64,000 bases of DNA from a candidate division FCPU426 bacterium (lineage in GTDB: Bacteria; Oederibacteriota; PGYV01; Palsa-1178). The position numbers and the translations under genes are program-made. Under the pieces are notes generated by a model. The model worked only from the letters and a program-made list of their open reading frames with translations. It was not told the origin of the DNA and searched no databases. Positions 1 through 64,000 of this stretch are shown here, piece by piece (positions within the stretch are counted from its first letter, which is position 1; the number at the start of each line of letters is the position of its first letter). The stretch is from contig CAWIXE010000001.1 in assembly GCA_963840035.1 (NCBI GenBank), positions 332,503 to 396,502 of the forward strand, in the 5' to 3' direction.

Positions 1-675
1 ATCGCCTCAGTACTCTTCATAGACACCACAGACGGCCTGCCTGTAAGGACAACGCCATGCAACACATACGCAGGCAGCGTCAACATAACCGCGAACTACG
101 CCACTGATAAAGCACTGCGTTTCTATGTCAGCGACACAAACCAGTATATGACAGCAGGGACCCTTGTTGTTCAGGGGCCGCTCATGCTTATCGGCGACAG
201 GCCTGATAAAATAGCGGCGCCGGGCGGTTTTATCTGGGGCTACGGCTTCGGGTCAGGCACCACAGCGGACGATATCTGGAACGTAAAGCACCCTGATAAT
301 AATTACTACCCTCAAAATAACGACGGAGCCCATTATGTCAGGAACTTTGCGGACGACTCCCTTTCACGCCTTGAAAATGTCAAACACTACGGCACCATAT
401 ATATGGGCGGCGAACTGCGCATAGGCGGCCCGCGCACAGCCGGCGCTCCTGTTTCCAACGTGTGTATCTACGGCGCCATTTACCTGGATCCTCTTGGAAA
501 ACTCAGCATGGAAGGCGAAACAGCCACCACATATGACAATTCCCTTCTTTATGTTTACTATAACAGGGATTTTAATTCTTTCGGCATGCAGGGCGGCTCG
601 GTTGAAGTGGTCTCTTTCAGCGAATTTACTTTCCTTATACCCACTCCGAACCCGGTTTATCCCGCTTCCTTCTGA
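1..675 (+). CDS. C-terminal part of a hypothetical protein (5' end outside the window), Gly/Tyr-rich, possibly secreted
   Basis: Frame 1 is open from nt 1 to the stop at 673-675. The ORF track shows only the Met-initiated part (148-675). No recognisable motif. Confidence 0.4.
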   Translation: MASVLFIDTTDGLPVRTTPCNTYAGSVNITANYATDKALRFYVSDTNQYMTAGTLVVQGPLMLIGDRPDKIAAPGGFIWGYGFGSGTTADDIWNVKHPDNNYYPQNNDGAHYVRNFADDSLSRLENVKHYGTIYMGGELRIGGPRTAGAPVSNVCIYGAIYLDPLGKLSMEGETATTYDNSLLYVYYNRDFNSFGMQGGSVEVVSFSEFTFLIPTPNPVYPASF

Positions 676-678
676 TAA

Positions 679-2445
679 ATGGCAGCCATGCTGAATAAGG
701 CCTTAAAACTTTCGCCGCTTTTTTTTATTCTATCAATGCTTTTCTTTTCATCCAATTTGTATGATTCGTTTCAGCTGGCAAAAACCGCGGCTCTGGCCCT
801 CGGGCTGGTTTTTTTTCTGATTATTTACCTTATCTCCGGCAGCAAACCCATGTTTTCCTTTTCCCTTGCGGCCGCGTTCCTGCTTTTTTTATGGTTCTCA
901 TTCTCCCTTATTTCTTCGCGCAATAACCCGCCGCTTTTTCAGGGGCTTTTGTTTTTAGCCCCGGCAGCGTTCTTTGTTTTTTACCTGAAACCTCCCCATA
1001 TCCGCAGTCTCCTGCTTGCCTTAAACCTGACGGCCCTCACAGCCATGGCATACGGCCTGTGGCAGTTTTCCTTTGGAGGGCAGTCAAGGCCGTACTCGTT
1101 TTTCGGCAACCCTATTTTTTTCGCCGAATTCTGCGCCGGGCTGCTCCCTTTCATGCTTGCCGGCCTGATAATACCCGGCAGGCACAGGATTTTTTCGCTT
1201 GTGAATGTTGTCCTTTTTCCGGCGGTGCTCATCGTGTGCTCTTCAAGGGGCGCAGCCATTTCCTCTGCGGTATCGTTGGCGGTGTTCATATACTATTACG
1301 CGCGTTCGGGATATAAGAACGGCCCAGGCTTAAAAACAGCCGGTATTATTCTGGCCTCTTTTCTTGCCGTCGCAATTTTACTGCCTGGGTTTTCCTCTTC
1401 CCTGCAGTCAGCCGTATCCAGGGCAAAATTTCTCATCTCCTCCTCAAACCCGGAAATTAAGAACAGGATATTGATGGTAAAAACAGCCGCTGAAATTTTT
1501 AAAACATCCCCTGCCGCGGGCGCCGGCGCGGGCGCGGTCAGGCTGCTGCATCCGGCCATGCAGGCAAAGGAAATAAAGAACAACCCCGGATTTGATTATG
1601 TCAGCACTTCCTACTCCCACAACGACTACGCCCAGCTCCTGGCTGAGACAGGCGCCGTGGGGCTGCTGCTATACCTTGCCTTTATATTCTCCGTAATGGC
1701 AGGCGCTGAAAAAGCGGCGCCGTACATGGATAAGGACAGCCTTATTATTTCCTCCGCGGGCGCGTGCTCCATTCTTTTTTTCATGTGTGAATCATTTTTC
1801 AATTTTCCCCTTTTTTCCATGCCCTCCGCGCTGCTGCTTTTCGCCGTCTGCGGCATTACGGCCTCCATCACCCTAAAGTTCACTGAAAAAATCATAATAC
1901 TGCCCCGCGCTGTAACTGCCGCGGCTGTTATCGTCATACTGACCATAACCGGTTTTTGCGCTTTCCGCGGAGCGGGCCCTCTTGTGTCAAATTTTTCCCT
2001 TAAATACGCGCAGGCCCTGGACGCGCAGGATAGCCCCTACGCGGATGTTTACTATAAAAAAGCCATAAAGCTTGACCCGTCCGGTTTTTACGCTTATGCG
2101 GCCTTCGCGGATTACCTTGCCAGGTATAAGGCGTTAAACGAGGCCTTTGACATGTACGCGTTGGCCTCAAAAATAATGCCCTATTCCTCCGACATGATAT
2201 ATAATATGGGAAACATGCTTTTTATGCTTAACAGGCCTGAGGATGCCGTTGCGTACTATGAGAAAGCCATATTTTATTTCCCGGCGTTCGCGCAGGCTCA
2301 TTACATGATGTACAGGTCGCTGATGGCCCTTAAAAAGGAAAATGAAGCTGTTAAATTCCTGCAGGCCGCCATCAAAGCCGACCCTTCAGTGGTAAAAAAC
2401 TCATTCAAGGGGCAGATAATGTATTTCGGGGAAGTGACAAAATGA
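679..2445 (+). CDS. O-antigen ligase (Wzy_C/WaaL-like) polytopic membrane protein with a C-terminal TPR region
   Basis: About 10 predicted TM helices. Wzy_C-like loop motif SYSHNDYAQLLAETGAVGLLLYL. The C-terminus has TPR-like repeats (AYAAFADYLARYKALNEA..., AVAYYEKAIFYFPAFAQAHYMM). Confidence 0.6.
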   Translation: MAAMLNKALKLSPLFFILSMLFFSSNLYDSFQLAKTAALALGLVFFLIIYLISGSKPMFSFSLAAAFLLFLWFSFSLISSRNNPPLFQGLLFLAPAAFFVFYLKPPHIRSLLLALNLTALTAMAYGLWQFSFGGQSRPYSFFGNPIFFAEFCAGLLPFMLAGLIIPGRHRIFSLVNVVLFPAVLIVCSSRGAAISSAVSLAVFIYYYARSGYKNGPGLKTAGIILASFLAVAILLPGFSSSLQSAVSRAKFLISSSNPEIKNRILMVKTAAEIFKTSPAAGAGAGAVRLLHPAMQAKEIKNNPGFDYVSTSYSHNDYAQLLAETGAVGLLLYLAFIFSVMAGAEKAAPYMDKDSLIISSAGACSILFFMCESFFNFPLFSMPSALLLFAVCGITASITLKFTEKIIILPRAVTAAAVIVILTITGFCAFRGAGPLVSNFSLKYAQALDAQDSPYADVYYKKAIKLDPSGFYAYAAFADYLARYKALNEAFDMYALASKIMPYSSDMIYNMGNMLFMLNRPEDAVAYYEKAIFYFPAFAQAHYMMYRSLMALKKENEAVKFLQAAIKADPSVVKNSFKGQIMYFGEVTK

Positions 2446-3926
2446 AGGAAAAAAAAGGAAACACCGGGGTTGAAAAACTTTTTTCATACGCTGAAAACTA
2501 CCCCATAACGCCCGCGGCCTACATGGCTGTGTTTTTATGCATTTCATTCATAAGGAATTTTATGGAAGGAGCCCTTGAAAAATCCCGCTCCATCGGAACA
2601 CACCCCGCGTCCATAGATACGACATTCATGCAGATGGGCGTGCTCTTTAACCTGGAGTGGATAACCCTTCTGGCTGCCATTGCCCTTGCCGTACGCGCCG
2701 CCACAGGCCAAAAAATAGCCGCTGTCATGAAAGTCATTCTTTTTTTCTACGTATGGATTGCAATTGTCCCCTTCTTTGATTTTTTCGCCTATTACCCATC
2801 CGGCTGCTCCATTGAATATCTTTATACCTTTAAGGACTATCTGAACGCCCTGGCCTTCTTTTTTGTCCCTTTTAAGGACGCGGGCGTATGCGCCGGCATC
2901 AGATTTGAGGTTTTTGCCGCCTTTATTTTCTGCGCCGCCTATGTTTTTATCAAAACAAGATCGCTGTTAAAATCATCATCCGCGGCGCTGGCGCTTTATT
3001 TTCTGGCAGTCTCTTCCATGGCTTTCCCGGTTTTCATACTCCTGCCCGCGCTTCCCTTTAACATGCCCAGCAGCGACAGCTTCATAAAGACATTTTTCTT
3101 CGGAGTTTCATACGGCCCGGACTTTTTTGGCAGGGTTTCCCTTATGATTATTTTTCTTCTTGTCCCTGTATTAACGGCGGTTTTATACCTTCACAAAGGC
3201 GCGGCTGAATTTAAAAAAACCATATCTTCGCTTTTTTCGCCTTTTGCCCTGGCTTTCCCCGCGCTTTATCTTGCCGGAGCGCTTCAATATAAAGGCGGCC
3301 TTGAGCTTCCTTTCTTATCCTATCCCTTTGACCCGGCGTACCTTGCGGCAGGCCTGCTCGGCGCCCTGCTTGTCGGGTTTTTTGTGGAATCTTTTTCAAA
3401 ACAGGCTGGCGGGTTTTCCGCTTCTTTTATCCCGGCCCTTGCCGGATTCCTGTTCGTTGCGCTTTCATTCAGGGTCTTCCTCGTATATGTTTTTATCATG
3501 AGCCTTGTTTATCTTTTTTACTCCGCTCCGTTTAAGCTTTCGCGCTTTAAGGGTTTTGAACCCCTGTTTTTTGCCCTGATTTTCCCCTGCGTTTTTTTAT
3601 CAGGCTACGCGTCCGTCGCCGGCGCCTCATTTTTATCGCTGAACCTGCAGCTGGCTGCCTCGATAATTCCACTGTGCCTGTTTGCGTCATTAAAACCAGG
3701 CATACTTCCAAAATCCGCCCACGCTTCGCTTATGATGCTTTCATGCCTGATGATTCCTGTGGCGGCGCGGGTTCCTTCGCTATTTTTCCCGGCAATCGCC
3801 GCGGCCCTGATATCGGCGGCAATAGTCTTCATAAAAATCCCCGACAACCGTAAGAAGACGCTGCTTTATACCTTGCTTTCATTATTTATGGTGATGCTGG
3901 GGGTTTATATTAAGTTTGGTGGGTAG
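2442..3926 (+). CDS. Polytopic integral membrane protein, function unknown
   Basis: 494 aa, hydrophobic throughout with at least 12 TM segments. An ATGA start overlaps the upstream ligase gene, which suggests an operon. Confidence 0.5.
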   Translation: MKEKKGNTGVEKLFSYAENYPITPAAYMAVFLCISFIRNFMEGALEKSRSIGTHPASIDTTFMQMGVLFNLEWITLLAAIALAVRAATGQKIAAVMKVILFFYVWIAIVPFFDFFAYYPSGCSIEYLYTFKDYLNALAFFFVPFKDAGVCAGIRFEVFAAFIFCAAYVFIKTRSLLKSSSAALALYFLAVSSMAFPVFILLPALPFNMPSSDSFIKTFFFGVSYGPDFFGRVSLMIIFLLVPVLTAVLYLHKGAAEFKKTISSLFSPFALAFPALYLAGALQYKGGLELPFLSYPFDPAYLAAGLLGALLVGFFVESFSKQAGGFSASFIPALAGFLFVALSFRVFLVYVFIMSLVYLFYSAPFKLSRFKGFEPLFFALIFPCVFLSGYASVAGASFLSLNLQLAASIIPLCLFASLKPGILPKSAHASLMMLSCLMIPVAARVPSLFFPAIAAALISAAIVFIKIPDNRKKTLLYTLLSLFMVMLGVYIKFGG

Positions 3927-3938
3927 TGGGTGGTGGCG

Positions 3939-4142
3939 CTGCCGGCGGCGGGAGTGGCTGGTGTTTTTTGATACAGCACAGGCTCAAACTGCTGCTTCAA
4001 GTAAACTCGCGACATTTTCTCCGGCACGTGCGGATACTCTCAAAGTAACCCTCTGAACCTCACGCGTGTTATATTCCCCACTTTTGGATAACCTCGCCCA
4101 ATTAAACCCGTATCAAAAAAACAGCAGACGCTCACACCGACG
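3939..4142. repeat. MITE-like element family A, copy 1 (about 200 bp, terminal inverted repeats)
   Basis: Left end CGGCGGCGGGAGTG. Right end CGCTCACACCGACG, close to the reverse complement. The body is nearly identical to copies at 4208-4412 and 15384-15587. Confidence 0.6.
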
Positions 4143-4207
4143 GCTATGGGATGTGGGTTGAAGGTAAGGTCAAAAGTGGACAGGATATGGCAAAAATAAC
4201 CGCAACG

Positions 4208-4412
4208 CTGCCGGCGGCGGGAGTGGCTGGTGTTTTTTTGATATAGCACAGGCTCAAACTACTGCTTCAAAATATCTCCCGCAAATCTCTCCGGCACGTC
4301 CGCACACCCTCAAAGTAACCCTCTGAACCTCACGCGTGTTATATTATCAACTTCCGGATAACCTCGCCCAATTAAACATGTATCAAAAAAACAGCAGACG
4401 CTCACGCCGCCG
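4208..4412. repeat. MITE-like element family A, copy 2 (in tandem with copy 1)
   Basis: Same termini (CGGCGGCGGGAGTG ... CGCTCACGCCGCCG) and internal sequence as copy 1, about 90 percent identical by eye. Confidence 0.6.
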
Positions 4413-4504
4413 TACAATGGGCTATGTGTAATATTTTTCCGGGTTCCAGCGTGCGGGCCGCCACATGGGGCGGCCCCTACATGGTAAGTAATAATTCATA
4501 AAAC

Positions 4505-4537
4505 ACAAAAGCGGGCTTTCGCCCGCTTTTGTTTGTT
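4505..4537. terminator. Bidirectional rho-independent terminator
   Basis: AAAAGCGGGCTTTCGCCCGCTTTTGTTTG. A GC-rich 7 bp stem is flanked by an A-run on the 5' side and a T-run on the 3' side. It lies downstream of the minus-strand gene 4614-6401 and the plus-strand gene ending at 3926. Confidence 0.55.
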
Positions 4538-4613
4538 TCTATTTTATTCTTTCTTCTGGTTTTATCTTTACTTCTGTCTCTTGTCTCCTGACTCTTGCCT
4601 CCTAAAATTTTCG

Positions 4614-6401
4614 CTAAACGAAAATTTTAGCGCACACCATGTCAGGGTTATTGCCCAGCACCCTTTGTATCACGGCGTCTTCCTTTACTATCTTTTTTAC
4701 CATTTCCCTGCCGGCTTCCGCGCTTCTGTTGGTGTACTTCATGATAGTGTCCCGCACTTCCGTGGGTTCTGACTGCGCCACGTACTGAAGCAGCAGCTTT
4801 ACGTTATTCTCTATCGAATAAATGGTAGCGTACCTTAAAAGTATGTTTATGCGCCTTTTTGACATCTTAGGCGGCGGCCCGAGGCCGTTTAAGCAGTTGA
4901 ACACAAAGTCCATGTAATTGGCGACCGCGTCGTCGCGCGAAGCCGCGTCGACAAGTTCCGATGATATGACCATGTTCATTTTCTTGTCCTGGCCGGTCCA
5001 CTTTACCTGTGCCGTCTTTTCAATTTTTCCGGTATAGTCTCCCATGAACGTGCCTTCATTTATTTCGCCGCGGTAATCAAATATTGCGTCCTTGGCAAGG
5101 TACATGCCGATGGCTTTCATGACCTGAAAATCAATCGGTGAAAATGAAACTTTAGCGCCTTTTTTGCCCGGCTCGCCGGTGACAAAACCCATGATAAACC
5201 TGTCTTCAAGGAAATCAACGTAATTCCTGATGGGTTCTATTAGGATGGGCGGTATAAGCCAGTTGCCATCCTCATCTTTAGGGAAGGCGTTCGTGTGTAT
5301 GGCAAGAAGTTTTTTAAGCGATTCCATTACCGCGCCCGGCGTGCAGAAATAGGAATCATTCGCGCGCGCAAGATCCGGTATCTGCGAGTTTAAAAGTATC
5401 CTGGCCCCTGAATAGGGCACCCTGTTTCCTGACTTTTCCGAAGCGCTTACTATGAAGCTGTTGATTATGGATACGTCCCGTTTTATAAGGTCCGTATGCT
5501 CCGATGTAAAGGAATCCACGGCGCTGTTATCCTCGGCCGCGACAGCCGATGAAGCCTTCATTATCTCCAGTTCCTTCTGCTTTATGTCGTCTATCTTTTC
5601 CTTTATCTGGTCCACGCATTCCTGCGACCTGGCGAAAGCCTCGGCGTAAAGCTTTGTGAAGTCCGAGAGCATTTTTGCCATCATGTCGGTCCTTGCCGCG
5701 AGCAGGTCTTTCATTTTCTTTTCCTCGGGCGCAAGCTTGTTTCCCTTGCCGAGTATCCCCAGGTATGTGTTAAGGCCGTCATAATTGAGCTTTAGATTTT
5801 TCAGCTTTATGGCGTCTATCTGGCTTATTTTGTCGAAATATGAACCCAGCGTCCTTATGGTGTTCGCGGCTATCTTTAAACTGTCGTTTTTCTTCCATTC
5901 AAGCGCGGCTTTGAGTTTCTTCGGGTCAACCTTGTCTTCAAGCTTTTTGGATTTTCTTTTTCCCGAGGTGTCTATGAGCTCTATCTTTCCTTCCGCTATG
6001 GCTTTCATCTTGTCGGTAACGGAATAAACTATGTTCGCGAACGGGCTGTTTTCCTCTTTTTTCCAGAAATCCGCGAAGAGCTGCGCGTAAACGGCCGGGT
6101 CCATGAGCGTTACCTTATTGCCGTTAAAGTCCACAGTGTCCGCTATGGCGCCGGTGCACATGAAAAGTTCCTGATGTTTGTTCATGGTGTTCATTTTTTC
6201 GTTTATCAGGGCCGTCACAAGGGTGTTGTACGCGTTCCTGAGCTTGTTTACCTTTACCACATCCTCTATCTTGTTTCCATTGTCTGATTTTTCCTTGCCG
6301 AAAAATTCCAGCGCGGTCATCACGCTTTCTCTAACGGCAGGGTCCAGCCCTTCAAAAATGTGATTTATTGCTTCTCCCTCTTTTACCTGCGTTGCTTCCA
6401 T
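4614..6401 (-). CDS. Hypothetical soluble protein (595 aa), no recognisable domain
   Basis: Long clean ORF with K/E/D-rich composition and no TM segments. It follows the cNMP-binding gene on the same strand, which suggests an operon. Confidence 0.6.
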   Translation of the reverse strand: MEATQVKEGEAINHIFEGLDPAVRESVMTALEFFGKEKSDNGNKIEDVVKVNKLRNAYNTLVTALINEKMNTMNKHQELFMCTGAIADTVDFNGNKVTLMDPAVYAQLFADFWKKEENSPFANIVYSVTDKMKAIAEGKIELIDTSGKRKSKKLEDKVDPKKLKAALEWKKNDSLKIAANTIRTLGSYFDKISQIDAIKLKNLKLNYDGLNTYLGILGKGNKLAPEEKKMKDLLAARTDMMAKMLSDFTKLYAEAFARSQECVDQIKEKIDDIKQKELEIMKASSAVAAEDNSAVDSFTSEHTDLIKRDVSIINSFIVSASEKSGNRVPYSGARILLNSQIPDLARANDSYFCTPGAVMESLKKLLAIHTNAFPKDEDGNWLIPPILIEPIRNYVDFLEDRFIMGFVTGEPGKKGAKVSFSPIDFQVMKAIGMYLAKDAIFDYRGEINEGTFMGDYTGKIEKTAQVKWTGQDKKMNMVISSELVDAASRDDAVANYMDFVFNCLNGLGPPPKMSKRRINILLRYATIYSIENNVKLLLQYVAQSEPTEVRDTIMKYTNRSAEAGREMVKKIVKEDAVIQRVLGNNPDMVCAKIFV

Positions 6402-6447
6402 TTTTTCTTTCTCCTTCCATTTTATAAGAAAAGAATTTTAGTCTGTA

Positions 6448-6870
6448 TTATTTTTTTGCGCGTCTTTTAGCGAGAACTTCGTTTATTATCGCGGCGATTT
6501 TCGGGTTGGAAAGAAGTATTTTTTTAAAGTCCTTTTTATAAAGTATGAAAAGTTCCCCGGATTCCACGGTGGTGACTGTCGCGGTCCTTGGAAGGTCGGT
6601 GACAAGCGCCATTTCCCCGAAGAAAGCCCCCTGCCCGAGTTCCGCCACTTTTTTGTTGTTTATTGTTACGGCGAATGCGCCGGCGCCGATCAAGAAAAAT
6701 TTATCGCCAATCTCGCCCTGTTTGATTATGACTTCGCCCTTTTTTGCCATCCTTTTTTTCAGGGATTTTATAAGCGCGTCAAGGTCGGAAATATTCAGCG
6801 AGTAAAAAAAATCGACCTGTTTTAATGAATCCCTTAACATTGACATGTCGTCTAAAGCCATTGCCGTCAC
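6448..6870 (-). CDS. Stand-alone cyclic-nucleotide-binding (CAP effector) domain protein
   Basis: Canonical cNMP-binding signature GEIGDKFFLIGAGAF...FGEMALVTDLPRTATVTTVESGELFILYKKDF. There is no HTH or other effector domain. Confidence 0.7.
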   Translation of the reverse strand: MTAMALDDMSMLRDSLKQVDFFYSLNISDLDALIKSLKKRMAKKGEVIIKQGEIGDKFFLIGAGAFAVTINNKKVAELGQGAFFGEMALVTDLPRTATVTTVESGELFILYKKDFKKILLSNPKIAAIINEVLAKRRAKK

Positions 6871-7414
6871 CTCTATGCAGATAGTTTAACCCCGCCGGTA
6901 AGCCGGCGCGCCGCCTTAAATAACCCCCATGGCTAAAACCAGCGGCACGGGTTCTTTTCACGCCAAATTCCTTTTAAAACAACAACAAAATCCATTTTAT
7001 ACCTGTTTTTTTACTTTGTCAACGGTGTTTTATAATAGGGAAAGGGGGTAGTAAAACCAAATATAAGTCATAAACCAGGAAGAATCTCAGACCGGATGTC
7101 CGCAAGGATGTGATAATAATCGCTTTATTTGACAACAAATAATAATATCATTATATTTTATTAGGGTTTATTTTGATAATGTCTTGAATCAAGGCACAGT
7201 GTTGGGTTTGTTGGCTTGCGGTGTTCGGCGGGTATAAGAAGAATAATTTTATTCCAATTTTGTAAGTTTTACATGCATTTGCACATTGTGCTTTATTTAT
7301 AAGGGTGTTTTTCTGCCATTGTCTATTGTCAAGGCACGATGTTGTGTTGTTATTAATCGCACTTAATGTGCGAAAAATACTTGATGTTATCTTCATTTCC
7401 GGTTGTTTTCCCGA

Positions 7415-8137
7415 TTAATCAAGATCAAATGGGAATTTTTTAATGGGCACAAATACAATTACAAAAAACGCAAATAACAATCTTAAACTCAATAATATTT
7501 TTGCATTATTATTGATACAACTTCCAAATATTTCTTCAACATTTGCCAACATAAAAAAAACAAGAAAAACAAAAACCATAATTATTCGAAAAAATATTTT
7601 ATAGTTTTTTCTTCTTGAAACTGCTTTATCAAAGTTATCTCTTAGCATTTCAAGCTTTTTCAATTTATTAATTATTCTGTTATTTTCCATTATATGTGCT
7701 TTGCATTTATTTAATACTTCAAAAAAGAAAAAGTTGCTGTTGAATAGACCGCTTATTTGTAAGTTTTCCTTGTCGTTGTTTTTGTATAAAATTTCTAAAC
7801 CATATGAATCAAACATATCCGAAAGCATAATTCCATAAATTTTATTGTATTGAATCTCATTTCGTAAAGTTTTTCCACTAAATAACAACTGTACAATTGT
7901 AAACCTATCCTCTTCCATTTCTATCCATTCCCTTCCAACCCGTCTTAAAAACTTCCCGTCATAAATCATAATTATAATACTTGCCACAGCCATACCGAAT
8001 CCTGACTTATCTCTAACCGCATTATCTATACCAAATATTAATATTTCAAAAACTAATATAAATACAGCAAATAATACCATTAACATTAAATATTTGTACC
8101 TATATAAATCATACTTGTATTTTTTAATCATACTCAT
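7415..8137 (-). CDS. Small polytopic membrane protein, candidate immunity protein for the upstream RHS C-terminal toxin
   Basis: 240 aa, AT-rich codon usage, 4-5 TM helices. It starts 1 nt after the stop of the RHS-tip ORF, a typical toxin/immunity arrangement. Confidence 0.5.
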   Translation of the reverse strand: MSMIKKYKYDLYRYKYLMLMVLFAVFILVFEILIFGIDNAVRDKSGFGMAVASIIIMIYDGKFLRRVGREWIEMEEDRFTIVQLLFSGKTLRNEIQYNKIYGIMLSDMFDSYGLEILYKNNDKENLQISGLFNSNFFFFEVLNKCKAHIMENNRIINKLKKLEMLRDNFDKAVSRRKNYKIFFRIIMVFVFLVFFMLANVEEIFGSCINNNAKILLSLRLLFAFFVIVFVPIKKFPFDLD

Positions 8138-8782
8138 TTACTTTCCTTCTATACATATAGGTTTAATTATAAAATGATTTATTAATGCGATACTAAGCGG
8201 AATTTCTGGTGCAAATAAAGACGTTACAACCATAGCAACTGAAACTGTACATTCATAACTCATTTTATAAAGTGCTTTTTTAGGATCTTTTTCACTTTCT
8301 TGTATATATTTTAAATTTGAATCAAGTGAAATGGCTTCAAATATTCCACCTTCTAATTTAAAAATTCTACTAAGTTTAAGAAAATTCGCTTTTTTAATCA
8401 AATGTGCGCTTTTTTCAAGTGAGTATGAAATTAATATCGTTCCGAATGAACTTTCCTCAACAAATTCTCGACTATAATTTTCTGTAGCTAATCCTTTATC
8501 CCCATCTTCGTAATTTTCCTTAACTTTGCTTCCATTTTCTTTACTTTGTTCTTCAAAATCAGCATCTAAATGAGCCTTCATTGCTTTTAGCGCTTCTTTA
8601 TAAGCATCACTTCCTGGTTCTAATGTATTTATTCCATATGAGTCTGAATTATATTCCCCAGCAGCAACATTTATATAATAACGCCCATTCTCATCATATG
8701 CTTCCCCATATTTATCAGTTAATCCTAAAGGATTGTTGTTACAATACTCATAACTATTTATTATATTATTTTCATTCAGCAC
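8138..8782 (-). CDS. Orphan RHS/YD-repeat C-terminal toxin tip (no RHS body)
   Basis: It begins with the end-of-RHS-core motif NIINSYEYCNNNPLGLTDKYGE, followed by a unique 190 aa C-terminal domain. Confidence 0.6.
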   Translation of the reverse strand: MLNENNIINSYEYCNNNPLGLTDKYGEAYDENGRYYINVAAGEYNSDSYGINTLEPGSDAYKEALKAMKAHLDADFEEQSKENGSKVKENYEDGDKGLATENYSREFVEESSFGTILISYSLEKSAHLIKKANFLKLSRIFKLEGGIFEAISLDSNLKYIQESEKDPKKALYKMSYECTVSVAMVVTSLFAPEIPLSIALINHFIIKPICIEGK

Positions 8783-8823
8783 AGGATCAATTTCTTGTCC
8801 TGCCTGTCAATTATTGTCACTTT

Positions 8824-9681
8824 TTACCCCGCAAATTGGTTGACATTTTGTTCTCCGGATTTGATCAAACACAACCCCATATCTACAACTGATTTTACCA
8901 CGGCCTTCCTCACAACGTCAAGTTTATCCAGTCCCGGTATTTTCTGTTTTTCAATTTCCGCAATCGCATTTTCAGCTTTTTTAATTAGCTCATGCTTTTC
9001 TTCGTTTTTGTATATTTCTCCGTTTTTGAAAACTTCAGCGCTTGTTTTGCCGTCAAATATACGCCGCGGCATTTCGTGATTAATCTCATAAATCGCTCTT
9101 TCAAATTTGGCGTATACTTTTTCGTAATTTAACCCTCCTTTTTCAGTTTTCAGATATTTCTCAAATATCTGATTTTCGCGCTCCAGTTTCCCGTTGAAAA
9201 GCGGATAATGCCCGGGGCTGGGCATCGTGAGAATCTCTTTTTCTTTCAAATAACTTATTAATACTTCGTTCTGAAACTCAGAACCCCTGTCAGTTTTAAC
9301 CACAAGCGGTTTTATTCCCTGCTCGTTCATCACGCGTTCAAGCAGGATTTTCGCCTTTTCACCGGTATTTGAATAACTCATAATCCAACCAAGCACACAC
9401 CTTGAGTACTCCTCAAATACCAGCTGAACATACACATACCCTTCTTCGCAGCGTATTTTAATCGTATCTAGCGCCCAGCTGACATGCTTTTTTAGCCATT
9501 CAACTGACTTGTACTCTTTCTTTCCCGCTTTTTGCTTTTTCCTGGGCCCAAAATACTCATAAACTATTTTTGCAACGCTGCTTGGCGATATACCCGCTTT
9601 TATTGCCAAAACATAATTAGTTGATATTTCCGAAAACCTCCGTTTTAATTCCAGCACCCGGAGTATTGTTTCACCAGACAA
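8824..9681 (-). CDS. IS3-family transposase OrfB (integrase core, DDE)
   Basis: rve motifs VVKTDRGSEFQN and PSPGHYPLFNGKLERENQ. The frame is open upstream as far as the A9 site at 9865-9873. Confidence 0.7.
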   Translation of the reverse strand: MSGETILRVLELKRRFSEISTNYVLAIKAGISPSSVAKIVYEYFGPRKKQKAGKKEYKSVEWLKKHVSWALDTIKIRCEEGYVYVQLVFEEYSRCVLGWIMSYSNTGEKAKILLERVMNEQGIKPLVVKTDRGSEFQNEVLISYLKEKEILTMPSPGHYPLFNGKLERENQIFEKYLKTEKGGLNYEKVYAKFERAIYEINHEMPRRIFDGKTSAEVFKNGEIYKNEEKHELIKKAENAIAEIEKQKIPGLDKLDVVRKAVVKSVVDMGLCLIKSGEQNVNQFAG

Positions 9682-9788
9682 GGCCCACGGCGCATGTTTC
9701 GGCCCTGTCTTTTGGGGTTCCAGGGTATCTTTCTTTTTCCACGCATAATAATACTCCCTTGGAACCCCGATTGAATCAAAATACGCCT

Positions 9789-10295
9789 TTATACTTCCTC
9801 CGTTTTGTACGGTTTCTTCGGCACTTCTGAGTATATTTCTTTTAACACTTTCCGCATATTGGCGTTTTTTTTTGCGCCGTCTTCATCGTTTTTTTCAAAG
9901 AAGCTCGTTGCTTTCCTGGCTATCTGCAGTTCCTGTGTCGCCTTTTTCTTTTCTTCCTCCAGTATCCGGATCTTTTCCTCCAGCTTCCGCTGTTCTTCCT
10001 GCGCCTTTGTCACTGTTTCCCTCAGATCCTCTTCCTTCACGTAGTTCTTCGGCTTCCTGCCTCTCTTCTCCGTCTTCAGGAACGCCCTGGCTATCCCTTC
10101 CAGCGCTATTTTCTTCCACTCCCGGAACGTCTCCCTCGATATATCCATCTCCTCGCAGACCTGTTTCACCTTCTTTTCCTTTGCCATTACTTTCAGTACT
10201 GCCTGAAACTTCACCTCGTATGGGATTTCCCTGTAGTACTTCGTGGATTTCTGTTCCATCATTTCCTGCTGAATTTTCTCCTGTTCCATTTTCAA
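9789..10295 (-). CDS. IS3-family transposase OrfA (HTH plus leucine zipper)
   Basis: YREIPYEVKFQAVLKVMAKEKKVKQVCEEMDISRETFREWKK is HTH-like. A coiled-coil heptad region follows. The probable ATG is at 10289, preceded by an AAGGGGG ribosome-binding site. Confidence 0.7.
   Translation of the reverse strand: MKMEQEKIQQEMMEQKSTKYYREIPYEVKFQAVLKVMAKEKKVKQVCEEMDISRETFREWKKIALEGIARAFLKTEKRGRKPKNYVKEEDLRETVTKAQEEQRKLEEKIRILEEEKKKATQELQIARKATSFFEKNDEDGAKKNANMRKVLKEIYSEVPKKPYKTEEV
9865..9873 (-). promoter_or_regulatory. Programmed -1 ribosomal frameshift site (A9) joining OrfA to OrfB
   Basis: On the minus strand the zero frame reads GGC GCA AAA AAA AAC (GAKKN). I translated the -1 frame from the A-run and it stays open through ...PREYYYAWKKKDTLEPQKTGPKHAPWAL into SGETILRV of OrfB. 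Confidence 0.55.
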
Positions 10296-10299
10296 TTAC

Positions 10300-11469
10300 C
10301 CCCTTATTTTCTTTATTTTCCTTTTTTTCCTCCACTGCATCTAACCCCTCAACCATAACACTTCCTTCTTTTGCTATTACCCGTATTTCTTTTCCGCCTA
10401 TTTTTCCGATTAAATACATAGGCTCTTTTAATTTTCTCGGGTCAACAATTAGCGCGTCTTTTACCATTCCTGCCCCTTTTTCCATAACTTCACGCACCGA
10501 CTTTTCAACGCTGAAAAACCTGTCAGCAGGCAGTAACCCATCAATCCCCTGATGCGGCCTTTTGAAGTTATACCATTCCACCCATTTTCCTATCTTTTCC
10601 TGCGCGTCTTCAAAGCTGGATATCGGCTCTTTACTTAGTAATTCCTGGTACATATTCCGCCAGAGCGATTCAACTTTTCCGCAGGTTTGGGGATGATACG
10701 GCCGGCTTCTCAAATGGCTTATTCCGCTTCTTGTAAGGAATTTTTGAAATGTGCTTTTCCCCCTCCAACTGGCAAACTGCCTGCCGTTATCAGTAAGCAC
10801 TTCTTTTGGCATGCCGTACTTTTCTATCGCGTTTTTTAGCACATCCAGGACCCTGTCGCTGGTTTGGTTCCGAAATACCCCTATACTGACGACAAACCGC
10901 GAATAATCATCCAGACATGCTATTACATATATCCGGTACAGCCCCTGCAGCATAAATGTCATTATATCCATCTGGTACATGTCGCCGGGTTTGCTTCTTT
11001 CAAAACGCTGCGGTTCCTTTTGACTATTTCCATGCCGCAGGCTTTTTTCCTGTACCATTGTTGCTGTCTGAGGGTCGGTTCGGAGGACTTTTTCAATACC
11101 GTCGCGGCATACTTTTACGAACTTATTGCGCATCAAATAATCCCCGATTTTCTTAACTCCAATTCCGGGATTTTCCAGCTTTAATTTGACTATTTCCGCT
11201 TTTACCGCTTCCGGTACTTCCTGCGCTACTTTGCCGCCGCGGTTATCTTCCAGCCCCTCTTCACCGCCTGTTTTGTACCTTTCTTGCCAGCTTTTAAAAG
11301 TACCGACGCCCATTCCATACCACTTACAGAACATAGTAATAGGCGCACCTATCTGTTCAAATTCTTTTAGCAGTTTTAGTTTTTCTTCTTTTGAGTAGAT
11401 TTTACCGGCGGAGTCGCTTTTTGTGTATTTTCTCTTTCCCTTTTCTTTCTTTTTCTTCATGAACCACAT
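10300..11469 (-). CDS. DDE transposase, IS481-like (N-terminal HTH plus rve core)
   Basis: Motifs VLTDNGRQFAS and SRPYHPQTCGKVESLWRN. The ORF-track frame (9895-11469, 524 aa) continues as low-complexity G/E-rich read-through across the IS3 OrfA region. The true 3' end probably lies near 10300. Confidence 0.65.
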
Positions 11470-11525
11470 ATATTTTACCTCCTCTTTCGTTGAATTTCCA
11501 GAGGTAAAATGTCAACCTATTTCAA
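10300..11525 (-). mobile_element. IS481-like insertion sequence (single DDE transposase); its 3' end abuts or is cut by the IS3 element
   Basis: The transposase ATG at 11469 is preceded by an AGGAGG ribosome-binding site. The left boundary is inferred from the abrupt end of the helicase fragment at 11530. Confidence 0.5.
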
Positions 11526-11529
11526 TGGG

Positions 11530-11712
11530 TTAGCAGTTATGATAATTGACGGCTAGGATAACCCTTGTCTTCCCGCTTCCGGCGCCGGCAAGAATCAGTA
11601 TGGGCCCGTCCTTGTGCTTTACAGCCTCAAGCTGTTCTTTATTCATAAGTTCATTAATATTGCTGTTTGTCAATGCTTTGGCTCCATGTTTTTTTCCTGA
11701 GTGGTCATACAA
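11530..11712 (-). pseudogene. Stub of a UvrD/PcrA-like helicase N-terminus (60 aa, Walker A only)
   Basis: [32 protein letters not shown] is the helicase motif I region. The ORF ends about 5 bp from the inferred IS481-like edge. Confidence 0.5.
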
Positions 11713-11855
11713 TTCCTAAAGATTATATAATGGAAAGGAGTTTTGTCAAGCAAGGATTAAAAACATTTCTAATCTTATTTATATATATAATTATATTTCT
11801 CGTAATTTATTTGGTTGCGTTTCTTTGAAACTGAGTATTAACGCACGAGTTAGAT

Positions 11856-12305
11856 TTAAGTATTTGTGCCCTTCCGTTTCCTTAAAACTGTTGACATACA
11901 ATCTATTAACAACACACTTAGCGACATACCAAATATGCATGTTATTATTCCGATTTTAAATGCCATCTGAAAAAACTCCCTATACTTGATAAATTTTTTT
12001 GATTCCTCTATTAGGTCGTTGTTAAAAATTAAAAACAAAAAAAACACCGCGGATGTAATTATTATGCTTATAATAATTCTTGCATATCGCCGTATTTTAT
12101 TTTTATCCCCCAAAACAGAGTAAGCATCCTCAACAAAAAACGGAATTAATATAACAAACATAAGGTATGTGGAAATTAAATAAGAAATATATTTTTTAAA
12201 TCCAACTTTTTCCAATAACAATGATAATACAACACAGCTTATTAACACACAACTATATACAATAAATTTTAATATTGCCTTTTCGTTTTTTTTAGGTTTG
12301 TTCAA
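11856..12305 (-). CDS. Small membrane protein, candidate immunity protein for the upstream RHS C-terminal toxin
   Basis: 149 aa, 4 TM helices, AT-rich. It starts 7 nt after the stop of the RHS-tip ORF. Confidence 0.45.
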   Translation of the reverse strand: MNKPKKNEKAILKFIVYSCVLISCVVLSLLLEKVGFKKYISYLISTYLMFVILIPFFVEDAYSVLGDKNKIRRYARIIISIIITSAVFFLFLIFNNDLIEESKKFIKYREFFQMAFKIGIITCIFGMSLSVLLIDCMSTVLRKRKGTNT

Positions 12306-12311
12306 CTCAAA

Positions 12312-13147
12312 TCATCTCCAGCCTTCAATAATATCCGTTAAAGCTAAATAACCACCTTGTTCTATTAAAATAAGTCCTGTCCCCTTTGCAAGGAATCCTG
12401 GCAATCCCGGTATATTGGTTTTAAGCAATAAACTTCCAGCTCCGATCAGGTATGTTTTAAGCTTTCCGTCACTCATGTCAAATGGATCAAATTCTTGTTT
12501 AACTAATGGTTGTGTCATTAAAACCGCATCAAATATCAAACAAGAATTATCGTAAAAGTCCGAAGAGAAAAAGTCATTGTCTGTTGTTTCTAAGTAATTG
12601 TTGTCACTAATTACTTTATCATCACCATTTATATACTCAATCTCAGCTTCGTTGGGACAAGAAGTATTATAAGGATTTCCATAATTATCATTATTCGGGT
12701 CATCATACATATTCGTTGATTTTGGATTTCTCCAATCGTTTTCTTCATCAACTTCATAATCAACATCATTATTTGAAGTAGCTTCCTCCTCAGATCTCAT
12801 TTCCTCACAATCTGCCTCAATATGAGTCCATCCATCAGAATCAACATAATCCTCTCCATACCTATCTATTAGATTTGTGGGATTGTTTGCGCAATACTCA
12901 TACGTATTAATTATGTTATTTCCTTCCAACACAGGATCGTTTTCAATAAATCTCCCCGTATTTGCATCATACCACCTTGCGGCAAAGTAGTAAAGCCCGG
13001 TGTCGGGGTCGTACATGTTTGAGGACAGGCCGAATTTGCTTATGCCGTTTCCTGTCCTTTTCCCGAACTCATCATCTGTTTCCCTCTCCAGCACCTGTCC
13101 TTTCTCATCACAGACCATATATACGCTTCCTATGCGGTCGGGGTATT
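12312..13147 (-). CDS. Orphan RHS core-end plus C-terminal toxin domain fragment
   Basis: Contains ...RIGSVYMVCDEKGQVLERETDDEFGKR...DPDTGLYYFAARWYDANTGRFIENDP...NTYEYCANNPTNLIDRYGE, the conserved RHS core terminus. An acidic, unique C-terminal domain follows. The frame opens only at about 13147 (TAG upstream), so no RHS body is present. Confidence 0.65.
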
Positions 13148-13318
13148 GCTAAGACAGCGTCTTCAGTTCTACTTCCAAATAATGGGCGAGGTATTTCAGA
13201 AACTGGCTGTTGTCAGGTAAAAAAAAGGTGAATTTACGGTTGTTTTTTCCGATATATTTAATAGTTGCTATTTTAAAACATATGGCTTAAAATTAAAAAA
13301 GTAAAAATTACGGGGTGA

Positions 13319-15289
13319 ATGTTGAAAAAGTTCATGTTTTCCGCGGTATTCATATGCTTTTTAAGCGGCTTTTCGTTTGCCGGCGCCGAGCTTGTCGGCA
13401 CAACAAGCGAAAATTTCAGCAAGATACCCCCTTTTGCCAGGGCCGCGGCCATGGGTGAGGCTTTTACGGCCGTGTCCGACGGCACATACGGACTTTATTA
13501 CAACCCCGCCGGTATGACCCTTATATCGGGTTATGAGGCGCAGCTAACGCATATAGCCTGGTTCCAGGACATTAATTATGAATTCTTATCTCTTGTCGCG
13601 CCTTTTCCCATGATGGACTTTGGGAAGATAGGCCTTGCGCTCGCGTGGTTCCGCGTGGACGAGCTTACAAAAACATCCGCTCTTGCTTCATACGACCCGG
13701 CATACCTTGACACTGTTGACTACTCCCAGTTCACGGAAAAATTTTCCCCATTTGACCTTTCAGTCACCCTTGCCTACGCCCTGGACCTCAAGGAAAACTT
13801 TTCGGCCGGCGCTTCGCTTAAATACACCTCGCAGTTCATAGACAAATTCAACGGCTCCAACATTACCGCCGAGATAGGCTTCCTGTACCGCGTGATATCA
13901 TACGGCAATTACCTCCGCCTGGGAATTGATATGACCAACCTGGGCTCTGACTTAAAGCTGCACGACATAGGTTTTGAGCCGCCGAAACTTTTAAAGGTCG
14001 GCCTCTCAGACCAGCTGCAGATATGGAACGGCACCATGTTAATCGCGGCGCAGGCGGTCCTACCCGCGGATTACGCGCCGGTTTATTCCATAGGATTTGA
14101 ATACTGGCTTTTTGACATGGTGGCTCTGCGCTTCGGTTATAAGACAGGCGGCTTTGACCACCCCACCTTTGGCGCCGGTTTCCGGTATAATAATTTTGAA
14201 ATTGATTACGCTTACATACGTTACGATGAGCTCGGCAACACGCACAGGTTTTCCCTTCTTTACAGCTGGGGCTCGCCCGCGGTAAAGCTTAAAGTTACCC
14301 CGGCCCTTTTCTCGCCCAATAAGGATAACTTCCTTGATACTGTTTCATTCATACCCGTGTTAAAAAACCCGGAGAAGCTCAAGGCCCTTAAGCTTTCCAT
14401 ATTCGGCGGCGATAAGGAAACCGCGCTTGCCTCATTTAATCTCCAGGATAAGGCGGCTAAGTCTGTGCCGTGGGGCGGAAACACTAAAGCGGGAGTCCTC
14501 CCTGACGCTGTTTACCAGGCCTCCATCACCGCCGAGTATGATAACGGCACCTCCGAATCAAACCGTGTCTCAGTTGAGATAGACAACACGCCGCCGGTAA
14601 CAAAAGTGGACGGCGACCCGAAGCTGTTAAAACCCGGGCAAAAAGACTCGCTCATCATACCCGCCACATTCACTTTCTTCGCGCAAGACAGGAATAAGGT
14701 TTCGAAGTGGCAGTTTGTAATATGGGATTACGATAAAAAAGTGTTTTACTCCACACAGGGCAGCGGCGAACCTCCGCTCTCCATAATATGGGACGGCAAA
14801 AGCAACGACGGCTCATACGTAAAAACAGGCGAAGTTTATCATTACAGCCTTATCGCCTATGATACCGTGGGCAACCGCGGGCAGACAGCGATACAGTCAG
14901 TGGTTGTGCTCTTAAAGGAAATAAAGCTTACCTTCGCCTCAGACGCGCTTTTTGACCTTGGCGAGGCGGACGTTAAGATCTCCGCATACTCTGTCTTAAA
15001 AGATATGAAAAAGACCATAGACGCGCACCCTGATTCGGAAATAGTTGTCGCCGGATATACGGATAACATACAGCCCAGGGGCATAAAGTATAAGGACAAC
15101 ACCGAACTTTCAAAAGCGAGGGCCGACGCTGTCAAGTTCTTCATGGTAAACCTTCTTGAATACGATGAAAAAAGGATCAAGACCGAGGGTTACGGGGAGC
15201 TTATGCCCATTGCCGATAATAACACGGAAGAAGGCAGGCTGAAAAACCGCAGGGTGGATATCATCATACGCAGTACCATTTATAAATAA
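13319..15289 (+). CDS. Outer-membrane protein with an N-terminal beta-barrel (PorV/FadL-like), a FlgD-Ig-like middle domain and a C-terminal OmpA-like peptidoglycan-binding domain
   Basis: Signal peptide. ARAAAMGEAFTAVSDGTYGLYYNPAG barrel motif. WDGKSNDGSYVKTGEVYHYSLIAYDTVGNRG matches the FlgD Ig-like fold. The OmpA C-terminal signature is AGYTDNIQP...LSKARADAV...GYGELMPIADNNTEEGRLKNRRVDIII. Confidence 0.6.
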   Translation: MLKKFMFSAVFICFLSGFSFAGAELVGTTSENFSKIPPFARAAAMGEAFTAVSDGTYGLYYNPAGMTLISGYEAQLTHIAWFQDINYEFLSLVAPFPMMDFGKIGLALAWFRVDELTKTSALASYDPAYLDTVDYSQFTEKFSPFDLSVTLAYALDLKENFSAGASLKYTSQFIDKFNGSNITAEIGFLYRVISYGNYLRLGIDMTNLGSDLKLHDIGFEPPKLLKVGLSDQLQIWNGTMLIAAQAVLPADYAPVYSIGFEYWLFDMVALRFGYKTGGFDHPTFGAGFRYNNFEIDYAYIRYDELGNTHRFSLLYSWGSPAVKLKVTPALFSPNKDNFLDTVSFIPVLKNPEKLKALKLSIFGGDKETALASFNLQDKAAKSVPWGGNTKAGVLPDAVYQASITAEYDNGTSESNRVSVEIDNTPPVTKVDGDPKLLKPGQKDSLIIPATFTFFAQDRNKVSKWQFVIWDYDKKVFYSTQGSGEPPLSIIWDGKSNDGSYVKTGEVYHYSLIAYDTVGNRGQTAIQSVVVLLKEIKLTFASDALFDLGEADVKISAYSVLKDMKKTIDAHPDSEIVVAGYTDNIQPRGIKYKDNTELSKARADAVKFFMVNLLEYDEKRIKTEGYGELMPIADNNTEEGRLKNRRVDIIIRSTIYK

Positions 15290-15383
15290 GTTGTGCTTGT
15301 TCCAGAAATCCCTCTCTCATCTCCCTTTCTAAAACAAAGGGAGACGATTACGGTACTTGTATTTATCGTTGAGGCGGATGGAC

Positions 15384-15587
15384 CTGCGGCGGCGGGAGTG
15401 GCTGGTATTTTTTTGATATAACTTTGGCTCAAACTTCCGCTGCAAGTAGACTCCCGGAAATCTCTCCGGCCCGGTTGAATACCCGCAAAGTAATCCCTGA
15501 ACCTCCCGCGTGTCATATTATTATTTTCCGGACAACCTCGCCAAATTTGACATATTATCAAAAAAATAGCGGACGCTCACGCCGCCG
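15384..15587. repeat. MITE-like element family A, copy 3
   Basis: CTGCGGCGGCGGGAGTGGCTGG ... CGCTCACGCCGCCG. Same terminal inverted repeats and internal blocks as the copies at 3939-4412. Confidence 0.6.
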
Positions 15588-15646
15588 TGTGGGTTTTGGT
15601 TTGAAATTTGGAGATGTTTGAATGGTATTGATTTAATCACTGGAAC

Positions 15647-16081
15647 TTATTTCTTCTTTTTCTTTCCTGTTTGTTTCTTTTCTGTTTTCTTTTCCGGTGT
15701 GGGCTTGTATTGCTTGTTCAGGGCTTCCATCTTTGCCGCTGTCTCGTCGCTCATGTGGTGTTCCATTCCGCAGGATTCCTCTTTTGCTTTTTCCGGGTCG
15801 GATTTTAAGACGTTTGTGAGGAATTCAAATAACGCCTTGTTCTTTGCCAGTATTTTTTCCGCGATGGACTTTCCGGCCTCGGTTAATGTTATAAAGCCGT
15901 AGCGTTCGTGGGTTATGAGCTCGTTTTTCTTCAGGTATGTGACTGCCGCCACCACGCTGGCTTTTTTTACGTTTAAGTGCCTGCCTATGTCTGAAACTCT
16001 CGCTACTTTGCTTTTGTTTTCAAGCTGGAGAATTGTTTTTATATAATCTTCCATTGCCGCTGAAAGATTTACATCCTGCAT
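15647..16081 (-). CDS. DtxR/MntR-family metal-dependent transcriptional repressor
   Basis: MEDYIKTILQLENKSKVARVSDIGRHLNVKKASVVAAVTYLKKNELI is the DtxR-type HTH. A dimerisation helix and a K-rich tail follow. Confidence 0.75.
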   Translation of the reverse strand: MQDVNLSAAMEDYIKTILQLENKSKVARVSDIGRHLNVKKASVVAAVTYLKKNELITHERYGFITLTEAGKSIAEKILAKNKALFEFLTNVLKSDPEKAKEESCGMEHHMSDETAAKMEALNKQYKPTPEKKTEKKQTGKKKKK

Positions 16082-16222
16082 CGAACACCGCCCTTAACTT
16101 CTAAGTTATATCTGCCTAACAAATATTGTAATACTCAAACAAAAAATGTCAATAGTATTTACTTGCATAAATTCATTTTGTTTGTTTTTTGATTTTTTAA
16201 CTTGACATTTAGTCCTGCTTTT

Positions 16223-17935
16223 TTATGCGGCTTTTTTATTTTTCACGATGATATATATATTGACGCATATTATTACGGCGCACCAGGCCGCTATTATGCC
16301 GGGCCTTATTTTTCCGGCATCCCATAGCTGCGGGAATATCCACGATATGTCAGACCGCGCTGCCTGGGATAAAAATTTCATGACCCAGTTTACGCCGTTC
16401 CCTTTGTTCCACCTGAACCACGGTACCAGAAGGATTATGTACGTCATAAACAGCCCCCAGCATGCCGCAGCCTTAAAAACCGCTTTTTCAATCTTCCCTT
16501 TTGCCTCTTTATAAACCGCCGCGATAAAGAGCGAGAATATGAATATTACCGCCACCATGAACCGCGAAGATGCGCCGCCGCCGCCGTTCCATACGACCCA
16601 CGAGGAAACAAGCGCGTAGTAAGGCACTATTAAAAGCAGCGTGTAATAGAATACCTTTTTGCTTTCCCTGTATAAAAACCAGGCGCCGACTAAGAAAAGC
16701 ATGTACACGGGCGTGTAAAAGAAAAGCCCGAACTCCTGGTCCAGAAGCGTCCCCAAAAACCCGTTTATGCCCGTTAAAAACTGCTTTGATATATCCGCAG
16801 CCTGCTGGGTCTGCCTCGGTATCAGCTGCCTGAAATGGGCGTAATTAAAGGAAAACAGGGCCGCCAGGGAAATGGCCTGAAAAAGGAGGAAAAATGCGGT
16901 TTCCTTTATCCTGGCGCGGTTCTCCCAGACAAAGATGGCTGCCAGAAACGCCCACAAAAATCCGTTGCGGACATGCGCCCACGGCGCCAAAGCCAGGATA
17001 ATCGAGGCAAAAACAGGGTGCTGCTTTTTATACAATATCATGTAGAAAGCCGAAACCACGATAAGCCCGCTTAAGGATTCGGCGCATATCTGGTTTGCGT
17101 ACATTATCACAGGCATGGAAAGCCCTGTAATGAGCGCCGTATGCGCGGCAATCCTGTTATCCTTAAAAACAGCCGCGACCAGCAGGAATATTATTGCCAT
17201 ATAAAGCGCCGTAACAAAGTCTGTTAATAATGTCGCGCCGAATCTGCCTGCTGCAAGGTAAAAAGGCTGTATGATGAATGATATCAGCATGGGGTGGTAC
17301 GGATAAAGTTTCCCGGAGACTTCTATCTCCTGCGGCGCGAGTTCTTTGTCATAAAACCCCAGGTAGTCCCTGTTTTCATAATTATTTTTCAAGTCTATGT
17401 CCCTGTCATGGATCATGCTGTGCGCCGCAAGCAAGTAAACAGGCTCGTCGCCGGTCGGCTGGTTGGCGTAGTTAAACCACAGGGTCACGCCGAAATAAAA
17501 AACCATGAAGAAAGTAAAAATGGAAATAAACAATTTTTTTTCCGTGGTTTTCATGTAATCCGCGGACTTATTTACCATGAAAATAACCTGGCCGGCTAGG
17601 ACAGCGATAAAAGTGGCGTATGACGCGCCGAGTAAAAGTTCAAACTTCCTCAGAGTAAAATTATGCGGGTCCGGAAAAACAACTTTCATGACAACGGGCG
17701 CAAGGAAAAGTATTAAAAATGAAAATGTTGCCGGCGAAAGCTTTTTAAAAATTTTGAAAAACCCTTCCTTGGTCCAGCATCTGACGCCTGCAGCTGCCAG
17801 CGATAAAAAAATATATACTGCCGCCGGGAGAATATAAACCGGATATATGAACCCTCCGGGATTGTTCAGCGCGAATGCTTTCATGTAAACAATATAACTT
17901 ATGACAAAACATATGTTTGCCGCAAGCGCGAGCAT
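16223..17935 (-). CDS. GT-C fold membrane glycosyltransferase (PMT/ArnT-like, COG1807 family)
   Basis: About 13 TM helices. First periplasmic loop motif PTGDEPVYLLAAHSM. A paralog lies at 53038-54924. Confidence 0.6.
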   Translation of the reverse strand: MLALAANICFVISYIVYMKAFALNNPGGFIYPVYILPAAVYIFLSLAAAGVRCWTKEGFFKIFKKLSPATFSFLILFLAPVVMKVVFPDPHNFTLRKFELLLGASYATFIAVLAGQVIFMVNKSADYMKTTEKKLFISIFTFFMVFYFGVTLWFNYANQPTGDEPVYLLAAHSMIHDRDIDLKNNYENRDYLGFYDKELAPQEIEVSGKLYPYHPMLISFIIQPFYLAAGRFGATLLTDFVTALYMAIIFLLVAAVFKDNRIAAHTALITGLSMPVIMYANQICAESLSGLIVVSAFYMILYKKQHPVFASIILALAPWAHVRNGFLWAFLAAIFVWENRARIKETAFFLLFQAISLAALFSFNYAHFRQLIPRQTQQAADISKQFLTGINGFLGTLLDQEFGLFFYTPVYMLFLVGAWFLYRESKKVFYYTLLLIVPYYALVSSWVVWNGGGGASSRFMVAVIFIFSLFIAAVYKEAKGKIEKAVFKAAACWGLFMTYIILLVPWFRWNKGNGVNWVMKFLSQAARSDISWIFPQLWDAGKIRPGIIAAWCAVIICVNIYIIVKNKKAA

Positions 17936-17937
17936 CG

Positions 17938-19575
17938 CTATTTTAACTCCAGCAAAAATATATCATCAGCATAAAAACTTTCCTTCTTTGATACCTTATA
18001 ATACCTGCTGACCCACGGCAGTTTATTTATGTCAGGCGGCTCCCCTGAATCATAATTTGAATTCCATATATTTCCTATCGGCAGCCATATTTCTTTCATG
18101 CCTATCTTGTTGTCCCTGACAAACCATACCCTCCTGTATTTCCCCGGGAGACCCATGGCGTCCTGTGAAGTCAGCGTGTTTTTGTCAAAACCCGCGTATA
18201 TATCCATCCCGAATTTCTTCAGCAGCACTTCATTCTTGAAGGCCCTCCACATGTCCCTTATTTTAAACCTCAGCCCGCTGCCTTTAAATTCAGGTATTTC
18301 GCCCATGAGCCTGTTGGATATTTTAGTGTTGCTCATGTACCTGCTGTAGAATTCAAATGACGAGTATGAAGCCATGAAGCTGTGGACAATGACGTCCCCT
18401 TCCCTGAAATTTTCAGCTACCTGCGTGTACTGCTTTTTATAATCCGCTTTCTGGTATTTTTCCACAAAATAATAATTGTATAAAGCCAGCGAGTATATCC
18501 CGAACATGACTGTCATGGCCAGTGTTTTACCCTGCATAGACATATATGATATCCCTATGGAAAGCAGCACGATGATAAGAGCTGAAACAAGTATGAACGT
18601 CCTTTCCGAGTATATGGACTTCCCGGTCAGAACCGATATGATCCACGGAAACAACATGAACCCGGCCGAGACCCAGAATATTATGCCTGTTATTTTTATG
18701 GATTTTTGCCTGTAAGTAAACGCGCCTATTATGACAAGGTAAAGGGCCGCGACAAGGGCTATGACCGTGAAAATACCCCAGTCAAAAGTCATGCCGAAGA
18801 GGTAATTTTTCATGGAATAAAACGGGGCTAAAAACATCTGCATGTTGTGGTAGTATGACTCCGCGGAAGAGGCTTTAAGCAGGAACATGAACATCGGCAG
18901 GAGAAAAACGGCTATTACTGCCTGCGCTTTAAGCCACAGGTTGAGCCTTATCTCCTCCCTGTATCCTATTATAAGCACTCCATTCATCACCAAAAGCAGT
19001 ATGACGGCAAAAGCGTGCGTATATATTCCCAGCACGCTCCAGAATACGAAAGGCCCCGCCATGAAGGAATTGTATTTTATCGACATCAGGAAGTAGTACA
19101 TCATGAGCATGGATACCACCAGGAACATGGTATAATTTCTGGCTTCCTGCGCGTAATATATCTGATACGGGTTCAGGCAGAAAAGCGCCGTGGCAATCAG
19201 GCTCGTCTCCTCGCTAAAAAACGCCCTCACAAATCTGTAGAAAACAAACATGGAAATGACGCCGAAAACAAACGGCAGGAACCTTAAACTGAGCTCGCTG
19301 TACCCGAAGATGCCGCAGAAAATATGCTCAAGCATGTAAAACATTGGCGGATGCATGTCCTTGGCAAAAACGTCCCAGAAGACCATGATCAGGTCCTTAT
19401 TTGCGGCAAACCGCGCCGTGCAGAACTCGTCTATCCAGACAGACTGGCCGCCCAATTTAAAGAACCTTAAAAATATTCCAATTGCGAATATGATTATGAG
19501 TATGACCGTACTCTTGTTTTTTATTTGTATTACCTGTTTCATTTTACACCTTTCAATGCCGTTATTTAATATCAT
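17938..19575 (-). CDS. GT-C fold membrane glycosyltransferase (PMT/ArnT-like)
   Basis: Polytopic. Loop motif GGQSVWIDEFCTARFA (a DE-x-x-T/Y type). The start possibly lies at the internal MKQV. Confidence 0.55.
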   Translation of the reverse strand: MILNNGIERCKMKQVIQIKNKSTVILIIIFAIGIFLRFFKLGGQSVWIDEFCTARFAANKDLIMVFWDVFAKDMHPPMFYMLEHIFCGIFGYSELSLRFLPFVFGVISMFVFYRFVRAFFSEETSLIATALFCLNPYQIYYAQEARNYTMFLVVSMLMMYYFLMSIKYNSFMAGPFVFWSVLGIYTHAFAVILLLVMNGVLIIGYREEIRLNLWLKAQAVIAVFLLPMFMFLLKASSAESYYHNMQMFLAPFYSMKNYLFGMTFDWGIFTVIALVAALYLVIIGAFTYRQKSIKITGIIFWVSAGFMLFPWIISVLTGKSIYSERTFILVSALIIVLLSIGISYMSMQGKTLAMTVMFGIYSLALYNYYFVEKYQKADYKKQYTQVAENFREGDVIVHSFMASYSSFEFYSRYMSNTKISNRLMGEIPEFKGSGLRFKIRDMWRAFKNEVLLKKFGMDIYAGFDKNTLTSQDAMGLPGKYRRVWFVRDNKIGMKEIWLPIGNIWNSNYDSGEPPDINKLPWVSRYYKVSKKESFYADDIFLLELK

Positions 19576-19644
19576 GCATACATCTATTTTAACAAAACAA
19601 AGAATTAATTCAATTTTTATTATGTCTTTTATGAATGGATCTGC

Positions 19645-20781
19645 CTACGGAGTCGGTGTTATAGTGGGAGTCGGTGTTACAGTTGCGGTCGCTGATGTTA
19701 TCAGATCCACCTGCAATACCTCATTTGTATAAACACCGCCGGCTTTTAATCCGGCTGTCATCCAGTATTGCCCGTTCAGGTCAACTAGCCCCTGAAACGC
19801 CCTTCCTGTGAAATCTTCGTCCTGTGTCTCGCGGACCCAGTTTATCCCGTTATCCGTCGACCATATCTCTCCATATTGTGTTGAGGCATCCGCGCCTCCT
19901 ACCGCCCATAGTCTTCCATTTGCGCTTATCAATCCCATTGCGCACCTCGGACTGAATCCGGGCGACGCCGTTGCTCTGCTCCATGTCGCTCCATCGGTTG
20001 AATGCCACACTTCGCTGCTGTACGACCCTCCACCGAAATTGCCGCCAACAACCCATATCTCTCCATTGAAAACAGCACATCCTATCAGGTCCCTCGGCGT
20101 GAACCCGGCTGATGACGTCTCCTGCATCCATGTTGTTCCATTGCTTGAGCTCCACACGTCATTTTTCATTACACCGCCGGTCGTATTTCCGGCTATTATC
20201 CACATTTTCCCGTTGAATACCACACTGCCGTGGTTTGTCCGGTATCCTACTGACGTAGTAGAGGCTTCCAACGCCCATATCACTCCATCTGTGGAACTGT
20301 ATATGTCCCTCTTTATCGCTCCTGAATATCCTCCCATGATCCACATCCTGCCGTTATATGCCACTGAGGAGTGACCGTACCTTTCGGAAAATGCCGCGGA
20401 TCCTGTTGCCTGCGTCCATGATACCCCGTCAGGCGAATACCAGACATCGTTCATGTCTCCGCCAACGCTGCTCGATCCCGCTATTATCCATATCTTATTA
20501 TTGTATATCAGGGTCGTATGCGCCGCCCTTCCCGGTAACGTCGCTGTAAAAGTCGGGGTAAAGGTCCTGGTTATCGTGCTGGTTGGAGAAAATGTTCTGG
20601 TGTTTGTTTGCGAAGGTGTTTTTGTTGTAAAAGTCAAGGTCGGTGTTATCTGGGTTGAGGTGAATGTTAGGCTCGGCGTTGGAAATACAGGTGACGGAAG
20701 GTTTCTTTTAGAACTGCATGCCTGGAAAAAAAATATGGCACACACCAATAATAATATCGCTGTCCTCAAGAATTTAGCCAT
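19645..20781 (-). CDS. Secreted or lipoprotein Kelch-like beta-propeller with Thr/Pro-rich linkers
   Basis: Signal peptide ending in QACSS. PT-rich linker PTPSLTFTSTQITPTLTFTTKTPSQT.... Six repeats of about 48 aa of the form DVW-S-DG--W...F--R--H..V-FNGKMWIIGG. The C-terminus ends in TPTPTITPTP. Confidence 0.55.
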   Translation of the reverse strand: MAKFLRTAILLLVCAIFFFQACSSKRNLPSPVFPTPSLTFTSTQITPTLTFTTKTPSQTNTRTFSPTSTITRTFTPTFTATLPGRAAHTTLIYNNKIWIIAGSSSVGGDMNDVWYSPDGVSWTQATGSAAFSERYGHSSVAYNGRMWIMGGYSGAIKRDIYSSTDGVIWALEASTTSVGYRTNHGSVVFNGKMWIIAGNTTGGVMKNDVWSSSNGTTWMQETSSAGFTPRDLIGCAVFNGEIWVVGGNFGGGSYSSEVWHSTDGATWSRATASPGFSPRCAMGLISANGRLWAVGGADASTQYGEIWSTDNGINWVRETQDEDFTGRAFQGLVDLNGQYWMTAGLKAGGVYTNEVLQVDLITSATATVTPTPTITPTP

Positions 20782-20940
20782 GAAAACACCCTCCAATTAT
20801 TTATCGTTTTTATATTATAACATATCAGGAAATGATATGGGCATATGTTTTCTGATATATATGCATAATGATGTAATATTTAAATTAACTGGGGTTTAAT
20901 GATTGATAAGAATTTTCGGAAAGTTTGTATATTTGCTTTT

Positions 20941-22083
20941 TTATTGTGCTAGTTTTGCATATATTTTAAGAGTTTCTTCCGCAGTCTCTTTCCATGAAAA
21001 TTTTTCCGCCTGCTTAAACCCCTTTTCCTTCAGGGACTCCCTTTTTGACTCGCTCTTTTCAAGCTCATCGAGCCCGCGGACAATGTCCTCCACGGAAAAA
21101 GGGTCTATGAGCATGGCCGCGTCCCCGGCCACCTCTGAGAGCGACGTATTGTTTGAAGTCACCACAGGCAGCCCGCAAAGAAAAGCCTCCAGCACCTGCA
21201 GCCCGAAACCTTCCCACATGGAAGGGAACAGGAACATGAACGCCGCGTTATAAAGCAGGATCATGTCCTCCTCGGGCGCGTACTCTGTTATAATCACGTG
21301 CTTTTCCAGGTTCAGTTCCTTAATTATATCCGCGATATTCGTGGTGTCCATCTCTTTTTTTCCGATGGAGGTGATCACCAGCTGGTATTTGAATTCCGTC
21401 ATGTTATTGAACATGTTAAAGGCTTCAAGCGAGCGCGCAGTGTTTTTCCTCATGTCGGAGGCCGCGCTTAAAAGTACAAACGGCTTTGTGATGCCGTATT
21501 TCTGTTTTATGCCGGCAATCTTTTTTTCGTCGTTTATGACGCGGTATTTTTTATCCGCGGCTTCCTTTATGACTGTCACTTTTTCTTCTTTGACGTGCAT
21601 GTGCTTCATAATGTCCGATTTTGAATATTCGGAAACAGTTATTACATGGTCCGCTATCCTGCCGGAATGGGGTATTGAAAATTTATTATACGCGTCCACC
21701 ATGCGCTGCTTGAACGTCGGTTTTGATATTGCTTTTGCCAGCGGCCGCACGAACATGGTGTCGTGTATGGTCACTACCTTTTTTCCCTGATAGTAAGGGC
21801 TTAAATACGGAAGCGTATTGTCGGTCCCGTGCAGTATGTCGAGCTTATCCTTCGCCGCTTCCATAGGAAGCAGAAACTGCTCATATAAAAGGGCGTTCGC
21901 GGTATTTAACCTCTTGAACCTGCAGTTTTTCGCCGCTATATATTCATTAAGGGTGGAACGCTTGTCCAGGTAAACGATGTATTCGTTTTTTTTGTCTATC
22001 TCAAGGAGGTTCTTAACCAGGTTTTCAATATACCTGCCCACACCCCTCTTGAAAATTATCCTGGCGTCAATTCCTATTCTCAC
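20941..22083 (-). CDS. Glycosyltransferase family 4 (GT-B fold)
   Basis: E-x7-E motif EGFGLQVLEAFLCGLPVVTSNNTSLSEVAGDAAMLIDP. Confidence 0.75.
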   Translation of the reverse strand: MRIGIDARIIFKRGVGRYIENLVKNLLEIDKKNEYIVYLDKRSTLNEYIAAKNCRFKRLNTANALLYEQFLLPMEAAKDKLDILHGTDNTLPYLSPYYQGKKVVTIHDTMFVRPLAKAISKPTFKQRMVDAYNKFSIPHSGRIADHVITVSEYSKSDIMKHMHVKEEKVTVIKEAADKKYRVINDEKKIAGIKQKYGITKPFVLLSAASDMRKNTARSLEAFNMFNNMTEFKYQLVITSIGKKEMDTTNIADIIKELNLEKHVIITEYAPEEDMILLYNAAFMFLFPSMWEGFGLQVLEAFLCGLPVVTSNNTSLSEVAGDAAMLIDPFSVEDIVRGLDELEKSESKRESLKEKGFKQAEKFSWKETAEETLKIYAKLAQ

Positions 22084-22150
22084 AATTCACCGCTTTTTTG
22101 TTCATTGTTCCTCGTTCATTGTTCTGTTGCCACCCTCCACTCACCACCCA

Positions 22151-22927
22151 CTACTCACAACTTTCTATACCCTTCTTTCTCCCCACCACTATAAACCCTC
22201 CGCCTTTTTCCGGCAGAAGTTTTGTCATTATCGCGTCTATGGCGTCAAGCTTCCAAAATATGAATTTTTCCGGCAATTTGCCTATGATATTCTCAAGGCC
22301 CTTGGGCATCCTTAAATAATTTGTTGATATGGTCTTTTCCACTTCAAACCCGGCCTTATACATGAGATCTTTTACCTCTTTCGGGTTGAAGTTAAAAAGG
22401 TGGTCCTTGTGCTCTATCTCCAGTTTTTTCGCGTGCTTTTTAAACATGAGCTTATAAAACGCGTCCTTGTTGGTGAGGGTTACTATTATGATGCCGCCTT
22501 CTTTTAAGGCGTTGTAGGCGTTTTTTATGACCTTGCCGGGCTCATAGGTGTGGTCAAGGACTTCCTTTATCAGGCAGGCGTCGTACGCGCAGGATTCCTC
22601 CAGCGTCTCGCCTGTGCCGTGCCTTAACTCAAAATCCTCTTCCTTTATCTCGTCATGAAGCATGTTCTCGGATGGCTCTATGCCGGTATATTTTTTTACA
22701 ATATCGCGCGAGAGCTTGTAAAAATCCCCCCTGCCCGCCCCTATATCCAGCAGGCTTAAGTACTCATTGCGCGCCACGACTTCCTTGGCCAGTATGGAGA
22801 TGACGGTCTTATTGAGCCTTTTCCACTTTTTTTTCATCATCTCTGTGGCAGAGCTCTCCAGCAGCTCGGTATCATCCCACTTAAGCTGCGTCTCTTCCCA
22901 GGCTTTTACCTTATCGTCGTTTTCCAT
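22151..22927 (-). CDS. Class I SAM-dependent methyltransferase
   Basis: Motif I LLDIGAGRGDF. I place the probable start at MENDDKV (22927). The longer ORF-track start (23068) reads through the REP element. Confidence 0.7.
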   Translation of the reverse strand: MENDDKVKAWEETQLKWDDTELLESSATEMMKKKWKRLNKTVISILAKEVVARNEYLSLLDIGAGRGDFYKLSRDIVKKYTGIEPSENMLHDEIKEEDFELRHGTGETLEESCAYDACLIKEVLDHTYEPGKVIKNAYNALKEGGIIIVTLTNKDAFYKLMFKKHAKKLEIEHKDHLFNFNPKEVKDLMYKAGFEVEKTISTNYLRMPKGLENIIGKLPEKFIFWKLDAIDAIMTKLLPEKGGGFIVVGRKKGIESCE

Positions 22928-23010
22928 AAATCTCCCGGCTGTTGTGTTGATATGACTTATTTTAACAAAAACAGAGGTATATTTAAAGGTGTAATAAGGG
23001 ATTTTATTGT

Positions 23011-23179
23011 TCTCGTAGAGAGGGGGCTTGCCCCCTCTCAAACGCAGGCCTGCCTTGAGATCCAGCAAGCCGGCTCTCTACAGTTATATAAAACCACAAC
23101 AAAGTTCTCGTAGAGAGGGGGCTTGCCCCCTCTCCAGCGCAGGTCCTGCCCTGAGAGGCAGCAAGCCGCCTCTCTACAG
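23011..23179. repeat. Two REP-pair (BIME-like) units downstream of the RAYT gene
   Basis: The unit CTCGTAGAGAGGGGGCTTGCCCCCTCTC...CCGGCTCTCTACAG occurs twice (23011-23093 and 23106-23179). It has a GTAG head and hairpin stems. Confidence 0.65.
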
Positions 23180-23698
23180 GTTCTCTAACTTCTTCCGTTC
23201 CTCAAACAATTCATACCATTCCTTCTCTTCCATGCCGGGTTCATAAACCATTGGGTTGTTTAATATATACTCACTTGCAAAAAAATACTCAAATTCTCCC
23301 CGTATTATCCTGTCATAAAACCCTTCCTGCCAAAATTTCCTGCCGGGTTTCTGTTGTAATTTATTAATTGCTATCGTTGATTTTGATTTAAAAACGCATA
23401 TCATATCGTGGAGTGTTTTGCCTGTTTTCCTGCCAATCCGGATAATACCGTGCATATGATCCGGCATAAACATAAAATCGCCAAGAGCAATGTTTTCAAA
23501 CTTACTTTTTAGTTCGATCCAGCATGCTGTTGCCGCCTTTCCGGCGTCTGACAAAAACATTTTTCGGTCTTTTATAGAACCAAAAAAGTTATGCCGTTTA
23601 TCAAGACAGATGGTGACAGAATAATCCCCTTCCGATGAATAGTCATATTCTTTTAAATGATTTGATTCGATACGGTATTTGTTGTTGTAAAGCGACAT
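23174..23698 (-). CDS. REP-associated tyrosine transposase (RAYT, IS200/IS605 TnpA-like HUH enzyme)
   Basis: HUH motif FMPDHMHGIIRI. Catalytic Tyr region FWQEGFYDRIIRGE. 174 aa. Flanked on both sides by inverted REP pairs. Confidence 0.75.
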   Translation of the reverse strand: MSLYNNKYRIESNHLKEYDYSSEGDYSVTICLDKRHNFFGSIKDRKMFLSDAGKAATACWIELKSKFENIALGDFMFMPDHMHGIIRIGRKTGKTLHDMICVFKSKSTIAINKLQQKPGRKFWQEGFYDRIIRGEFEYFFASEYILNNPMVYEPGMEEKEWYELFEERKKLENL

Positions 23699-23744
23699 AT
23701 AAACCCCTCTATTTTACGATTTATATCCCCAAAATACGTTTTAC

Positions 23745-23894
23745 TTGCCCCCTCTCAAACGCAGTCCAGCCCTGAGAGCCAGCAAGCCGGCTCTCTACAG
23801 TTTTATAAATACAAAACAACGCTCTCGTAGAGAGGGGGCTTGCCCCCTCTCAAACGCAGGCCCTGCCCTGAGAGCCAGCAAGCCGGCTCTCTAC
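23745..23894. repeat. REP-pair (BIME-like) units upstream of the RAYT gene
   Basis: A partial unit plus a full unit of the same 75-85 bp repeat as 23011-23179. Confidence 0.65.
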
Positions 23895-23906
23895 AAATTA
23901 TATATA

Positions 23907-24974
23907 TTATTTAACTTCCGCCTTATACTTCACCAGCCGCTGTTTTTTCTTCCCTTCCAGCATCTCCAGCGCGAGCCTTCCTATGAACTCAGCTGGTATT
24001 TCCAGGCATTCCTTGTAAATGTCCTTCCTGTTGCATATGGCAAGCCCGCACGGGCTGCATTTGACGTGCCTGTCTACTATTACGGCCTTGTCTCCCATGG
24101 CTCCCCACTCCTGGTACCTTGCGGAACCGCTGAATATGGTGAGCGACTTTACGCCGAAAGCCGCCGCGATATGGACGGCCGCGGAATCATTACCTATGAC
24201 GAGAGAGGCGTGTTTTATAATGGCTTTCATTTCCTTTAAGTTGAGCATACCTGCCAGGTTTACCACGTGCCTGCCGCGTATCTTTTCTATGCCCCTGTCT
24301 TTTTTCCCGCCGACTACGACGGTCTTTATGCCGCGCGACATGAATTCAGCCAGGCTGTTGTACTTTTCCATGTCCCAGTCTTTGGACGTGTGCCCAGAGA
24401 CAGGGTGCATGACTATGTATTTCGTGACTTTTCCTTTTTCAAGAAGGGCTTTTATGTTGTCTTCCGATACCTTATCTGTTTTAAGCGCTGTTTTTGCTGG
24501 AAGCTTTACGCCTGTTATTTCTTTTAGCAGGAGCATGTTTTTTTCCGCGGCGTGGGATGAGATCGGCGGGTGGCTTACAATATGGTTGATGCCAAACCCC
24601 ATTTTGCCGGTATCGTATCCGTATTTGTCCTTTGCCTTTGCCATGGAGAGTATAAACGAAGTGAGCCTGTCCTGCCAGCGCATGCCAATTATCATGTCAT
24701 ACTTTCCGGCGTTTAAAAGGGATATGAGTTTGAATGCGGAAAACCATCTTACGAAAAACGGCTTTGGCTCGTACTTAAGCCATTGCGCGTCAAATGTCTT
24801 AACTTCATCAAAACACCCGAGCCCGTCTAAAACCTGCGAGCCCGCGGGGCTTAAGAACGCGGTGATGTGGGCGTCCTTAAAATGTTTCCTCAGTCCCAAA
24901 AAAAATGGAGACGCAAGTACTGCGTCTCCGATACCGTCTGTTTTTATGACCGCGATGCGTAGCCTGTTTTCCAT
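23907..24974 (-). CDS. ADP-heptose:LPS heptosyltransferase (GT9 family)
   Basis: N-terminus MENRLRIAVIKTDGIGDAVLASPFF. C-terminus GNDSAAVHIAAAFGVKSLTIFSGSARYQEWG. Confidence 0.7.
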   Translation of the reverse strand: MENRLRIAVIKTDGIGDAVLASPFFLGLRKHFKDAHITAFLSPAGSQVLDGLGCFDEVKTFDAQWLKYEPKPFFVRWFSAFKLISLLNAGKYDMIIGMRWQDRLTSFILSMAKAKDKYGYDTGKMGFGINHIVSHPPISSHAAEKNMLLLKEITGVKLPAKTALKTDKVSEDNIKALLEKGKVTKYIVMHPVSGHTSKDWDMEKYNSLAEFMSRGIKTVVVGGKKDRGIEKIRGRHVVNLAGMLNLKEMKAIIKHASLVIGNDSAAVHIAAAFGVKSLTIFSGSARYQEWGAMGDKAVIVDRHVKCSPCGLAICNRKDIYKECLEIPAEFIGRLALEMLEGKKKQRLVKYKAEVK

Positions 24975-25066
24975 GATGTGCCGCCCACAATCACAGATCC
25001 CAAATCACATATCCCAAATTATTACAAAATCTTTGGGATTTGTGATATGGGATTTGTGATTATTAT

Positions 25067-26806
25067 TTAATCTAAAAACCCTTTTAAATTCTTCGCCCTC
25101 GCCGGGTGCCTGAGTTTGCGGAGCGCCTTTGCCTCTATCTGCCTGACGCGCTCGCGGGTGACTTTGAATATCTTTCCCACTTCTTCCAGCGTATGCGGCA
25201 CTCCGTCGCCTATGCCGAACCTTAAGCGCAGCACTTCGGCTTCCCTATCCTTTAATGTGTGGAGTACTTTTTCAATCTGTTCCTTTAAGAGTACGTTAAC
25301 CGCTGCCGATGCCGGCGATACCGCGTCTTTGTCCTCTATGAAATCCCCTAAGTGCGAGTCTTTTTCCTCGCCTATGGGCGTCTCAAGCGATATGGGGTGC
25401 TGTGATATTTTCAGCACTGACCTTACCTTGTCGGCTGACATGGCCATCTTTTTTGCGATTTCTTCCGGCTTTGGCTCCCTGCCGAACTGCTGTACAAAAA
25501 TCCTGGCGACCTTGTTAAGTTTGTTTATGGTCTCTATCATATGGACGGGTATCCTGATGGTCCTTGCCTGGTCGGCAATCGCCCTTGTGATAGCCTGCCT
25601 TATCCACCATGTGGCGTACGTTGAGAACTTATATCCCCTCTTGTACTCGAACCTCTCCACCGCCCTCATCAGCCCGATGTTTCCTTCCTGTATGAGGTCC
25701 AAAAATGAGAGGCCTTTGTTTATGTATTTTTTGGCGATGGAAACCACGAGCCTTAAATTGGCCACCACAAGCTCTTTCCTGGTCTTCCTGGCTTCGAACA
25801 TGTTCTTCCTTATCATGTGCGCGAGCCCTTTTAAGTCCTCGTACTTCATGCCTATCTCGTTTTCTTCATTGCGTATTAAAGCCATAATCTCGCTTACTTT
25901 TGCCGTTATCTTCTTGAATTCCTCGCCCTTCATGCGTTTCTTTTTAAGGAGAAGCTTGAACTCTTTCCTGCTCCTCTGGAGGTTCTTTACCTCGGCCATT
26001 TTCATGCCGAAGCGCTTTTCATATCCCTGCAGTTCCTTCTCGTCCTTGGTTATCTTCGAGACCATGTTTATTATCTTTTTTGCTATGAGGTTTATCTGCT
26101 CGTTATTTAGCTTAAGCATGTGCAGGTAATCGCGTTTTTTCTTCCTGAACTTTTCGAATATCCTCTTGTACTTTTCCCTCTGCTTGGGCTTTAAGTTCTT
26201 CTTTTCAAGTTTTTCCTTTACGCGCTCTATTTCCTTCTGTGACTTTTCCGCCTGCCTTATGTATTTTTCAAAGCGCTCCTTGAGCCGCTCTTCCACCGAA
26301 GGCGGTATGTCGCCCTCGAGTTTTGTCTTGATGATGTCCGTGATGCGCACTGTGCCGTTCTTTAAATCGTCGTTTATTTTTTCAAGCTCGTCAAATCCGA
26401 CCTTTGTGTCAAAGATCGCGTTCTTCATGTTTATTTCCGCGTTCTCTATCTTCTTTGCTATCCTGACCTCGTCCTCCCTGCGCTCCAAAAGCGGGACCTT
26501 TCCCATTTCATGAAGGTACATCTGTACCGGGTCGGATGAGAAGCCTTCGGCGTCAAGGAAATCCACTTCCTCGGCCTTTTCAGCCTGCTTGCCGGATAGG
26601 ATCTTGTCTATCTTTCCTTCTTCCCTTATCTCAATGTCCATCTCGTCCATGATGTTTAACATGTCGTCGATGTCCTCGACGGATGTAAAATCCTGGGGAA
26701 GGGAATCGTTGAGCTCCTCGTAGGTTAAGAACCCTTTTTCCTTGCCTTTTTTTATCAGTTCCTGTACTTCAGGAAGACTCTTTAGATTCTTACTCAAAAT
26801 CGCCAC
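25067..26806 (-). CDS. rpoD: RNA polymerase sigma-70 factor RpoD
   Basis: Regions 2-4 are present, including [54 protein letters not shown]. It overlaps the dnaG 3' end, a classic arrangement. Confidence 0.9.
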
Positions 26807-28628
26807 CTCTTTGATTTAATATTTTTTGCAGCCTCTGTTTTTCAACCATGGCCGCCTTTAGTTTTTCCATGTCTCCCGAGCTTTCAGCCTGCATCATGGC
26901 CTCATTTACGCCTTCCATGTCCCTGGCCGCTTTTTCTTTCTGCAGTTTCTGGATCCAGTCTGAAATGGGCTTTAAAATATCCTGGCTTTGTTTCTTAAGT
27001 TTCGGGTCTTTTGCCTTTTCATCCATTTCCCTGCGGGCTCTTTCAGCCAGCAGTTCCGATATGATGGAATTTAAATCGTCGTTATCCACGTAATCCATCT
27101 CTATTTTCTTCAATATTTCCTTTTCGCCCGCGTTAAAGTAGGCCTTTATCTTCTGCATTATCTGGCTGTATGCCGTGTTCTTAAAATCCTCATATTTTAG
27201 CCCCGCCAGTTCCCTGCGCTCGGCTATGTGCCTGAGCACAGTAGCCTCATCGTCGGTTCCCAGGCAGTTTACTGCCGCGGATATTATATTTCTTTCCGCC
27301 AGCTTCATTCCCTTTTCGCTTAACACCCTGGTGTCGTCAACCATCTCATCGACCTGCGCGGCTGATTCCTGCTTTATATCCAGGTACCTTTCCACGACGT
27401 TAGGCTGCACAAAGAGCATGTCAGCCGTCTTCCTTACCGCGTCGCCGCGGACTATGGATGAGTCCGACTTTGATATGAGTGCCGCCACTTCCTTAATGAT
27501 CGTTTCCTTGTAATATGAATTATTCGCGTCCCCGTCTTTTTTCAGCTGGTTTATCTTATAGCTTATAAAGGGTTCGGCCTTGGCTATTTTTTCCTTAAGT
27601 TTTTCCACTCCGAACTTTTTAATATAATCGTCCGGGTCCTTTACCTCATCAAAGCTGACCACGTACGCGTCCATGCCTTCCGCGAATAAATGGTCGCCCG
27701 CGCGCACGGCGCCCTGCCTGCCGGCGTCGTCCATGTCGTACATGATGACCGCTTTTGCCGCGTATCTTTTTAAGAGCTTTGCCTGGTCCGCTGTCATGGC
27801 CGTACCCAGCGTGGCCACCACGTTCTTGATGCCCGCGCTGTAAACGCTCACGCAATCCATGTAGCCTTCCACTATTACCGCGGTCCCGTCCGTATGCTTG
27901 CGGGCGTTATTTAAGTTATATAGGTTCCTTCCCTTAATATAAATGGAAGTTTCCTTTGAATTAATATACTTGGCCGGATTGTCGTCCATGGCCCTTCCGC
28001 CGAACGCTATCGCGTCCCCGTAGATGTTGAATATCGGGAACATGAACCTGTCGCGGAATGTGTCATAGATGCCCGTGGTGCCTTTATTGACAAGCCATGA
28101 TTTTATCGCCGCGTCTTCGGTGATGCCTTTGTTTTTAAGGTATACGGCAAGCCCTCCTTCTCCCGGCGCGAAACCGATCTTGAAATCATCCAGCGCGGTT
28201 TCATTCAAGCCTCTTGATACGGCGTATGCCTTTGCCTTATCGCTTTTTAAGAACATCTCATGAAAATAATTTATAGCTTCCTTGTTCGCGGCGAGGAGTT
28301 TTTCCTTCTCGCTGTAATCCGTGGCGTTATAATTCCTGTCTTCGTCTATGTTTATGCCGGCTCTTTTCGCCAGCATCCTGACAGACTCGACAAAGTTCAG
28401 GTTCTCTATCCTTTGTATAAAAGTGAACGCGTTCCCGCCCTGGCCGCAGCCGAAGCAGTGGAATATCTGCTTTTCGCGGTTGACCATGAATGACGGCGTC
28501 TTTTCCTGGTGGAAAGGGCAAAGCCCCTTAAAACTTGAGCCTGCCTGCCGCAGCGCGAGGTAGCCGCCTATAACGTCAACTATGTCGCTCGCGTTTTTTA
28601 TTTCCTCGATCTTTTCCTGCGATATCAA
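26790..28628 (-). CDS. dnaG: DNA primase DnaG
   Basis: Zinc ribbon [36 protein letters not shown]. The Toprim region is EGYMDCVSV...DMDDAGRQ. Confidence 0.9.
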
Positions 28629-29089
28629 TTGCCTGCACCTGTTCCCTTTAAAATTGCTTTTTCTATTGAAGCTCCGAGCCTTTTGCGGTCGTCCGCCGTG
28701 TACGCTGACGGCCCGCTTATCCTCGGCTTGCCTTTTTTAGCGCGCATCGCTTTTTTTTCAATTGCCGCGATGTTTACTTTTCTTTCCAGTTCGTCCTCGC
28801 CGTAAATCCTGCCGCGCTGGCTTACCACAGTCACGCCTTTTGAAGCCAGAAATAACGCGAGCCCCGTATCCGAGGTAACCGCTATGTCGCCTTTTTCAGC
28901 GAGGTTCATTATCTTTATATCAGCTTCCTGCTTGCGGTTGTCCACAAGCACTGTCATGTCCGCGCCGATATCGTTTTCCGAGTAATGCGAGACGCTCATT
29001 ACAAAGAGCGTCTTTATCCCGTGCTTTTTTGCCGCCGCTGTTATTGCGTCCTTTGCCGGCTGCGAATCAGCGTCTACGATTATTTTCAA
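28625..29089 (-). CDS. YaiI/UPF0178 (DUF188) family protein
   Basis: MKIIVDADSQP...GDIAVTSDTGLALFLASKGVTVVSQRGRIY matches the DUF188 pattern. Confidence 0.6.
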   Translation of the reverse strand: MKIIVDADSQPAKDAITAAAKKHGIKTLFVMSVSHYSENDIGADMTVLVDNRKQEADIKIMNLAEKGDIAVTSDTGLALFLASKGVTVVSQRGRIYGEDELERKVNIAAIEKKAMRAKKGKPRISGPSAYTADDRKRLGASIEKAILKGTGAGN

Positions 29090-29092
29090 AGG

Positions 29093-30115
29093 CTACTTCT
29101 TTTTGTCCCTGCTGAATCTGGTAAAACCTGAAGCTTCAATAACTTCAAACTTGCCCAGTTTTTTCATCATCTTATCAAGCAGCACGTTCATGCCGAGCGA
29201 ATCCGATGATATATGGCCGGCTATTACGGCGTTTAACTGCGCCTCTTCTATGGCTTTCTTATGGTCTGCCGAGAAATGCATGCCCACGACCGTGTCCACG
29301 CCTTTATCGCACAGTTTTTTATAAACATCAGCCGGCCCTTCTGTCCCGCCTGTCATGTCCACGAATACTTTCTGCACCCTGCGGCTTTTATCGCCCACAA
29401 GGATAACCGGCGGAGCGCTGCGCTTTGCGGATTCCGCGTACTCAGGCTCCTCATAAAGCATGTCCATTATGTCGGATACCCTTTTTGGCTTTTCCTTATC
29501 AAACCTTTCCTGAAGGTATTTCACCACGCAGTTATCCGCGGGCGTATGCATGTTAAATATGGATAAGTTCAGCAGTTTTGCCGCGTCAGCTGTCTGATAG
29601 TGGTTTGAAGGCATGAAGCGCTCGTTGACGTCCCTCATCCTTTTGGAAAGCATGGATTCGGCCGACGAGATGGTAACGCCGAATTTATTGAAGATGTCTG
29701 ACTGCATGTTCATAACGTCAGTGAATCCGGCGGAGGCCTTGCCGCTGGGATGGTGCGCGAAAACAGCGTCTATCTTTTTTCCTTTTTCATTGAGCCTGTC
29801 GGCCAGCACAAGCTCGCCGACTTCCATGTCTATGCCGGCTATGACGCACTTGATATCCTTGCCCGAGTCAAATATGATGCGGGAGTCATTATAAGGGTTG
29901 GTAAGGCATTCTTCGTCAAAATACTTTTTTTCTTTTTCGGAAAGGGCTTCATATTTTTTTTTCTGGTTTTTAAGGTATTCATTAACATCCGCGGCGCTGC
30001 GCGGGTCCATGGAGATGCCTATTTCAACTGCCGCTGAGTAAAGTTGTTTTAACTTCATATCGCCTCCGGTGTTATTGTTGATAGTAGATTGTTGATTGCG
30101 GATTAAATTTCTCAA
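29093..30115 (-). CDS. Nif3-family dinuclear metal-centre protein
   Basis: KIDAVFAHHPSG (cf. the conserved ...THHP motif). C-terminus AGHISSDSLG (cf. GHY-TE--G). Confidence 0.5.
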   Translation of the reverse strand: MRNLIRNQQSTINNNTGGDMKLKQLYSAAVEIGISMDPRSAADVNEYLKNQKKKYEALSEKEKKYFDEECLTNPYNDSRIIFDSGKDIKCVIAGIDMEVGELVLADRLNEKGKKIDAVFAHHPSGKASAGFTDVMNMQSDIFNKFGVTISSAESMLSKRMRDVNERFMPSNHYQTADAAKLLNLSIFNMHTPADNCVVKYLQERFDKEKPKRVSDIMDMLYEEPEYAESAKRSAPPVILVGDKSRRVQKVFVDMTGGTEGPADVYKKLCDKGVDTVVGMHFSADHKKAIEEAQLNAVIAGHISSDSLGMNVLLDKMMKKLGKFEVIEASGFTRFSRDKKK

Positions 30116-30155
30116 TGAACCTGTTCATTAATCCGCATTCTTCAATCCAAAATCT

Positions 30156-30725
30156 TCAATTACTTACGTACTTATTTCCCTTTATCCAAAACCTCCACTT
30201 TAAGTGAAGGCCGTTCTTTATCCCTATCCTGGAGCCGCGTAAAATAATCACTTTTTCCTTTTTTCCTTCAGCCACGTAAAGCTCGTTGCCCAGCAGTCCT
30301 GCGTGGTTTTGTTCCCTGCTAATCCCAAGCGCCTGCGTCAGTTTGCCCGGGCCGTTGGTGAGTTTTTCTATGATTGCGGTCCTGCGTAATTTTTTCATGG
30401 TCTCAATGCCCGATACAGGCTCCAGCGCCCTGATAAGAACCGCGCCTGCTGTCCCTTCTTTTTCCGTCACTATGTTAAAGAGAAAATGGTTCCCGTAACA
30501 AAAGTAAACGTAAGCGACAGCGGGAGGCCCGAACATTACGGAGTTTCTGGGAGTTTTACTTTTATAGGCGTGGCTTCCGGGGTCATTTTTTCCGGTGTAA
30601 GCTTCCGTTTCGACAATTTTACCGGCCAGGATTTTTCCCTTGTATTTTCTTACCAGGTATTTTCCCAGGAGGCTCCTTGCGATTGTAACCGTGGGTTTTT
30701 CATAAAACCCGGGTTTGAGCTTACG
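30156..30725 (-). CDS. mpg: DNA-3-methyladenine (methylpurine) glycosylase, Mpg/AAG family
   Basis: I translated upstream of the ORF-track Met and obtained ...KLRKLKPGFYEKPTVTIARSLLGKYLVRKYKGKILAGKIVETEAYTGKNDPGSHAYKSKTPRNSVMFGPP..GPGKLTQALGI. No in-frame ATG is present at the 5' end, so the start is probably non-canonical and unresolved. Confidence 0.65.
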   Translation of the reverse strand, partial: RKLKPGFYEKPTVTIARSLLGKYLVRKYKGKILAGKIVETEAYTGKNDPGSHAYKSKTPRNSVMFGPPAVAYVYFCYGNHFLFNIVTEKEGTAGAVLIRALEPVSGIETMKKLRRTAIIEKLTNGPGKLTQALGISREQNHAGLLGNELYVAEGKKEKVIILRGSRIGIKNGLHLKWRFWIKGNKYVSN

Positions 30726-30744
30726 TAACTTGTTTGCCGTTTTA

Positions 30745-31191
30745 TTAACCCTTCAGCATTTCTTTTAATATGTTGTTAATCCGCCCGCCGTCAGCCCTTC
30801 CCTTGACCTTCGGCATTACCACGGCCATGACTTTTCCCATTTCTTTTATAGTCGAGGCGGCGGTCGATTTGACCGCCTCCTCAACTATTGTTTTAAGCTC
30901 GGCGTCAGAAAGCTGCTCGGGAAGGTACGCTTTAAGGATGGCCATTTCCAGCTCTTCCTTGGCGATCAAGTCTTCCCTGCCTCCCTTTCTGAAACTCTCG
31001 ATAGATTCCACATGCGATTTTGCGAGCGATGCTATGACATCTATGACCTCTGTGTCGGAAAGGTCCTTCTTTTTGGCGACTTCCTTTTTCATGACCTCGG
31101 TTTTAATCTGCCTTAGGCAGTTCATCCGGGTCTCATCTTTGGCTTTCATGGCTTCTTTTAAATCGCTGTTTATCTTTTCGAGTTGAGTCAT
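30745..31191 (-). CDS. GatB/YqeY domain protein
   Basis: The YqeY pattern runs along its length (...TEVMKKEVAKKKDLSDTEVIDVIASLAKSHVESIESFRKGGREDLIAKEELEM...). Confidence 0.7.
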   Translation of the reverse strand: MTQLEKINSDLKEAMKAKDETRMNCLRQIKTEVMKKEVAKKKDLSDTEVIDVIASLAKSHVESIESFRKGGREDLIAKEELEMAILKAYLPEQLSDAELKTIVEEAVKSTAASTIKEMGKVMAVVMPKVKGRADGGRINNILKEMLKG

Positions 31192-31195
31192 ATGC

Positions 31196-31387
31196 TTATA
31201 CCCTTCTTTTCACTTTTTTCCTTTTCTTGCTCGCTGCCCACATCTTCTGCTTGCGCTTGACTGAAGGCGGTTCATAGAATTCCCTTTTCTTCATTTCCTG
31301 GAGAATACCCGCGTCCTGGACTTTTTTCTTAAAGCGTTTCATCGCGTCGTCTAAGGACTCGTTCTCCTTGATAAGGATCTCTGTCAT
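31196..31387 (-). CDS. rpsU: 30S ribosomal protein S21
   Basis: [48 protein letters not shown]... Confidence 0.85.
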
Positions 31388-31443
31388 TTAAATCATCACC
31401 CGTCTTTCTATTATGAATTTAAGTTCTTTAATTCAACTTTGAC

Positions 31444-31509
31444 GTCATTGCGAGGAGCCGCTTTTATATTTATGGCGACGAAGCAATCTCTTCCTTACAA
31501 CGCAATGAC
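31444..31509. repeat. Family D palindromic element, short variant (GTCATTGCGAGG...CGCAATGAC)
   Basis: It shares the outer arms and the GACGAAGCAATC core with the full copies at 39569, 48501 and 52879. Confidence 0.55.
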
Positions 31510-31892
31510 AACTTAAAACCACACAAATAAAAAAGTAGCCTGTCAAGTATGCAAAAATCACGGGAAAACCCGCGAAATACTTAACAGACTGGTGTTACAG
31601 GTAAATTATACACCATAGAAAACGTAAGTCAAGTTTATTCTATATTATATAGGGGCTTTTCCAGATATTTCCCACATTAAGAAACTGATTTCTTAATATG
31701 AAACAAGCTATTTTGTTCCATATTTTAAAGGCCTTTGTATGGTTGTTTGTATAGATTTGTTCGCATCTACTAACATTTGGCGTCATCAGAAAAAAAATTA
31801 TATTTTGAGTTAAATTTGAATTCAACAGGTTAATGATGTATATTTTATACAGGGCATCCCTGAATCAAACCTATCCTTTATGGAGGTGTTTT

Positions 31893-32345
31893 ATGAAAGT
31901 TTATCTTGTCCAGCACGGCAAAGCGGCTGATGAAAAACAGGATCCCAACAGGCCGCTGACGAAAGAGGGCGTCGATGAAACAAAATCAGTGGCGCAGATA
32001 GCGTTGATGGGCATGATAAGGCCGGCCATGATATTCCACAGCGGAAAGATCAGGGCCATGCAGACCGCGGAAATATTTGATGACGCGCTGAAGCCCTCCA
32101 GGGGCGTGCATGAACTTGATTCCATGGCTCCCAACGACGATGTTTTAAGGGCTCTCGAAGTGATAAATTCCGAGTCCATTGACATCATGCTGGTGGGCCA
32201 TCTGCCGCACCTGTCAAAACTTGTTTCAAAACTGGTGACAGGGGATGAAAAAAAGAAAATTGTGTCATTTAAAAACTCAGGTATTATTTGTCTTGAAAAA
32301 CAGGAGGACTCATCCTGGGCAATAGTGCCCCTGGTTTTTTATTAA
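31893..32345 (+). CDS. sixA: Phosphohistidine phosphatase SixA (histidine phosphatase superfamily)
   Basis: MKVYLVQHGKA...RPLT. The start at 31893 is preceded by a GGAGG ribosome-binding site. The ORF-track start at 31833 is an N-terminal over-extension. Confidence 0.65.
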   Translation: MKVYLVQHGKAADEKQDPNRPLTKEGVDETKSVAQIALMGMIRPAMIFHSGKIRAMQTAEIFDDALKPSRGVHELDSMAPNDDVLRALEVINSESIDIMLVGHLPHLSKLVSKLVTGDEKKKIVSFKNSGIICLEKQEDSSWAIVPLVFY

Positions 32346-32365
32346 TCCAGAATTTAGAATTAAAC

Positions 32366-33766
32366 TTACTCAATAAATATCGAGCTCTTAATTACCTTTT
32401 CCATATGGGGGTATGAGGAATACGTCGCCATAATCCTTAAATTAACCCCGTAAGTATTCCCGCTTTTTAAAATAGAACTGTATACCGCGGGGATATCCCA
32501 TTCTATCGAATTCCTGCCCATCTCCAGACCCGTTGAATTGCACACCTCAACGGGTTTTACCCCGTCGTCCGGCGGGACCAGTTCAATGCATACATAACTT
32601 TTTTCCGTGAGCATGAAATCAAACCTCAGCCTGATTACGTCCTCTATTTTTGTGCTTCTGACGGTAAAATCCCTCGCGTCGCTGCCTATCCAGAAATATT
32701 GCGCGGATTCTTTGTCGGAAATAAATACCTGGCCGTAGTGCTTGTAAATGGCTATACCCGTCGGGTTCTCAAACTCATAGTCATTATTTCCGTATTTCCC
32801 GAACTCCGCGATGAAGCGCAGGTCAGGCGAAAATTTATATATCATGGAGTTTAAGGTGTCCACTATGTACACGTTGCCGTAATAGTCCTGTTCAAGCGTC
32901 GTTAAGAAGACATTCCTCCCGAGTATTTCATTGACCCTGATGGACTGAAGGAGGTTCCCGTTAAAATCAAATTTCTGCATCCTGTTGTTGTTGCCGTCTA
33001 TTATGTAAATGCAGTTCTGCCTGTATCCGGTGTAACGCTCGCCGTCATCGCAAACACATATACCCTGAGGGTTTAGAATCCCTTTTTCCTGCCCGATTGA
33101 AGCTAGGTACCCTCCGGACTTGCCGAAAAGCTGTATCCTGTTGTTCCCGGAATCGGAAACATAAATCCTTCCTGCTGAGTCAAGCGCCACATAGGAAGGG
33201 TTGAGGAACTTCCCCTTGTCGCTGCCCTTGCCGCCGATGGTCCTTATGAATTTTACTTTTTTTCCGTTGTTATAATAGCGTACTATCCTGTTGTTTCCGG
33301 TATCGGCTATGTAAATGTCCCCGTACTCGTTGCAGGCAATGCCCTTTGGGTCAAGCATCTCTCCCTCTCCGCTTCCGCGGCCGCCAAATACGGCGAGCGT
33401 GTGCATTGACGGGTTATAAATGACCTCTCCCCTGCCGGAATTTACCCCATAAACGGTCAGCTGCCAGTCGTCCTTATCCTTGTTTATCTTGCCGTAATCC
33501 TTAAGCAGTTTGGTGCACGCCAAATCCTGCGGCCCGTCAAAAAAAGTCCTGGTCCCGAGGAAAAGTTTTAAATGCATCTGGGTGCCTTTATGTATGCCAA
33601 AAGGGGTATGCCAGAAACTCGGGTAAATGAGGGTGGTGGGCTGGTCCATGACCGTGGTCATCTTGTTCTCGTCATCCTCCGCCGTGGAGGCTTTAGTGTC
33701 CTCCGCGAGAATAAAACAAGATGATGAAATAATCAGTGATAATATAAGCAGCAGCCTTTTTAGCAT
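32366..33766 (-). CDS. Secreted NHL-repeat beta-propeller protein
   Basis: Signal peptide. NHL repeats IYIADTGNNRIVRY, IYVSDSGNNRIQLF and VFISDKESAQ. Confidence 0.65.
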   Translation of the reverse strand: MLKRLLLILSLIISSSCFILAEDTKASTAEDDENKMTTVMDQPTTLIYPSFWHTPFGIHKGTQMHLKLFLGTRTFFDGPQDLACTKLLKDYGKINKDKDDWQLTVYGVNSGRGEVIYNPSMHTLAVFGGRGSGEGEMLDPKGIACNEYGDIYIADTGNNRIVRYYNNGKKVKFIRTIGGKGSDKGKFLNPSYVALDSAGRIYVSDSGNNRIQLFGKSGGYLASIGQEKGILNPQGICVCDDGERYTGYRQNCIYIIDGNNNRMQKFDFNGNLLQSIRVNEILGRNVFLTTLEQDYYGNVYIVDTLNSMIYKFSPDLRFIAEFGKYGNNDYEFENPTGIAIYKHYGQVFISDKESAQYFWIGSDARDFTVRSTKIEDVIRLRFDFMLTEKSYVCIELVPPDDGVKPVEVCNSTGLEMGRNSIEWDIPAVYSSILKSGNTYGVNLRIMATYSSYPHMEKVIKSSIFIE

Positions 33767-33791
33767 CCTTCACCCTGAATTGCATTTTTTT

Positions 33792-34105
33792 GTAGAGACA
33801 CAGCTTGCTGTGTCTCGCATTTAACGCCTGGAACCCAACGTCTGAGACGCAGCCATTCGATATGTATATGTCATGAGAGTATTATAGGACTCATGGCATA
33901 TGCAAGCTGCGTCTCTACAGAAAACTAAAAACACTACATTAACCGTTTATGTATTTCGTAGAGACACAGCTTGCTGTGTCTCGCCTTAACACCTGGAATC
34001 CAACGTCTGAGACGCAGGCAAGTCTGCGTCTCTACAGAGAACTAAAAGAACACTACATTAACCGTTTATGTATTTCGTAGAGACACAGCTTGCTGTGTCT
34101 CGCCT
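33792..34105. repeat. REP/BIME cluster (about 2.5 tandem units of roughly 120 bp)
   Basis: Forward REP GTAGAGACACAGCTTGCTGTGTCTC. Inverted REP GAGACGCAG...CTGCGTCTCTACAG. The first unit carries a roughly 50 nt insertion in the hairpin loop. The spacer AACTAAAA.ACACTACATTAACCGTTTATGTATTTC is conserved. Confidence 0.6.
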
Positions 34106-34130
34106 TTCAGTCCGCGTCCCTGGCAGAAAC

Positions 34131-34961
34131 CTAAAAATTATACGACAAACTAACGCCGTTCATCGCGGGCGTAAATGATACGTTCTTGGGCATGTCAAGG
34201 TTGTTTATGACTTTTCCCGTCACAATACCTATCACCGCGCCCAGAAGCACGTCCGATGGCCAGTGCGCGCCCCTGTAGATACGCGCGATCCCTGTCAGCG
34301 CTGCGGCCGGATATGTGATCCATCCTATGTCATACCTGTCGCCAATTATCGTCGCGGCCACAAATGCCGTTGTGGTATGCCCCGAAGGATACGCCGCGTC
34401 GTCAAACGTAAACCAGGTGAATGCAAGTGAGTCGTCAGTCTGCGACGGCCTTTCCCTTCCGCAGATTATTTTTATTACGTTTGTAATGGCCCCTGCCACC
34501 GCAAGCCCTTCAACCACGCTCACGGCGGTTTTCTTTTCTTTCTCCCCGCCGAGAGAAAATAAGAGGGCGTCCCCGGCAAGTACAGTCAGACCGTCGCCGC
34601 CGCGGTTGAAAATATCAAAAAAAGTGTCTTTAAATTTATTTGGCCCTGACCTTACTGTTTTTGATATCCACAAATCGTTTTTAATCAGAAGGTAAGTGGC
34701 CGCCCCGAACCCGGCCGTAATTAATCCTGTTTTTAAAGGGTCCTCAATCACCGCGCCGCCGATAGCCTTAAAATCATCAAAAAAAACGCGGTTCCATATG
34801 GTATCCTCCGCGAAAACAGAAGAATAAAAAAACAATAAAACCAGTATTGTTATTATTTCATACTTCAGGATAGAAGCTCCGGACTTTTTCATTTGTTCTT
34901 TATGCCCCACTTTTGACTTTTGAGTTTTGACATTTGACTTTACCTGCAGCCCGCCACTCAC
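34131..34961 (-). CDS. PAP2-family membrane phosphatase
   Basis: Motifs KIICGRERPS, YPSGHTTTAF and RIYRGAHWPSDVLLGAVIG. Confidence 0.7.
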   Translation of the reverse strand: MSGGLQVKSNVKTQKSKVGHKEQMKKSGASILKYEIITILVLLFFYSSVFAEDTIWNRVFFDDFKAIGGAVIEDPLKTGLITAGFGAATYLLIKNDLWISKTVRSGPNKFKDTFFDIFNRGGDGLTVLAGDALLFSLGGEKEKKTAVSVVEGLAVAGAITNVIKIICGRERPSQTDDSLAFTWFTFDDAAYPSGHTTTAFVAATIIGDRYDIGWITYPAAALTGIARIYRGAHWPSDVLLGAVIGIVTGKVINNLDMPKNVSFTPAMNGVSLSYNF

Positions 34962-34979
34962 TACCCACCACCCACTCCG

Positions 34980-35579
34980 CTATTTGTAAAGTTTCTGTTC
35001 CTTTATATACCCGCTCACCTTTGCCCCGAGCTCCTCGGTGCAGTCCTCGCCGCTTCTTAACCTGAACCTGATGTCTGTTGAGGATATGTGTATGAGCCCG
35101 GTGTGCGCCCAGAAAGCCGCGTTGGTGAGCTTCTCGAGCTTTTTGGCAATCATGTCCTTGGTAAAGCCCGCCCTGGGGAAAACTATGAAGTCTATGAGCG
35201 ATACGAGCTCCTGCGATTTTTTCCATGTATCTATGTGGAAGAAGGCGTCCGAACCTATGAGAAAGTGTATTTTTGCCTCCGGGAATTCCGTCCTGAAATG
35301 TTTTATGGTATCTATGGAGTATGATACCGACTTTTTATTTATCTCGTAATCCGAAAGTATGAAGTCCTCGTTGCCGTTTATAAGGAGCTTAACCATCTCC
35401 ATCCTGTTCTCGGCGTCCATTACGTTCCTGGGTTCCTTGTGTGGCGGGATGTAAGCAGGCACGAAAAATACCTTATCCAGGTTAAACTCGGTTTTTGCTT
35501 CCTTTGCCAGGGCGTAGTGTCCCATGTGGGGAGGGTTGAAGGTCCCGCCGAATATCCCTATGTTCTTATAGTTAGCCAC
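34980..35579 (-). CDS. nadD: Nicotinate-nucleotide adenylyltransferase
   Basis: IGIFGGTFNPPHMGHYALAKEA. Confidence 0.8.
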   Translation of the reverse strand: MANYKNIGIFGGTFNPPHMGHYALAKEAKTEFNLDKVFFVPAYIPPHKEPRNVMDAENRMEMVKLLINGNEDFILSDYEINKKSVSYSIDTIKHFRTEFPEAKIHFLIGSDAFFHIDTWKKSQELVSLIDFIVFPRAGFTKDMIAKKLEKLTNAAFWAHTGLIHISSTDIRFRLRSGEDCTEELGAKVSGYIKEQKLYK

Positions 35580-36831
35580 GTATCTGCCCGCTTCCCCTTA
35601 CTATGTACTTCTCAGAGGTAAGTTCATTTAATCCCATGGGCCCGCGCACGTGGAGCTTCTGGTTTGAGATTCCCATCTCGGCGCCGAGCCCGAATTCAAA
35701 GCCGTCGTGCAGGCGCGTCGAGGCGTTTACAAAGACAGCGGCCGAATCCACCTCGGCCTCAAAACGTTCCGCTGCTTTTTTATCCCTGGTGATGATGGCG
35801 TCTGAGTGGTGCGAGCCGTACGTGTTTATGTGGCTGATGGCCTCGTCAAGCGACGCCACAACCTTTATATTAAGTTTTAAATCATTGTATTCTTTCCTGA
35901 AATCCTCATCAGCCGCGTTTTTCGCCGTAGGAAGGAATTTTTTAGCCGCTGCTTCGGCCTTTAACTCCACATTCCCGTTTAAAAATTCCTTTTCCGCCAT
36001 AGGCAGGAATTTTTCAGCTATGTCCTTATGCACCAGCAGCGTCTCCATGGCGTTGCATGTGGAGGGCCTCTGTACCTTCGCGTTATATGATACCTTTATT
36101 GCCATTTCCAGGTCGGCCTGCTTATCCACGTAAGTGTGGCATATGCCCGCGTCATGGTATATTACCGGTATCATGGAATTCTCCGCGACAAAATCAACAA
36201 GCCCTTTTCCTCCGCGCGGGATTATGACGTCTATGTAGTCCTTTAATTTGAGCATCTCGGCTATCGCGTCCCTGTCCGTGGTTTCCACGACTTCGACGCA
36301 CCCTTCAGGCAGCCCGGCTTTTACAAGAGCTCCGCGTATTATTTTCCCGAGGCACATGTTGGAATTATAAGCGTCGGAACCGCCGCGCAGTATCACGCTG
36401 TTTCCTGATTTAAGGGTAAGCGATGAAGCCTCCACACCGACATTGGGCCTTGATTCAAATATTATGCCGACCGTTCCCAGGGGCATCCTGACCTTCATTA
36501 CCCTCATGCCATTCGGGCGTTTTACGCTTGATGTTACCTTACCCACGGGGTCAGGCAGTTTTATGACGTCCTTAACAGACTTTATCATGGTGTCTATGTA
36601 TTTGTCGTCCAGGGTAAGCCTGTCTATGAATGCTTTGGTAAGGCCGCTTTTTATCCCGGCTTCTATGTCTTTTTTATTCTCGGCGATAATTACAGCCCTG
36701 TTCTTATCAAGCTCTTCTGCTATGGTGTTTAAGGCCGCGTTCTTTACCTTGGTGGCTGTCTTCATCAGCACATAAGACGCGTCCTTCGCCCTCTTTGCCT
36801 GTTGTAGTATCTTTTCCTTAATGTCCGCCAT
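35572..36831 (-). CDS. proA: Gamma-glutamyl phosphate reductase
   Basis: An aldehyde-dehydrogenase-family protein with the ProA pattern. It overlaps nadD by 8 nt. Confidence 0.85.
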   Translation of the reverse strand: MADIKEKILQQAKRAKDASYVLMKTATKVKNAALNTIAEELDKNRAVIIAENKKDIEAGIKSGLTKAFIDRLTLDDKYIDTMIKSVKDVIKLPDPVGKVTSSVKRPNGMRVMKVRMPLGTVGIIFESRPNVGVEASSLTLKSGNSVILRGGSDAYNSNMCLGKIIRGALVKAGLPEGCVEVVETTDRDAIAEMLKLKDYIDVIIPRGGKGLVDFVAENSMIPVIYHDAGICHTYVDKQADLEMAIKVSYNAKVQRPSTCNAMETLLVHKDIAEKFLPMAEKEFLNGNVELKAEAAAKKFLPTAKNAADEDFRKEYNDLKLNIKVVASLDEAISHINTYGSHHSDAIITRDKKAAERFEAEVDSAAVFVNASTRLHDGFEFGLGAEMGISNQKLHVRGPMGLNELTSEKYIVRGSGQIRG

Positions 36832-36840
36832 GTTTCATCC

Positions 36841-36960
36841 TTTTTGTTTTGTAAAACCTTAACCCTTATCCTCATCCTTATCCTAAGCCTGTAGCTCTTG
36901 CTTTTAGATCTAAGGCTAAGTGCTAAGGGTAAGGATTAAGTATAAGGATAAGGTTCTTCC
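36841..36960. repeat. Family C CT-rich palindromic repeat, single diverged copy
   Basis: TAACCCTTATCCTCATCC...AGCCTGTAGCTCTTGCTTTTAGATCTAAGGCTAAG...AAGGATAAGG. Related to the tandem array at 38110-38830. Confidence 0.55.
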
Positions 36961-36969
36961 TAACCCTTG

Positions 36970-38091
36970 TTAAAAGAACTTCTGTATTATCTCATTTGAT
37001 ATCAAAAAGCCCTTCCTGGTCAGGCTGAAGCTTTCGCCGCTTTTATTAGCCAGCCCTTCGTCCGCCAGTCTGGCTACAATATTACTATATTTTGAATAAA
37101 AATCATATTTAAAAATCCTCTCAAACTCCTTAAAATCAATCCCTTCGCAGGTACGGAGCTTGAGCATGATGTATTCTTTCCGGGAGTTTTCCGGGGTCAC
37201 GGTTTCCGTAATATCCGCCGGGTCGTCGGATTTTTTCAGCCTTTTAATATACTCCGCGGGTGACGTTGTATTTGTGTACCTTTTGCCCTGGAAAAACGAG
37301 GAAGCTGCCGAGCCTATGCCTATGTATTCCCCGGAATCCCAGTAGTTAAGGTTATGCACGCATTTCTTTCCGGGCATGGCGAAGTTTGAAATTTCATACT
37401 GCTTGTATCCGGCTTTTTCAAGCTCTTCCGCGCCCCTTAAATACATGTGCTCTAAAACCTCTTCATGCGGCAGGTTTAAAAGCCCGCTCTCCGCCTTTTT
37501 ACCGAAAGGCGTGTGTCCGTAAAGGGTCAGCATATAAAATGACACGTGCTCCGGCTTTAACTTTATCGCCTCACCTATGTTGTGGAGCACGTCAGCCGTG
37601 GACTGCCCTTCTACACCGTACATAAGGTCTATATTTATGTTCTTTATATTCTGTTTCCTTAAGAGTTCATAAGCGCTGTATATGGCCTTGGTGCCGTGTA
37701 TCCTGGTGAGCTTTTCCAGGAACTTGTCGTGAAAACTCTGGCACCCCAGGCTTACCCTGTTTACATTCGCTTCCAATACCCTGGCTTTTCTTTCCGTAAT
37801 GGTCTCGGGGTTTGCCTCTATGGTGATTTCCCTGAGTTTCTTCCTTTCAACCATGCCGTATATACCGGTAAAAAGCGAATCAAGCTGCTTGTCGGTGAGC
37901 ACCGTGGGCGTCCCGCCGCCGATGAATAAGGTATCGAATGATATTTCAAAATTATTCCTGTAATACTTAAGTTCCCTTAACGCGGCTTCTATGTAGTCGT
38001 CGGCCAGGTATATGACATCGTCATAAGAGGAAAAATCGCAGTACTCGCATTTTTTGACGCAGAAAGGGATGTGCAGGTAAAGGCCGGGCAT
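36970..38091 (-). CDS. hemW: Radical SAM HemW/HemN-like protein (heme chaperone / coproporphyrinogen oxidase-like)
   Basis: CxxxCxxC motif YLHIPFCVKKCEYCDFSSY. The start at MPGLY (38091) has a GGAG ribosome-binding site. The longer ORF-track start runs into the repeat array. Confidence 0.75.
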   Translation of the reverse strand: MPGLYLHIPFCVKKCEYCDFSSYDDVIYLADDYIEAALRELKYYRNNFEISFDTLFIGGGTPTVLTDKQLDSLFTGIYGMVERKKLREITIEANPETITERKARVLEANVNRVSLGCQSFHDKFLEKLTRIHGTKAIYSAYELLRKQNIKNINIDLMYGVEGQSTADVLHNIGEAIKLKPEHVSFYMLTLYGHTPFGKKAESGLLNLPHEEVLEHMYLRGAEELEKAGYKQYEISNFAMPGKKCVHNLNYWDSGEYIGIGSAASSFFQGKRYTNTTSPAEYIKRLKKSDDPADITETVTPENSRKEYIMLKLRTCEGIDFKEFERIFKYDFYSKYSNIVARLADEGLANKSGESFSLTRKGFLISNEIIQKFF

Positions 38092-38109
38092 ATTTACTCC
38101 TTGTGTTTT

Positions 38110-38830
38110 ATATAAAACCTTAACCCTTACCCTCACCCTTATCCTTAGCCTGTAGCTCTTGCATTTAGATTTAGAGCCAGAGCCAAATGCTAAGGTTAAG
38201 AATTAAGGATAAGGGTTAAGGTGCTACTTAACCCTCACCCTTAGCCTGTAGCTCTTGCATTTAGATTTAGAGCCAGAGCCAAATGCTAAGGTTAAGAATT
38301 AAGGATAAGGGTTAAGGTGCTACTTAACCCTCACCCTTAGCCTGTAGCTCTTGCATTTAGATTTAGAGCCAGAGCCAAATGCTAAGGTTAAGAATTAAGG
38401 ATAAGGGTTAAGGTGCTACTTAACCCTTACCCTTACCCTTAGCCTGTAGCTCTTGCATTTAGATTTAGAGCCAAAGCCAAATGCTAAGGTTAAGAATTAA
38501 GGACAAGGGTTAAGGTGCTACTTAACCCTTACCCTCACCCTTAGCCTGTAGCTCTTGCATTTAGATTTAGAGCCAGAGCCAAATGCTAAGGTTAAGAATT
38601 AAGGATAAGGGTTAAGGTGCTACTTAACCCTTACCCTCATCCTTATCCTTAGCCTGTAGCTCTTGCATTTAGATTTAGAGCCAGAGCCAAATGCTAAGGT
38701 TAAGAATTAAGGATAAGGGTTAAGGTGCTACTTAACCCTTACCCTCATCCTTAGCCTGTAGCTCTTGCATTTAGATTTAGGCCCAGAGCCAAATGCTAAG
38801 GTTAAGAATTAAGGATAAGGATTAAGGTGC
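38110..38830. repeat. Tandem array (about 7 copies, period about 95-102 bp) of family C CT-rich / AG-rich imperfect palindromic repeat
   Basis: Unit TTAACCCTTACCCTCACCCTTAGCCTGTAGCTCTTGCATTTAGATTTAGAGCCAGAGCCAAATGCTAAGGTTAAGAATTAAGGATAAGGGTTAAGGTGCTAC. The copy number of the CCCTTACCCTCAC sub-block varies. Confidence 0.7.
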
Positions 38831-39546
38831 TACCTGACTTCCACCGCTGCCGCATTATTCGCCGTATTGCTTTTTACGTCGGCGTCTATAAAGTACTGCT
38901 TTACGACCGTCCATCTTTTCGGCGGCCAGTAAACCAGCCACGCCCTTCCGCGGAAATACTCCCCGGGCAAAAAACCCCAGTGGCGCGAATCAGCCGAATT
39001 ATCCCTGTTGTCGCCCATCATAAAATAGGAACCTGCCGGAACTTTTATCGGCCCGAAATTGTCCCTGTATGAATCACCGTATGTTTTTTTATCGCTGTGC
39101 CACACATAAGGCTCTGATATTATTTTATTATTTATGAATAGCTGTTTGTTCTTTACCTGTATGATGTCCCCCGGCAGGCCGACGCAGCGCTTTATGAACA
39201 TTATATTAATATCCTGGGGATAGCGGAATATAGCGATTTCCCCCCTTTTTGGCATGGGAAACTTTACTGCTTTTTGCGCCTTTTCCGGAAGCAGCGAGCC
39301 GTATGCCCATTTATTAACGAGCAGCTGGTCCCCTTTAAGGAACGTATGCTCCATGGATTCCGAAGGTATCCTGAAGGCCTGTATGAAAAATATCCTTAAA
39401 ACCGCCGCCACGGCCATGGCAAAAAACGCCGGCTCCACCCAGTCCCGCAGTTCTGAATCCTTTACGCGTAATATGAATACGATAAGTATCTCAGCGAGGA
39501 AAAGCGTGCCGAACAGGGACCAGAAAATTATTTCCGTTACTTCCAT
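38830..39546 (-). CDS. lepB: Signal peptidase I
   Basis: SPase I boxes GDNRDNSADSRHWGF and the Ser/Lys regions. I place the start at MEVTEIIF (39546). The ORF-track N-terminal extension reads through the family D repeat. Confidence 0.8.
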   Translation of the reverse strand: MEVTEIIFWSLFGTLFLAEILIVFILRVKDSELRDWVEPAFFAMAVAAVLRIFFIQAFRIPSESMEHTFLKGDQLLVNKWAYGSLLPEKAQKAVKFPMPKRGEIAIFRYPQDINIMFIKRCVGLPGDIIQVKNKQLFINNKIISEPYVWHSDKKTYGDSYRDNFGPIKVPAGSYFMMGDNRDNSADSRHWGFLPGEYFRGRAWLVYWPPKRWTVVKQYFIDADVKSNTANNAAAVEVR

Positions 39547-39568
39547 GGCATCTCCACTTGTTTTTTTT

Positions 39569-39676
39569 GTCATTGCGAGGAACAGCATTTGTTCCATGGT
39601 GACGAAGCAATCTCTGTATTTTACCGATATAACAGGGATTGCTTCGTCGGCATACTTCAAAAACGCCTTCTCGCAA
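39569..39676. repeat. Family D 112-bp double-stem palindromic element
   Basis: GTCATTGCGAGGAACAGCATTTGTTCCATGGTGACGAAGCAATCTCTG...GGGATTGCTTCGTCGGC...CTCGCAATAAC. Confidence 0.6.
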
Positions 39677-39919
39677 TAACACCCGCATAAATACAAAACC
39701 TTGTGTCATTTTAAGTAATTTTACCTGCCCCGTCAATGCATATCTCCTCAAGTAAACGCTGTTATTAAGGAATTATTAGACTCAAACCCGACTTTTACCG
39801 TAATGCGGTCGTTATTACCGGTATTTTTATATTATAACCCAATAAAATAGGCAGTTTTTTTATTGACATCCGCTATTAAATGGGTTATAACTAAGCATAA
39901 CCAAAAAAACATAACGTAA

Positions 39920-40564
39920 TTGATTTCTTTTTTAAGGAGACTTTTTTTGCCAAAAGCAGGAAAAAGGGAAATTCGCTCCATTTTAAAGGATCTGAGCCAG
40001 AAAATCCTGGCTCCTGTTGTTGTTCTTTTAAAAAAAACAGGAATAACCCCTGACATCCTTACCTGGACAGGGTTCCTGCTGAACTTACCCGCGGTTTACT
40101 TCATTATTAAGGGTAATTTCGCAATAGCCGCTCTCATAGTTCTTTTTGCCGCCATTTTTGACATGTTAGACGGCGCTTTAGCCCGCATGGGAAACATGAA
40201 GACCAAATTCGGCGGGTTTCTTGATTCTACGGTGGACAGGTTTATAGAGGGAATTTTGTACTTCGGACTTCTTGTATACTATATTGAAACCGGAAATAAA
40301 TACGGCATCATGTTAAGTTACGCGGTGTTGTTCTTTTCCTTTCTTGTCAGCTATTTGCGGGCAAGGGCCGGAGGGCTTAAGATTGACTGTGAAGTCGGGA
40401 TCTTTACGCGGCCTGAAAGGCTTGTTGTTCTTATATTAGGGCTTCTTTTTAACCTGGTTTTTTATGTGCTGGTTATACTGGTTGTGGCGTCGTTTATCAC
40501 CGCGGTACAGCGCATGATGCTTGTTTATGCTGAGGCCAAAAAGTTGGATAAAAAAAGGAAATAA
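39920..40564 (+). CDS. CDP-alcohol phosphatidyltransferase, candidate phosphatidylinositol-phosphate synthase
   Basis: Motif DMLDGALARMGNMKTKFGGFLDSTVDR (D-x2-DG-x2-AR-x8-G-x3-D-x3-D). Six TM helices. It lies immediately upstream of the myo-inositol-1-phosphate synthase gene. Confidence 0.7.
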   Translation: MISFLRRLFLPKAGKREIRSILKDLSQKILAPVVVLLKKTGITPDILTWTGFLLNLPAVYFIIKGNFAIAALIVLFAAIFDMLDGALARMGNMKTKFGGFLDSTVDRFIEGILYFGLLVYYIETGNKYGIMLSYAVLFFSFLVSYLRARAGGLKIDCEVGIFTRPERLVVLILGLLFNLVFYVLVILVVASFITAVQRMMLVYAEAKKLDKKRK

Positions 40565-40579
40565 TTTCAAGGAGGGTTT

Positions 40580-41665
40580 TTGAAGATGGAAAAGAAGAAA
40601 ATCAGACTCGCGATTGTCGGACTCGGAAACTGCGCCTGGTCTCTTATGCAGGGGCTGGAGTACTATAAAAACGTAAAAGATGACGCGCAGATACAGGGAT
40701 TAATGCACGCCAACCTCGGCGGTTACAGGATTAAGGACATAGAACTTGTGGCCGCGTTTGATGTTGATTCCAATAAGGTCGGTAAGGACGCCAAAGAAGC
40801 CCTTGAATCACCTCCGAACAATACCATTGAATTCGCGAAATTAAAAAAGACCGGGGTTAAGGTCATGATGGGAAAGACCCTGGACGGCCTCGGCAAATAT
40901 TACAGGACCGTCGTAAAAGAAGCCACGGCAAAACCCGTTGACATAGCAAAAACATTAAAAAAAGTTAAGGCTGATGTCCTCGTATCATACCTCCCTGTCG
41001 GCTCGGAAAAAGCCGTTAAATTTTACGCTACCGAATGCCTGAAGGCAAAGGTCGCTTTTGTAAACGCCATCCCGGTTTTTGTCGCCTCAAACCCGGAATG
41101 GGCTGAGAAATTCAAAAAAGCCGGCGTGCCTATTATCGGCGACGACATCAAGTCGCAGGTCGGCGCCACCATAGTACACAGGGTATTAACGCAGCTGTTC
41201 GGAGACAGAGGCTGCAAGATTTACAGGACATACCAGATAAACTTCGGCGGCAATATGGACTTCATGAATATGCTGGAGAGGGAAAGGCTTTACTCCAAGA
41301 AAATATCCAAGACTAACGCCGTGCTAAGCCAGATGCAGAACCCGATAAACGCCGCGGAAGACGTCCACGTCGGCCCGAGCGACTACGTGCCGTGGTTAAA
41401 GGACAGGAAATGGTGCTATATAAAGATAGAAGGCTCCAATTTCGGCGAAGTTCCCATCGACATAGAGCTAAAGCTTGAGGTCTGGGATTCCCCCAACAGC
41501 GCCGGAGTTATCATTGACGCTGTAAGATGCGCGAAGATCGCCCTGGACAGGAAGATCGGCGGCATACTTGAAGGCCCTTCGGCGTATTTCATGAAAACGC
41601 CTCCCAAACAGTACAACGACTCAAAAGCAAAGCAAATGGTCGAGGACTTCATTAAGGAAAGATAA
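40580..41665 (+). CDS. ino1: myo-Inositol-1-phosphate synthase (bacterial/archaeal type)
   Basis: [24 protein letters not shown] (cf. the mycobacterial Ino1 VGVGNCASSLVQG). A 361 aa NAD-binding Rossmann protein. Confidence 0.75.
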
Positions 41666-42532
41666 ATGTACATACTGCTCAAACTCACAGAGCTGATAAT
41701 ACAAAATATCCCGCGTAAAGCGGGATATTTTATTTTTACCGTTTTTTCAAAAATGTCATTCATCTTTAACAAAAAACGCAGGGAGACTCTCCGGGAAAAC
41801 TTGAGCGCAGCCATCGGCGCGGATAAAGTAGATGACGCGCTCTTAAAAAAGGTATTTGTCAATTACGGCAAGTATTACTGCGACCTTTTCATGAAAACCA
41901 CCAGCCTGCAGGCCTATATCCCGGCGGAGTGCGGCAATTATTTTCGTGACACCATTGTTCCCGTTGTAAATTCATACCTTACCAAAGGGCGCGGCGTTAT
42001 TTTTGCGTCCATGCATTACGGCAGCTGGGACATAGCCGGCAGTTTTGCCGCCGGGTACTTTAAGGGAAAGCTCAATGTTGTTGTTGAAAAGCTCTCAGGC
42101 GGTATGTTTAAATGGTTCATGGAGAAACGCGGCGTCCTGGGCATGAAGCCGATCGAATCCACCGACATCAAATCCATGATCAGGGTTTTAAAAGCCGGCG
42201 AAATACTCATCTTAATGGCCGACCGCGACCTGGACAAACGCGGCTATAAAATGGATTATTTCGGGAAGAAAGCGTGCATCCCCAGCGGCCCGGCGAAGAT
42301 ATCGTTAATGGCTAAAACCCCGATATTCATAGGCGTGGCACCGAGGGATAAGGACGATAACTTCTGGCCAATGCTTAACATACCGCCGATTAACGCGGAA
42401 TGCGTCGAAAGGTCGGAAGAAGCGGCGGAAAACATAACAAAACAGCTTGTCGCCGCGATGGAGAAGTTCGTAAGAAACGACCCGTCACAGTGGTGTATGC
42501 TGCAGGAGGTCTTTGTAAAGGAAGATAAGTAA
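41666..42532 (+). CDS. LpxL/PatA-family lysophospholipid acyltransferase
   Basis: HX4D motif SMHYGSWD. 288 aa. Confidence 0.65.
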   Translation: MYILLKLTELIIQNIPRKAGYFIFTVFSKMSFIFNKKRRETLRENLSAAIGADKVDDALLKKVFVNYGKYYCDLFMKTTSLQAYIPAECGNYFRDTIVPVVNSYLTKGRGVIFASMHYGSWDIAGSFAAGYFKGKLNVVVEKLSGGMFKWFMEKRGVLGMKPIESTDIKSMIRVLKAGEILILMADRDLDKRGYKMDYFGKKACIPSGPAKISLMAKTPIFIGVAPRDKDDNFWPMLNIPPINAECVERSEEAAENITKQLVAAMEKFVRNDPSQWCMLQEVFVKEDK

Positions 42533-42607
42533 TAGAAAAACGGAGCTGGATTATCACTTCTCCTGTCTCCAATCTCTTGTCTCTTAACCTCTAAGGAGCA
42601 ACAACTT

Positions 42608-43747
42608 TTGACAAAAAGTAAAAGTTTTAAAAAAATAGCCATAGTAACGCCGTACTACTACCCGCTGTTTGGCGGCGTACAGGAGTATGTCTATCACTTA
42701 AAGAAAGAATATAAAAAACTCGGCTACTATGTCCGCGTTATAACCGGCACTTTTAAGAGGGAGCACAGCAAGGACGAGAACGAGGTCCTTCGCATGGGGC
42801 TCGGCGTGCCGATAAAGTTTAACGGCTCGGTAGGCAGGATCATCATGATACGCCGCGGTGAAAAGGTCAGGCAGACCCTTGATTATTATAACTTTGACAT
42901 CATCCACCTCCAGGAACCCTTTGTTCCCTTCCTTTCGCACGACGTTATTAAGTATTCAAAAGCCGTCAATGTCGCCACCTTCCACGCCAATTTTGAGACA
43001 AACTTCTTTTACAGCTTTGGCAGGGTTTTCCTCCTGCCTTTGTGGGACAGGCTTGCCGGCAGGATAGCTGTATCGCCTTCGGCTAAATCAAGCATTACCA
43101 AATATTTCAGCGGCAAAGATGTTGAAATAATACCCAACGGCGTTGACACTTCCCGCTTCACGCCTAAAAACAAAAAGATAAAGAGATTTGATGACGGTAT
43201 GACAAATATTCTTTTTACAGGCAGGGTGGAAAAACGCAAAGGCCTGATATATCTGCTCCAGGCTTTCGGCGGGTTAAAGAAAAAACACCCGAAGATACGC
43301 CTTATAGTCGTAGGCAGGGGCCCTCTTTTAAAGCATCACAAAAAATATGTAGAAGACAATAAAATCAAAGACGTCCACTTCGAGGGTTTTGTTCCCATAG
43401 ACGACCTTCCGCGTTATTATTCCACGGCCGACATCTACTGCTCCCCGGCTTTATTCGGGGAATCATTCGGCATAGTCCTGCTTGAGGCCATGGCCTCGGC
43501 GGTTCCTGTTGTGGCTTTCAACATAAGCGGGTATAATGACGTGGTCTCGAACTTAAGCGACGGCCTGCTCGCCGAGCCGCGAAACATACACGACCTGGCA
43601 GAAAAGCTGGAACTGCTTATAACCGATAAGAAACTGCGGCGCACTCTCGGGTCAAACGGCCTGAAAAAAGCGCGCAAATTCACATGGAAAGAGATAGCAG
43701 CGCGCAACATTGCGTATTATAAAAAACTCTGGGAGAACAAAAAATAA
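42608..43747 (+). CDS. GT4 glycosyltransferase, PimA-like candidate phosphatidylinositol mannosyltransferase
   Basis: E-x7-E motif FGESFGIVLLEAMASAVPVVAFNISGYNDVV. GT-B fold. Confidence 0.7.
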   Translation: MTKSKSFKKIAIVTPYYYPLFGGVQEYVYHLKKEYKKLGYYVRVITGTFKREHSKDENEVLRMGLGVPIKFNGSVGRIIMIRRGEKVRQTLDYYNFDIIHLQEPFVPFLSHDVIKYSKAVNVATFHANFETNFFYSFGRVFLLPLWDRLAGRIAVSPSAKSSITKYFSGKDVEIIPNGVDTSRFTPKNKKIKRFDDGMTNILFTGRVEKRKGLIYLLQAFGGLKKKHPKIRLIVVGRGPLLKHHKKYVEDNKIKDVHFEGFVPIDDLPRYYSTADIYCSPALFGESFGIVLLEAMASAVPVVAFNISGYNDVVSNLSDGLLAEPRNIHDLAEKLELLITDKKLRRTLGSNGLKKARKFTWKEIAARNIAYYKKLWENKK

Positions 43748-44616
43748 TGTATTACATCCTCCGCTTTGCCACCTGGTTCATCTGCCTTTTCCCCATTAAG
43801 CCGCTTTACGCATTCGCCGGCTGGGCCACTAAAATAGTTTTTAAGTTCTGGAAGGAAAAACGGGAAAACATCCATAGAAATTACTCCGTGATTCTGTCAA
43901 AAAAGTACGGAAGGCCGGCCACTGGAGAAGAGATTAATGCCGTAATGGAGGATAACTACATCAACTACGGCAAGTTCAATGTAGAGTTCCTCTATATGAA
44001 CAAGCTGATAAAAATGTCAAACCTTCCGCCCGCAAGGAATATTGAGCGCATTGACGAAGGCTTAAAACCCGGCAAAGGCCTCATGATATGTACCCTTCAC
44101 TTTTCCAACTGGGACGTGGCAGGCGCCATCATATCCGGCCATTATAAAGATAAATGCGAAGTCTGGGCCATAGCCGACGACTTAGGCGGCGGTTATTCAA
44201 AGTTCATCCAGGATTCCAGAAACCGCTACGGCATCAAGATAGTTCTGGGTAACAAGAACATAAAAGACGCCTACGGCTGCTTAAACAGGGGCGGCATATT
44301 GAACGTGCTCTTAGACAGGCCATTGCCCCGCACAGACAAAAGCGGCGTTGAAGTGGAATTCTTCGGCAAAAAGATATGGGTAGCCTCCACAGCCGCCCGC
44401 ATAGCCCTTAAAACAGGCTGCAGGATGTTAGTAGGCTACGCAGTAAGGGAAGGCATGTCCTTCTACGGCCAGCCCGGCCCGCTGCTGGAATACACCCTCA
44501 CAGGCGACAAAGACAAGGACGTCCAGATAATCACCCAGTCAGCCATGAGAGACGCGGAAAAACTCATCATGGACCACCCGGAACAGTGGTATATGTTCAG
44601 GAATATGTGGACTTAA
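43747..44616 (+). CDS. Second LpxL/PatA-family acyltransferase
   Basis: HX4D motif CTLHFSNWD. 289 aa. Its start overlaps the stop of the GT4 gene. Confidence 0.65.
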   Translation: MYYILRFATWFICLFPIKPLYAFAGWATKIVFKFWKEKRENIHRNYSVILSKKYGRPATGEEINAVMEDNYINYGKFNVEFLYMNKLIKMSNLPPARNIERIDEGLKPGKGLMICTLHFSNWDVAGAIISGHYKDKCEVWAIADDLGGGYSKFIQDSRNRYGIKIVLGNKNIKDAYGCLNRGGILNVLLDRPLPRTDKSGVEVEFFGKKIWVASTAARIALKTGCRMLVGYAVREGMSFYGQPGPLLEYTLTGDKDKDVQIITQSAMRDAEKLIMDHPEQWYMFRNMWT

Positions 44617-44753
44617 AACAAATTTTCAATTCTAAATTTTCAATTTTCAATTAAATTCTTGCGTTTTAATAATCGCACTGTATAATGTCTTTTGTTATTA
44701 TTTGTTATTAATTGAAAATTTAAAATATAAAATTGAAAATCGGAAGGTTGACA

Positions 44754-45482
44754 ATGCCAAAAAAAGTATTTAAAAACAACAAACTACCAAAAGGTTTTTC
44801 AAAGGCCGACTACCACATCCACACCTCCATAGGCGACGCGGTAATGACGCCTCAGGAGCTGGTTGACTTCTGCGAGCATAAGACCGACTTAAAAGTAATC
44901 GCCGTCACAGACCACGACCAGATAAAAGGGGCCATAGAGGCTCAGCAGTACGCCAAAAAGAAAAAGTACAAGCTGGAAGTCATAGTGGGTGAGGAAGTCT
45001 CCACACTTAAAGGCCACCTCATAGGCCTCTTCATGAAACAGCGCATCAGAAGGTACACGACGCTCCCCAAAACCATAAAGATGATACACGAACAGGGCGG
45101 CATAGTCATAGTCCCCCACCCATTGTCATGGTTGACCACCAGCGTGGGTGAGATGGCCTTCAGGCAGATAATAAAGTCAAAGGATCCCAACATATATTTC
45201 GACGCTGTAGAATTAATAAATCCGGCGATAGCCGGGAAGATAACGGACGGAAAGGCTCAGAAACTTAACGATAAAGTTTGGAAACTCCCCGTCACAGGCG
45301 GCTCAGACGCCCACTCCATAGACGGCATAGGCTCAGCATACACAATCTTCAAAGGCAAAACCGCCGAAGACTTCCGCAAAGCGATCTTAAACGGCACAAC
45401 CACATACGGCGGTTGTTACTGGAACTTCAGGGAGCATTGGGATTTGTTTGTGGAAAAATTTAAAAAGTTTAAAGTTTTTTAA
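44754..45482 (+). CDS. PHP-domain metal-dependent phosphoesterase
   Basis: YHIHTSIGDAVMTPQELVDFCEHKTDLKVIAVTDHD...GGSDAHSIDGIG. The ATG at 44754 has a GGAAGG ribosome-binding site. The ORF-track start at 44733 is an alternative TTG. Confidence 0.65.
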   Translation: MPKKVFKNNKLPKGFSKADYHIHTSIGDAVMTPQELVDFCEHKTDLKVIAVTDHDQIKGAIEAQQYAKKKKYKLEVIVGEEVSTLKGHLIGLFMKQRIRRYTTLPKTIKMIHEQGGIVIVPHPLSWLTTSVGEMAFRQIIKSKDPNIYFDAVELINPAIAGKITDGKAQKLNDKVWKLPVTGGSDAHSIDGIGSAYTIFKGKTAEDFRKAILNGTTTYGGCYWNFREHWDLFVEKFKKFKVF

Positions 45483-45644
45483 TTTAATATTTCTATTAAA
45501 CCTTTAATATAAAACATTCCTGCGTTTCAAAACATAACATTTCTGTTCTATTTTTTAACATTTTCCGTTCTATTTTTAAACACTTTTATCCACATTTCCC
45601 CATTATAAATCACAAATAGTAAATTTTAAATGGGTTTTTCACTC

Positions 45645-45660
45645 TGGCACACCCCTTGCT
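45645..45660 (+). promoter_or_regulatory. Sigma-54 (RpoN) -24/-12 promoter upstream of hsp20
   Basis: TGGCACaccccTTGCT matches TGGCAC-N5-TTGCW exactly (GG-N10-GC spacing), about 60 nt upstream of the hsp20 ATG. Confidence 0.55.
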
Positions 45661-45718
45661 TTTTAATAATTTGAAACCGCTAACAATGGCGGGAATAAAA
45701 AACAAGGAGGCGAGTTGT

Positions 45719-46153
45719 ATGAGACATCTTGAAAGGCACGACTTACCGGTTTTAAGAAGTAACACCTTTTTTCCCAGCTTTTTCGACGACTTTTTAGGGA
45801 AAGAGGACTTCATGGGGCTTTCGAAGTTTACGCCGGCGGTTGATGTCGCGGAGGAAAAGGACAGGTATGTTGTGAAGGCGGATTTCCCGGGCATGAAACA
45901 GGAAGACATCAGGGTTGAGGTGGACGCTAACACGCTGACTATCTCGGGGGAAAGAAAGCACGAGAAAGAGGAAAAAGACGACAAAAAACACTACCACTAC
46001 TATGAGCGCAGCTACGGCTCTTTCGAACGCACCTTCACCCTCCCGCACGACGCTGACGGCGACAAGATCAAAGCCAAAGTGGAACACGGGGTCCTCACGG
46101 TTGACATACCGAAATCAGAGACGAAAAAGGCTAAGGAAATAAAGGTGGAGTAA
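45719..46153 (+). CDS. Small heat-shock protein, Hsp20/alpha-crystallin family
   Basis: Alpha-crystallin domain: VDVAEEKDRYVVKADFPGMKQEDIRVEVDANTLTISGERK...AKVEHGVLTVDIPK. AAGGAGG ribosome-binding site at 45704-45710. Confidence 0.85.
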   Translation: MRHLERHDLPVLRSNTFFPSFFDDFLGKEDFMGLSKFTPAVDVAEEKDRYVVKADFPGMKQEDIRVEVDANTLTISGERKHEKEEKDDKKHYHYYERSYGSFERTFTLPHDADGDKIKAKVEHGVLTVDIPKSETKKAKEIKVE

Positions 46154-46173
46154 CGCAAGGACAAATGAAACCT

Positions 46174-46208
46174 GAGGGCGCATAATATGCGCCCTCTACG
46201 GTTTTATG
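46174..46208 (+). terminator. Rho-independent terminator after hsp20
   Basis: GAGGGCGCATAATATGCGCCCTC (9 bp stem) followed by TACGGTTTTATG. Confidence 0.5.
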
Positions 46209-46249
46209 AATTGTCTTCCTCCTAAACCCCTAATCCTTACCCTTATGTT

Positions 46250-47333
46250 CCTGCCTTGAGACGCAGACAAGCTGCGTCTCTACAATGGTTGTAAATATTT
46301 CAGCTGTGAAAACCCGTAGAGACGGGACCCGTGCCCGTCTCCGCGCTGCTGCGTTGCTGCCCTGAGACGCAGACAAGCTGCGTCTCTACAGTGTGCGTAA
46401 ATATTTCAGTTCTTAAAACCCGTAGAGACGGGACCCGTGCCCGTCTCCGCGCTGCTGCGTTGCTGCCCTGAGACGCAGACAAGCTGCGTCTCTACAGTGG
46501 TTATAAATATTTCAGCTGTAAAAACCGTAGAGACGGGCCTTGTGCCCGTCTCCACGCTGCTGCGTTGTTGCACTGAGACGCAGACAAGCTGCGTCTCTAC
46601 AGTGGGTGTAAATATTTACAGCTGTTAAACCCGCAGAGACGGGACCCGTGCCCGTCTCCGCGCTGCTGCGTTGCTGCCCTGAGACGCAGACAAGCTGCGT
46701 CTCTACAATGGGTGTAAATATTTACAGCTGTTAAACCCGTAGAGACGGGACTCGTGCCCGTCTCCGCGCTGCTGCGTTGCTGCCCTGAGACGCAGACAAG
46801 CTGCGTCTCTACAATGGTTGTAAATATTTCAGCTGTTAAAACCGTAGAGACGGGACCCGTGCCCGTCTCCGCGCTGCTGCGTTGCTGCCCTGAGACGCAG
46901 ACAAGCTGCGTCTCTACAATGGTTGTAAATATTTCAGCTGTGAAAACCCGTAGAGACGGGACCCGTGCCCGTCTCCGCGCTGCTGCGTTGCTGCCCTGAG
47001 ACGCAGACAAGCTGCGTCTCTACAATGGTTGTAAATATTTCAGCTGTGAAAACCCGTAGAGACGGGACCCGTGCCCGTCTCCGCGCTGCTGCGTTGCTGC
47101 CCTGAGACGCAGACAAGCTGCGTCTCTACAATGGTTGTAAATATTTCAGCTGTTAAAACCGTAGAGACGGGCCTTGTGCCCGTCTCCGCGCTGCTGCGTT
47201 GCTGCCCTGAGACGCAGACAAGCTGCGTCTCTACAATGGTTGTAAATATTTCAGCTGTTAAAACCGTAGAGACGGGCCTCGTGCCCGTCTAAACCCCGGA
47301 TCGATCCAGACCCCCACGAGGGGCGTCTCTACG
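46250..47333. repeat. Tandem array of about 10.5 BIME-like units (period about 105-108 bp), each holding two inverted GTAG-headed REP hairpins
   Basis: Unit GTAGAGACGGGACCCGTGCCCGTCTCCGCGCTGCTGCGTTGCTGCCCTGAGACGCAGACAAGCTGCGTCTCTACAATGGTTGTAAATATTTCAGCTGTGAAAACCC. The spacers are not unique, so it is not CRISPR. Confidence 0.75.
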
Positions 47334-47339
47334 AATCTC

Positions 47340-47368
47340 TTGCATTTTCCTGTCACCTGCAATATAAT
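47340..47368 (+). promoter_or_regulatory. Candidate sigma-70 promoter for the DUF1844 gene
   Basis: TTGCAT, then a 17 nt spacer, then TATAAT. A GGGGAG ribosome-binding site lies 6 nt before the ATG at 47399. Confidence 0.4.
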
Positions 47369-47398
47369 ACATTCATATTAAACAAACGGGGAGATTAT

Positions 47399-47791
47399 AT
47401 GATAGACAACAAACAGGAAGACAACATAGACCTGATTAACCTTGTGCTCATGCTCAATCAGAACGCCTTAATATCTTTGGGTGAGGCTTCGCGGTTTGCC
47501 GGCGGGAAAAAGTCAGAGAACCTTCCCCACGCGCGGCAGGCCATCAACATGCTTAAATCCATACAGGAAAAGACCAAAAACAACCTCACTCCCGGCGAGA
47601 CAAAGCTTATTTTCAGGCTGCTGGGCGATTTGCAGGCCAAGTATGTGAAAGCCGCCGGGCTCGACAGGCCGGGGGAAGTCAAGTCCTCAAACCCCAAACG
47701 GGATAAGCTCGAAGCGGCACTGGATAAGTTCAAGACCGATGACCTTGCAAAGATACTCGCTGACCTCGCCAAAAAATCAGCAGATAAATAA
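47399..47791 (+). CDS. DUF1844-family protein
   Basis: DLINLVLMLNQNALISLGE...NLPHARQAINMLKSIQEKTKNNLTPGETKLIFRLLGDLQAKYVKA fits the DUF1844 pattern. Confidence 0.6.
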   Translation: MIDNKQEDNIDLINLVLMLNQNALISLGEASRFAGGKKSENLPHARQAINMLKSIQEKTKNNLTPGETKLIFRLLGDLQAKYVKAAGLDRPGEVKSSNPKRDKLEAALDKFKTDDLAKILADLAKKSADK

Positions 47792-47797
47792 TACCTG

Positions 47798-48298
47798 ATG
47801 CTTCAATATCAAAACATAAAAAAAATAGGAGTTATTTCGGATACCCACATACCCACGCGCGCCGAGAGCCTTCCTGAAAAAATATCTTCAATTTTTAAGG
47901 GCGTTGACCTTATAATTCATTGCGGCGATATTGTTTCCGATGACGTTCTTGTGGAACTCTCTTCCATAGCGCCTGTGGCCGCTGTAAAGGGCAACATGGA
48001 CTCATACGGAATAAGCCTTCCTGTTGAGGAAATCATAAAAATAAATGACACCTTCACCATTTGCGCGTCCCACGGCGCGGGTTCTCCTTTTAGCATTAAA
48101 GAACGCCTTTATAAGGCCTTTAAACAATACGCCCCGTCCTTGGTCTTATACGGCCACACGCACATAGCAGCGAAGGATGAATACATGGGCATACCATTTT
48201 TTAATCCGGGCAGCCCCACGGCAGGCTCTTCTTTTGACTCCGTGGGCATTATACTTATAGAAGAAAATATATTAAATACAGAAGTTATAAAGCTCTAA
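47798..48298 (+). CDS. YfcE/MJ0936-type metallophosphoesterase
   Basis: IGVISDTHIP...DLIIHCGDIVSDDVL...VKGNMD...GHTHI. Confidence 0.7.
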   Translation: MLQYQNIKKIGVISDTHIPTRAESLPEKISSIFKGVDLIIHCGDIVSDDVLVELSSIAPVAAVKGNMDSYGISLPVEEIIKINDTFTICASHGAGSPFSIKERLYKAFKQYAPSLVLYGHTHIAAKDEYMGIPFFNPGSPTAGSSFDSVGIILIEENILNTEVIKL

Positions 48299-48500
48299 CT
48301 TTTGAAATACGTTTACTTATTGTGAATTCGTACCTTTGGGGGCATTACCAACCAATAAAACACCTTAAAAATATAGCATTTATTATACTGGTGTTATTGT
48401 GTATAAGTGTTAATTGATTGTGGATAAGTAGGAGTTTGTACGAAAATTTCCGAAAACACATAATACCTTATTTTCTACGATTTTAGTATTTGTTAGGATT

Positions 48501-48612
48501 GTCATTGCGAGGAGCCGTATTTGTCTTATGGCGACGAAGCAATCTCTGTATTTCGCCAGTAGAACAGAGATTGCTTCGTCGGCGAAATTCAAATTCGCCT
48601 CCTCGCAATGAC
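48501..48612. repeat. Family D 112-bp double-stem palindromic element
   Basis: GTCATTGCGAGGAGCCGTATTTGTCTTATGGCGACGAAGCAATCTCTG...GAGATTGCTTCGTCGGCGAAATTCAAATTCGCCTCCTCGCAATGAC. Confidence 0.6.
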
Positions 48613-48623
48613 GTCTATATATA

Positions 48624-49841
48624 CTACTCTTTCGCCCTTATTATCGAATATGGCCCCGGGACTTCATTTGACCCTATTTCAATTACATAATCTTTATACT
48701 GCTTTGTATGCGTGTATTCCATTCCATCCGTGTCCGTAATCCCCTTAATTACAATATTAAATGTTTTACCCTCCGGCGTATACACTTCAAAGGTATCGCC
48801 TATCTTCATGGTGGCTTTCACATCAGCTAAAAACCTGTTCTTATCCCTGTTCTCCCTGATAAAACCCGCGTATCTGTACGTGGCCTGGTAGTCTGATGAT
48901 TTGTAATTCTGGTTTATCCCGCCATCAGGAAAATAAAGCCCGTCAGTGAATTCCCTGTGAGAAACTTTTTCAAGTTCTTTTATGTATTCAGTGTTAAAAA
49001 CATATCCGCCGGGGTCTTTCATGTATGAGTCCACGATGCTCCTGTATACCGAGGCTGTAACCGCCGCGTAATGTGACGACTTCATCCTTCCTTCTATCTT
49101 GAAACTTTCAATCCCTATCTCCATAAACTTATGCAGTTCCGGCGCAGAGCACAGGTCTTTTGAGTTGAATATATAAGTGCCTCTTTCATCCTCCATGACC
49201 GGCATGTATTCTCCCGGCCTTTTTTCCTCCACCAGTTTATAGCTCCACCTGCACGGCTGGCTGCACTCGCCCTTGTTCGCGTCCCTGCCTGTCATATAGT
49301 TTGACATCAGGCACCTGCCGGACAATGACATGCATATGGCGCCGTGGACAAATACCTCAAGCTCCATGTCCGGGCACTTTTCCCTTATTGTTTTAATGTC
49401 GGCAAACGGAAGTTCCCTGGCCAGCACCACCCTTTTCGCGCCCGCCTTCTGCCATGCCTTAACTTCCATATAGTTCATATTGTTCGCCTGCACTGATATG
49501 TGCGCGGCAAGAGAAGGAGCCTCTTCTTTGAGCAGCTGCATGACACCGGGGTCTGAAATGATGACAGCGTCAACCTTAAGGCTTTCAAGATAACGGAAAT
49601 AAACCCTCATGGGTTCTATGTCGCTGTTATACGGGAAGATGTTGGCGGTTATATAGATTTTTTTTCCGGCGGCGTGTGTTTTTTCAACCGCGGTTTTTAA
49701 TCCGTCATGGCTGAAATTTCCCGCGGAAGAGCGCAGGCCGAAGTTTTCGCCCGCGGCGTACACCGCGTCAGCTCCGAAACGCAGGGCAAACTCAAGTTTT
49801 TCCAGGTTTCCGGCGGGGGAGAGTATCTCAGGCTTTTTCAT
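48624..49841 (-). CDS. Peptidase U32 family protein
   Basis: U32 signature region ...HGAICMSLSGRCLMSNYMTGRDANKGECSQPCRW. Confidence 0.75.
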   Translation of the reverse strand: MKKPEILSPAGNLEKLEFALRFGADAVYAAGENFGLRSSAGNFSHDGLKTAVEKTHAAGKKIYITANIFPYNSDIEPMRVYFRYLESLKVDAVIISDPGVMQLLKEEAPSLAAHISVQANNMNYMEVKAWQKAGAKRVVLARELPFADIKTIREKCPDMELEVFVHGAICMSLSGRCLMSNYMTGRDANKGECSQPCRWSYKLVEEKRPGEYMPVMEDERGTYIFNSKDLCSAPELHKFMEIGIESFKIEGRMKSSHYAAVTASVYRSIVDSYMKDPGGYVFNTEYIKELEKVSHREFTDGLYFPDGGINQNYKSSDYQATYRYAGFIRENRDKNRFLADVKATMKIGDTFEVYTPEGKTFNIVIKGITDTDGMEYTHTKQYKDYVIEIGSNEVPGPYSIIRAKE

Positions 49842-50453
49842 TTAAAACATTTCTTTTCTTTCAATTATTGCCTGCCCCAGGGTTATCTCGTCGGCATAGC
49901 GTATATCCGAACCGGTTGGAAGCCCTTTTGCGAGCCTGCTGATCTTTACATTCAGCCCCGCGTCCTTAATGAGCCCTGACAGATATAAAGCCGTGGCGTC
50001 GCCTTCGACGGAATGGTTTATGGCAAGTATGAGTTCGGTTATTGTGTTTCCTTTTTCCCGGATCCTTCCCATTAGCTCTTCTATGCGGAGATTATCCGGC
50101 AGCATGTTGTTTAACGGGTTAATGAGCCCCTGAAGTATGTGGTAGTAGCCCTTAAACTTGCCCGTGCGCTCCACTGTAATGACGTCCTCGGCCGACTCCA
50201 GCACGCATATTACAGTCGCGTCCCTTTCATCGTCGGCGCATATGGTACAAAGGTCCCCTTCGCTGACATTAAAACACTTTTTGCAAAAACGCAGCTGTTT
50301 TATCTCTTCCAGGGTGTTCTTGAATTCATCCAGGTATTCGTGGTCTTTTTTAAGCATATGAAGCGATATTCTTTCGGCCATACGCGGGCCTATGCCCGGT
50401 AGTTTTGATATTTCGTTTATGAGTTTCTGGAGTTTATGCGGATAAGAAAACAT
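49842..50453 (-). CDS. recR: Recombination protein RecR
   Basis: C4 zinc finger CKKCFNVSEGDLCTICADDERD plus a Toprim domain. Confidence 0.9.
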   Translation of the reverse strand: MFSYPHKLQKLINEISKLPGIGPRMAERISLHMLKKDHEYLDEFKNTLEEIKQLRFCKKCFNVSEGDLCTICADDERDATVICVLESAEDVITVERTGKFKGYYHILQGLINPLNNMLPDNLRIEELMGRIREKGNTITELILAINHSVEGDATALYLSGLIKDAGLNVKISRLAKGLPTGSDIRYADEITLGQAIIERKEMF

Positions 50454-50461
50454 TTAACCCT

Positions 50462-50785
50462 TTAGAACAAGCCGGGAATATTCAGCCCGCCGGCTATCTT
50501 TTTTGATTCCTCATCCATCATGGCCTGAGCCTTGTTCATGGCCTCATTTACAGCCGCTTTAACGAGGTCCTGTAGCATTTCATTGTCCCCTGATGACGCG
50601 AGTTCCTTGTCTATCTTTATATCAAGCACCTCTTTGGCGCCGTTTACCTTTACAGTCACAGCCCCGCCGCCCGCGGAAGCTTCCACTTCTTTTTTCTTAA
50701 GGTCTTCCTGCATCTTTGCCAGTTCCATCTGCATTTTCTGGGCCTTCCGCATCATATCGCCCATATTGCCCATTCCTCCGCGCAT
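50462..50785 (-). CDS. ybaB: Nucleoid-associated protein YbaB/EbfC
   Basis: MGNMGDMMRKAQKMQMELAKMQEDLKKKEVEASAGGGAVTVKVNG. Confidence 0.85.
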   Translation of the reverse strand: MRGGMGNMGDMMRKAQKMQMELAKMQEDLKKKEVEASAGGGAVTVKVNGAKEVLDIKIDKELASSGDNEMLQDLVKAAVNEAMNKAQAMMDEESKKIAGGLNIPGLF

Positions 50786-50931
50786 AATATTACCTCCTCA
50801 AGTATGTCATCTCGCCTCCACCATCACCCCATTCATTTTCCCTCTCCTTTAAGGAGAGGGCCAGGGTGAGGTGAGCATCTGGTGGCGAGCGTTTGATCTG
50901 CCTTTTTTCCATATTCCCAATTACCCATTCC

Positions 50932-52641
50932 CTACTTCACGTTTTTCTTTACCTCAACGCTTGATACCTTGAAAATTGTGCTCAACTGTTTCACTACCGG
51001 GTGGTTCTTGGCTTCTTCCTCCGCCACTTCATGCTTTGCCTTGTGCTTTAAATTATATTCGCTTTTTTCAAGTATGCTCAGCGAGAAATCCCTTTTCAGT
51101 TCCTCTTTTAGAACTTCTTTAATCGCGTCTGAATGTTTTTTCAGTATGTCCGTAAAAAATTTATTCTCGCCGGTTATCAAAAGCGCCGGCTCGGCATACG
51201 ACACGACTCCTGCCGTTGTCATGGACTGGGCAAGCTCTTCCAGGTCCTGCTTGCCCTTTATCCTTTCAATTATTGAGTCCCAGTGGTGCTCTATGACTTC
51301 CCTGGTGACTTTTAATATCTTCTCTTCCTCCACTATCTCGTCGATTAACATCGCGCCACCCTGGGGTTTTTCTTCCTCAGGTTCTTCCGCTTTTATTTCA
51401 ACAGGCGCTGCCGCTTCCGCGGTTTTAACCGGCGCAGGCGCCGCCTTTATTTCAGTTTTTACGGGTTCAGTTTTTGCCTCAATTTTTTTTTCAGCGGGTT
51501 TTTCCGGCAGGCGTATTTCCGCTGCCGCGGCGCCCGTGCCCAGGGAAAATATCATGTCAGCCGCCATGGCTTCCATTACTATGGCGGGCATTGACGTCCT
51601 GGAAAGGAGCTGTTCCGAATCAAGGGCTTTCTGAAGCATATAAAGTATCTCTTCCTTTGTGACAGCGGCTGTAAGCGATTTTAAAAATTCATATTCCACG
51701 CCTGCCGCCTCTATTGTTTCCCTGCTGTCTATTGTTTTAATAATCAGCATTGACCGCAGCGACTCCACAGTATCCTCAAGGAACCTCTTTAAGTCATATC
51801 CTTTTTCAAAAACGGATTCCATGGCTGCCATCGCGGCTTTTATATCTTTGCTCATGATTCCGGCTAAGAGCCTGTTTAAAAGATCAGTATCTATCTCTCC
51901 GAGCATTTCCGCGGCCATGGCTGTCGTGATTTGTTCGCCGCGCGCGTAAGTCACTGCCTGGTCAAAAATCCTCTGGCCGTCGCGAAGCGCGCCGTCAGCG
52001 GCCCTTGCCACCATGTAAAAAGCCTCTTCCTCGCATGAGACATTTTCCTTGGACGCTATCATCTTTAAATTTTCAACTATCAGGTTTACCGGCATCCTCC
52101 TGAACCTGAAGTGCTGGCAGCGCGAGAGTATTGTGGCCGGTATGTTCTGCGGGTCAGTGGTGGCGAATATGAATATGACATGCTTGGGCGGCTCTTCGAG
52201 CGTTTTTAAGAGCGCGTTAAAGGCTTCCTTGGTTAACATATGGACTTCGTCTATGATGTAAACTTTATACCTTGAATGCGCCGAAGCCAGGCCTATGTGT
52301 TCCCGGAGTTCCCTGATTTCGTCTATGCCCCTGTTTGAGGCTCCGTCTATCTCTATTACATCCAGCGAATTTCCCTCGACAACCGCCACGCATGACGGGC
52401 AAACGTTACACGGGGTTACGGTCGGCCCTTTTACGCAGTTTACGGCCTTTGCAAAGACCCTGGCCGTTGTGGTCTTGCCGACGCCCCGGGGCCCTGAAAA
52501 GAGGTAGGAATGCATGATTCTGCCCTGTTCTATGGCCCTCTGAAGGGGTTCCGTGACCTGTGTCTGGCCTATTACGTCCTCAAAAAGCTGAGGCCGCCAT
52601 TTTCTGGTATATACGAGGTACTTATTATCGTTGTCGCTCAA
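50932..52641 (-). CDS. dnaX: DNA polymerase III subunit tau/gamma
   Basis: AAA+ motifs GPRGVGKTTTARVFAKAVNC and the C4 zinc module. Conserved dnaX-ybaB-recR gene order. Confidence 0.9.
   Translation of the reverse strand: MSDNDNKYLVYTRKWRPQLFEDVIGQTQVTEPLQRAIEQGRIMHSYLFSGPRGVGKTTTARVFAKAVNCVKGPTVTPCNVCPSCVAVVEGNSLDVIEIDGASNRGIDEIRELREHIGLASAHSRYKVYIIDEVHMLTKEAFNALLKTLEEPPKHVIFIFATTDPQNIPATILSRCQHFRFRRMPVNLIVENLKMIASKENVSCEEEAFYMVARAADGALRDGQRIFDQAVTYARGEQITTAMAAEMLGEIDTDLLNRLLAGIMSKDIKAAMAAMESVFEKGYDLKRFLEDTVESLRSMLIIKTIDSRETIEAAGVEYEFLKSLTAAVTKEEILYMLQKALDSEQLLSRTSMPAIVMEAMAADMIFSLGTGAAAAEIRLPEKPAEKKIEAKTEPVKTEIKAAPAPVKTAEAAAPVEIKAEEPEEEKPQGGAMLIDEIVEEEKILKVTREVIEHHWDSIIERIKGKQDLEELAQSMTTAGVVSYAEPALLITGENKFFTDILKKHSDAIKEVLKEELKRDFSLSILEKSEYNLKHKAKHEVAEEEAKNHPVVKQLSTIFKVSSVEVKKNVK
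51483..51491 (-). promoter_or_regulatory. Candidate -1 frameshift site (A9) in dnaX that would give a gamma-like short product
   Basis: On the minus strand the zero frame reads GCT GAA AAA AAA ATT GAG (AEKKIE). The -1 frame reads AAA AAA AAT TGA, which is an immediate stop, at about residue 383 of 569. A 6-bp GC stem (CGGCGC/GCGCCG) lies about 25 nt downstream. Confidence 0.3.
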
Positions 52642-52878
52642 ATTATTCTCCTGTTGTTATTGTATGGTTCTGTAGTGGCAATTCATGAATTGCCGATCCT
52701 TCCCTGGGCGATTCGTGAATCGCCCCTACAAAAACAATGCTCATTTTTAAATAAAGCCGGGTATCCGATAACTCCTTCCGGGCATCCGGTACCGTTGCTT
52801 CCTTCCGGACCTGGCGGGGTTGCGGAGCCGGCAAGCGCATCAGACCCGGCCTTATTTTGTTTGTTTTGTTTTTATATT

Positions 52879-52990
52879 GTCATTGCGAGGAACCGCATTT
52901 GTTCTATGGTGACGAAGCAATCTCTGTATTTTACCAATAGAACAGGGATTGCTTCGTCGGCATATTACTAAAACGCCTCCTCGCAATGAC
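52879..52990. repeat. Family D 112-bp double-stem palindromic element
   Basis: GTCATTGCGAGGAACCGCATTTGTTCTATGGTGACGAAGCAATCTCTG...GGGATTGCTTCGTCGGC...CGCCTCCTCGCAATGAC. Confidence 0.6.
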
Positions 52991-53037
52991 AATAAGCTCC
53001 CTGAAATCATACAGTATACTTTTTATATGGTCAATGT

Positions 53038-54924
53038 TTATTTGTTTTTTGCCTTTGTTATATAGCCGAAGGCCATAAGTATCGCGGCGAAATATACCAG
53101 TGCCATGATATCCATTACCGGCGGGTTTTTGGCAAACGACGGGAATATCCACAGCAGTATTTTATCCGCCGAGCCTATTGCCGCGTATATCTTTTCTTTT
53201 GAAACCGCGTAGCGCAGCGGCGGAGCCGCCATCATGGCAAATGAAGAGACCAGCGTTACCCCGAGCATAATCATAAATGTTTTTGTCTTCTGGAATCCCA
53301 TGGCGTCCATAAAGTACGCGTAAAAGACAGCCCACATCATGGCCATGGGCACCATCTGCCTGGCCGGTATCATGGAGCCTGTCCAGTCGCTCCAGAATAA
53401 AAAGAGGCTGTAATACGGTATGGTAAAGGCAAATACCAGCAGCAGCCTGAAATTTTTCCTCTGCCACGCCAGCATGACGCCCCACAGGGATATGATGAAA
53501 AGCGGATTGTAGATAAATAGCCCGTAATTCCTGTCAAACATCATGGCAAAAAAAGACTTTATCGCGTTCCATAAATCAAAGACAAAAAAGTAAGAGGTGT
53601 TCTCGTGTATGGATTTTATCCCTGACAGGGCAAAAACCCCGAATACCGAGTAATAATAAAATACAAAAAGGCCCCCTATAATTCCAAGCGTTGCGTTATT
53701 TGCAATTTCCGACGGGGCTTTGTATGCTTTCTTCCTCCAGGTCACGGCATAATACGCGGCGTAAAATATAAGCGACATTATGGCCAGCTTTGAGTGGAGC
53801 CAAGTCATGCATCCGATGCAGGCAAAATAAATTATTGAGGCGCCTTTGACCCTTATACCCGCCAGGTCAATCTCATAAAAACCCTCATTTTTTTCATATA
53901 TGGAATAAATATACGCCGCGCAGTACAGGATAAGTATTGCGGCGGGTATTTCCGTTAACGCGAGCGAAGAGCACATAAGCACGGGCGACGTTATGGAAAA
54001 TATCATGGAGGTAAATACCGCCGCATTATTTTTAATGTTAATTTTTATAAGAAAAATAAATAACAATGCCCCGAGGAACGCGGTTAAGGCGTTCATCAGC
54101 AGCCCCACTCCCAAACGTCCGCCGGCTTTTAGAAACGGCGCCATGAGGAAGGATACTCCGGCGTTATGCGTGGAATAAAGCCCTGTGCCGCCCCTGCCTT
54201 TTGTATTATGGAGGTTCTCATATTCCAGCTCCACCGGGTAAAAACTTTTATATGTCTTTCCCGTCACATACTGGTTTTCAAGGTTTACATCCAGGTCGTC
54301 TCCCAGACTTTTGGCTATTGTCAGGTAATGCGGCTCATCACCTGTAGGGGGGTAAATCACCGTAACCCATGATGTGGTCACTGCCGTAAAAAGGAATATT
54401 CCGAGGAATATCATTTTTGCGGTTTTTATCGCGCCGAATTTTTCCGACGCGTCATGCGTCATCTTTATAAAACGTATCATTATTGGAAAACAAAGCAGCA
54501 TTATGATAACGGATATCGCTGTCAAAATAAAATAACCCGAAGCCGTGAAATGTGTAAATCCCCCGGCCGGCTTATAAACCCAGCCGAGCACTTTCAGGTC
54601 AAGTGTAGATAATCTGTCGTTTAGTTTAAAGAAAACCGGCAGTAAAAGAAACGCAAGCGACGGCAGGCCGAATATAATGGAGTTTGTTTTCATCTCGTCG
54701 TGCGGGTCGGTCCCGAAAACCTTCATGAACGCGGCTGAAATAAAAAGCCATAGTATTGAAAAAAGTATTGAATAGGAAATTATGGATAAACAAAGGCTGC
54801 CCGGGTTTATGGCTGATACCAGAAAGGCCTTATCCCCGGCCATGGACGCGGCTATGTATGCGTAAATACCTGTTATTCCGCCTGATAAGGCAGGCAGGAC
54901 CGGATACAGCGGGTTGTTTTTCAT
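53038..54924 (-). CDS. GT-C fold membrane glycosyltransferase (PMT/ArnT-like), paralog of the 16223-17935 gene
   Basis: Polytopic. Loop motif YPPTGDEPHYLTIAKSLGDD. The probable start at MKNNPLYP overlaps the stop of the upstream 3D-domain gene by 4 nt. Confidence 0.6.
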   Translation of the reverse strand: MKNNPLYPVLPALSGGITGIYAYIAASMAGDKAFLVSAINPGSLCLSIISYSILFSILWLFISAAFMKVFGTDPHDEMKTNSIIFGLPSLAFLLLPVFFKLNDRLSTLDLKVLGWVYKPAGGFTHFTASGYFILTAISVIIMLLCFPIMIRFIKMTHDASEKFGAIKTAKMIFLGIFLFTAVTTSWVTVIYPPTGDEPHYLTIAKSLGDDLDVNLENQYVTGKTYKSFYPVELEYENLHNTKGRGGTGLYSTHNAGVSFLMAPFLKAGGRLGVGLLMNALTAFLGALLFIFLIKINIKNNAAVFTSMIFSITSPVLMCSSLALTEIPAAILILYCAAYIYSIYEKNEGFYEIDLAGIRVKGASIIYFACIGCMTWLHSKLAIMSLIFYAAYYAVTWRKKAYKAPSEIANNATLGIIGGLFVFYYYSVFGVFALSGIKSIHENTSYFFVFDLWNAIKSFFAMMFDRNYGLFIYNPLFIISLWGVMLAWQRKNFRLLLVFAFTIPYYSLFLFWSDWTGSMIPARQMVPMAMMWAVFYAYFMDAMGFQKTKTFMIMLGVTLVSSFAMMAAPPLRYAVSKEKIYAAIGSADKILLWIFPSFAKNPPVMDIMALVYFAAILMAFGYITKAKNK

Positions 54925-55628
54925 TTTATCTTCTTCTGGTCGTCTGTTTTTTTCCTGTAATGGCTCCACGGCTTTGAGCCAAGAACATACACCCTTACTT
55001 TTTTCCTTCCCCATTTCAGGGCTTCCTTTGTGGTGTTATAGCACAGGTCTATCCTCTTTCCTTTAATATCGCCGCCGGTGTCGCCGGCCCATGCAAAGCC
55101 GTAGCCGTCAACGTATATAAGCGAGCGCAGCGCGATTATCCTGGGGTCCACAGCCGCTATGCCGTAGCGCGTCCTCCAGCCAAGCGCGGTAATGCCCGCC
55201 CATTCCACCCCGTTTGACTCGGGGGACGGGTCATACGCCGTGGCTTCCATGTCATATGTATAATGCGCGTATGTTTCCTTAGGGACGGTGACGGGGTTTG
55301 TTTTTTTTGAATGACCCAGGACAAGCATGGCTTCAACGGGTTTTTTCAGGACGCCTGTTTCAAATATTATATTTTGCTTTACCGGTATTCCGGCAAATGA
55401 AAAATTTTCAGTCACCGCGTTTTTATACCCGGGGGAGCCTTCCTTAACCCATACTTTCCAGCCTTCCTGAAGGAATCCGCTGTGTTTTTTCTTTATTTTA
55501 TACTGGATCGACTGCCTGCCTATAGAGTATGAGGATGAGGAAAACATGGCAAACAAGGACGTACCAAGCCACAAAACCAGCATGACAGCGCAGGCAGCTG
55601 TTATAAATGACCTTTCTTTTTTTTCCAT
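54921..55628 (-). CDS. 3D-domain (MltA/YuiC-like) cell-wall-binding protein
   Basis: GIAAVDPRIIALRSLIYVDGYGFAWAGDTGGDIKGKRIDLCYNTTKEALKWGRKKVRVYVL. It has an N-terminal signal or TM segment. Confidence 0.6.
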   Translation of the reverse strand: MEKKERSFITAACAVMLVLWLGTSLFAMFSSSSYSIGRQSIQYKIKKKHSGFLQEGWKVWVKEGSPGYKNAVTENFSFAGIPVKQNIIFETGVLKKPVEAMLVLGHSKKTNPVTVPKETYAHYTYDMEATAYDPSPESNGVEWAGITALGWRTRYGIAAVDPRIIALRSLIYVDGYGFAWAGDTGGDIKGKRIDLCYNTTKEALKWGRKKVRVYVLGSKPWSHYRKKTDDQKKIK

Positions 55629-55637
55629 GACTTCCCC

Positions 55638-56705
55638 TTAAAAAAGCATCTTTCTTGTCTTTACCGAATATATATTAAACAATCCTGTTTTCCCTTTTAC
55701 TTCCACAGGCGGCAGCACGTCAATCTCTATCATATGTTCCATTATCTTGTATATGTCATCTGATATAAGCACCTGCCCGTTTGCCGCTTTGCTGCAGAGC
55801 CTGCTGGCAAAATTAACCGTATCTCCTATTACAGTATACTCCATGCGCTCTTCGCTGCCGATATTTCCGGCTATAACTTCGCCCCTTGCCAGCCCGATGC
55901 CGAGCCCCAGGTTAAGGTCCGGTATCAGTTCTTTTTTCCACTTTTCCATGAGCACGGTAAACTGCGCCTGAATGTCGATGGCGGATATTATGGCCTTATC
56001 CGGATCCGAATAATCCCTGTATTTTGCCTGTTCCTCAAAAACCGCCATAACAGCGTCACCGATATATTTATTTACCCTGCCGCCGTTCTTGTCTATCATT
56101 TTAGTGGCCATGGAAAGGTAGTCGTTAAGTATTGATATTACCTTTGCCGGCTCATAAGTCTCGGTAAGCCTGGTAAACCCCCGCAAATCGGAAAAAAATA
56201 CTGTCATTGTCTTCTTTTTTCCGCCGATGTATATCTCGCCTATGCCCCTTCCGTCTATTTCTTTTTTCAGGTGCGGGTCGAGGTAGGTTTCCACGGTCCT
56301 GGCGAATTTGTCCTTGTCCTGCTTTACAGTAACAAAGGCCTGAATGAAAGAATCAAAAATATTAATGATGTCATGATATGTATGCTTAAAACCCATGCTT
56401 TTATGCGGCTTGAATTTTATAGGAAGGAGTTCCTTTGACCTGAGTTCCTTTACCAGGTGGGAAAGCACGTGCTTTGAAAAAACGCCGAGCATTGACATTA
56501 CGAAAAAGTAAATGAGTATCCCGAAATATACAATTCCCATCACCGAGATTGACGCTATGTCCACCCACGGCTCTATTTTCAGGAATTTGTTTATGGTGGA
56601 GGTGACAAGGCTGTTTAAAGGGACATAACCGAAAGCTATCAAAAGCCCTATTATGACGCTTGCAAGAAAGATCCCGGTTACAGGAGCCTTTGCTTTGCGT
56701 GACAT
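55638..56705 (-). CDS. Membrane-anchored class III adenylate/guanylate cyclase
   Basis: Two N-terminal TM helices. Cyclase homology domain (CHD): FSDLRGFTRLTE...YIGDAVMAVF...GDTVNFASRL. Confidence 0.7.
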   Translation of the reverse strand: MSRKAKAPVTGIFLASVIIGLLIAFGYVPLNSLVTSTINKFLKIEPWVDIASISVMGIVYFGILIYFFVMSMLGVFSKHVLSHLVKELRSKELLPIKFKPHKSMGFKHTYHDIINIFDSFIQAFVTVKQDKDKFARTVETYLDPHLKKEIDGRGIGEIYIGGKKKTMTVFFSDLRGFTRLTETYEPAKVISILNDYLSMATKMIDKNGGRVNKYIGDAVMAVFEEQAKYRDYSDPDKAIISAIDIQAQFTVLMEKWKKELIPDLNLGLGIGLARGEVIAGNIGSEERMEYTVIGDTVNFASRLCSKAANGQVLISDDIYKIMEHMIEIDVLPPVEVKGKTGLFNIYSVKTRKMLF

Positions 56706-57388
56706 GTCAGCGCTTCCTGAATAATGAATAAAGCTTCTTGATTGAGAAGCTCCTTAAAATCCCTGACCTTCATATCCGCGCCTTTGATGTCGTGGCTTGT
56801 GTCCCTGTTTATGGCCACGCACCTTATTTTGGCGTTTACCGCTGCGTCAATGCCTATCTGGGCGTCCTCAAAAACCACGCAGTTCTCCGGTTTAAGGCCG
56901 AGCCTTTTAGCGGCGGTTAAAAATATGGACGGATGCGGCTTGCCGTACTTTAAGCTCGCGCCCTCCACCTCAGCGTCAAAATAAGGGTATATGTTCACCT
57001 TTTGAAGTATCGGCCTGGCGTTTTTACTCGATGAGGCCATGGCCAGCTTGAACCCTTTTTTCTTGAGGAGTTTTATAAAGTTGAGGGTGGATTTAAAAAC
57101 TTTTATTTTTCCGGTTTTTAAAATTTTTTCAAACTGCACCTGTTTTGCCGCGCATATCTTTTCTATCTCGGAATTAGGCAGGTCGGGCATGATGGTCTTC
57201 GCGCCTTTGGCGCGCGGCTTTCCGTCAACCTTGCTTTTAAAATCCTTAAATGTAAAATTAACGCCGTAATTTTTCAGGACAATTTCCCATGATTTGTGAT
57301 GGATGTGCGCCGTGTCGACTATTACGCCGTCCACGTCAAATATTACACCTTTAAAATCAGCTTCGCTTCCAGCATGCTTCCCGGTCAT
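56678..57388 (-). CDS. HAD-superfamily hydrolase (beta-phosphoglucomutase-like subfamily)
   Basis: Motif I GVIFDVDGVIVDT. Later motifs are present. Confidence 0.7.
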   Translation of the reverse strand: MTGKHAGSEADFKGVIFDVDGVIVDTAHIHHKSWEIVLKNYGVNFTFKDFKSKVDGKPRAKGAKTIMPDLPNSEIEKICAAKQVQFEKILKTGKIKVFKSTLNFIKLLKKKGFKLAMASSSKNARPILQKVNIYPYFDAEVEGASLKYGKPHPSIFLTAAKRLGLKPENCVVFEDAQIGIDAAVNAKIRCVAINRDTSHDIKGADMKVRDFKELLNQEALFIIQEALTCHAKQRLL

Positions 57389-57404
57389 TTTTACTGCCTT
57401 CCCG

Positions 57405-58085
57405 TCATACGCAGAGTTCTTTTAAGCGCTCAAGGTCTGTTATGACAAGTTTCCTGTTTTTGGCCTGAAGAAGGCCGTCGTCTTCCATTAATTTAAGAGT
57501 CCTGGTCGTGGTCTCGCGCGTTAAACCGGCTAAGTCCGCTATCTCCTGATGGGTAAATTTCGTGCTTTTTATATCATCCGCCAGGTCAAGCATGACGCTT
57601 GCTATCCTGGCCCTGGCATCGCCTAAAGCAAGGTTTTTAATGTCCCTGTCCGCCTTGGCAAGCCTCTCAGAGAGTGTCTTGATGATTTGCATGGGTATGG
57701 ATGGTTCCTGCTTGATAAGCGTCTCAAAATCTTCCTTTGAGATGCTCACCGTTATGACATCCTCAATGGCTTCCACGGTGGCCGACCTTACGTCTTTTGT
57801 GAGTATGGCCATCTCGCCGAAGCTGTCGTTTTCCCGCAGGATTGCGAGTGTCTTTGTCTTTCCGTCCTTATTATATTTTGTTATTTTAACTTTTCCCTTT
57901 TTTATAAGGTGCAGCGTTTCGCCGCTATCGCCTTCTGAAAAAACAATATCGCCCTTCCTGAACTTATTTTCCCGCGACTGCCTTGCGATAAGCGCCAGCC
58001 CTTTTGTCGATATCTCTTTGAAAAGCCTTGTTCCCTTTAAAAACGGGATAATGTCTTTAATGGCCATAAAGCTCCTTAACAACAA
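57405..58085 (-). CDS. Crp/Fnr-family transcriptional regulator
   Basis: N-terminal cNMP-binding domain (FGEMAIL...RSATV) plus C-terminal HTH (HQEIADLAGLTRETTTRTLK). Confidence 0.75.
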   Translation of the reverse strand: MLLRSFMAIKDIIPFLKGTRLFKEISTKGLALIARQSRENKFRKGDIVFSEGDSGETLHLIKKGKVKITKYNKDGKTKTLAILRENDSFGEMAILTKDVRSATVEAIEDVITVSISKEDFETLIKQEPSIPMQIIKTLSERLAKADRDIKNLALGDARARIASVMLDLADDIKSTKFTHQEIADLAGLTRETTTRTLKLMEDDGLLQAKNRKLVITDLERLKELCV

Positions 58086-58138
58086 ATTTTCAATTTTCTA
58101 TTTTAAATTTTCTATTAAAATCAATCAGCTTCAAAGCA

Positions 58139-61009
<2,871 letters not shown>

Positions 61010-61028
<19 letters not shown>

Positions 61029-61291
61029 ATGATTTCCGTGACGGTTTCTTTCCTGAAATAATTGTTAATTTTCTTCATTAATGCCCGTTTTTTATATGTT
61101 ATTTCACTCATTATAACACTATTCTCAGCGTAAATAAATAGTTTCTTTTTATCGTATTTAAAAGGCTTTGTGCCTTTTGCCAGCATGCCAGCGACCGCGT
61201 CCCATTTATCAAATATTACCCCGCCGGCGTCCTCCTTGCCTATCTCGTTTTTCTTAAGGAAACCTTCCAACAGATTTTTAATATGGTCCAT
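61010..61291 (-). CDS. DUF721 (DciA-like) protein
   Basis: FDKWDAVAGMLAKGTKPFKYDKKKLFIYAENSVIMSEITYKKRALMKKINNYF resembles the DUF721 core. Confidence 0.5.
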
Positions 61292-62681
61292 TTAAGCCTT
61301 TTGCGTCGACAAAAAACGGCGTATCAAAGTACAGGTTCCCTGAAAGCGTGACAAGGGGGTATAAAAAAGCCCCGTTATTCGGCAGGACACAGTTAAATGT
61401 GCCTTCCAGTTTCAGTGAAAAGAACTTCACAGGATAGTATTCAAGGCCGATTCCGCCCTGCGCCGCCAGGCATGGCTGGTTGTTCTTTTTTGTGGTCCCG
61501 TCGCTGAACTTGAACTCTTCCGACAATATTGCAAGCCCGAGCCCTATTTTTCCATATGGTATCAGGAACGCATTTTTTTTATATCCAAAATACCCGTAGC
61601 CGCAAAAAAGCAGGTCATATATGCTTACCGAGTGCCTGTATGTGTCTCCTTCTGTCTTGGAAAGCCATACTCCGCCAAGGTCAAGGCCGAAAAGGAAGGC
61701 CCCGGTTATACTGCATGTGAAAGTGCCGTTAACACTCAAACCCAGTGCGGCGTCTTTCTGCACACGCGGCGGCGTCAGCGGCATGACGGCGTTAAACGCG
61801 CCGCCGACGCTGACCCTGGATGGCTCTTCGTCCGGCCTTTTTAAATTCAGGTAAATCTTAACCAGCGATATGAACGCGTCCGTGGGTTCCCACAGCTTGA
61901 AAGGCCCCTTGGAATACGGTTCAAAGACCACCTTACCGGCTTTTTCGTTATTCTTTTTGTCAAAGATGAATTCATTTATTCCTTTTACTTCCGAGTATCC
62001 CCAGTAATTTTCTTTGGCATCAACATCCCAGGCCGAGTAATTTGTCAGGTTTACCTGGTTTTTGAAAAAATTATTGTTTTTTATAAGCATCTGGGCTTTT
62101 GGTATGTCCTTTAAATATACCGCGAACCTTCCGTTATTAAATGTATTTTGCTCTATGGTAAATTTCATCTCTTTTCCTTCGGCATAAACCCCGTAAGTGT
62201 CGTTATAAAAATAATTATCCTTGATAAGGGCGTTTGAAAAATGAAACAGTTCTATGCCGGTGGAATTAAGGATGTAGTTATTTGTTATTATTATGTTGCT
62301 GCCTTCACAGGATATGGCGCCTCTGATCATTATTGTAAACTCAATGGTGTTTTTGTAGCGGCTCTCGAACCTTATGCCGTCATAGAAACTCTCGCCGTCA
62401 AAAGGAAGCATTCGGACCGGATTTTTCGGATCGCCCTTGGAATAAAGCGCGCCCTTTACCAGAATTTTTGAGTCTTTTTTGAATTTTACCACAGTTCCGG
62501 GATAAATTTTCAGGAAACCTTTTTTATCAATGGTTAAGGTTCCGTCTACAATATACGGGGAATTTTTAGGGGTCCAGTTTTCCGTCTTATCTATGAGGGA
62601 AGGGGCATTCGTTTCGCCATACGCGCTGCCGCATATTAAAATTATGGCCAGGCTAAAAACTATCGCCTTGAAATTTTTCAA
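61278..62681 (-). CDS. Secreted or outer-membrane protein with right-handed beta-helix repeats and a C-terminal barrel-like region
   Basis: Signal peptide. Repeated N-x-x-N/D-rich rungs (NNYILNSTGIELFHFSNALIKDNYFYNDTYGVYAEG...). The C-terminal Gly/aromatic-rich segment ends in F/Y. Confidence 0.45.
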   Translation of the reverse strand: MKNFKAIVFSLAIILICGSAYGETNAPSLIDKTENWTPKNSPYIVDGTLTIDKKGFLKIYPGTVVKFKKDSKILVKGALYSKGDPKNPVRMLPFDGESFYDGIRFESRYKNTIEFTIMIRGAISCEGSNIIITNNYILNSTGIELFHFSNALIKDNYFYNDTYGVYAEGKEMKFTIEQNTFNNGRFAVYLKDIPKAQMLIKNNNFFKNQVNLTNYSAWDVDAKENYWGYSEVKGINEFIFDKKNNEKAGKVVFEPYSKGPFKLWEPTDAFISLVKIYLNLKRPDEEPSRVSVGGAFNAVMPLTPPRVQKDAALGLSVNGTFTCSITGAFLFGLDLGGVWLSKTEGDTYRHSVSIYDLLFCGYGYFGYKKNAFLIPYGKIGLGLAILSEEFKFSDGTTKKNNQPCLAAQGGIGLEYYPVKFFSLKLEGTFNCVLPNNGAFLYPLVTLSGNLYFDTPFFVDAKGLNGPY

Positions 62682-62695
62682 AACTTCACCCCTGT

Positions 62696-64000
62696 TTATC
62701 CGACGCCTTTGTCATCTTCCAGGTCAGGCAGCGGAGGAAGTTCGTCCGGAAGCTTTAAATCCTCTTTTTTCGCGGCCGGAGGCGCGGCTGGTTTGCCCAT
62801 AAGTTCCGGAGGCACTACCGTCCCCTTGCCTGGCAGCTCAACTTTTTTTGAATTCATTGACATGGCGTCAAAATTTAAAAGGTCATTTACCGTGGGAAGC
62901 TTTTCATCCGGTTTCGCTGCCGGGGCGGCCATTGGTGTGTCCATGGCATTTCTCTGAATTTTAAAGCCTCCCTGCTCGGGCTGCCGGGGAGTTGCTTCAG
63001 CGGCCTGTGGAAGCGGCTTAATTGCCGCGTCCGGCTGTGAAAGACCCGATGGCTTCGGCCCCTCGGGCGGCTTTATCGCGGCCGGTTTTCCGGTATCAGC
63101 GGAAGATTTCGGAAGCGATATGACAAATGTCTTTCCTTTTCCTATTTCAGATTCTATTGTTATTTCGCCGCCCATGTTATTTACAATGGCTTTTATTATG
63201 GGGAACCTTAAACCGCTGTTTACAAACTCAGGGCCTGCTCCGGATTCCGGCCCGTGGAAATTAACGAAAAGGACGCCCGCTTTTGACTGCGGCATGGACA
63301 TCCCGAAATCACTCACCCTTATTATTACGTTTTTGCCGTCTTCCTTTGTCTCCACCAGCACCTGTCCGCCCCTCGGCGATACCTTAATGGCCTGGTTTAA
63401 AAGCTGGCTTGTAACGCTGGATAACCTGCCGGAATCCCCGAACGCCGTGGGCAGTGTCGGCGAAAAATTCACTTTCATATCGACTTTTTTAATATCAGCC
63501 TGGGGCTGTATCGCGAATATGACATCCTGTATCACGGTGTTGATCTCAAGCGGCTGCCTGCCGAGTTTTATCTCCCCTTTTTCAAGCCTTGCCAGCTCCG
63601 TTAAGTCATTGATCAGCCTTTCCAGCCTTGCCGATTTATTTATGACAACCCCGAGAAACTGCTGCTGCGCGTCGGTTATCTTTCCTTCGCCGCCGAGCAC
63701 AGAGGAAATATATGTTTTAATGACGGATAAAACTCCCTTTAATTCGGTATTCATCATGAGGACCGAGTCCATCCTCATATTTTCCTTTTCAACAGGCACT
63801 TTTGATTCCTGGGCTTTTTTGAGTTCCTGTTTTTCCTTATCAAGGGCTTTTTCAGCGGCCGATAATTTCGCCGCCCAATCCGCCTTTTCAGACTCAAGTT
63901 TTTGCTCCGCTTCCTTTTTAACCTTCGGGACCTCGGATTTTAATTTTGCTATCTCATCCTCAAGTGCTGCCTTGCCGTTCTCTGCGATCTTAATGGCGTC
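62696..64000 (-). CDS. Histidine-kinase-like protein with degenerate catalytic motifs (5' end beyond the window)
   Basis: DHp/HATPase-like layout (LINDLTELARLEKGEIKL...GDSGRLSSVTSQLLNQAIKVSP...VSDFGMSMP). The H-box reads VVINKSARL with no His. The frame is open to the window edge, with a coiled-coil N-terminal part. Confidence 0.5.
   Translation of the reverse strand, partial: DAIKIAENGKAALEDEIAKLKSEVPKVKKEAEQKLESEKADWAAKLSAAEKALDKEKQELKKAQESKVPVEKENMRMDSVLMMNTELKGVLSVIKTYISSVLGGEGKITDAQQQFLGVVINKSARLERLINDLTELARLEKGEIKLGRQPLEINTVIQDVIFAIQPQADIKKVDMKVNFSPTLPTAFGDSGRLSSVTSQLLNQAIKVSPRGGQVLVETKEDGKNVIIRVSDFGMSMPQSKAGVLFVNFHGPESGAGPEFVNSGLRFPIIKAIVNNMGGEITIESEIGKGKTFVISLPKSSADTGKPAAIKPPEGPKPSGLSQPDAAIKPLPQAAEATPRQPEQGGFKIQRNAMDTPMAAPAAKPDEKLPTVNDLLNFDAMSMNSKKVELPGKGTVVPPELMGKPAAPPAAKKEDLKLPDELPPLPDLEDDKGVG

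Follow-up and report, generated by a model that had tools for sequence, protein, structure and literature searches.

Orphan rhs-CT/rhsI modules have been described in enterobacteria, at the rhsC locus of Dickeya dadantii 3937 and in Yersinia pseudotuberculosis and Salmonella Typhimurium, and it is to these that we liken the locus reported here (PMC3150448, PMC7043789). Common to both are a conserved piece of the rhs core, a sharply bounded variable C-terminal domain (CT) and a small immunity ORF, arranged as co-oriented tandem modules, with CT and immunity gene AT-rich relative to the core. A Salmonella orphan Rhs toxin offers a precedent for an internally expressed growth-control module (PMC7043789). 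In Pseudomonas aeruginosa, the CT of the Rhs toxin Tse5 is pore-forming, and immunity to it comes from an integral membrane protein, Tsi5 (PMC9637101).

Here we analyzed a 64-kb window, a stretch of 64,000 nucleotides from a candidate division FCPU426 bacterium, in which an AT-rich island carries two RHS tips, tipA and tipB, each followed by a candidate immunity gene, immA and immB. We read the island as two orphan rhs-CT/rhsI cassettes of an RHS polymorphic-toxin system that form a small tandem array and were later damaged by IS activity, and put the probability of this reading at about 80%. An earlier note on the same DNA had likewise proposed orphan RHS C-terminal tips with cognate immunity genes, which is supported by the match to the RHS core, by divergence beyond the junction motif and by the retention of two aspartates; all of its ORFs were recovered at the same positions, on the minus strand.

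Two RHS core ends without a shell

Within the tipA open frame (12312-13148, minus strand), an ATG at 13118 is preceded by AGGAAG at a distance of 8 nt. Its core end, YPDRIG...NNPTNLIDRYGE, occupies 12852..13148 (98-99 residues) and contains the protease motif DPVL-X20-DRYG. The RHS identity of this segment is borne out by profile search, in which tipA scores well above the curated cut-off of TIGR03696 Rhs_assc_core (E 8.9e-18, 64.6 bits against 32.5, model positions 4-75 of 76), and by matches to solved structures (Tse5, TccC3, Rhs and teneurin-like) in their C-terminal plug. Identity to metagenomic RHS core ends is 58-66%. Core homology stops abruptly at an in-frame TAG; the earlier note had seen this stop, which exists but lies at 13149-13151 rather than at about 13147. 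On this side tipA is separated from a divergent OmpA-family gene by a 170-nt spacer and not by an IS.

The tipB ORF (8138-8782, minus strand, frame open to 8806) retains a much shorter core-end stub, EIDPVL...NNNPLGLTDKYGE, of 31 codons at 8702..8794. Only the last 31 core residues are kept because the end of an IS abuts at 8795, against which the stub terminates (8794/8795). Being truncated in this way, tipB alone falls below the TIGR03696 cut-off (E 0.006, 17 bits, last 21 model positions only), and its core end nevertheless shares 51-61% identity with those of tipA and the relatives (tblastn E 1e-9 to 1e-10). Every relative keeps 40 or more core residues, and the 31 in tipB therefore point to secondary truncation. 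The only start available is a GTG, whose ribosome-binding site is poor. Compared at the nucleotide level, the core ends of the two tips are 78% identical over 65 nt, which indicates that they are not recent duplicates and provide no mutual recombination handle. The earlier note had exchanged the motif strings of the two ORFs: that of 8138-8782 is NSYEYCNNNPLGLTDKYGE and that of 12312-13148 is NTYEYCANNPTNLIDRYGE.

Neither tip contains Pfam RHS_repeat (YD/RHS shell PF05593, PF25023; N-terminal plug DUF6531), and a 1670-aa full-length RHS protein used as query matches the window solely at the two core ends; the tips are therefore orphan fragments and not RHS proteins. No RHS shell or body is encoded anywhere in the 64-kb window, as the earlier note had stated, and neither T6SS genes nor an adjacent full-length rhs gene were found within it.

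The full-length query comes from metagenome contig OCZT010002689.1 (L010) and has an RHS_repeat region (E 4e-42), a DUF6531 domain and a signal-peptide-like N-terminus; it closes with the same core-end type as tipA and tipB. The closest core ends belong to MAGs of candidate division FCPU426 and Omnitrophota. Short frames are the rule among these relatives: where a stop lies upstream, as at 90 core ends, the open frame is shorter than 400 aa in 76. At least two tips stand in tandem at 33 of 85 loci of this core-end type, and the common metagenomic layout is one of co-oriented tandem tips spaced by 1.5-3 kb. One orphan relative (L003) carries a known toxin domain, Ntox44.

A conserved protease plug joined to new putative toxin domains

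In an alignment of eleven relatives, pairwise identities average 69% as far as the D(R/K)YGE motif and drop to 14% beyond it. Two aspartates, D71 and D95, are invariant in the 11 aligned sequences, and both are kept in the tipB stub; their counterparts in Tse5 are the catalytic pair D1141/D1164 (PMC10684867). The motif is a variant, DPVL-X20-D(R/K)YGE, in which the flanking Gly/Pro of the canonical DPxG-X18/19-DPxG are replaced. Judged by sequence, the core end is an RHS aspartyl-protease plug with both catalytic aspartates kept, and cleavage is predicted.

Beyond the motif, the tipA toxin domain (12315..12851, minus strand; stop codon 12312-12314) comprises 179 aa after ...DRYGE. Acidic residues strongly predominate over basic ones (39 D+E against 10 K+R), N and D are abundant, and the last 50 aa or so form a Gly-rich tail that is weakly hydrophobic (Kyte-Doolittle maximum 1.06), a property that speaks against a membrane-acting toxin. 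The tipB toxin domain (8141..8701, minus strand; stop codon 8138-8140) comprises 187 aa after ...DKYGE, with an acidic, helical-looking N-terminal part and a hydrophobic C-terminal segment (19-residue Kyte-Doolittle maximum 1.81). To the earlier note both domains had looked novel, and the searches agree: neither matches Pfam, NCBIfam or the PDB at the sequence level, and a comparison of tipA CT with 1.84e9 representative proteins yielded no relative at E<=1e-3. The only relatives of tipB CT are the CTs of metagenomic RHS tips, P0002 (26% identity, E 6e-11) and P0004 (27%). AF2 models were uninformative (pLDDT 37 for tipA CT, 35 for tipB CT).

Candidate immunity genes that accompany the tips

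Each tip is followed by a membrane-protein gene on the minus strand. The candidate immunity protein for tipB, immB (7415..8137), has 240 aa and hydrophobic, TM-like segments at residues 17-35, 181-199 and 214-232 by hydropathy; its ATG, preceded by an AGGA ribosome-binding site, directly adjoins the tipB TAA stop. The counterpart for tipA, immA (11856-12305), has 149 aa and four TM-like segments, and starts with a TTG at 12305 that has GGAG upstream. The spacing of 1-7 nt given in the earlier note is thus right in being tight, and the actual gaps are 0 nt for immB and 6 nt for immA.

Neither protein has a Pfam or NCBIfam family match, and their detected homologues are solely ORFs directly downstream of other RHS tips, which argues against the housekeeping genes that the earlier note had considered. 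An immA homologue (27% identity over 146 aa, E 9e-15) overlaps the 3′ end of the full-length RHS gene of L010; the long TTG start of immA is supported because this homology takes in TM1. The CT of the L010 RHS protein, paired with that homologue, is not detectably similar to tipA CT. Homologues of immB directly follow RHS tips at L005:7120-7836 (23% identity, E 4e-5) and at L077:596-1357 (25%, E 2.5e-10; phmmer 2e-14), and when the three are aligned, 25 columns are invariant, a C-terminal P....P.DL.D among them. A tipB-type CT and an immB-type ORF thus occur together in three independent loci. Across these loci the immunity ORF covaries with the CT, which it is predicted to neutralize.

An AT-rich island interrupted by an IS unit

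The island begins with an AT-rich spacer of 37% GC and no assigned strand (6871..7414), without a recognizable gene; an 81-aa ORF within it (7151-7396) found no match in a family search. GC content is 25.6% in immB, 30.1% in tipB CT, 27.3% in immA and 34.8% in tipA CT, against 46-48% in the flanks and a mean of 46.5% (sd 3.9) in 500-nt windows outside the island. The tipA core end, at 44.6%, is genome-like, reproducing the classic rhs pattern of a core end set against CT and immunity genes of 26-35%. The earlier description of the whole segment as AT-rich thus holds for the cassettes and fails for the tipA core end and for the IS unit (42.8%).

This IS unit spans 2767 bp (8795..11561, minus strand) between imperfect inverted repeats of about 55 bp (8795-8849 and 11506-11561), and shows no target-site duplication (flanks AATTTC and CCCTTG). 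It encodes an IS481-type transposase of 524 aa with a low-complexity tail (9895-11469), an IS3-OrfA-like HTH ORF (9789-10295) and an rve/DDE ORF (8824-9681). The IS481-type protein scores slightly under the 224-bit cut-off of NF033577 (E 1e-64, 218.7 bits), with rve and rve_3 above theirs, and the two DDE proteins share only 22% identity. The earlier note had taken these genes for nested IS elements; what we find is two transposase sets in tandem within one pair of inverted repeats, and nesting is not demonstrated. The source sample contains several copies of at least 9890-11561: contigs assembled from short reads are interrupted at the ends of the IS, a repeat contig (L006) equals 9890-11561, and the tips are on record on a contig of 1.235 Mb but the identical 524-aa protein on one of 1.7 Mb.

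On its other side the IS unit cuts off a UvrD/PcrA-like helicase gene, of which an N-terminal stub remains (11562..11712, minus strand; PF00580 E 5e-10, positions 1-32 of 271) with a Walker A GAGSGKT; a promoter scan found a perfect TTGACA-16-TATAAT ahead of it at 11749-11722. The IS ends abut tipB and truncate the UvrD-like gene, and the target is not duplicated, from which we conclude that the IS brought about a deletion or rearrangement between the cassettes. tipA is an intact cassette.

Function of the cassettes and alternative readings

Each cassette would comprise the end of an RHS shell (a plug with two catalytic aspartates), a variable toxin domain of about 180 aa and an immunity gene, the latter probably translationally coupled and predicted to encode a polytopic inner-membrane protein. 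Lacking a YD-repeat shell and an N-terminal export region, the tips are undeliverable as they stand. We infer that they most likely form a silent reserve, which homologous recombination through the core end could graft onto a full-length rhs gene that may lie elsewhere in the genome. tipB would have lost all but 31 residues of this recombination handle to the IS end. The immunity genes could protect the cell now against neighbors deploying the same toxins.

By analogy with Tse5-CT, the cytoplasmic membrane is the probable target of both toxins, which would depolarize it or form pores, and the immunity proteins would block them within it. This is consistent with immunity proteins bearing 3-4 TM-like segments by hydropathy, with the CTs of tipB, P0002, L077 and L010, which finish in hydrophobic (TM-like) or Gly-rich segments, and with the lack of an enzymatic family match for either CT in Pfam, NCBIfam or the PDB. 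Neither CT resembles a characterized membrane-active toxin in these databases, and the AF2 models are too poor for a fold search; membrane immunity proteins and hydrophobic tails are the two observations on which the analogy is built.

The CTs could instead be enzymes of unrecognized fold (a nuclease, an NADase, or a toxin targeting lipid II or peptidoglycan), a reading we hold to be the less probable one while giving it real weight. Characterized Rhs-CTs are enzymes in most cases, a close relative carries Ntox44, and tipA CT is mostly acidic and polar up to its weakly hydrophobic tail; moreover, the CTs of tipA and L010 are dissimilar although each precedes an immA-type protein. Against this stand the missing catalytic-family and PDB matches, the TM-like or Gly-rich CT ends, and the polytopic membrane character of both immunity proteins, which would be unusual for immunity to cytoplasmic enzymes.

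It is unlikely that the cassettes serve as toxin–antitoxin-like modules, with the tips translated internally and held in check by the immunity proteins for addiction or growth control. The tipA ATG with its AGGAAG, the tight coupling within both pairs, a promoter-like site at 8921-8892 within the IS end and directed at tipB, and the Salmonella precedent (PMC7043789) would all suit such a role. However, a consensus-only scan, whose consensus may not be that of the host, gave no strong promoter match ahead of tipA, tipB has just its poorly served GTG, and a toxin fragment without a shell would need to reach the membrane from the cytoplasm.

That one or both tips are mere relics of a full-length rhs gene that stood here and lost its body to IS-mediated deletion, and not cassettes born of C-terminal displacement, with a role no greater than immunity, would fit the absent RHS body, the IS unit that joins unrelated flanks without target duplication (helicase stub, tipB stub) and the uniquely short tipB core, but is quite improbable given that CT and immunity ORFs are intact, that the layout is a common one, that an in-frame stop and a spacer, not an IS, delimit tipA, and that its homology starts (YPDRIG) as is typical of orphans, relatives beginning at LYMVCDEKG, 8-10 residues later.

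Comparison with known systems

The array of orphan cassettes that we favor departs from the enterobacterial modules in several respects: its demarcating motif is DPVL-X20-D(R/K)YGE in place of DPxG-X18-DPxGL, the 64 kb hold no adjacent full-length rhs and no T6SS genes, the host lineage is of an uncultured type, and one module, tipB, is IS-truncated. With Tse5 (RhsP1) and Tsi5 it would share an RHS-delivered CT without enzymatic motifs, action on the membrane and an integral-membrane immunity protein (PMC9637101, PMC10684867). The aspartyl-protease plug, which in Tse5 releases the CT, is the same, the tipA core end aligning to Tse5 residues 1023-1118, whereas PDB searches detected no sequence similarity of CT or immunity protein; Tse5 is, moreover, a full-length, PAAR-like, T6SS-delivered protein, while tipA and tipB are orphan tips whose membrane activity is inferred.

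Closer in sequence are the L010 RHS protein and the orphan tips P0002/L005, L077 and L003, which share the core-end type at 58-66% identity, with an immA-type gene after the L010 RHS and immB-type genes after the P0002 and L077 tips. L010 differs in having a complete shell (RHS_repeat, DUF6531) and a CT not detectably related to that of tipA. Polytopic membrane proteins also confer immunity to membrane-active toxins in the pore-forming colicins and in CdiA-EC93, although the delivery scaffold differs there (two-partner secretion or colicin uptake) and those proteins have no sequence relationship to the cassettes. With CdiA-CT/CdiI orphan modules the locus shares the logic of displaced toxin–immunity cassettes (PMC3150448). 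The arrangement is thus well known, and the toxin and antidote sequences that fill it are new.

Two orphan RHS tips with candidate immunity genes

The island at 6871-13150 contains two toxin-tip plus immunity cassettes without a delivery scaffold, both on the minus strand. The first tip, tipA, occupies an open frame at 12312-13148 that is bounded directly upstream by an in-frame TAG (13149-13151), and is followed by the candidate immunity gene immA (11856-12305, 149 aa); the second, tipB, spans 8138-8782, in a frame open to 8806, and is followed by immB (7415-8137, 240 aa). The first 99 residues of tipA, YPDRIGSVYMVCDEKG...YYFAARWYDANTGRFIENDPVLEGNNIINTYEYCANNPTNLIDRYGE, match TIGR03696, the RHS repeat-associated core, with E 8.9e-18 and 64.6 bits (curated cut-off, 32.5 bits), and can be aligned with the C-terminal plug in solved structures of Rhs, Tc and teneurin-like proteins, among them Tse5 and TccC3. 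TipB retains only EIDPVLNENNIINSYEYCNNNPLGLTDKYGE of the core and, taken alone, falls under the model cut-off (E 0.006); its identity with the core ends of tipA and relatives ranges from 51 to 61%, and the two tips share 78% nucleotide identity over 65 nt. A Pfam-type family search found no RHS repeats in either tip, and a full-length RHS protein from metagenome contig OCZT010002689.1 (hereafter L010) matches the window at the two core ends only; both tips are therefore fragments. The earlier note's observation of orphan RHS tips with immunity genes, and its interpretation, thus prove essentially correct: the coordinates were right and the match to the RHS core is significant for tipA, although the two motif strings quoted had been swapped between the tips.

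Short tips predominate among metagenomic relatives

Scanning metagenomes with the aligned core ends yielded 79 loci. For core ends whose upstream stop lies inside the contig, the open frame preceding the cleavage site was shorter than 400 aa in 76 of 90 and exceeded 1000 aa in only 5 of 90, and two or more core ends occurred in tandem, 1.5-3 kb apart, at 33 of 85 loci. The closest genome match is an orphan tip carrying a known toxin domain, Ntox44, in a candidate division FCPU426 MAG. Relatives retaining fewer than 40 core residues were not found, whereas tipB keeps 31, so that its short core is best explained by secondary truncation. L010 encodes a genuine full-length RHS (L010:2289-7301, 1670 aa; RHS_repeat E 4e-42, DUF6531) with a signal-peptide-like N-terminus and no PAAR match, which hints at T6SS-independent export in this RHS lineage. 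Orphan tips of the lineage also tend to sit amid other conflict genes: a Polbeta nucleotidyltransferase plus HepT-like toxin-antitoxin pair (L005:5303-5978) comes immediately before one of them (P0002, on locus L005), and a RhuM/Fic gene precedes another (L003).

A variant putative cleavage motif and novel toxin domains

When the two tips were aligned with nine metagenomic relatives, pairwise identity averaged 69% as far as D(R/K)YGE and 14% beyond it. Two aspartates, D71 and D95 in tipA numbering, are invariant in this alignment and lie within DPVL-X20-DRYG, a variant of the aspartyl-protease motif DPxG-X18/19-DPxG. The two aspartates of that motif, D1141 and D1164 in the case of Tse5, free the toxin at a point four residues beyond the second of them (PMC10684867); the analogous starts of the toxin domains (CTs) would be D100 in tipA (179 aa) and A36 in tipB (187 aa).

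Both CTs had been proposed to be novel, and both indeed lack a Pfam, NCBIfam or PDB match. An exhaustive HMMER scan of 1.84e9 representative proteins recovered only the tipA CT itself, a word-indexed homologue search likewise returned only tipB itself, and a profile built from four tipB-type CTs recovered nothing new. PDB sequence searches with both domains gave nothing, or noise only (MAD2, E 0.06), and no enzymatic signature emerged from Pfam, NCBIfam, PDB or, for tipA, the 1.84e9-protein scan. AlphaFold2 reached a pLDDT of 35 for tipB (4-sequence alignment) and 37 for tipA (11-sequence alignment), neither model being usable. Within the metagenomic set, the tipB CT is 26% identical to that of P0002 (E 6e-11) and resembles in alignment that of a further locus, L077. 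At their C-termini, the CTs of tipB, its relatives and L010 carry segments that are TM-like or hydrophobic and rich in glycine; in tipA the hydrophobicity of the tail is only mild, reaching at most 1.06 on the Kyte-Doolittle scale.

Some 40-70 residues past the cleavage site, several otherwise dissimilar toxin domains share a short motif, Y-x-(E/D)-G-(D/K)-K-(G). It is carried by tipB (residues ~64-72, window ~8590-8615), P0002, P0004, P0006, P0007, P0010 and L077, is not present in tipA, and may mark a common linker or entry sub-domain.

Polytopic membrane proteins follow both tips

The start of immB is the base right after the tipB TAA stop, with a ribosome-binding site AGGA, and hydropathy analysis gives its product three strong TM-like segments. 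Its homologues lie directly 3′ of two other RHS tips (L005:7120-7836, after P0002, and L077:596-1357). A TTG start 6 nt past the tipA stop, with GGAG upstream, opens immA, whose product has four TM-like segments by hydropathy and matches, along its entire length, L010:7279-7755 (27% identity, E 9e-15), a frame overlapping the 3′ end of the L010 full-length RHS gene. No Pfam or NCBIfam family could be assigned to immA or immB. Standing outside these families, and with homologues that follow other RHS proteins, the downstream frames are not the housekeeping genes that would have spoken against the earlier reading.

The immA family is kept at 27% identity while the paired CTs of tipA and L010 are without significant similarity: shuffling tests gave z 0.9 over the whole CT and z 2.5 over the last 75 residues, the latter score being reached by 49 of 2000 shuffles, and neither is significant. 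No tested explanation fits this pairing; the immunity proteins could be shielding a target in the membrane or a route of insertion, rather than binding their toxin specifically.

Base composition and an insertion between the cassettes

GC content is 44.6% in the tipA core end, 34.8% in its CT and 27.3% in immA, 30.1% in the tipB CT and 25.6% in immB, and 46-48% in the flanks. Such a succession, from a core of genome-like composition to a tip and immunity gene rich in AT, is classic for rhs loci. Further cassette remnants were not found in the spacers (6871-7414, 11713-11855 and 13149-13318), and the window holds no tRNA or other integration landmarks; its sole Rfam match is an SRP RNA at 52752-52851, far from the island.

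The cassettes are separated by a 2767-bp IS unit (8795-11561, GC 42.8%) bounded by imperfect ~55-bp inverted repeats (8795-8849 / 11506-11561). All three of its frames are on the minus strand: an IS481-type transposase (9895-11469, 524 aa; NF033577, E 1e-64), an IS3-OrfA-like HTH ORF (9789-10295), and an rve/DDE ORF (8824-9681) 22% identical to the IS481-type transposase. The last ~200 residues of the IS481-type transposase are low-complexity read-through overlapping the next ORF in another frame. We looked for a target-site duplication at the unit ends and for internal inverted repeats separating two transposase sets, and found neither; as no internal repeats part the gene sets, the nesting of IS elements previously suggested is not demonstrated, a tandem hybrid being equally unproven. 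At one end the unit interrupts the tipB core, precisely at 8794/8795, and at the other it truncates a UvrD-like helicase beyond the Walker A motif; a deletion or rearrangement was therefore mediated by the unit. In the same sample, short-read contigs break at the unit ends, one repeat contig corresponds to 9890-11561, and the identical 524-aa transposase is recorded on a 1.7-Mb contig, the tips being on a 1.235-Mb contig; the element is therefore multi-copy.

Two promoter-like sites were also noted. A perfect sigma-70 consensus, TTGACA-16-TATAAT (11722-11749, minus), precedes the truncated UvrD-like stub (11562-11712), and transcription from it would now enter the IS unit. Within the right end of the unit, TTGACG-18-TAAAAT with an extended TG (8892-8921, minus), a consensus match only, faces outward to tipB and immB and could drive immB expression.

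Flanking gene and repeats elsewhere in the window

On its left the island is flanked by a cNMP-binding gene (6448-6870). The product of the right-flank gene (13319-15289, 656 aa) ends in an OmpA domain and gives weak PorV/UPF0164-like matches over its N-terminal part; the genes around it code for envelope glycosyltransferases, a protein resembling O-antigen ligase, and a PMT_2 protein. Just downstream of the right-flank gene lies one of three copies of a ~200-nt intergenic repeat (3937-4142, 4206-4412 and 15387-15588; 76-88% identity). A non-coding tandem array at 46247-47290 comprises 9.9 copies of a 106-nt unit (94% matches), and every unit contains a pair of hairpins rich in GC, GAGACGCAGACAAGCTGCGTCTC and GAGACGGGACCCGTGCCCGTCTC; the array is not covered by any ORF of at least 150 aa and has no Rfam match. 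A second such array (38129-38833) holds 7 copies of a 102-nt unit (93% matches) ending in ACCCTT/AAGGGT-type inverted motifs, with degenerate copies at 36829-36968. A dispersed ~115-126-nt repeat, 82-90% identical and in both orientations, occurs at 39558-39681, 48498-48612 and 52866-52991, the last adjoining the SRP RNA gene, and partially at 31444-31491.

Possible function and comparison with known systems

By analogy with rhs/CDI orphan modules (PMC3150448), the tips would form a silent reserve, swapping in for the tip of a full-length rhs by recombination at the core end, and the immunity genes would be useful at once. Alternatively, the tips may be expressed internally as toxin-antitoxin-like modules (PMC7043789), in keeping with the ATG of tipA at 13118 and an SD-like AGGAAG upstream of it. 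That the frames are chance ORFs in AT-rich DNA is ruled out by the homologies of the tips and downstream ORFs.

As for toxin activity, we favour membrane targeting, with a probability of roughly 0.45-0.5, because each immunity protein is a polytopic membrane protein, hydrophobic segments end the CTs of tipB, its relatives and L010, an enzymatic signature was found nowhere, and there is RHS precedent: Tse5 is a membrane-acting RHS toxin whose immunity protein, Tsi5, is itself a membrane protein (PMC9637101). Weak points of membrane targeting are the only mildly hydrophobic tail of tipA, the dissimilarity of the tipA and L010 CTs, and the unusable AlphaFold2 models. Less probable is the proposal that tipA/immA and tipB/immB stand for two families not described before, each pairing a small RHS toxin active on membranes with a polytopic immunity protein, and employed in a lineage of uncultured type whose full-length RHS bears a Sec-type signal peptide and not a PAAR/T6SS adaptor. 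If membrane targeting holds, the toxins would be compact, at about 50-60 hydrophobic residues, and candidates for work on membrane depolarisation by RHS-delivered peptides and on how polytopic immunity proteins block such peptides.

Collectively, the locus is one of orphan rhs-CT/rhsI cassettes eroded by IS activity, which has stripped one cassette of its putative recombination handle. Loci of this kind are ordinary; the toxin and immunity sequences are new, and come from a poorly known lineage. The RHS lineage of the tips is poorly sampled, carries the variant putative cleavage motif DPVL-X20-DRYGE and appears to be T6SS-independent. The architecture of the locus is textbook polymorphic-toxin biology and leaves concepts unchanged; the value lies in new parts, namely a pair each of toxin domains and membrane immunity families, all outside Pfam, NCBIfam and PDB.

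Follow-up and report, generated by a model that had tools for sequence, protein, structure and literature searches.

A conserved glycosyltransferase operon with two adjacent GT-C genes in a Goldbacteria-type bacterium and its probable role in envelope-glycan assembly

Which acceptor is served by two membrane-bound GT-C glycosyltransferases that are encoded side by side, close to cytoplasmic glycosyltransferases and to a lipoprotein with Thr/Pro-rich linkers? The question is raised by a block of genes in the 64-kb stretch of DNA analysed here (the window), which a preliminary description had read as a module for protein O-glycosylation or for an envelope glycan. All eight genes named there were recovered on the minus strand from the ORFs and from Pfam and NCBIfam searches, in the order GT9, RAYT, methyltransferase, GT4, Kelch lipoprotein with Thr/Pro linkers, two GT-C enzymes and an MntR/DtxR regulator. 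An actinobacterial host is ruled out by the G+C content of the window (~46%) and by the closest relatives, which are Candidatus Goldbacteria/Goldiibacteriota and FCPU426 MAGs.

The operon and its conservation

The operon follows immediately after dnaG (28628-26790) and rpoD (26806-25067), both identified by Pfam and NCBIfam and together occupying 25067-28628. Its first gene (23907-24974) encodes a GT9 glycosyltransferase of the heptosyltransferase family (PF01075, 116.8 bits). The top NCBIfam match of this protein is TIGR02201, heptosyltransferase III, while the WaaC/F/Q equivalog models match below their cut-offs, and identity with E. coli WaaQ is ~24%. In the same collection, neither GT9 nor either of the GT-C proteins reaches any curated equivalog cut-off. 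The SAM-dependent methyltransferase MT2 (22151-22930; DREV/Methyltransf_23 type by Pfam) has orthologues of 251-265 residues. Its ORF (23068-22151) extends to a TTG codon, and because this codon sits within a REP copy the ATG at 22930 is most likely the true start. The GT4 enzyme (20941-22083; GT-B fold, cytoplasmic; Glycos_transf_1, 101.5 bits, and Glyco_transf_4) shares 53-79% identity with its orthologues. It is followed by the GT-C of the PMT_2 clan (17938-19542; PMT_2, 39.9 bits) and by a second GT-C, GT-C2 (16223-17935), whose start overlaps the stop codon of the preceding gene.

The order dnaG-rpoD-GT9-[MT1]-MT2-GT4-GT-C(PMT_2)-GT-C2 is common to about 20 related genomes of Goldbacteria/Goldiibacteriota and FCPU426. 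The dnaG-rpoD pair lies immediately 5' of the operon in loci L001, L003, L005, L006, L007, L009 and L013-L028, and the first six of these combine the same gene order with tight packing and overlaps of 1-14 nt. The operon order is also kept in 16 GTDB species loci, and the more distant lineage L026 retains GT9-MT2-GT4-GT-C-GT-C without dnaG-rpoD. Among the relatives, rpoD identity and GT-C identities are uncoupled, a surface-glycan-like variation. The envelope-glycan half of the preliminary description is thus borne out by a tightly packed GT9-MT-GT4-GT-C-GT-C unit kept in about 20 genomes, which we consider, on balance, to be an envelope-glycan operon present throughout this Goldbacteria-type lineage.

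Two insertions and a neighbouring regulator

In the present genome the operon is broken twice, by a Kelch gene between GT4 and the first GT-C and by a REP/RAYT element at the MT1 position. The Kelch gene is, with respect to the closest relative, a clean 1.4-kb insertion (19543-20940) found in this genome only, and it brings a promoter-like sequence of its own, an extended -10-like TGTTATAAT at 20822-20814. Nucleotide homology to L007 ends at 20960 and restarts at 19542. The coding sequence (20781-19645) was placed at the ATG at 20781 of an ORF running from 20796 to 19645, and its GC3 is 0.52 vs ~0.60. The predicted protein has a signal peptide that ends in the Cys-containing FFFQAC, a (T/S)P-rich linker (roughly residues 25-90), a six-blade propeller supported by Kelch matches in both Pfam and the PDB, and a C-terminal TPTPTITPTP tail. 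In all ~20 relatives GT4 immediately adjoins the first GT-C with no Kelch gene at the junction; the gene is therefore an insertion peculiar to the present genome, and the proposed link between the Kelch protein and the GT-C enzymes is not conserved.

The second insertion (23052-23895) consists of a RAYT coding sequence (23698-23174) with two REP copies on its 5' side (23865-23895 and 23769-23799) and two on its 3' side (23148-23178 and 23052-23082), i.e., four observed matches vs none expected. GC3 of the RAYT gene is 0.42 vs ~0.60 in its neighbours. MT1, a methyltransferase, occupies this position in many relatives, and tblastn of the window finds no MT1. Known REP/RAYT (REPIN) elements share with this insertion a RAYT-type Y1 transposase (Y1_Tnp, 28.5 bits in Pfam) set between copies of a GC-rich palindromic repeat; the differences are an NCBIfam REP_Tyr_transpos score of 56 bits, below the cut-off of 80, and the lack of further REP copies in the 64-kb window.

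The regulator, counted in the preliminary description as part of the block, is indeed a conserved syntenic neighbour of the operon (in 13 relatives), but it is not a member of it. Within the mntR unit (15575-16152), the coding sequence (16081-15647; both DtxR-family domains exceed their cut-offs) is preceded by a promoter-like TTGACA-16-TACAAT (16152-16125) and by an operator-like dyad, GTTAGGCAGATATAAC (16120-16105), conserved upstream of 11 of 13 orthologues, and is followed by a terminator-like hairpin (15594-15575). Judged from these elements, mntR appears to be transcribed as a separate unit and probably regulates itself. The DtxR box that the same description had suggested looking for does not occur in the window.

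The GT-C enzymes and their possible acceptors

The PMT_2 enzyme, with the motif WIDEFCT, lies in an ORF spanning 19575-17938; since its orthologues have 532-534 residues, the start is most likely at 19542. The DE motif (WIDEF) is encoded at 19431-19426, and E50 is invariant. In a confident structure model (pLDDT 90.7) a transmembrane core is joined to a C-terminal alpha/beta domain of ~170 residues, as in ArnT, and the top fold match over the full length is ArnT from Cupriavidus (5F15/5EZM; TM 0.57-0.58). With ArnT (GT83, PMT_2 clan) the enzyme thus shares the PMT_2 Pfam match, the core with a small C-terminal periplasmic domain and the loop-1 DE motif, and ArnB-like and ArnC-like genes recalling the E. 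coli arnBCADTEF pathway are found 3' of the operon in relatives. It differs in that its sequence is not significantly similar to that of E. coli ArnT (hhalign probability 2%) and in that it is encoded together with another GT-C, GT9, methyltransferase and GT4; moreover, the window has no arn-type genes and lipid A is only a putative acceptor here.

GT-C2 (motif PTGDEPVYL) has no Pfam match and belongs to a large family for which Pfam has no model. Its structure model is confident (pLDDT 93) and confirms a GT-C fold, with four additional N-terminal transmembrane helices; alignment to the PMT_2 profile gives an hhalign probability of 91.6%, and the GDEP motif (17452-17441) is invariant. The fold matches are ALG12, ALG9, Pmt4 and ArnT, which are the closest, together with ALG3 and PimE, all of which use a polyprenyl-phosphate monosaccharide as donor. 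For both GT-C enzymes these matches are weak (TM 0.44-0.58), and the protein-directed Pmt4, OST/PglB and DPY19 are among them. The sole curated model matched by GT-C2 and by distant members of its family is NF047440 (LA_3751/LA_3752 family putative glycosyltransferase, Leptospira), at 27-62 bits, far under the 200-bit cut-off, and the NF047440 family is itself uncharacterised. A GT-C2 paralogue elsewhere in the window matches the same model. The family extends to Chloroflexota, Actinomycetes and Patescibacteria MAGs, and its distant members end in CBM60 or F5/8-type-C sugar-binding domains, which hint at a glycan acceptor.

The preliminary description had called the two enzymes PMT/ArnT-like. 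Neither enzyme matches PF02366, the true protein-mannosyltransferase domain, or PMT_4TMC. A PMT-like, possibly heterodimeric O-glycosyltransferase acting on Thr/Pro linkers, with the Kelch lipoprotein as substrate, would resemble GT39 enzymes (yeast Pmt1-Pmt2 and Pmt4, Mycobacterium Rv1002c) in GT-C fold and in the loop-1 DE motif of both proteins, and the Pmt1-Pmt2 heterodimer in the two genes, always adjacent and with overlapping stop and start codons, near Thr/Pro-rich lipoprotein linkers. Pmt4 and Pmt1-Pmt2 are among the fold matches; full-length Pmt chains, however, align over only ~255 columns (TM ~0.3), vs TM 0.44-0.48 for a 493-residue Pmt4 entry. Since E. coli ArnT has a DE motif as well (PDETRY), this motif does not discriminate. 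In mycobacterial lipoproteins, O-mannosylation sites are Thr-rich stretches right after the lipidated Cys. Kelch proteins with Thr/Pro linkers, placed either after a lipobox or at the C-terminus, are encoded no farther than 10 kb from the operon in 5 of the 21 genomes vs 0 of 21 control loci, a recurrence that would fit a protein substrate; this enrichment is borderline (Fisher p ~0.05) and is a count of operon or control-locus neighbourhoods. Only in the present genome does a Kelch gene stand within the operon, and the co-conserved GT9, GT4 and methyltransferase are superfluous to a PMT-type pathway. We thus regard protein O-glycosylation as unlikely, and the specific proposal of PMT-type O-mannosylation of the adjacent Kelch lipoprotein is not supported.

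A special case of envelope-glycan assembly, decoration of LPS inner core and lipid A, is somewhat easier to entertain but still doubtful. Here GT9 would be WaaC/F/Q-like, GT4 WaaG-like, and the GT-C enzymes ArnT/Rgt-like, adding a polyprenyl-phosphate-linked (amino)sugar in the periplasm. The GT9 family with its best match to TIGR02201 and the ArnT fold match are in keeping with this, as are an O-antigen-ligase-family (Wzy_C) gene and an OmpA-domain protein in the window, and downstream cassettes in L007 and L025 with ArnB-like aminotransferase, ArnC-like and epimerase/dehydratase genes. Against it, GT9 stays under every heptosyltransferase cut-off, no lpx, kds or waaA genes for lipid A or Kdo occur in the window or the fetched loci, and the GT-C2 family is found in Chloroflexota, Actinomycetes and Patescibacteria, which are not known to make LPS. 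Very improbable is the extension by the GT-C pair of a phosphatidylinositol-anchored, PIM/LM-like lipoglycan begun 20 kb away, where 39920-44616 encodes a CDP-alcohol phosphatidyltransferase, an inositol-1-phosphate synthase, two Lip_A_acyltrans proteins and a GT4, a composition that we take to match the mycobacterial pgsA1-patA-pimA cluster. PimE is among the GT-C2 fold matches, but weakly (E 0.26), the two gene groups are not linked, and GT9 has no role in PIM synthesis.

A proposed assembly on both membrane faces

The reading that we favour, and hold to be somewhat better than evenly supported, is that the operon assembles a lipid-anchored envelope glycan on both faces of the membrane. At the cytoplasmic face, GT9 and GT4, both GT-B enzymes, and the methyltransferase would make or decorate the glycan; after export, the two GT-C enzymes would attach sugars carried by polyprenyl phosphate at the outer face. 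The donor would probably come from a small ArnC-like GT2. Many relatives encode this GT2 beside GT-C2, and 20 of 86 loci with a GT-C2-family gene have an ArnC-like GT2 no more than 3 kb away, often at 3-120 nt; the window contains no such donor synthase. Literature searches on the Goldbacteria envelope gave nothing. The logic would be that of the ALG pathway, of mycobacterial PIM/LM assembly and of LPS decoration by ArnT or Rgt. The nearest parallels are luminal ALG3/9/12 acting after cytoplasmic GT4s and PimE acting after PimA/PimB, systems that include top fold matches of GT-C2 and share the presumed division of labour between GT4 on the cytoplasmic side and GT-C enzymes on the opposite one. 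They differ in their low identity (10-15%; TM 0.34-0.51) and in the bacterial setting with GT9 and methyltransferases seen here, as well as in the additional N-terminal helices of GT-C2. Candidates for the final acceptor of the Goldbacteria-type operon are an LPS-like core, some other lipoglycan and a lipid-linked oligosaccharide.

A conserved operon carrying two genome-specific insertions

All eight genes listed in the preliminary description were recovered on the minus strand (24974-15647) from ORF calls together with Pfam and NCBIfam analyses. These include a GT9, an IS200/RAYT-type Y1 transposase, a class I SAM methyltransferase (MT2), a GT4, a Kelch propeller, a PMT_2-clan membrane protein and a DtxR/MntR-family regulator, and both databases also identify dnaG and rpoD upstream of the GT9 gene. 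The GT9 domain itself is present (PF01075; 116.8 bits vs a cut-off of 22), and the protein falls below every heptosyltransferase equivalog cut-off in NCBIfam, the top model being TIGR02201 (98.4 vs 170.2). The TTG start of the methyltransferase ORF falls within a REP copy, and the ATG at 22930 yields a product of 259 aa, which is the size of the orthologues. The Kelch gene starts with the ATG at 20781, and the gene for the PMT_2 protein most likely starts at 19542. The closest homologues are found in MAGs of Candidatus Goldbacteria/Goldiibacteriota and FCPU426 and the G+C content of the window is ~46%; the actinobacterial analogy drawn previously is therefore a cross-phylum one.

Orthologous loci were collected from contigs encoding homologues of both GT-C enzymes and from a scan of GTDB species genomes. 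Alignment A1 was too diverse for this purpose, and the tighter alignment A3 was suitable; in all, about 20 independent loci were obtained (within the series L001-L028). Their gene order, dnaG-rpoD-GT9-(MT1)-MT2-GT4-PMT_2-GT-C2, is invariant, MT1 being a second methyltransferase, and adjacent genes frequently overlap by 1-14 nt. In every relative the GT4 gene immediately adjoins that for the PMT_2 protein. A more distant lineage (L026) retains YfhO-GT9-MT2-GT4-GT-C-GT-C without dnaG-rpoD, and thus the five-gene block is a functional unit. The envelope glycan module of the preliminary description is therefore a real operon, its order being kept in about 20 loci. Otherwise that interpretation is only partly supported: the Kelch and RAYT genes are insertions specific to this genome, and the regulator forms a separate unit.

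The Kelch gene (20781-19645) is best understood by comparison with the closest relative, L007, whose products share 89% (rpoD), 78% (GT4), and 70% (PMT_2) amino acid identity with those of the window, and in which the GT4 and PMT_2 genes overlap. Nucleotide homology with L007 continues to 20960, the end of the GT4 gene, and restarts exactly at 19542, the start of the PMT_2 gene. The Kelch adjacency is an insertion specific to this genome. The intervening 1.4 kb consists of an AT-rich leader with an extended -10-like sequence, TGTTATAAT, and the Kelch gene, which has a GC3 of 0.52 compared to ~0.60 in its neighbours. No terminator-like site was found in the stretch separating the Kelch stop codon from the beginning of the PMT_2 gene, and the Kelch promoter-like sequence may therefore now drive the GT-C genes too. 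The sequence right after the GT4 stop (20900-20945; ATAAAAAAGCAAATATACAAA) is similar to the start of the PMT_2 gene (19520-19545; ATGAAACAGGTAATACAAA), a likeness which may represent a degenerate duplication left by the insertion. REP copies were rejected as the insertion mechanism, none being found flanking the Kelch gene. The Kelch protein, a candidate lipoprotein, has a signal peptide ending in FFFQAC, whose residues at -3 and -2 depart from the lipobox [LVI][ASTVI][GAS]C; related neighbouring Kelch proteins carry ISGC, LTGC, and MNAC at this site.

The second insertion, also specific to this genome, is the RAYT/REP element at 23052-23895, a Y1 transposase bracketed by four GC-rich REP copies of ~70 nt which contain TGTAGAGAGCCGGCTTGCTGGCTCTCAGGGC, two on each side, with 0 expected by chance. 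The transposase exceeds the Y1_Tnp cut-off (28.5 vs 23), falls below that of the NCBIfam RAYT model (56 vs 80), and has a GC3 of 0.42. It occupies the junction between the GT9 and MT2 genes, at which many relatives carry MT1 and others different cargo; L023 likewise has a RAYT there. No MT1 was found in the window by tblastn. The REP sequences give rise to spurious ORFs, among them one at 23745-24239 (+) and the stretch by which the methyltransferase ORF is extended at its 5' end.

Fold, family and donor of the two GT-C enzymes

The AlphaFold model of the PMT_2 protein (the GT-C with the WIDEFCT motif; 19542-17938; pLDDT 90.7) has its best structural match in ArnT (PDB: 5F15/5EZM; TM 0.57-0.58) over the full length including the C-terminal domain, followed by ALG9, Pmt4, ALG12 and OST/PglB/AglB. 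The model of GT-C2 (the enzyme with the PTGDEPVYL motif; 17935-16223; pLDDT 93) has four transmembrane helices ahead of the canonical first helix and matches ALG12, ALG9, Pmt4, ArnT, ALG3, and PimE (TM 0.34-0.51). The top Foldseek matches of both proteins are almost exclusively GT-C enzymes, which places them in that superfamily. Acidic residues starting the first extracytoplasmic loop are present in both: G162, D163, E164, and P165 (GDEP) of GT-C2 are invariant in 35 sequences, and in the PMT_2 protein E50 is invariant and D49 belongs to the consensus. Since PDETRY occupies the aligned catalytic-loop position of E. coli ArnT, this DE motif cannot be used to tell PMT and ArnT enzymes apart.

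A PMT identity is not supported: the top-ranking fold is that of ArnT for the PMT_2 protein and of ALG12/ALG9 for GT-C2, with Pmt4 in third to fourth place. Neither protein matches the true PMT domain (PF02366) at an E value of 0.01 or below, and PMT_4TMC gave no match either; the only match, to PMT_2 (PF13231; 39.9 bits vs a cut-off of 26.1), is that of the first protein. This protein shares with ArnT (GT83) a PMT_2-clan sequence and an ArnT-like architecture, but profile A2 aligns to E. coli ArnT with an hhalign probability of 2%, and ArnT appeared with an E value of 0.57 in a profile search of the PDB. The hhalign comparison with E. coli ArnT gave no significant result for either GT-C, and nothing useful came from single-sequence and profile searches of both against PDB sequences. 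Between the profiles of the two proteins, hhalign detects a distant relationship (probability 91.6%). Assignment of either enzyme to PMT or to ArnT is not warranted.

GT-C2 has no Pfam match, and its sole NCBIfam match, a weak one, is to LA_3751/LA_3752, a Leptospira family that is itself uncharacterised. When 1.84 billion representatives were searched with a profile, 11,009 relatives were retrieved at an E value of 1e-3 or below and 1,250 at 1e-30 or below; among ten sampled members, none has a Pfam match on the membrane core. Some members carry C-terminal CBM60, F5/8-type-C, or TPR domains, the sugar-binding modules hinting at glycan acceptors. Of 86 loci with family members, 20 have an ArnC-like GT2 at a distance of no more than 3 kb, in many cases just a few nucleotides, which supports a polyprenyl-phosphate-sugar as the donor. 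No such GT2 was found in the window by tblastn and arnB/arnC/arnA-type genes are absent from it; in L007 and L025, ArnB-like and ArnC-like genes follow GT-C2. The window also encodes a 658-aa GT-C2 paralogue (53038-55014, minus strand; 25% identity) with no Pfam match and a weak LA_3751/LA_3752 match. Its orthologues in six other genomes have an ArnC-like GT2 8-92 nt downstream, which is missing here.

The MntR-family regulator and the variable cassette

The product of mntR (16081-15647, minus strand) has both DtxR-family domains above cut-off (PF01325, 48.6 bits; PF02742, 56.3 bits) and lies below the equivalog cut-offs for MntR (PRK03902; 84.4 vs 138) and DtxR (41.5 vs 290). An orthologue (35-78% identity) is found after GT-C2 in 13 relatives. 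It follows GT-C2 directly in the window and in L006, L014, L016, L019, L020, and L028. A variable cassette intervenes in L007, L009, L018, L022, L023, and L025, which may contain an ArnC-like GT2, a B12-radical-SAM protein, YfhO, epimerase/dehydratase genes, and a DegT/ArnB-like aminotransferase; in L022 it includes a Kelch lipoprotein.

In the window, mntR is preceded by a promoter-like site of its own (TTGACA-16-TACAAT) and followed by a terminator-like hairpin. A dyad, GTTAG-N6-WTAAC (16105-16120, minus strand), is located downstream of the -10 element and ahead of the ribosome-binding site, and aligned upstream regions show it to be kept in 11 of the 13 orthologous mntR loci; the relatives carrying it are L006, L007, L009, L014, L018, L019, L022, L023, L025, and L028. 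The sole other match in the window (48284-48299) has no obvious regulatory meaning. We predict that this dyad is probably the operator through which mntR would regulate itself. A DtxR box, suggested as a check upstream of 19575 and 16081, was searched for, and the 19-bp DtxR/IdeR-type box TWAGGTWAGSCTWACCTWA has no match with up to 3 mismatches anywhere in the window. The region preceding the Kelch gene contains no palindrome, and that preceding the PMT_2 gene only a weak, AT-rich one of 13 nt (77% complementary). Thus the regulator holds its place as a syntenic neighbour but not as a member of the block, and the separate promoter-like site, dyad and terminator, together with the variable cassette, make mntR the conserved boundary gene of a variable region. 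An OmpA-domain gene (13319-15289) follows mntR, and a low-GC island (about 6900-13200; 36-42%) with two rve-type transposase genes (8824-9681 and 9895-11469) and unannotated ORFs parts it from cNMP-binding and 595-aa genes. The latter two are close to mntR in L006.

Across L001-L028, identity to the window is uncoupled between genes. In L006, L021, L022, and L024 it is 86-87% for rpoD and 78-79% for GT4, but only 34-39% for PMT_2; L001 has 79% for rpoD, 64% for PMT_2, and 50% for GT-C2, and L007, with 70% for PMT_2, has 37% for GT-C2. Intragenic recombination in GT-C2 was dropped as an explanation, the identity profile being one of uniform divergence over the whole length with the catalytic loop excepted. 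The uncoupling of PMT_2 and GT-C2 from rpoD and GT4 suggests that alleles of the outward-facing enzymes have been replaced. Combined with a donor cassette that can be exchanged, it would resemble the allelic turnover typical of surface-glycan loci.

Proposed assembly of the glycan and its acceptor

The best explanation of the operon is the two-sided assembly of a lipid-anchored envelope glycan. The GT9, GT4, and methyltransferase would act on the cytoplasmic face, after which both GT-C enzymes would add polyprenyl-phosphate-linked sugars on the outer face. Parallels are provided by the ALG pathway (GT4, then ALG3/9/12), by mycobacteria (PimA/B, then PimE), and by LPS (core plus ArnT or Rgt). 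Several features make an LPS core a plausible acceptor, namely the GT9, the ArnT-like fold, the cassettes with Arn-like genes, and, in the window, the genes for Wzy_C and OmpA-domain proteins. No Kdo-lipid A or ADP-heptose genes were seen in the 64-kb window or the fetched loci. The tblastn searches of the 1.5 Mb of fetched loci are uninformative about LPS, E. coli WaaA giving no matches and HldD only generic NAD-dependent epimerases (22-30% identity), and nothing relevant on the envelope or LPS of Goldbacteria was found in the literature. A five-gene cluster at 39920-44616 (+) encodes a CDP-alcohol phosphatidyltransferase, a myo-inositol-1-phosphate synthase, a Lip_A_acyltrans protein, a GT4, and a further Lip_A_acyltrans protein. 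We take this composition to match that of the mycobacterial pgsA1-patA-pimA genes for phosphatidylinositol mannosides, which suggests that the organism has inositol glycolipids.

The preliminary description had also put forward, as a candidate reading, that the two GT-C enzymes would be a protein O-glycosyltransferase acting on Thr/Pro linkers, those of the Kelch protein included. In L001 (three copies), L003, L022, and L026, the Kelch proteins encoded within 10 kb of the operon do all have Thr/Pro-rich linkers, placed directly after the lipobox Cys or ahead of a C-terminal FlgD_ig-type domain. Such proteins occur near the operon in 5 of 21 genomes and in none of 21 control loci drawn from the same lineages, each set covering about 0.36 Mb (Fisher p ~0.05), an enrichment which is suggestive but borderline. 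The association could equally reflect common cargo of a recombination hotspot. Moreover, both enzymes lack PF02366 and Pmt is the closest structural relative of neither. We consider protein O-glycosylation unlikely. A fuller version, in which the obligately paired enzymes would be an O-glycosyltransferase outside Actinobacteria that decorates Thr/Pro linkers of Goldbacteria surface proteins, among them Kelch lipoproteins repeatedly recruited beside the operon, with GT9, GT4, and methyltransferase supplying a methylated lipid-linked glycan donor, is more doubtful still. An additional gene at 679-2445 (+) encodes a 588-aa Wzy_C protein (O-antigen ligase/PglL-type) with C-terminal TPR repeats, which is an alternative candidate ligase or O-oligosaccharyltransferase; its orthologue in L006 and a type IV pilin-like gene (N_methyl) are about 1.7 kb apart, a distance of one gene.

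The Kelch gene offers a caution, in that a striking neighbour, here a Thr/Pro-linker protein beside PMT-like enzymes, can be a genome-specific insertion and not a functional partner. The most useful lead is the GT-C2 family, which is without a Pfam model or a characterised member, and for which the repeated adjacency of an ArnC-like GT2 gives a testable donor hypothesis. In toto, an operon that about 20 genomes carry at one and the same position, after dnaG-rpoD, points to a core envelope pathway of an uncultured phylum, and it provides a defined entry point for finding what coats Goldbacteria cells.

Follow-up and report, generated by a model that had tools for sequence, protein, structure and literature searches.

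A probable REPtron at a variable junction in an uncultured lineage related to FCPU426/Goldiibacteriota MAGs: a RAYT gene set in a short array of GTAG-headed REP doublets

The window analysed here, a 64-kb stretch of DNA (64,000 nucleotides), contains an intergenic segment in which a RAYT transposase gene lies among short inverted repeats of the REP type. The gene, taken from ORF calling on the 64-kb window, is accompanied on both sides by doublets of one repeat family, which we call family A. As had been noted from the sequence beforehand, the segment sits between a methyltransferase and a heptosyltransferase gene, both on the minus strand. Two other clusters of REPs, families B and C, are found further along the window. 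The features are listed below.

22151-22929, minus strand: class-I (DREV-type) methyltransferase gene, neighbour of the RAYT gene
22930..23906, no strand assigned: intergenic REPtron segment, 977 bp, from the GT9 stop codon to the methyltransferase start codon
23015..23081, plus strand: family A doublet U1, complete, its second REP being degenerate (2 mismatches in the stem)
23110..23177, plus strand: family A doublet U2, made of GTAGAGAGGGGGCTTGCCCCCTCTC, an 18-nt linker and an inverted REP
23153..23177, minus strand, as the gene: the REP directly 3′ of the RAYT gene, GTAGAGAGGCGGCTTGCTGCCTCTC; its GTAG head holds the RAYT stop codon
23174..23698, minus strand: RAYT coding sequence (HUH/Y1), 174 aa, with the stop codon TAG at 23174-23176
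23744..23798, plus strand: family A doublet U3, truncated; missing from it is GTAGAGAGGGGG, the first 12 nt (head and 5′ half-stem)
23827..23894, plus strand: family A doublet U4, complete; it ends 12 nt short of the GT9 stop codon
23907-24974, minus strand: GT9 heptosyltransferase gene (P0074), neighbour of the RAYT gene
33792..34101, no strand assigned: REP family B cluster, GTAGAGACACAGCTTGCTGTGTCTC with an inverted GTAGAGACGCAG... REP; it matches the REPs flanking the clade III RAYT P0015
46259..47332, no strand assigned: REP family C array, about 10 tandem heterodoublets with a period of 106 bp, GTAGAGACGGG..CCCGTCTC with an inverted GTAGAGACGCAGCTTGTCTGCGTCTC

The four family A doublets comprise seven and a half REPs, with U1 and U2 on one side of the RAYT gene and U3 and U4 on the other. 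Each REP consists of a GTAG head and a 9-10-bp G+C-rich stem, and each unit joins two inverted hairpins whose GTAG heads face outward. The complete units U1, U2 and U4 read GTAGAGAG-hairpin ... hairpin-CTCTCTAC, in the order GTAGAGAGGGGGCTTGCCCCCTCTC, a linker of about 18 nt and the inverse of GTAGAGAG(C/G)CGGCTTGCTG(G/C)CTCTC. The preliminary description had two inverted REPs in every flanking unit, which is confirmed, except that one of the four, U3, is truncated. It also gave a unit size of 75-85 bp; the units measure 67-68 nt each, are all co-oriented and recur with a period of 95 bp. A block of partial unit, spacer and unit forms a 168-nt direct repeat with 87% identity across the gene (23027-23194 and 23744-23911). 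A simple 717-bp tandem duplication of the flanks is ruled out because the REP blocks alone are repeated and the gene is not. Folded as single-stranded DNA, family A units close end to end into a single long hairpin of -20 to -29 kcal/mol (z -3.7 to -7.4), with U2 reaching -26.8 and -29.2 kcal/mol (z = -6.8 and -7.4); the doublets have the REPIN arrangement. Within the 64-kb window, family A REPs are found only beside the RAYT gene.

The encoded protein belongs to the HUH/Y1 transposases by sequence and by predicted fold. It passes the Pfam Y1_Tnp model (28.5 bits, gathering cut-off 23), and its top NCBIfam model is REP_Tyr_transpos, at 56.4 bits below the equivalog cut-off of 80; the IS200 NCBIfam model falls far under this, at 20.1 bits against a cut-off of 55. 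A profile built from 16 homologs finds 4er8_A as its best match in the PDB (E=2.9e-5), the structure of E. coli TnpA_REP in complex with a REP hairpin. Reaching it required the profile search; single-sequence phmmer against the PDB returned a spurious match to NAP1. An AlphaFold (AF2) model of the protein (pLDDT 83, pTM 0.80) leads to the same entry, with 4er8_A the first Foldseek match in the PDB (E=2.9e-7, TM 0.62-0.65 over 150 columns), followed by the IS608, ISDra2 and IS200 transposases. Homologs in JGI carry the label 'REP element-mobilizing transposase RayT'.

The catalytic residues can be placed on this alignment. The HUH motif that had been read at DHMHGII is confirmed as H81-M82-H83, which is invariant in the 16 homologs and aligns to the HMH of 4er8_A. 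The catalytic tyrosine had been sought in FWQEGFYDRII; that residue, Y128, is variable among homologs (R, N, F) and lies opposite a Trp of E. coli TnpA_REP (IWQPRFWEHAIR), and was dropped as the nucleophile. The predicted catalytic tyrosine is instead Y144, in EYILNNP, which shows the Y-x-x-x-N spacing expected of the nucleophile, is invariant together with N148 among the 16 homologs and in 4er8 has the tyrosine of DYIYINP as its counterpart. Both HUH and Y144 align to 4er8_A in the profile match, so the correspondence with the IS200/RAYT family on which the first identification depended is present. Nunvar (2010, PMC2817692) lists as RAYT-specific a conserved Thr in the N-terminal part and, following the Tyr, the motif NP(L/V)(R/K)xG; here T29 and N148-P149 are invariant in the 16 homologs, and the remainder reads M-V-Y-E, with no (R/K)xG.

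Close homologs (50-69% identical) were retrieved together with the DNA on either side; their sources are metagenomes of peat, soil and groundwater as well as MAGs carrying the label FCPU426 or 'uncultured bacterium'. GTAGAG-headed REP doublets lie beside every close homolog examined (L001-3, L081/83, L085, L088, L089, L092, L093 and L098). The RAYT proteins form four clades, about 48-52% identical to one another, and clade and stem type go together in these relatives, a mapping drawn from 1-4 independent loci per clade.

Clade I: P0001 (the window RAYT), P0004 (L081/L083), P0003 (L088) and L098; stem type GAGAGGGGGC with GAGAG(C/G)CGGC; in the window, family A
Clade II: P0007/P0009 (L001-3, L085); stem types GAGAGGCTGC and GAGCGGCTGC; no match in the window
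Clade III: P0015 (L089); stem types GAGACACAGC and GAGACGCAGC; in the window, family B
Clade IV: P0027 and P0014 (L092, L093); stem types GAGACGGGGC and GAGACGCCCC; in the window, parts of family C

The copy number of the REP arrays varies between relatives, and REPs of the clade's own type also occur about 10 kb away from the RAYT gene in L085, L088 and L089. Scanning metagenomes with a profile of clades III and IV brought in a single further clade I locus, L098, but no new close member of clade IV.

Across the 64-kb window we count 29 GTAGAG-headed hairpins with a stem of at least 8 bp, where 100 first-order Markov simulations contain 0.02 on average and never more than 1. The recurrence of the GTAGAGA head in two other clusters, proposed at the outset, is found at 33792-34101 and 46259-47332. 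In most family C units one REP is clade IV-like and the other, a GACGCAG REP, is clade III-like, which makes them heterodoublets; the clade IV match lies in the first REP (GAGACGGG...) and in the last REP of the array (47308-47332), and the array closes with a doublet of the pure kind seen beside clade IV RAYTs. The units of this array are 94% alike. The heterodoublets of families B and C fold as two separate hairpins rather than one long hairpin of the REPIN kind. Neither the GTAG head nor the first three pairs of the stem (GAG/CTC) vary among the 16 different 25-nt REP types compared, and at five of the nine pairs both sides have changed together from family to family, so that pairing is kept; this count is partly circular, since the sequences were picked as hairpins, and is used solely to show that the families keep their stem through paired changes. 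Rfam has no match at the REPs, its only match being an SRP RNA elsewhere. Recognition of these repeats as REPs accounts for several long 'intergenic repeat' arrays in the genome.

The RAYT gene and its array meet in an unusual way. The TAG at 23174-23176 serves both as stop codon and as part of the GTAG head of the 3′ REP (23153-23177), so that the reading frame closes right at the start of the repeat. The same junction (..G|TAG|AGAG-hairpin) is present at five of the six other independent close loci (L001/L085, L002/L003, L081, L088 and L092/L093), the exception being the clade III locus L089, which has TTAGAG and no hairpin directly after it. It is seen again in L098, outside this six-locus comparison, and is only sporadic among 77 more distant RAYT loci. 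REP termini have been reported often to supply TAG stop codons to neighbouring genes (PMC3733652), so we regard the junction as a conserved peculiarity of this clade and not as a new principle. For annotation it calls for caution, as stop codon and REP head overlap. At the other end, the truncated U3 abuts the 45-nt leader of the RAYT gene. A 28-nt stretch of leader, ATATAAATCGTAAAATAGAGGGGTTTAT-ATG, is common to the clade I loci L081 and L088, and the junction between leader and upstream REP is different in every clade I locus; in the window the REP is cut in its loop.

The genomic surroundings bear on how the unit came to its site. Two relatives (L094 and L095, with GT9 proteins 75-76% identical) keep the order DnaG, RpoD, GT9, a gap, DREV methyltransferase, GT4 and PMT_2. 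The gap holds two glycosyltransferase genes in L094, and an HTH/cupin gene, an AMP-ligase gene and a DUF3276 gene in L095; neither contains a RAYT or a GTAGAG REP between GT9 and methyltransferase. The presence of other genes, and of no RAYT or REP, makes the REPtron a lineage-specific occupant of a variable junction within the conserved DnaG-RpoD-GT9 / MT-GT4 order, a description that implies no direction of events; no truly empty site at the GT9/methyltransferase junction was found among the relatives compared. Mobility is indicated elsewhere. Two RAYT copies in one MAG (L002 and L003) have only an 825-bp segment in common, 93.6% identical and set in unrelated surroundings, and this segment consists of the RAYT gene and its flanking REPs, which argues that the whole unit was duplicated or moved at least once. 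Vertical inheritance is indicated as well, by the synteny that L001 and L002, which come from two different MAGs, show around the RAYT gene at about 80% nucleotide identity.

A REPtron origin is also compatible with a different present state, in which the RAYT is a domesticated or decaying relic and the doublets persist for roles at the RNA or chromosome level in the rpoD-GT9-MT operon region, as mRNA stabilisers, attenuators/terminators or protein-binding sites. All three REP clusters sit between co-directional genes, the typical REP position (PMC3733652), one flanking unit is truncated and another degenerate, and the fusion of stop codon and REP sets a strong hairpin directly after the ORF. 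We nonetheless consider a relic unlikely, if worth keeping in mind. The ORF is intact and all its catalytic residues are invariant across homologs only 50-68% identical, array copy numbers differ among relatives, and the 94% likeness of the family C units suggests recent amplification. Nor does a simple scan call an intrinsic terminator at the REPs themselves. The promoter/terminator scan gave weak consensus matches only, among them a -35-like TTGAGA inside the truncated REP, and these are not relied on.

Whether one enzyme serves all three families is a separate question. The preliminary description proposed that one RAYT services several REP families; on that reading the RAYT at 23174-23698 would mobilise families A, B and C through the shared GTAGAGA head and hairpin shape, whatever the stem. 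Some cross-reactivity is possible, because the families share the head and the first stem pairs (GAG/CTC, invariant in all of them). Family C doublets join REPs of two stem types, published group 3 enzymes accept some variation in their substrates (PMC8266576), and tblastn finds no second RAYT in the 64-kb window. In the relatives, however, each stem type adjoins its own RAYT clade, and species with several GTAG families are reported to have repeat-specific REPtrons (PMC3733652). The suggested check for other RAYT copies, empty within the window, does turn up a candidate beyond it. Searching with the clade III protein brought up P0028, a RAYT of clade IV with 172 aa, 49% identical and with HUH and Tyr intact, for which the record gives one NCBI/ENA contig, 1,235,064 bp long. 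P0001 and the window GT9 (P0074) are likewise recorded on a 1,235,064-bp contig from the same sources; on this matching length and these sources, rather than on sequence, we infer that P0028 shares the contig of P0001, in which case at least one further RAYT accompanies the window gene. A clade III protein, P0022, is recorded on a 517,234-bp NCBI/ENA contig that may or may not share an assembly with the window. Given the clade-specific flanks in relatives, P0028 and the reported precedent (PMC3733652), we think it reasonably likely that families B and C are substrates of paralogous RAYTs elsewhere in the genome and not of the RAYT described here, and a single enzyme for all three families appears improbable.

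A bolder extension, which we offer as speculation and ourselves doubt, is that the lineage may hold at least four paralogous RAYTs with GTAGAGA as their common head, which tell REPs apart through 4-5 stem pairs that vary. The REPtron would then be mobile with its right boundary at the stop codon inside GTAG, as the L002/L003 duplication suggests, and the family C heterodoublets would be products or substrates of two RAYTs acting jointly. If true, these 4-5 pairs would amount to a natural specificity code in the hairpin stem. Four RAYT clades about 50% identical, with a common GTAGAGA head and differing stems, form a natural series that could be used to map how stems are read.

It is highly improbable that the locus is instead an ordinary autonomous IS200/IS605 insertion sequence, with tnpA between subterminal hairpins, outside any RAYT/REP system: the superfamily fold and HUH/Tyr chemistry are shared, gene and flanks occur twice in one MAG at 93.6% identity as a transposing unit would, and the window element is lineage-specific at its site, but the RAYT model of NCBIfam reaches 56 bits and its IS200 model only 20, TnpA_REP is the top match by structure and by profile, both flanks are the same arrays of GTAG-headed doublets in variable number rather than distinct left and right subterminal hairpins with unique ends, tnpB is absent, no second copy lies in the window, and the L001/L002 synteny at about 80% nucleotide identity points to vertical inheritance.

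We therefore favour, with good confidence, the reading of the locus as a REPtron: a RAYT of the HUH/Y1 type (IS200/IS605 superfamily) with a short array of family A doublets, its cognate repeats, around it, seated at a variable junction, with families B and C most likely serving as substrates of paralogs. The identification first made from the sequence is upheld by the Pfam match, by REP_Tyr_transpos as the best of the NCBIfam models, by the profile and fold matches to 4er8 and by the flanks of homologs. It rests on the observed anatomy of the locus, on homology and fold, on the association of clade with REP type in relatives and on synteny. What we describe is a known selfish-DNA system in an uncultured lineage related to FCPU426/Goldiibacteriota MAGs, with no new mechanism, and it extends the well-documented RAYT/REP systems to that lineage.

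For catalysis, cleavage sites and the pairing of enzyme with family, we infer a mechanism from homology with TnpA_REP of E. coli, S. maltophilia and Marinomonas (PMC3479197, PMC3333891, PMC8266576). The RAYT would bind to single-stranded DNA where a REP has folded, and would recognise this REP by its GTAG head and stem-loop. It would then cut a nearby dinucleotide via Y144, with a metal held by H81/H83, to give a 5′-phosphotyrosine link, and would join the strand to another 3′-OH, by which REPs and doublets could be copied, spread and rearranged and local arrays built. GTAG heads, cleavage at CT and the REPtron concept itself have been described previously (PMC8266576, PMC3479197, PMC2817692). 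At the RAYT locus a CT lies 0-1 nt 5′ of the REP heads, as CTC-GTAG or CT-GTAG. The tandem arrays near and away from the RAYT gene fit the BIME-forming models of Nunvar et al.

The E. coli REPtron (TnpA_REP / RayT YafM with its REP/BIME elements, 4er8, 'group 2') has the same HUH and single-tyrosine Y1 fold, a 5′ GTAG head, and inverted REPs beside the gene in BIME-like arrays. It differs in several respects. Identity between E. coli TnpA_REP and the window RAYT is about 19% in the structural alignment, and the NP(L/V)(R/K)xG motif is reduced to NP in the latter. While the E. coli REP is bulged and imperfect, the REPs of the window have 9-10-bp stems that are almost perfectly palindromic around a CTTG/TT loop, and the stop codon of the window RAYT lies inside a REP head.

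The window repeats recall those of the group 3 REPtrons of Stenotrophomonas maltophilia and Marinomonas MWYL1 (PMC8266576), which likewise combine GTAG with short perfect palindromes and 3-4-nt loops; the likeness is one of resemblance only and not a phylogenetic placement. Group 3 genomes also hold several REP classes, each with its own RAYT, and cleavage at CT (or CA) next to the REP is the chemistry that would be expected of the window RAYT. Unlike those hosts, the host here is uncultured and non-proteobacterial, with relatives labelled FCPU426 or Goldiibacteriota.

The REPIN-RAYT system of Pseudomonas fluorescens SBW25 (Bertels and Rainey) shares with family A the inverted REP doublets that form a long hairpin, and shares with the wider picture multiple REPIN families with paralogous RAYTs per genome and an inheritance that is mostly vertical, here seen in the L001/L002 synteny. 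In contrast, families B and C of the window are heterodoublets with two hairpins each, tandem arrays in the window reach about 10 units, and a RAYT plus REP unit is duplicated in a related MAG (L002/L003).

Finally, the IS200/IS605 elements, represented by the TnpA of IS608 and ISDra2, belong to the same superfamily and share the recognition of hairpins in single-stranded DNA and the logic of a 5′ tetranucleotide guide. Their TnpA is about 130-150 aa long, whereas the window RAYT has 174 aa with RAYT-type extensions, and the window element has no tnpB and is flanked by members of multi-copy REP families.

The mobility of the REPtron, the RAYT gene together with its flanking GTAG-headed REPs, can be addressed from a pair of loci within one MAG (ERR1035437_bin.115). 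In this genome, the RAYT and REP units of L002 (9882–10705) and L003 (9881–10687) are 93.6% identical and lie in differing genomic contexts, which is evidence that the whole REPtron is able to duplicate or move. Several other metagenomic RAYT homologs (L154 3001–3524, L153 3001–3542, L163 221–548, and L102) retain a high-identity match limited to the N-terminal ~90–100 residues. Fully palindromic GTAG...CTAC REPs are located shortly past the end of the match in these homologs, at ~3496, ~3514, and ~518, and the genes may have been disrupted by REP insertion.

Upstream of the RAYT gene in the window (23731–23758, minus strand), the truncated half-REP contributes a −35-like TTGAGA, followed 16 nt later by a weak −10-like TATTTT, both identified as consensus matches only.

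In family B, the first doublet (33792–33918) has a linker of ~95 nt (33817–33911) versus ~26 nt in the next doublet, and it looks as if its two REPs were separated by a different linker or by inserted sequence. Further GTAG-headed hairpins occur elsewhere in the window, one of them next to an SRP RNA gene:

46175–46200: solo REP of a further type (GTAGAGGGCGCATATTATGCGCCCTC), just past the stop of the ORF at 45656–46153
52706–52729: GTAG-headed hairpin of another type (GTAGGGGCGATTCACGAATCGCCC), 22 nt downstream of the SRP RNA gene
52752–52851, minus strand: gene for a bacterial small SRP RNA, matched by Rfam RF00169 at 58.6 bits

The solo REP is similar to GTAGCGGGCGCATATCATGCGCCCG in L089, a clade III RAYT locus. 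Hairpins resembling the SRP-RNA-adjacent one (GTAGGGGC) are found at 4455–4480 of the window, as well as in L089 and in L095, a relative sharing the GT9 synteny.

Two additional repeat regions were observed. An intergenic tandem array at 38129–38833, with minus-strand ORFs on either side, comprises a 102-nt unit repeated seven times (93% identity). Every copy forms a long, imperfect palindrome, rich in CCCTTA/TAAGGG and with GTAGC...GCTAC at its ends, and the array is unrelated in sequence to families A–C. In the gap separating the rpoD stop from the GT9 start (24984–25060), 14-nt tandem repeats (CCCAAATCACAGAT, ~2.5 copies) stand opposite their inverse (TGGGATTTGTGATA, ~2 copies), together forming a composite inverted repeat, which could act as a protein-binding site or an RNA structure.

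The family C array (46259–47332) consists of ~10 heterodoublets, in which a clade IV-type REP (GAGACGGG..) is paired with a clade III-type REP (GAGACGCAG). The sole exception is the last doublet (47266–47332), which is a pure clade IV-type pair. The hybrids of family C combine REPs cognate to two different RAYT clades.

Follow-up and report, generated by a model that had tools for sequence, protein, structure and literature searches.

A conserved six-gene cluster for a predicted acylated glycosyl-phosphatidylinositol lipid in a candidate division FCPU426 bacterium

Here, we show that a 64,000-nucleotide stretch of DNA from a candidate division FCPU426 bacterium (hereafter, the window) carries six co-oriented, tightly packed genes on the forward strand at 39920-45482 (Table 1), which we read, with moderate confidence, as one operon encoding a linear pathway to an acylated glycosyl-phosphatidylinositol membrane lipid. 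An ORF check recovered all six genes where the preliminary description had placed them, and Pfam HMM searches assigned each one to the family claimed for it, with every match above the gathering score. Neighbouring genes are separated by 15, 0, 75, -1 and 116 bases: the start codon of the first acyltransferase (AT1) directly abuts the stop codon of the inositol-phosphate synthase, and the start of the second (AT2) overlaps the stop of the GT4 gene by one base. The same six-gene order in three related contigs, together with the clustering of this gene set in dozens of species that belong to other phyla, indicates that this adjacency did not arise by chance. Three things were established directly: the family assignments, the retention of residues for catalysis and substrate binding, and the conservation of the cluster across phyla.

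Table 1 Features of the window considered in this study (positions counted from the first nucleotide of the window).
Feature	Position	Strand	Description
Putative sigma-70-type promoter	39864-39893	+	TTGACA-17 nt-TATAAC; suggested by eye
PIP synthase (PIPS)	39920-40564	+	214 aa; class I CDP-alcohol phosphatidyltransferase
myo-Inositol-1-phosphate (inositol-3-phosphate) synthase (MIPS)	40580-41665	+	361 aa; short bacterial/archaeal type
AT1	41666-42532	+	288 aa; PatA-like acyl-CoA-dependent acyltransferase, LpxL/PatA superfamily
GT4	42608-43747	+	379 aa; PimA-like GT4 (GT-B) glycosyltransferase predicted to glycosylate phosphatidylinositol
AT2	43747-44616	+	289 aa; second, divergent LpxL/PatA-superfamily acyltransferase
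PHP	44733-45482	+	249 aa; PHP-family metal-dependent phosphoesterase, candidate PIP 3-phosphatase
Wzy_C protein	679-2445		O-antigen-ligase type
GT-C-like gene	16223-17935		Weak 'LA_3751/LA_3752 putative glycosyltransferase' match (NCBIfam, 55 bits; cut-off 200)
GT-C gene	17938-19575		Pfam PMT_2, 39.9 bits; only one of the three reaching a Pfam GT-C family
GT9 heptosyltransferase	23907-24974		
GT-C-like gene	53038-55014		Weak 'LA_3751/LA_3752 putative glycosyltransferase' match (NCBIfam, 36 bits; cut-off 200)

The putative promoter sits in a 223-bp divergent gap 5' of the PIP synthase gene; it is absent from the automatic scan because its second hexamer ends in C. The true start of PIP synthase is probably the TTG at 39947, which lies 7 nt after AAGGAG; relatives are 199-202 aa long. 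The database copy of the PHP protein begins at ATG 44754, giving 242 aa.

In the proposed pathway, the inositol-phosphate synthase would convert glucose-6-phosphate to inositol phosphate, which PIP synthase would join to CDP-diacylglycerol to yield phosphatidylinositol phosphate (PIP). The PHP phosphoesterase, assigned to this step by gene linkage only, would then strip the terminal phosphate to leave phosphatidylinositol (PI), and, on the cytoplasmic side of the membrane, the PimA-like GT4 would attach one hexose to the inositol ring. AT1 may subsequently acylate the glycolipid, by analogy at the sugar, and AT2 may attach another acyl group at a different position, so that the product would resemble a mono- or di-acylated PIM1. 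The substrate of the PHP protein, the identity of the sugar, the acylation positions and the final lipid structure are all predicted.

The CDP-alcohol enzyme (Pfam CDP-OH_P_transf, 63 bits) is of the PIP synthase type, in line with the proposed PI synthesis, and groups with neither PgsA nor PssA. Among NCBIfam models it scores 149 bits against archaetidylinositol-phosphate synthase and 145 against PIP synthase, but only 29 against PgsA and 26 against PssA, and it reaches 132 bits against the model of BT_1523. [quoted passage not shown] A hydropathy scan found four hydrophobic segments. The inositol-phosphate synthase matches Pfam Inos-1-P_synth at 121 bits and TIGR03450 over its full length at 536 bits, under the equivalog cut-off of 638. 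Scores against the NCBIfam equivalogs all fall under the curated cut-offs (PIPS, 145 vs 170; PatA model, 140 vs 209; MIPS, 536 vs 638); no protein of the cluster would be automatically named as the mycobacterial enzyme.

The GT4 (Pfam Glycos_transf_1, 145 bits; Glyco_transf_4, 78 bits) is PimA-like, as claimed, and not of the sucrose-synthase type. Among solved structures its best match is PimA (2gej, 6e-44, 154 bits, residues 6-372), followed by MshA (69 bits), the sucrose-phosphate-synthase-like Tll1590 (64 bits) and PimB' (56 bits). It shares 31.5% identity with M. smegmatis PimA over 359 aligned positions and keeps the residues equivalent to Y9, G16, Q18, H118, R196, K202, E274 and E282. 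A reverse search with PimA retrieved this ORF at 150 bits and the other GT4 of the window at 11 bits, and relatives of the GT4 bear the JGI label 'phosphatidylinositol alpha-mannosyltransferase'. Family members differ in the loop holding PimA D253 and K256, and the sequence therefore does not reveal the donor nucleotide; by homology, the sugar added is probably mannose, supplied by GDP-mannose. The core of the preliminary proposal, de novo PI synthesis with glycosylation of the PimA type and acylation of the PatA type, withstood each of the refuting checks suggested with it that sequence analysis could address, and the identities of the PIPS, PimA and PatA homologues are upheld by scores and residues, while mannose itself is suggested by homology. 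A PimB'-like second mannosyltransferase was not found in the window.

The two acyltransferases, both described at first as PatA-like, differ in how clearly they can be placed. AT1 (Pfam Lip_A_acyltrans, 112 bits) favors PatA in both libraries, with 140 bits for the PIM acyltransferase model PRK07920 vs 91 for the best lipid A model in NCBIfam, and, among solved structures, 65 bits for PatA (4e-17) vs 32 for LpxM (4e-7). It keeps the catalytic His (HYGSWD), and at the position of PatA E200 it has Asp (ADRD); according to the PatA paper, either Glu or Asp is tolerated there. For AT2 (Lip_A_acyltrans, 91 bits), which has the His motif HFSNWD, the assignment is ambiguous: the PatA and lipid A models are nearly tied (81.3 vs 80.9 bits), as are the solved PatA and LpxM (33 vs 29 bits), and AT2 is therefore not separable by score from lipid A late acyltransferases. 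AT2 represents a paralogue class of its own, which is kept across phyla. Among 53 loci with two acyltransferases, 35 pair one AT1-like with one AT2-like protein, and 33 of these 35 have them in the same order.

The PHP protein matches Pfam PHP (35 bits) and PHP_C (45 bits), and the family alignment shows the metal ligands HxH, D, DH, E, H, H and DxH to be invariant. Its AlphaFold2 model (pLDDT 90) adopts the PHP fold, and the solved structures nearest to it are TM0559, an uncharacterised protein, and the PHP domain of RNase AM (best TM-scores, 0.55-0.68); the solved relatives found for the model include no annotated lipid phosphatase. With a net charge of +12 and a basic C-terminal helix as its most amphipathic stretch, the protein has two features that would fit action at an anionic membrane surface. 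The proposed pathway requires a PIP phosphatase. This bacterial enzyme has been termed 'as-yet-unidentified' (PMC4634129), and one has been identified only in Bacteroides, the PgpA-like BT_1525 (PMC9246714). PHP-centred sampling of metagenomes gave 24 loci with flanks of 2.5 kb or more on each side; PIPS lies within 6 kb in 17 of these and some pathway gene is adjacent in 20. Seven loci have PHP directly followed by PIPS and no other pathway gene. PHP encodes the sole phosphatase of the six-gene cluster, and the PAP2 gene that lies nearby in the window is co-conserved at none of 80 PimA-like loci. Being the only phosphatase that travels with PIP synthase, sometimes beside the synthase alone, the PHP phosphoesterase is the best candidate, from gene linkage only, for the PIP-to-PI phosphatase.

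In the preliminary description the cluster was taken for a peculiarity of a single genome of Gram-negative type, a view that its distribution contradicts. The three related contigs share the flanking genes as well as the gene order, and in one of them the GT4 cluster carries the NCBI name HGW-Goldbacteria-1. Across the 80 PimA-like loci, drawn from GTDB species representatives and mostly from Chloroflexota and Dormibacterota, PIPS occurs within 8 kb in 72, MIPS in 60, one or more acyltransferases in 45, PHP in 37, and all five gene classes together in 31. The module is widespread in Chloroflexota and Dormibacterota and conserved in Goldbacteria and others as well, and so represents a pathway of broad distribution rather than a transfer specific to this genome.

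The reading that competes most closely concerns the PHP protein, which might hydrolyse a soluble phosphoester (GDP or GDP-sugar, pAp or inositol phosphate) or act on the acylated product, PI and the PimA-type glycolipid being made all the same and an unlinked housekeeping phosphatase treating PIP. We consider this unlikely, though a serious contender. It is consistent with the nearest solved relatives, which are either uncharacterised or active on nucleotides or RNA, and with weak N-terminal NCBIfam matches to RNase RNM and 3',5'-nucleoside bisphosphate phosphatase; the Nudix gene that comes after pimA in mycobacteria offers a parallel for action on GDP or GDP-sugar. Furthermore, in GT4-centred loci the presence of PHP tracks that of the acyltransferases (both, 35; PHP only, 2; acyltransferase only, 10; neither, 33), hence a role tied to acylated products, or phylogenetic inertia, is possible. 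Dehalococcoidia clusters (MIPS-GT4-PIPS) manage without PHP, and in two sampled loci no other phosphatase adjoins them, indicating that PHP is not universally required. However, in some loci PHP and PIPS are paired while neither a GT4, an acyltransferase nor an inositol-phosphate synthase occurs within 6 kb, which links PHP to the PIP synthase itself rather than to the glycosyltransferase or the acyltransferases; in addition, the similarity to nucleotide enzymes is confined to the first ~70 residues, which hold the metal ligands. The closest known PHP-family phosphoesterases, namely TrpH/RNase AM, the 3',5'-nucleoside bisphosphate phosphatase Cv1693, the histidinol-phosphate phosphatase HisK and the uncharacterised TM0559, have in common with the window protein the PHP fold, here predicted with high confidence, and the full His/Asp/Glu ligand set; its sequence resembles the characterised ones only over that N-terminal region, and linkage to PIP synthase genes sets its subfamily apart.

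It is improbable that the GT4 instead makes a glycosyl-diacylglycerol or, like MshA, glycosylates inositol phosphate, in which case the products of the cluster would be PI and, apart from it, a glycolipid or a solute containing inositol. The GT4 does match the alpha-monoglucosyldiacylglycerol synthase model over its full length and MshA at its C-terminus, both far below threshold (90 bits vs a cut-off of 400; 94 vs 462), and its donor-binding loop is not diagnostic. Against these matches stand the full-length lead of PimA over MshA among solved relatives and the PIP synthase gene within 8 kb of the GT4 at 72 of the 80 PimA-like loci, often overlapping or a few bases apart. Moreover, the inositol hydroxyl that MshA glycosylates is the one to which PIPS attaches the phosphatidyl group, and the two reactions would thus compete. 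We regard as very improbable that AT1 and AT2 simply serve as late acyltransferases of lipid A in a diderm host and lie among inositol genes by chance. Both proteins fall into the same Pfam family as LpxL/LpxM and have the same His-containing active-site motif, AT2 scores equally against the lipid A lauroyl acyltransferase model, and the LPS-type genes claimed elsewhere in the window (GT9 heptosyltransferase and Wzy_C protein) were both confirmed. However, AT1 clearly favors PatA, scoring much lower against LpxL/LpxM, and both genes are translationally packed among those for the synthase, GT4 and PHP. The same pair recurs within the inositol cluster, a context of inositol lipid synthesis, in dozens of genomes of Chloroflexota and Dormibacterota, phyla generally held to lack lipopolysaccharide.

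The suggested likeness to the mycobacterial early PIM operon pgsA1-patA-pimA (Rv2612c-Rv2610c), which makes PI, PIM1/2 and AcPIM2, holds for the core: PIP synthase, PatA-family acyltransferase and PimA-family GT4 appear in the same relative order and keep the PIPS motif and arginines, the catalytic and donor-phosphate residues of PimA, and the catalytic His and block-3 acidic residue of PatA. Unlike that operon, the cluster adds an inositol-phosphate synthase, a second acyltransferase and a PHP phosphoesterase, lacks the HIT and Nudix genes flanking the mycobacterial one, and belongs to a host that is not an actinobacterium, with only ~31% identity to PimA. In Bacteroides thetaiotaomicron, BT_1522-BT_1526 likewise clusters inositol-phosphate synthase and PIP synthase with a dedicated PIP phosphatase alongside (PMC9246714), a place that the PHP candidate would take here; that phosphatase is PgpA-like rather than of the PHP family, and Bacteroides continues to inositol phosphoceramide, whereas the window cluster continues to a GT4 and two acyltransferases. 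The proposal that three GT-C genes extend the lipid into a lipomannan-like glycan was not borne out. Just one of the three is recognised as GT-C, none gives a PimE- or Mpt-specific score (mycobacterial MT1671, 45 bits vs a cut-off of 900), and they belong to a distinct group of glycan genes on the opposite strand, >20 kb from the cluster.

If the preferred reading is true, one operon would encode the full route by which glucose-6-phosphate is turned into an acylated sugar-phosphatidylinositol lipid of mycobacterial type. Nothing in the cluster is more informative than the PHP gene, to which the preliminary description gave no role; it offers a testable candidate for a missing step of bacterial phosphatidylinositol synthesis.

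The six co-oriented genes proposed as an inositol lipid cluster were confirmed on the + strand, with coordinates identical to those of the preliminary description (see the table), and Pfam agrees with the family named for each of them, above the gathering score in all cases (in gene order: CDP-OH_P_transf, Inos-1-P_synth, Lip_A_acyltrans, Glycos_transf_1/Glyco_transf_4, Lip_A_acyltrans, and PHP + PHP_C). Hereafter, the products are the phosphatidylinositol phosphate (PIP) synthase (PIPS), the inositol-phosphate synthase (MIPS), the first acyltransferase (AT1), the PimA-like GT4, the second acyltransferase (AT2) and the PHP phosphoesterase. The genes are separated by 15, 0, 75, -1 and 116 bases, and a promoter-like site lies 5' of the first. 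A Shine-Dalgarno sequence suggests that the true start of the PIPS gene is TTG 39947; for the PHP protein, the copy in the database begins at ATG 44754. No intrinsic terminator was detected 3' of the PHP gene in a pattern scan.

Coordinates of the features discussed, in the window unless a related contig is named
Feature	Position	Strand	Remark
Promoter-like site	39864-39893		near consensus (TTGACA, 17 nt, TATAAC); divergent gap 5' of the cluster
Six-gene cluster	39920-45482	+	PIPS, MIPS, AT1, GT4, AT2, PHP
AT1	41666-42532	+
PimA-like GT4	42608-43747	+
AT2	43747-44616	+
PHP phosphoesterase	44733-45482	+
22-bp repeat	45535-45587		2.4 copies
106-bp tandem array	46247-47290		9.9 copies, 94% matches, no indels
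PAP2 gene	34131-34961		5 kb 5' of the cluster
Glycan-assembly group	16223-24974	-	LA_3751-like polytopic protein, PMT_2 GT-C, Kelch-repeat protein, generic GT4, methyltransferase, GT9 heptosyltransferase
Second GT4	20941-22083
Polytopic membrane protein	2442-3926	+	large, ~13-15 hydrophobic segments
Polytopic membrane protein	53038-55014	-	large, ~13-15 hydrophobic segments
ORF of 595 aa	4614-6401	-	no hydrophobic segments
IS-type transposase	9895-11469	-	HTH + rve integrase core domains
Bacterial small SRP RNA	52752-52851	-	Rfam RF00169, 58.6 bits; ordinary housekeeping gene
PHP + PIPS pair, L084	7001-8691		very large NYN-domain protein next
PHP + PIPS pair, L123	5893-7587		very large NYN-domain protein next
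Two PHP genes, L159	124-6345		one metagenome contig, inverted pair

The possibility that the CDP-alcohol enzyme groups with PgsA or PssA was examined with NCBIfam models, and it sides with the PIP synthases (archaetidylinositol-phosphate synthase 149 bits, PIP synthase 145, PgsA 29, PssA 26). Both leading scores fall below their curated cut-offs (180 bits for the archaeal and 170 for the bacterial PIPS model); still five times that of PgsA, the score indicates that the window enzyme is a divergent member of this family and not of another. Its closest solved structure is the M. tuberculosis PIP synthase, MtPIPS (2e-22), and, aligned to MtPIPS, it carries the complete signature D1xxD2G1xxAR...G2xxxD3xxxD4 (FDMLDGALAR...GGFLDSTVDR), as defined previously (PMC4634129). 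Both MtPIPS arginines, R155 and R195, are kept in the alignment to 6h53 (TRPERL opposite ERPERL, AVQRM opposite CVQRL); these residues bind the phosphate of inositol phosphate and are universal in PIP synthases but missing from eukaryotic PI synthases (PMC4634129). Therefore, the window enzyme is expected to need inositol phosphate, supplied by the adjacent MIPS gene, whose product matches TIGR03450 over its full length (536 bits). The product of PIPS should thus be PIP, not phosphatidylinositol (PI).

The PimA-like character of the GT4 was borne out. Its match to M. smegmatis PimA (6e-44, 154 bits, residues 6-372, 31.5% identity over 359 positions) far exceeds those to other solved GT4s (MshA 69 bits, a sucrose-phosphate-synthase-like protein 64, PimB' 56), and the reverse search with PimA returned the cluster GT4 at 150 bits and the other GT4 of the window at 11, a reciprocal best match within the window. 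PimA residues Y9, G16, Q18, H118, R196, K202, E274 and E282 are kept, with K256 changed to Arg and T119 to Ala. Mutagenesis has assigned catalytic and donor-phosphate roles to G16, H118, R196, K202, E274 and E282 (PMC13533801), which are invariant in our 14-sequence alignment of the GT4 family; common to many GT4s, they are necessary but not specific. The positions of PimA D253 and K256, in the region associated with GDP-mannose as donor, are D and R in the window enzyme, but other family members have V, I, N, E or Q in this loop, and the alignment is unreliable there; this loop is not conserved and does not reveal the donor sugar, and we infer mannose as the sugar of the product. The GT4 had no match to the PIGA family (Pfam, E <= 0.01) that would identify it as PIG-A, the GPI-type GlcNAc-PI synthase, and annotation pipelines already name its relatives 'phosphatidylinositol alpha-mannosyltransferase'. 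The second GT4 of the window, tested as a PimB' candidate, is a generic GT4. No PimB'-like enzyme was found in the window; the product is therefore predicted to be an acylated lipid resembling PIM1 (PIM, phosphatidylinositol mannoside), not PIM2 or higher.

Both acyltransferases had been described as PatA-like. This stands for AT1, which favors PatA-type over lipid A models (140 versus 91 bits in NCBIfam, 65 versus 32 among solved structures), whereas AT2 gives a near-tie (81.3 versus 80.9 and 33 versus 29, PatA versus lipid A type). The curated PIM acyltransferase cut-off of 209 bits was missed by both (AT1 140, AT2 81); since all curated equivalog cut-offs were missed, the cluster proteins have diverged from the reference enzymes and are no close orthologues of them. 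The catalytic His is kept in both (HYGSWD in AT1, HFSNWD in AT2), and Asp stands in place of PatA E200 (ADRD and LDRP, respectively); the acidic residue of block 3 is either Glu or Asp among PatA, HtrB and MsbB (PMC4792965). The His and block-3 acidic residue, which form the His126/E200 charge relay of PatA, are also common to LpxL and LpxM. Among 53 loci with two acyltransferases, 35 pair an AT1-like with an AT2-like ORF, and the order is identical in 33 of the 35; this argues for two distinct, conserved functions. We know of no enzyme assigned to the extra acylation of PIMs in mycobacteria, and the conserved AT2 is a lead towards the acyltransferase of higher-acylated PIMs.

We propose that the six genes form a linear pathway with one gene per step. 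Glucose-6-phosphate would be converted to inositol phosphate, which would react with CDP-diacylglycerol to yield PIP; the PHP protein would then release PI from PIP, and the PimA-like GT4 would form hexosyl-PI, in which mannose is the presumed sugar. Two acylations would follow, by AT1 on the sugar, in analogy with PatA, and by AT2 at a second site. Functionally, the cluster would combine the mycobacterial pgsA1-patA-pimA operon with a front end as in the Bacteroides inositol cluster; it differs in its host phylum, its non-homologous phosphatase candidate, its second conserved acyltransferase and its in-cluster inositol synthesis.

To reach PI by this route, bacteria need a phosphatase that acts after PIP synthase; this enzyme was 'as-yet-unidentified' in 2015 (PMC4634129) and has been identified in Bacteroides only, as the PgpA-like BT_1525, being otherwise yet to be found (PMC9246714). 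The sole phosphatase within the six-gene cluster is the PHP protein. Its metal ligands (H21xH23, D28, D53-H54, E81, H88, H122 and D185xH187) are invariant among 14 diverse homologues, and its AlphaFold2 model (pLDDT 90) adopts the PHP fold, with matches to PHP structures down to E 3e-12. The closest solved structures are the uncharacterised TM0559, the PHP domain of RNase AM and other uncharacterised proteins, and the fold search indicated the superfamily but no substrate or function beyond it. No PgpA family match was obtained with Pfam or NCBIfam; if it is a PIP phosphatase, the PHP protein represents a replacement non-homologous to BT_1525. The protein is basic (net charge +12), and a C-terminal helix rich in Lys and Phe is its most amphipathic segment, which fits action at a membrane surface.

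Gene linkage bears on this assignment in both directions. Metagenome contigs were scanned for PHP loci: of the 24 with 2.5 kb or more on each side, 20 have a pathway gene within 6 kb of PHP and 17 have a PIP synthase. Seven loci (L084, L118, L123, L125, L130, L135 and L139) have PHP followed directly by PIP synthase and lack a GT4, an acyltransferase and an inositol-phosphate synthase within 6 kb; in the one inspected, the signature motif and both arginines are present in the PIP synthase. These loci resemble a PI module reduced to two genes. Counting against a PIP-phosphatase role, PHP goes with the acyltransferases among 80 GT4-centred loci (both present in 35, PHP only in 2, acyltransferase only in 10, neither in 33), and no substitute phosphatase was seen beside two PHP-less Dehalococcoidia loci, save a PP2C-type protein phosphatase next to one. 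The PAP2 gene of the window was considered as another source of this activity and rejected, since no such gene was found near the cluster outside Goldbacteria; its top matches are undecaprenyl-diphosphatases. Its neighbours NadD (cytidylyltransferase-like) and ProA (aldehyde dehydrogenase) are unrelated to the pathway. Overall, with gene linkage as its support, we consider the chances that PHP is the PIP phosphatase to be about even. We found no report of a PHP-type PIP phosphatase in the literature searched. A further arrangement was noticed on metagenome contig L159, where two PHP genes each stand beside a weakly PimA-like GT4 (~70 bits), which may be a diverged form of the module.

The cluster recurs well beyond the window. 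Its GT4 and PHP proteins have database copies of 100% identity on a 1.23-Mb contig. Relatives of its GT4 and PHP at 61-88% identity include proteins named Candidatus Goldbacteria or Goldiibacteriota by NCBI, and three related contigs (L081, L082 and L087) hold the six genes in the same order. Named relatives at 65-72% identity, together with the shared synteny, make Candidatus Goldbacteria the probable host group. Flanks were compared in L081 and L082, the two with enough flanking DNA: both share with the window the upstream neighbours signal peptidase, HemN-like, ProA, NadD and PAP2, and L082 also shares the downstream HSP20, DUF1844, metallophosphoesterase, U32 peptidase and RecR genes. The L082 MAG (GCA_021372235.1, JAJFUW010000149.1) is labelled 'Spirochaetia bacterium' yet has the cluster and flanks of the window; either the label is probably wrong or the contig misbinned.

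Using the 14-sequence GT4 alignment as query against one genome per GTDB species, we confirmed at least 597 relatives. Chloroflexota and Dormibacterota account for most of the best 80 of these, and Actinomycetes, WOR-3 and Hydrothermales are the labels of one MAG each. Of these 80 best loci, 72 have a PIP synthase within 8 kb of the GT4, and 60 have an inositol-phosphate synthase; at this range, one or two acyltransferases occur in 45 and PHP in 37, and all five gene classes occur together in 31. Gene order depends on lineage, and Dehalococcoidia have a minimal MIPS-GT4-PIPS set. This recurrence across phyla indicates that the module is old and widespread, not a curiosity of the window genome. 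For Chloroflexi, Dormibacterota and Goldbacteria, we found no discussion of PIMs or pimA in the literature searched; the single detailed Goldbacteria genome paper mentions neither envelope nor inositol.

The suggestion that three GT-C genes elsewhere in the window could extend the lipid into a lipomannan-like glycan is speculation. Only one has a match to a Pfam GT-C family (PMT_2, 39.9 bits); the remaining two weakly match the LA_3751 family of putative glycosyltransferases. The three lie 20 kb or more away from the PI cluster on the other strand, and none is specifically PimE- or Mpt-like. Among the polytopic proteins of the window, no PimE/MptA/MptB-specific similarity was found, and the MT1671 model reached 45 bits against a cut-off of 900. 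The PMT_2 gene belongs to a separate glycan-assembly group, for which the evidence found shows no tie to the inositol operon. Of the two large polytopic membrane proteins at 2442-3926 and 53038-55014, the first has no Pfam or NCBIfam match at all, and the second, one of the two weak matches just mentioned, reaches 36 bits only against the LA_3751/LA_3752 family. Calling the genome Gram-negative-type is plausible given its GT9, Wzy_C and OmpA-domain proteins, although no lipid A core genes were seen in the window.

Other features of the window were also recorded. Directly 3' of the PHP gene, the AT-rich gap before HSP20 contains a 22-bp repeat (TAACATTTTCCGTTCTATTTTT), a possible regulatory site of the heat-shock gene. 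Between the HSP20 and DUF1844-like genes lies a tandem array of a 106-bp unit, copies of which are confined to the array; two strong hairpins form in each unit (MFE -40 kcal/mol, z = -3.9), which has no Rfam match. Lacking unique spacers, this is not a CRISPR array, and the corresponding gap in L082 is ~230 bp only. The region of the IS-type transposase is probably a mobile-element insertion, and GC at 6001-12000 around it is 0.36-0.42 versus ~0.46 elsewhere in the window. The 595-aa ORF matched no Pfam family at E <= 5 beyond noise.

Acylated PIM-type glycolipids have long been regarded as an actinobacterial hallmark; PIMs and their biosynthetic enzymes have been studied almost solely in mycobacteria and related organisms, in which PimA, PatA and PIP synthase serve as drug targets. 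Bacterial inositol lipids have been described as comparatively rare and largely restricted to Actinobacteria and Spirochaetes (PMC9246714). Our most far-reaching reading, a tentative one with somewhat less than an even chance of being right, is that in Chloroflexota, Dormibacterota, Goldbacteria and allied lineages the bacterial two-step PI pathway relies on this PHP subfamily as its missing PIP 3-phosphatase, a non-homologous stand-in for the PgpA-like enzyme of Bacteroides, and that AT2 is a dedicated second acyltransferase for extra acylation; acylated PIM-type glycolipids would then be old and widespread, also under outer-membrane-type envelopes. The main value of the finding is that PHP becomes a concrete, directly testable PIP phosphatase candidate, and the compact, self-contained operons lend themselves to reconstitution of the pathway in E. 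coli. With the six-gene module in several poorly known phyla, the expected range of glycosylated inositol lipids grows, and should the host prove to be diderm, its envelope of LPS type would also contain this lipid, raising the question of where it is located and what it anchors.
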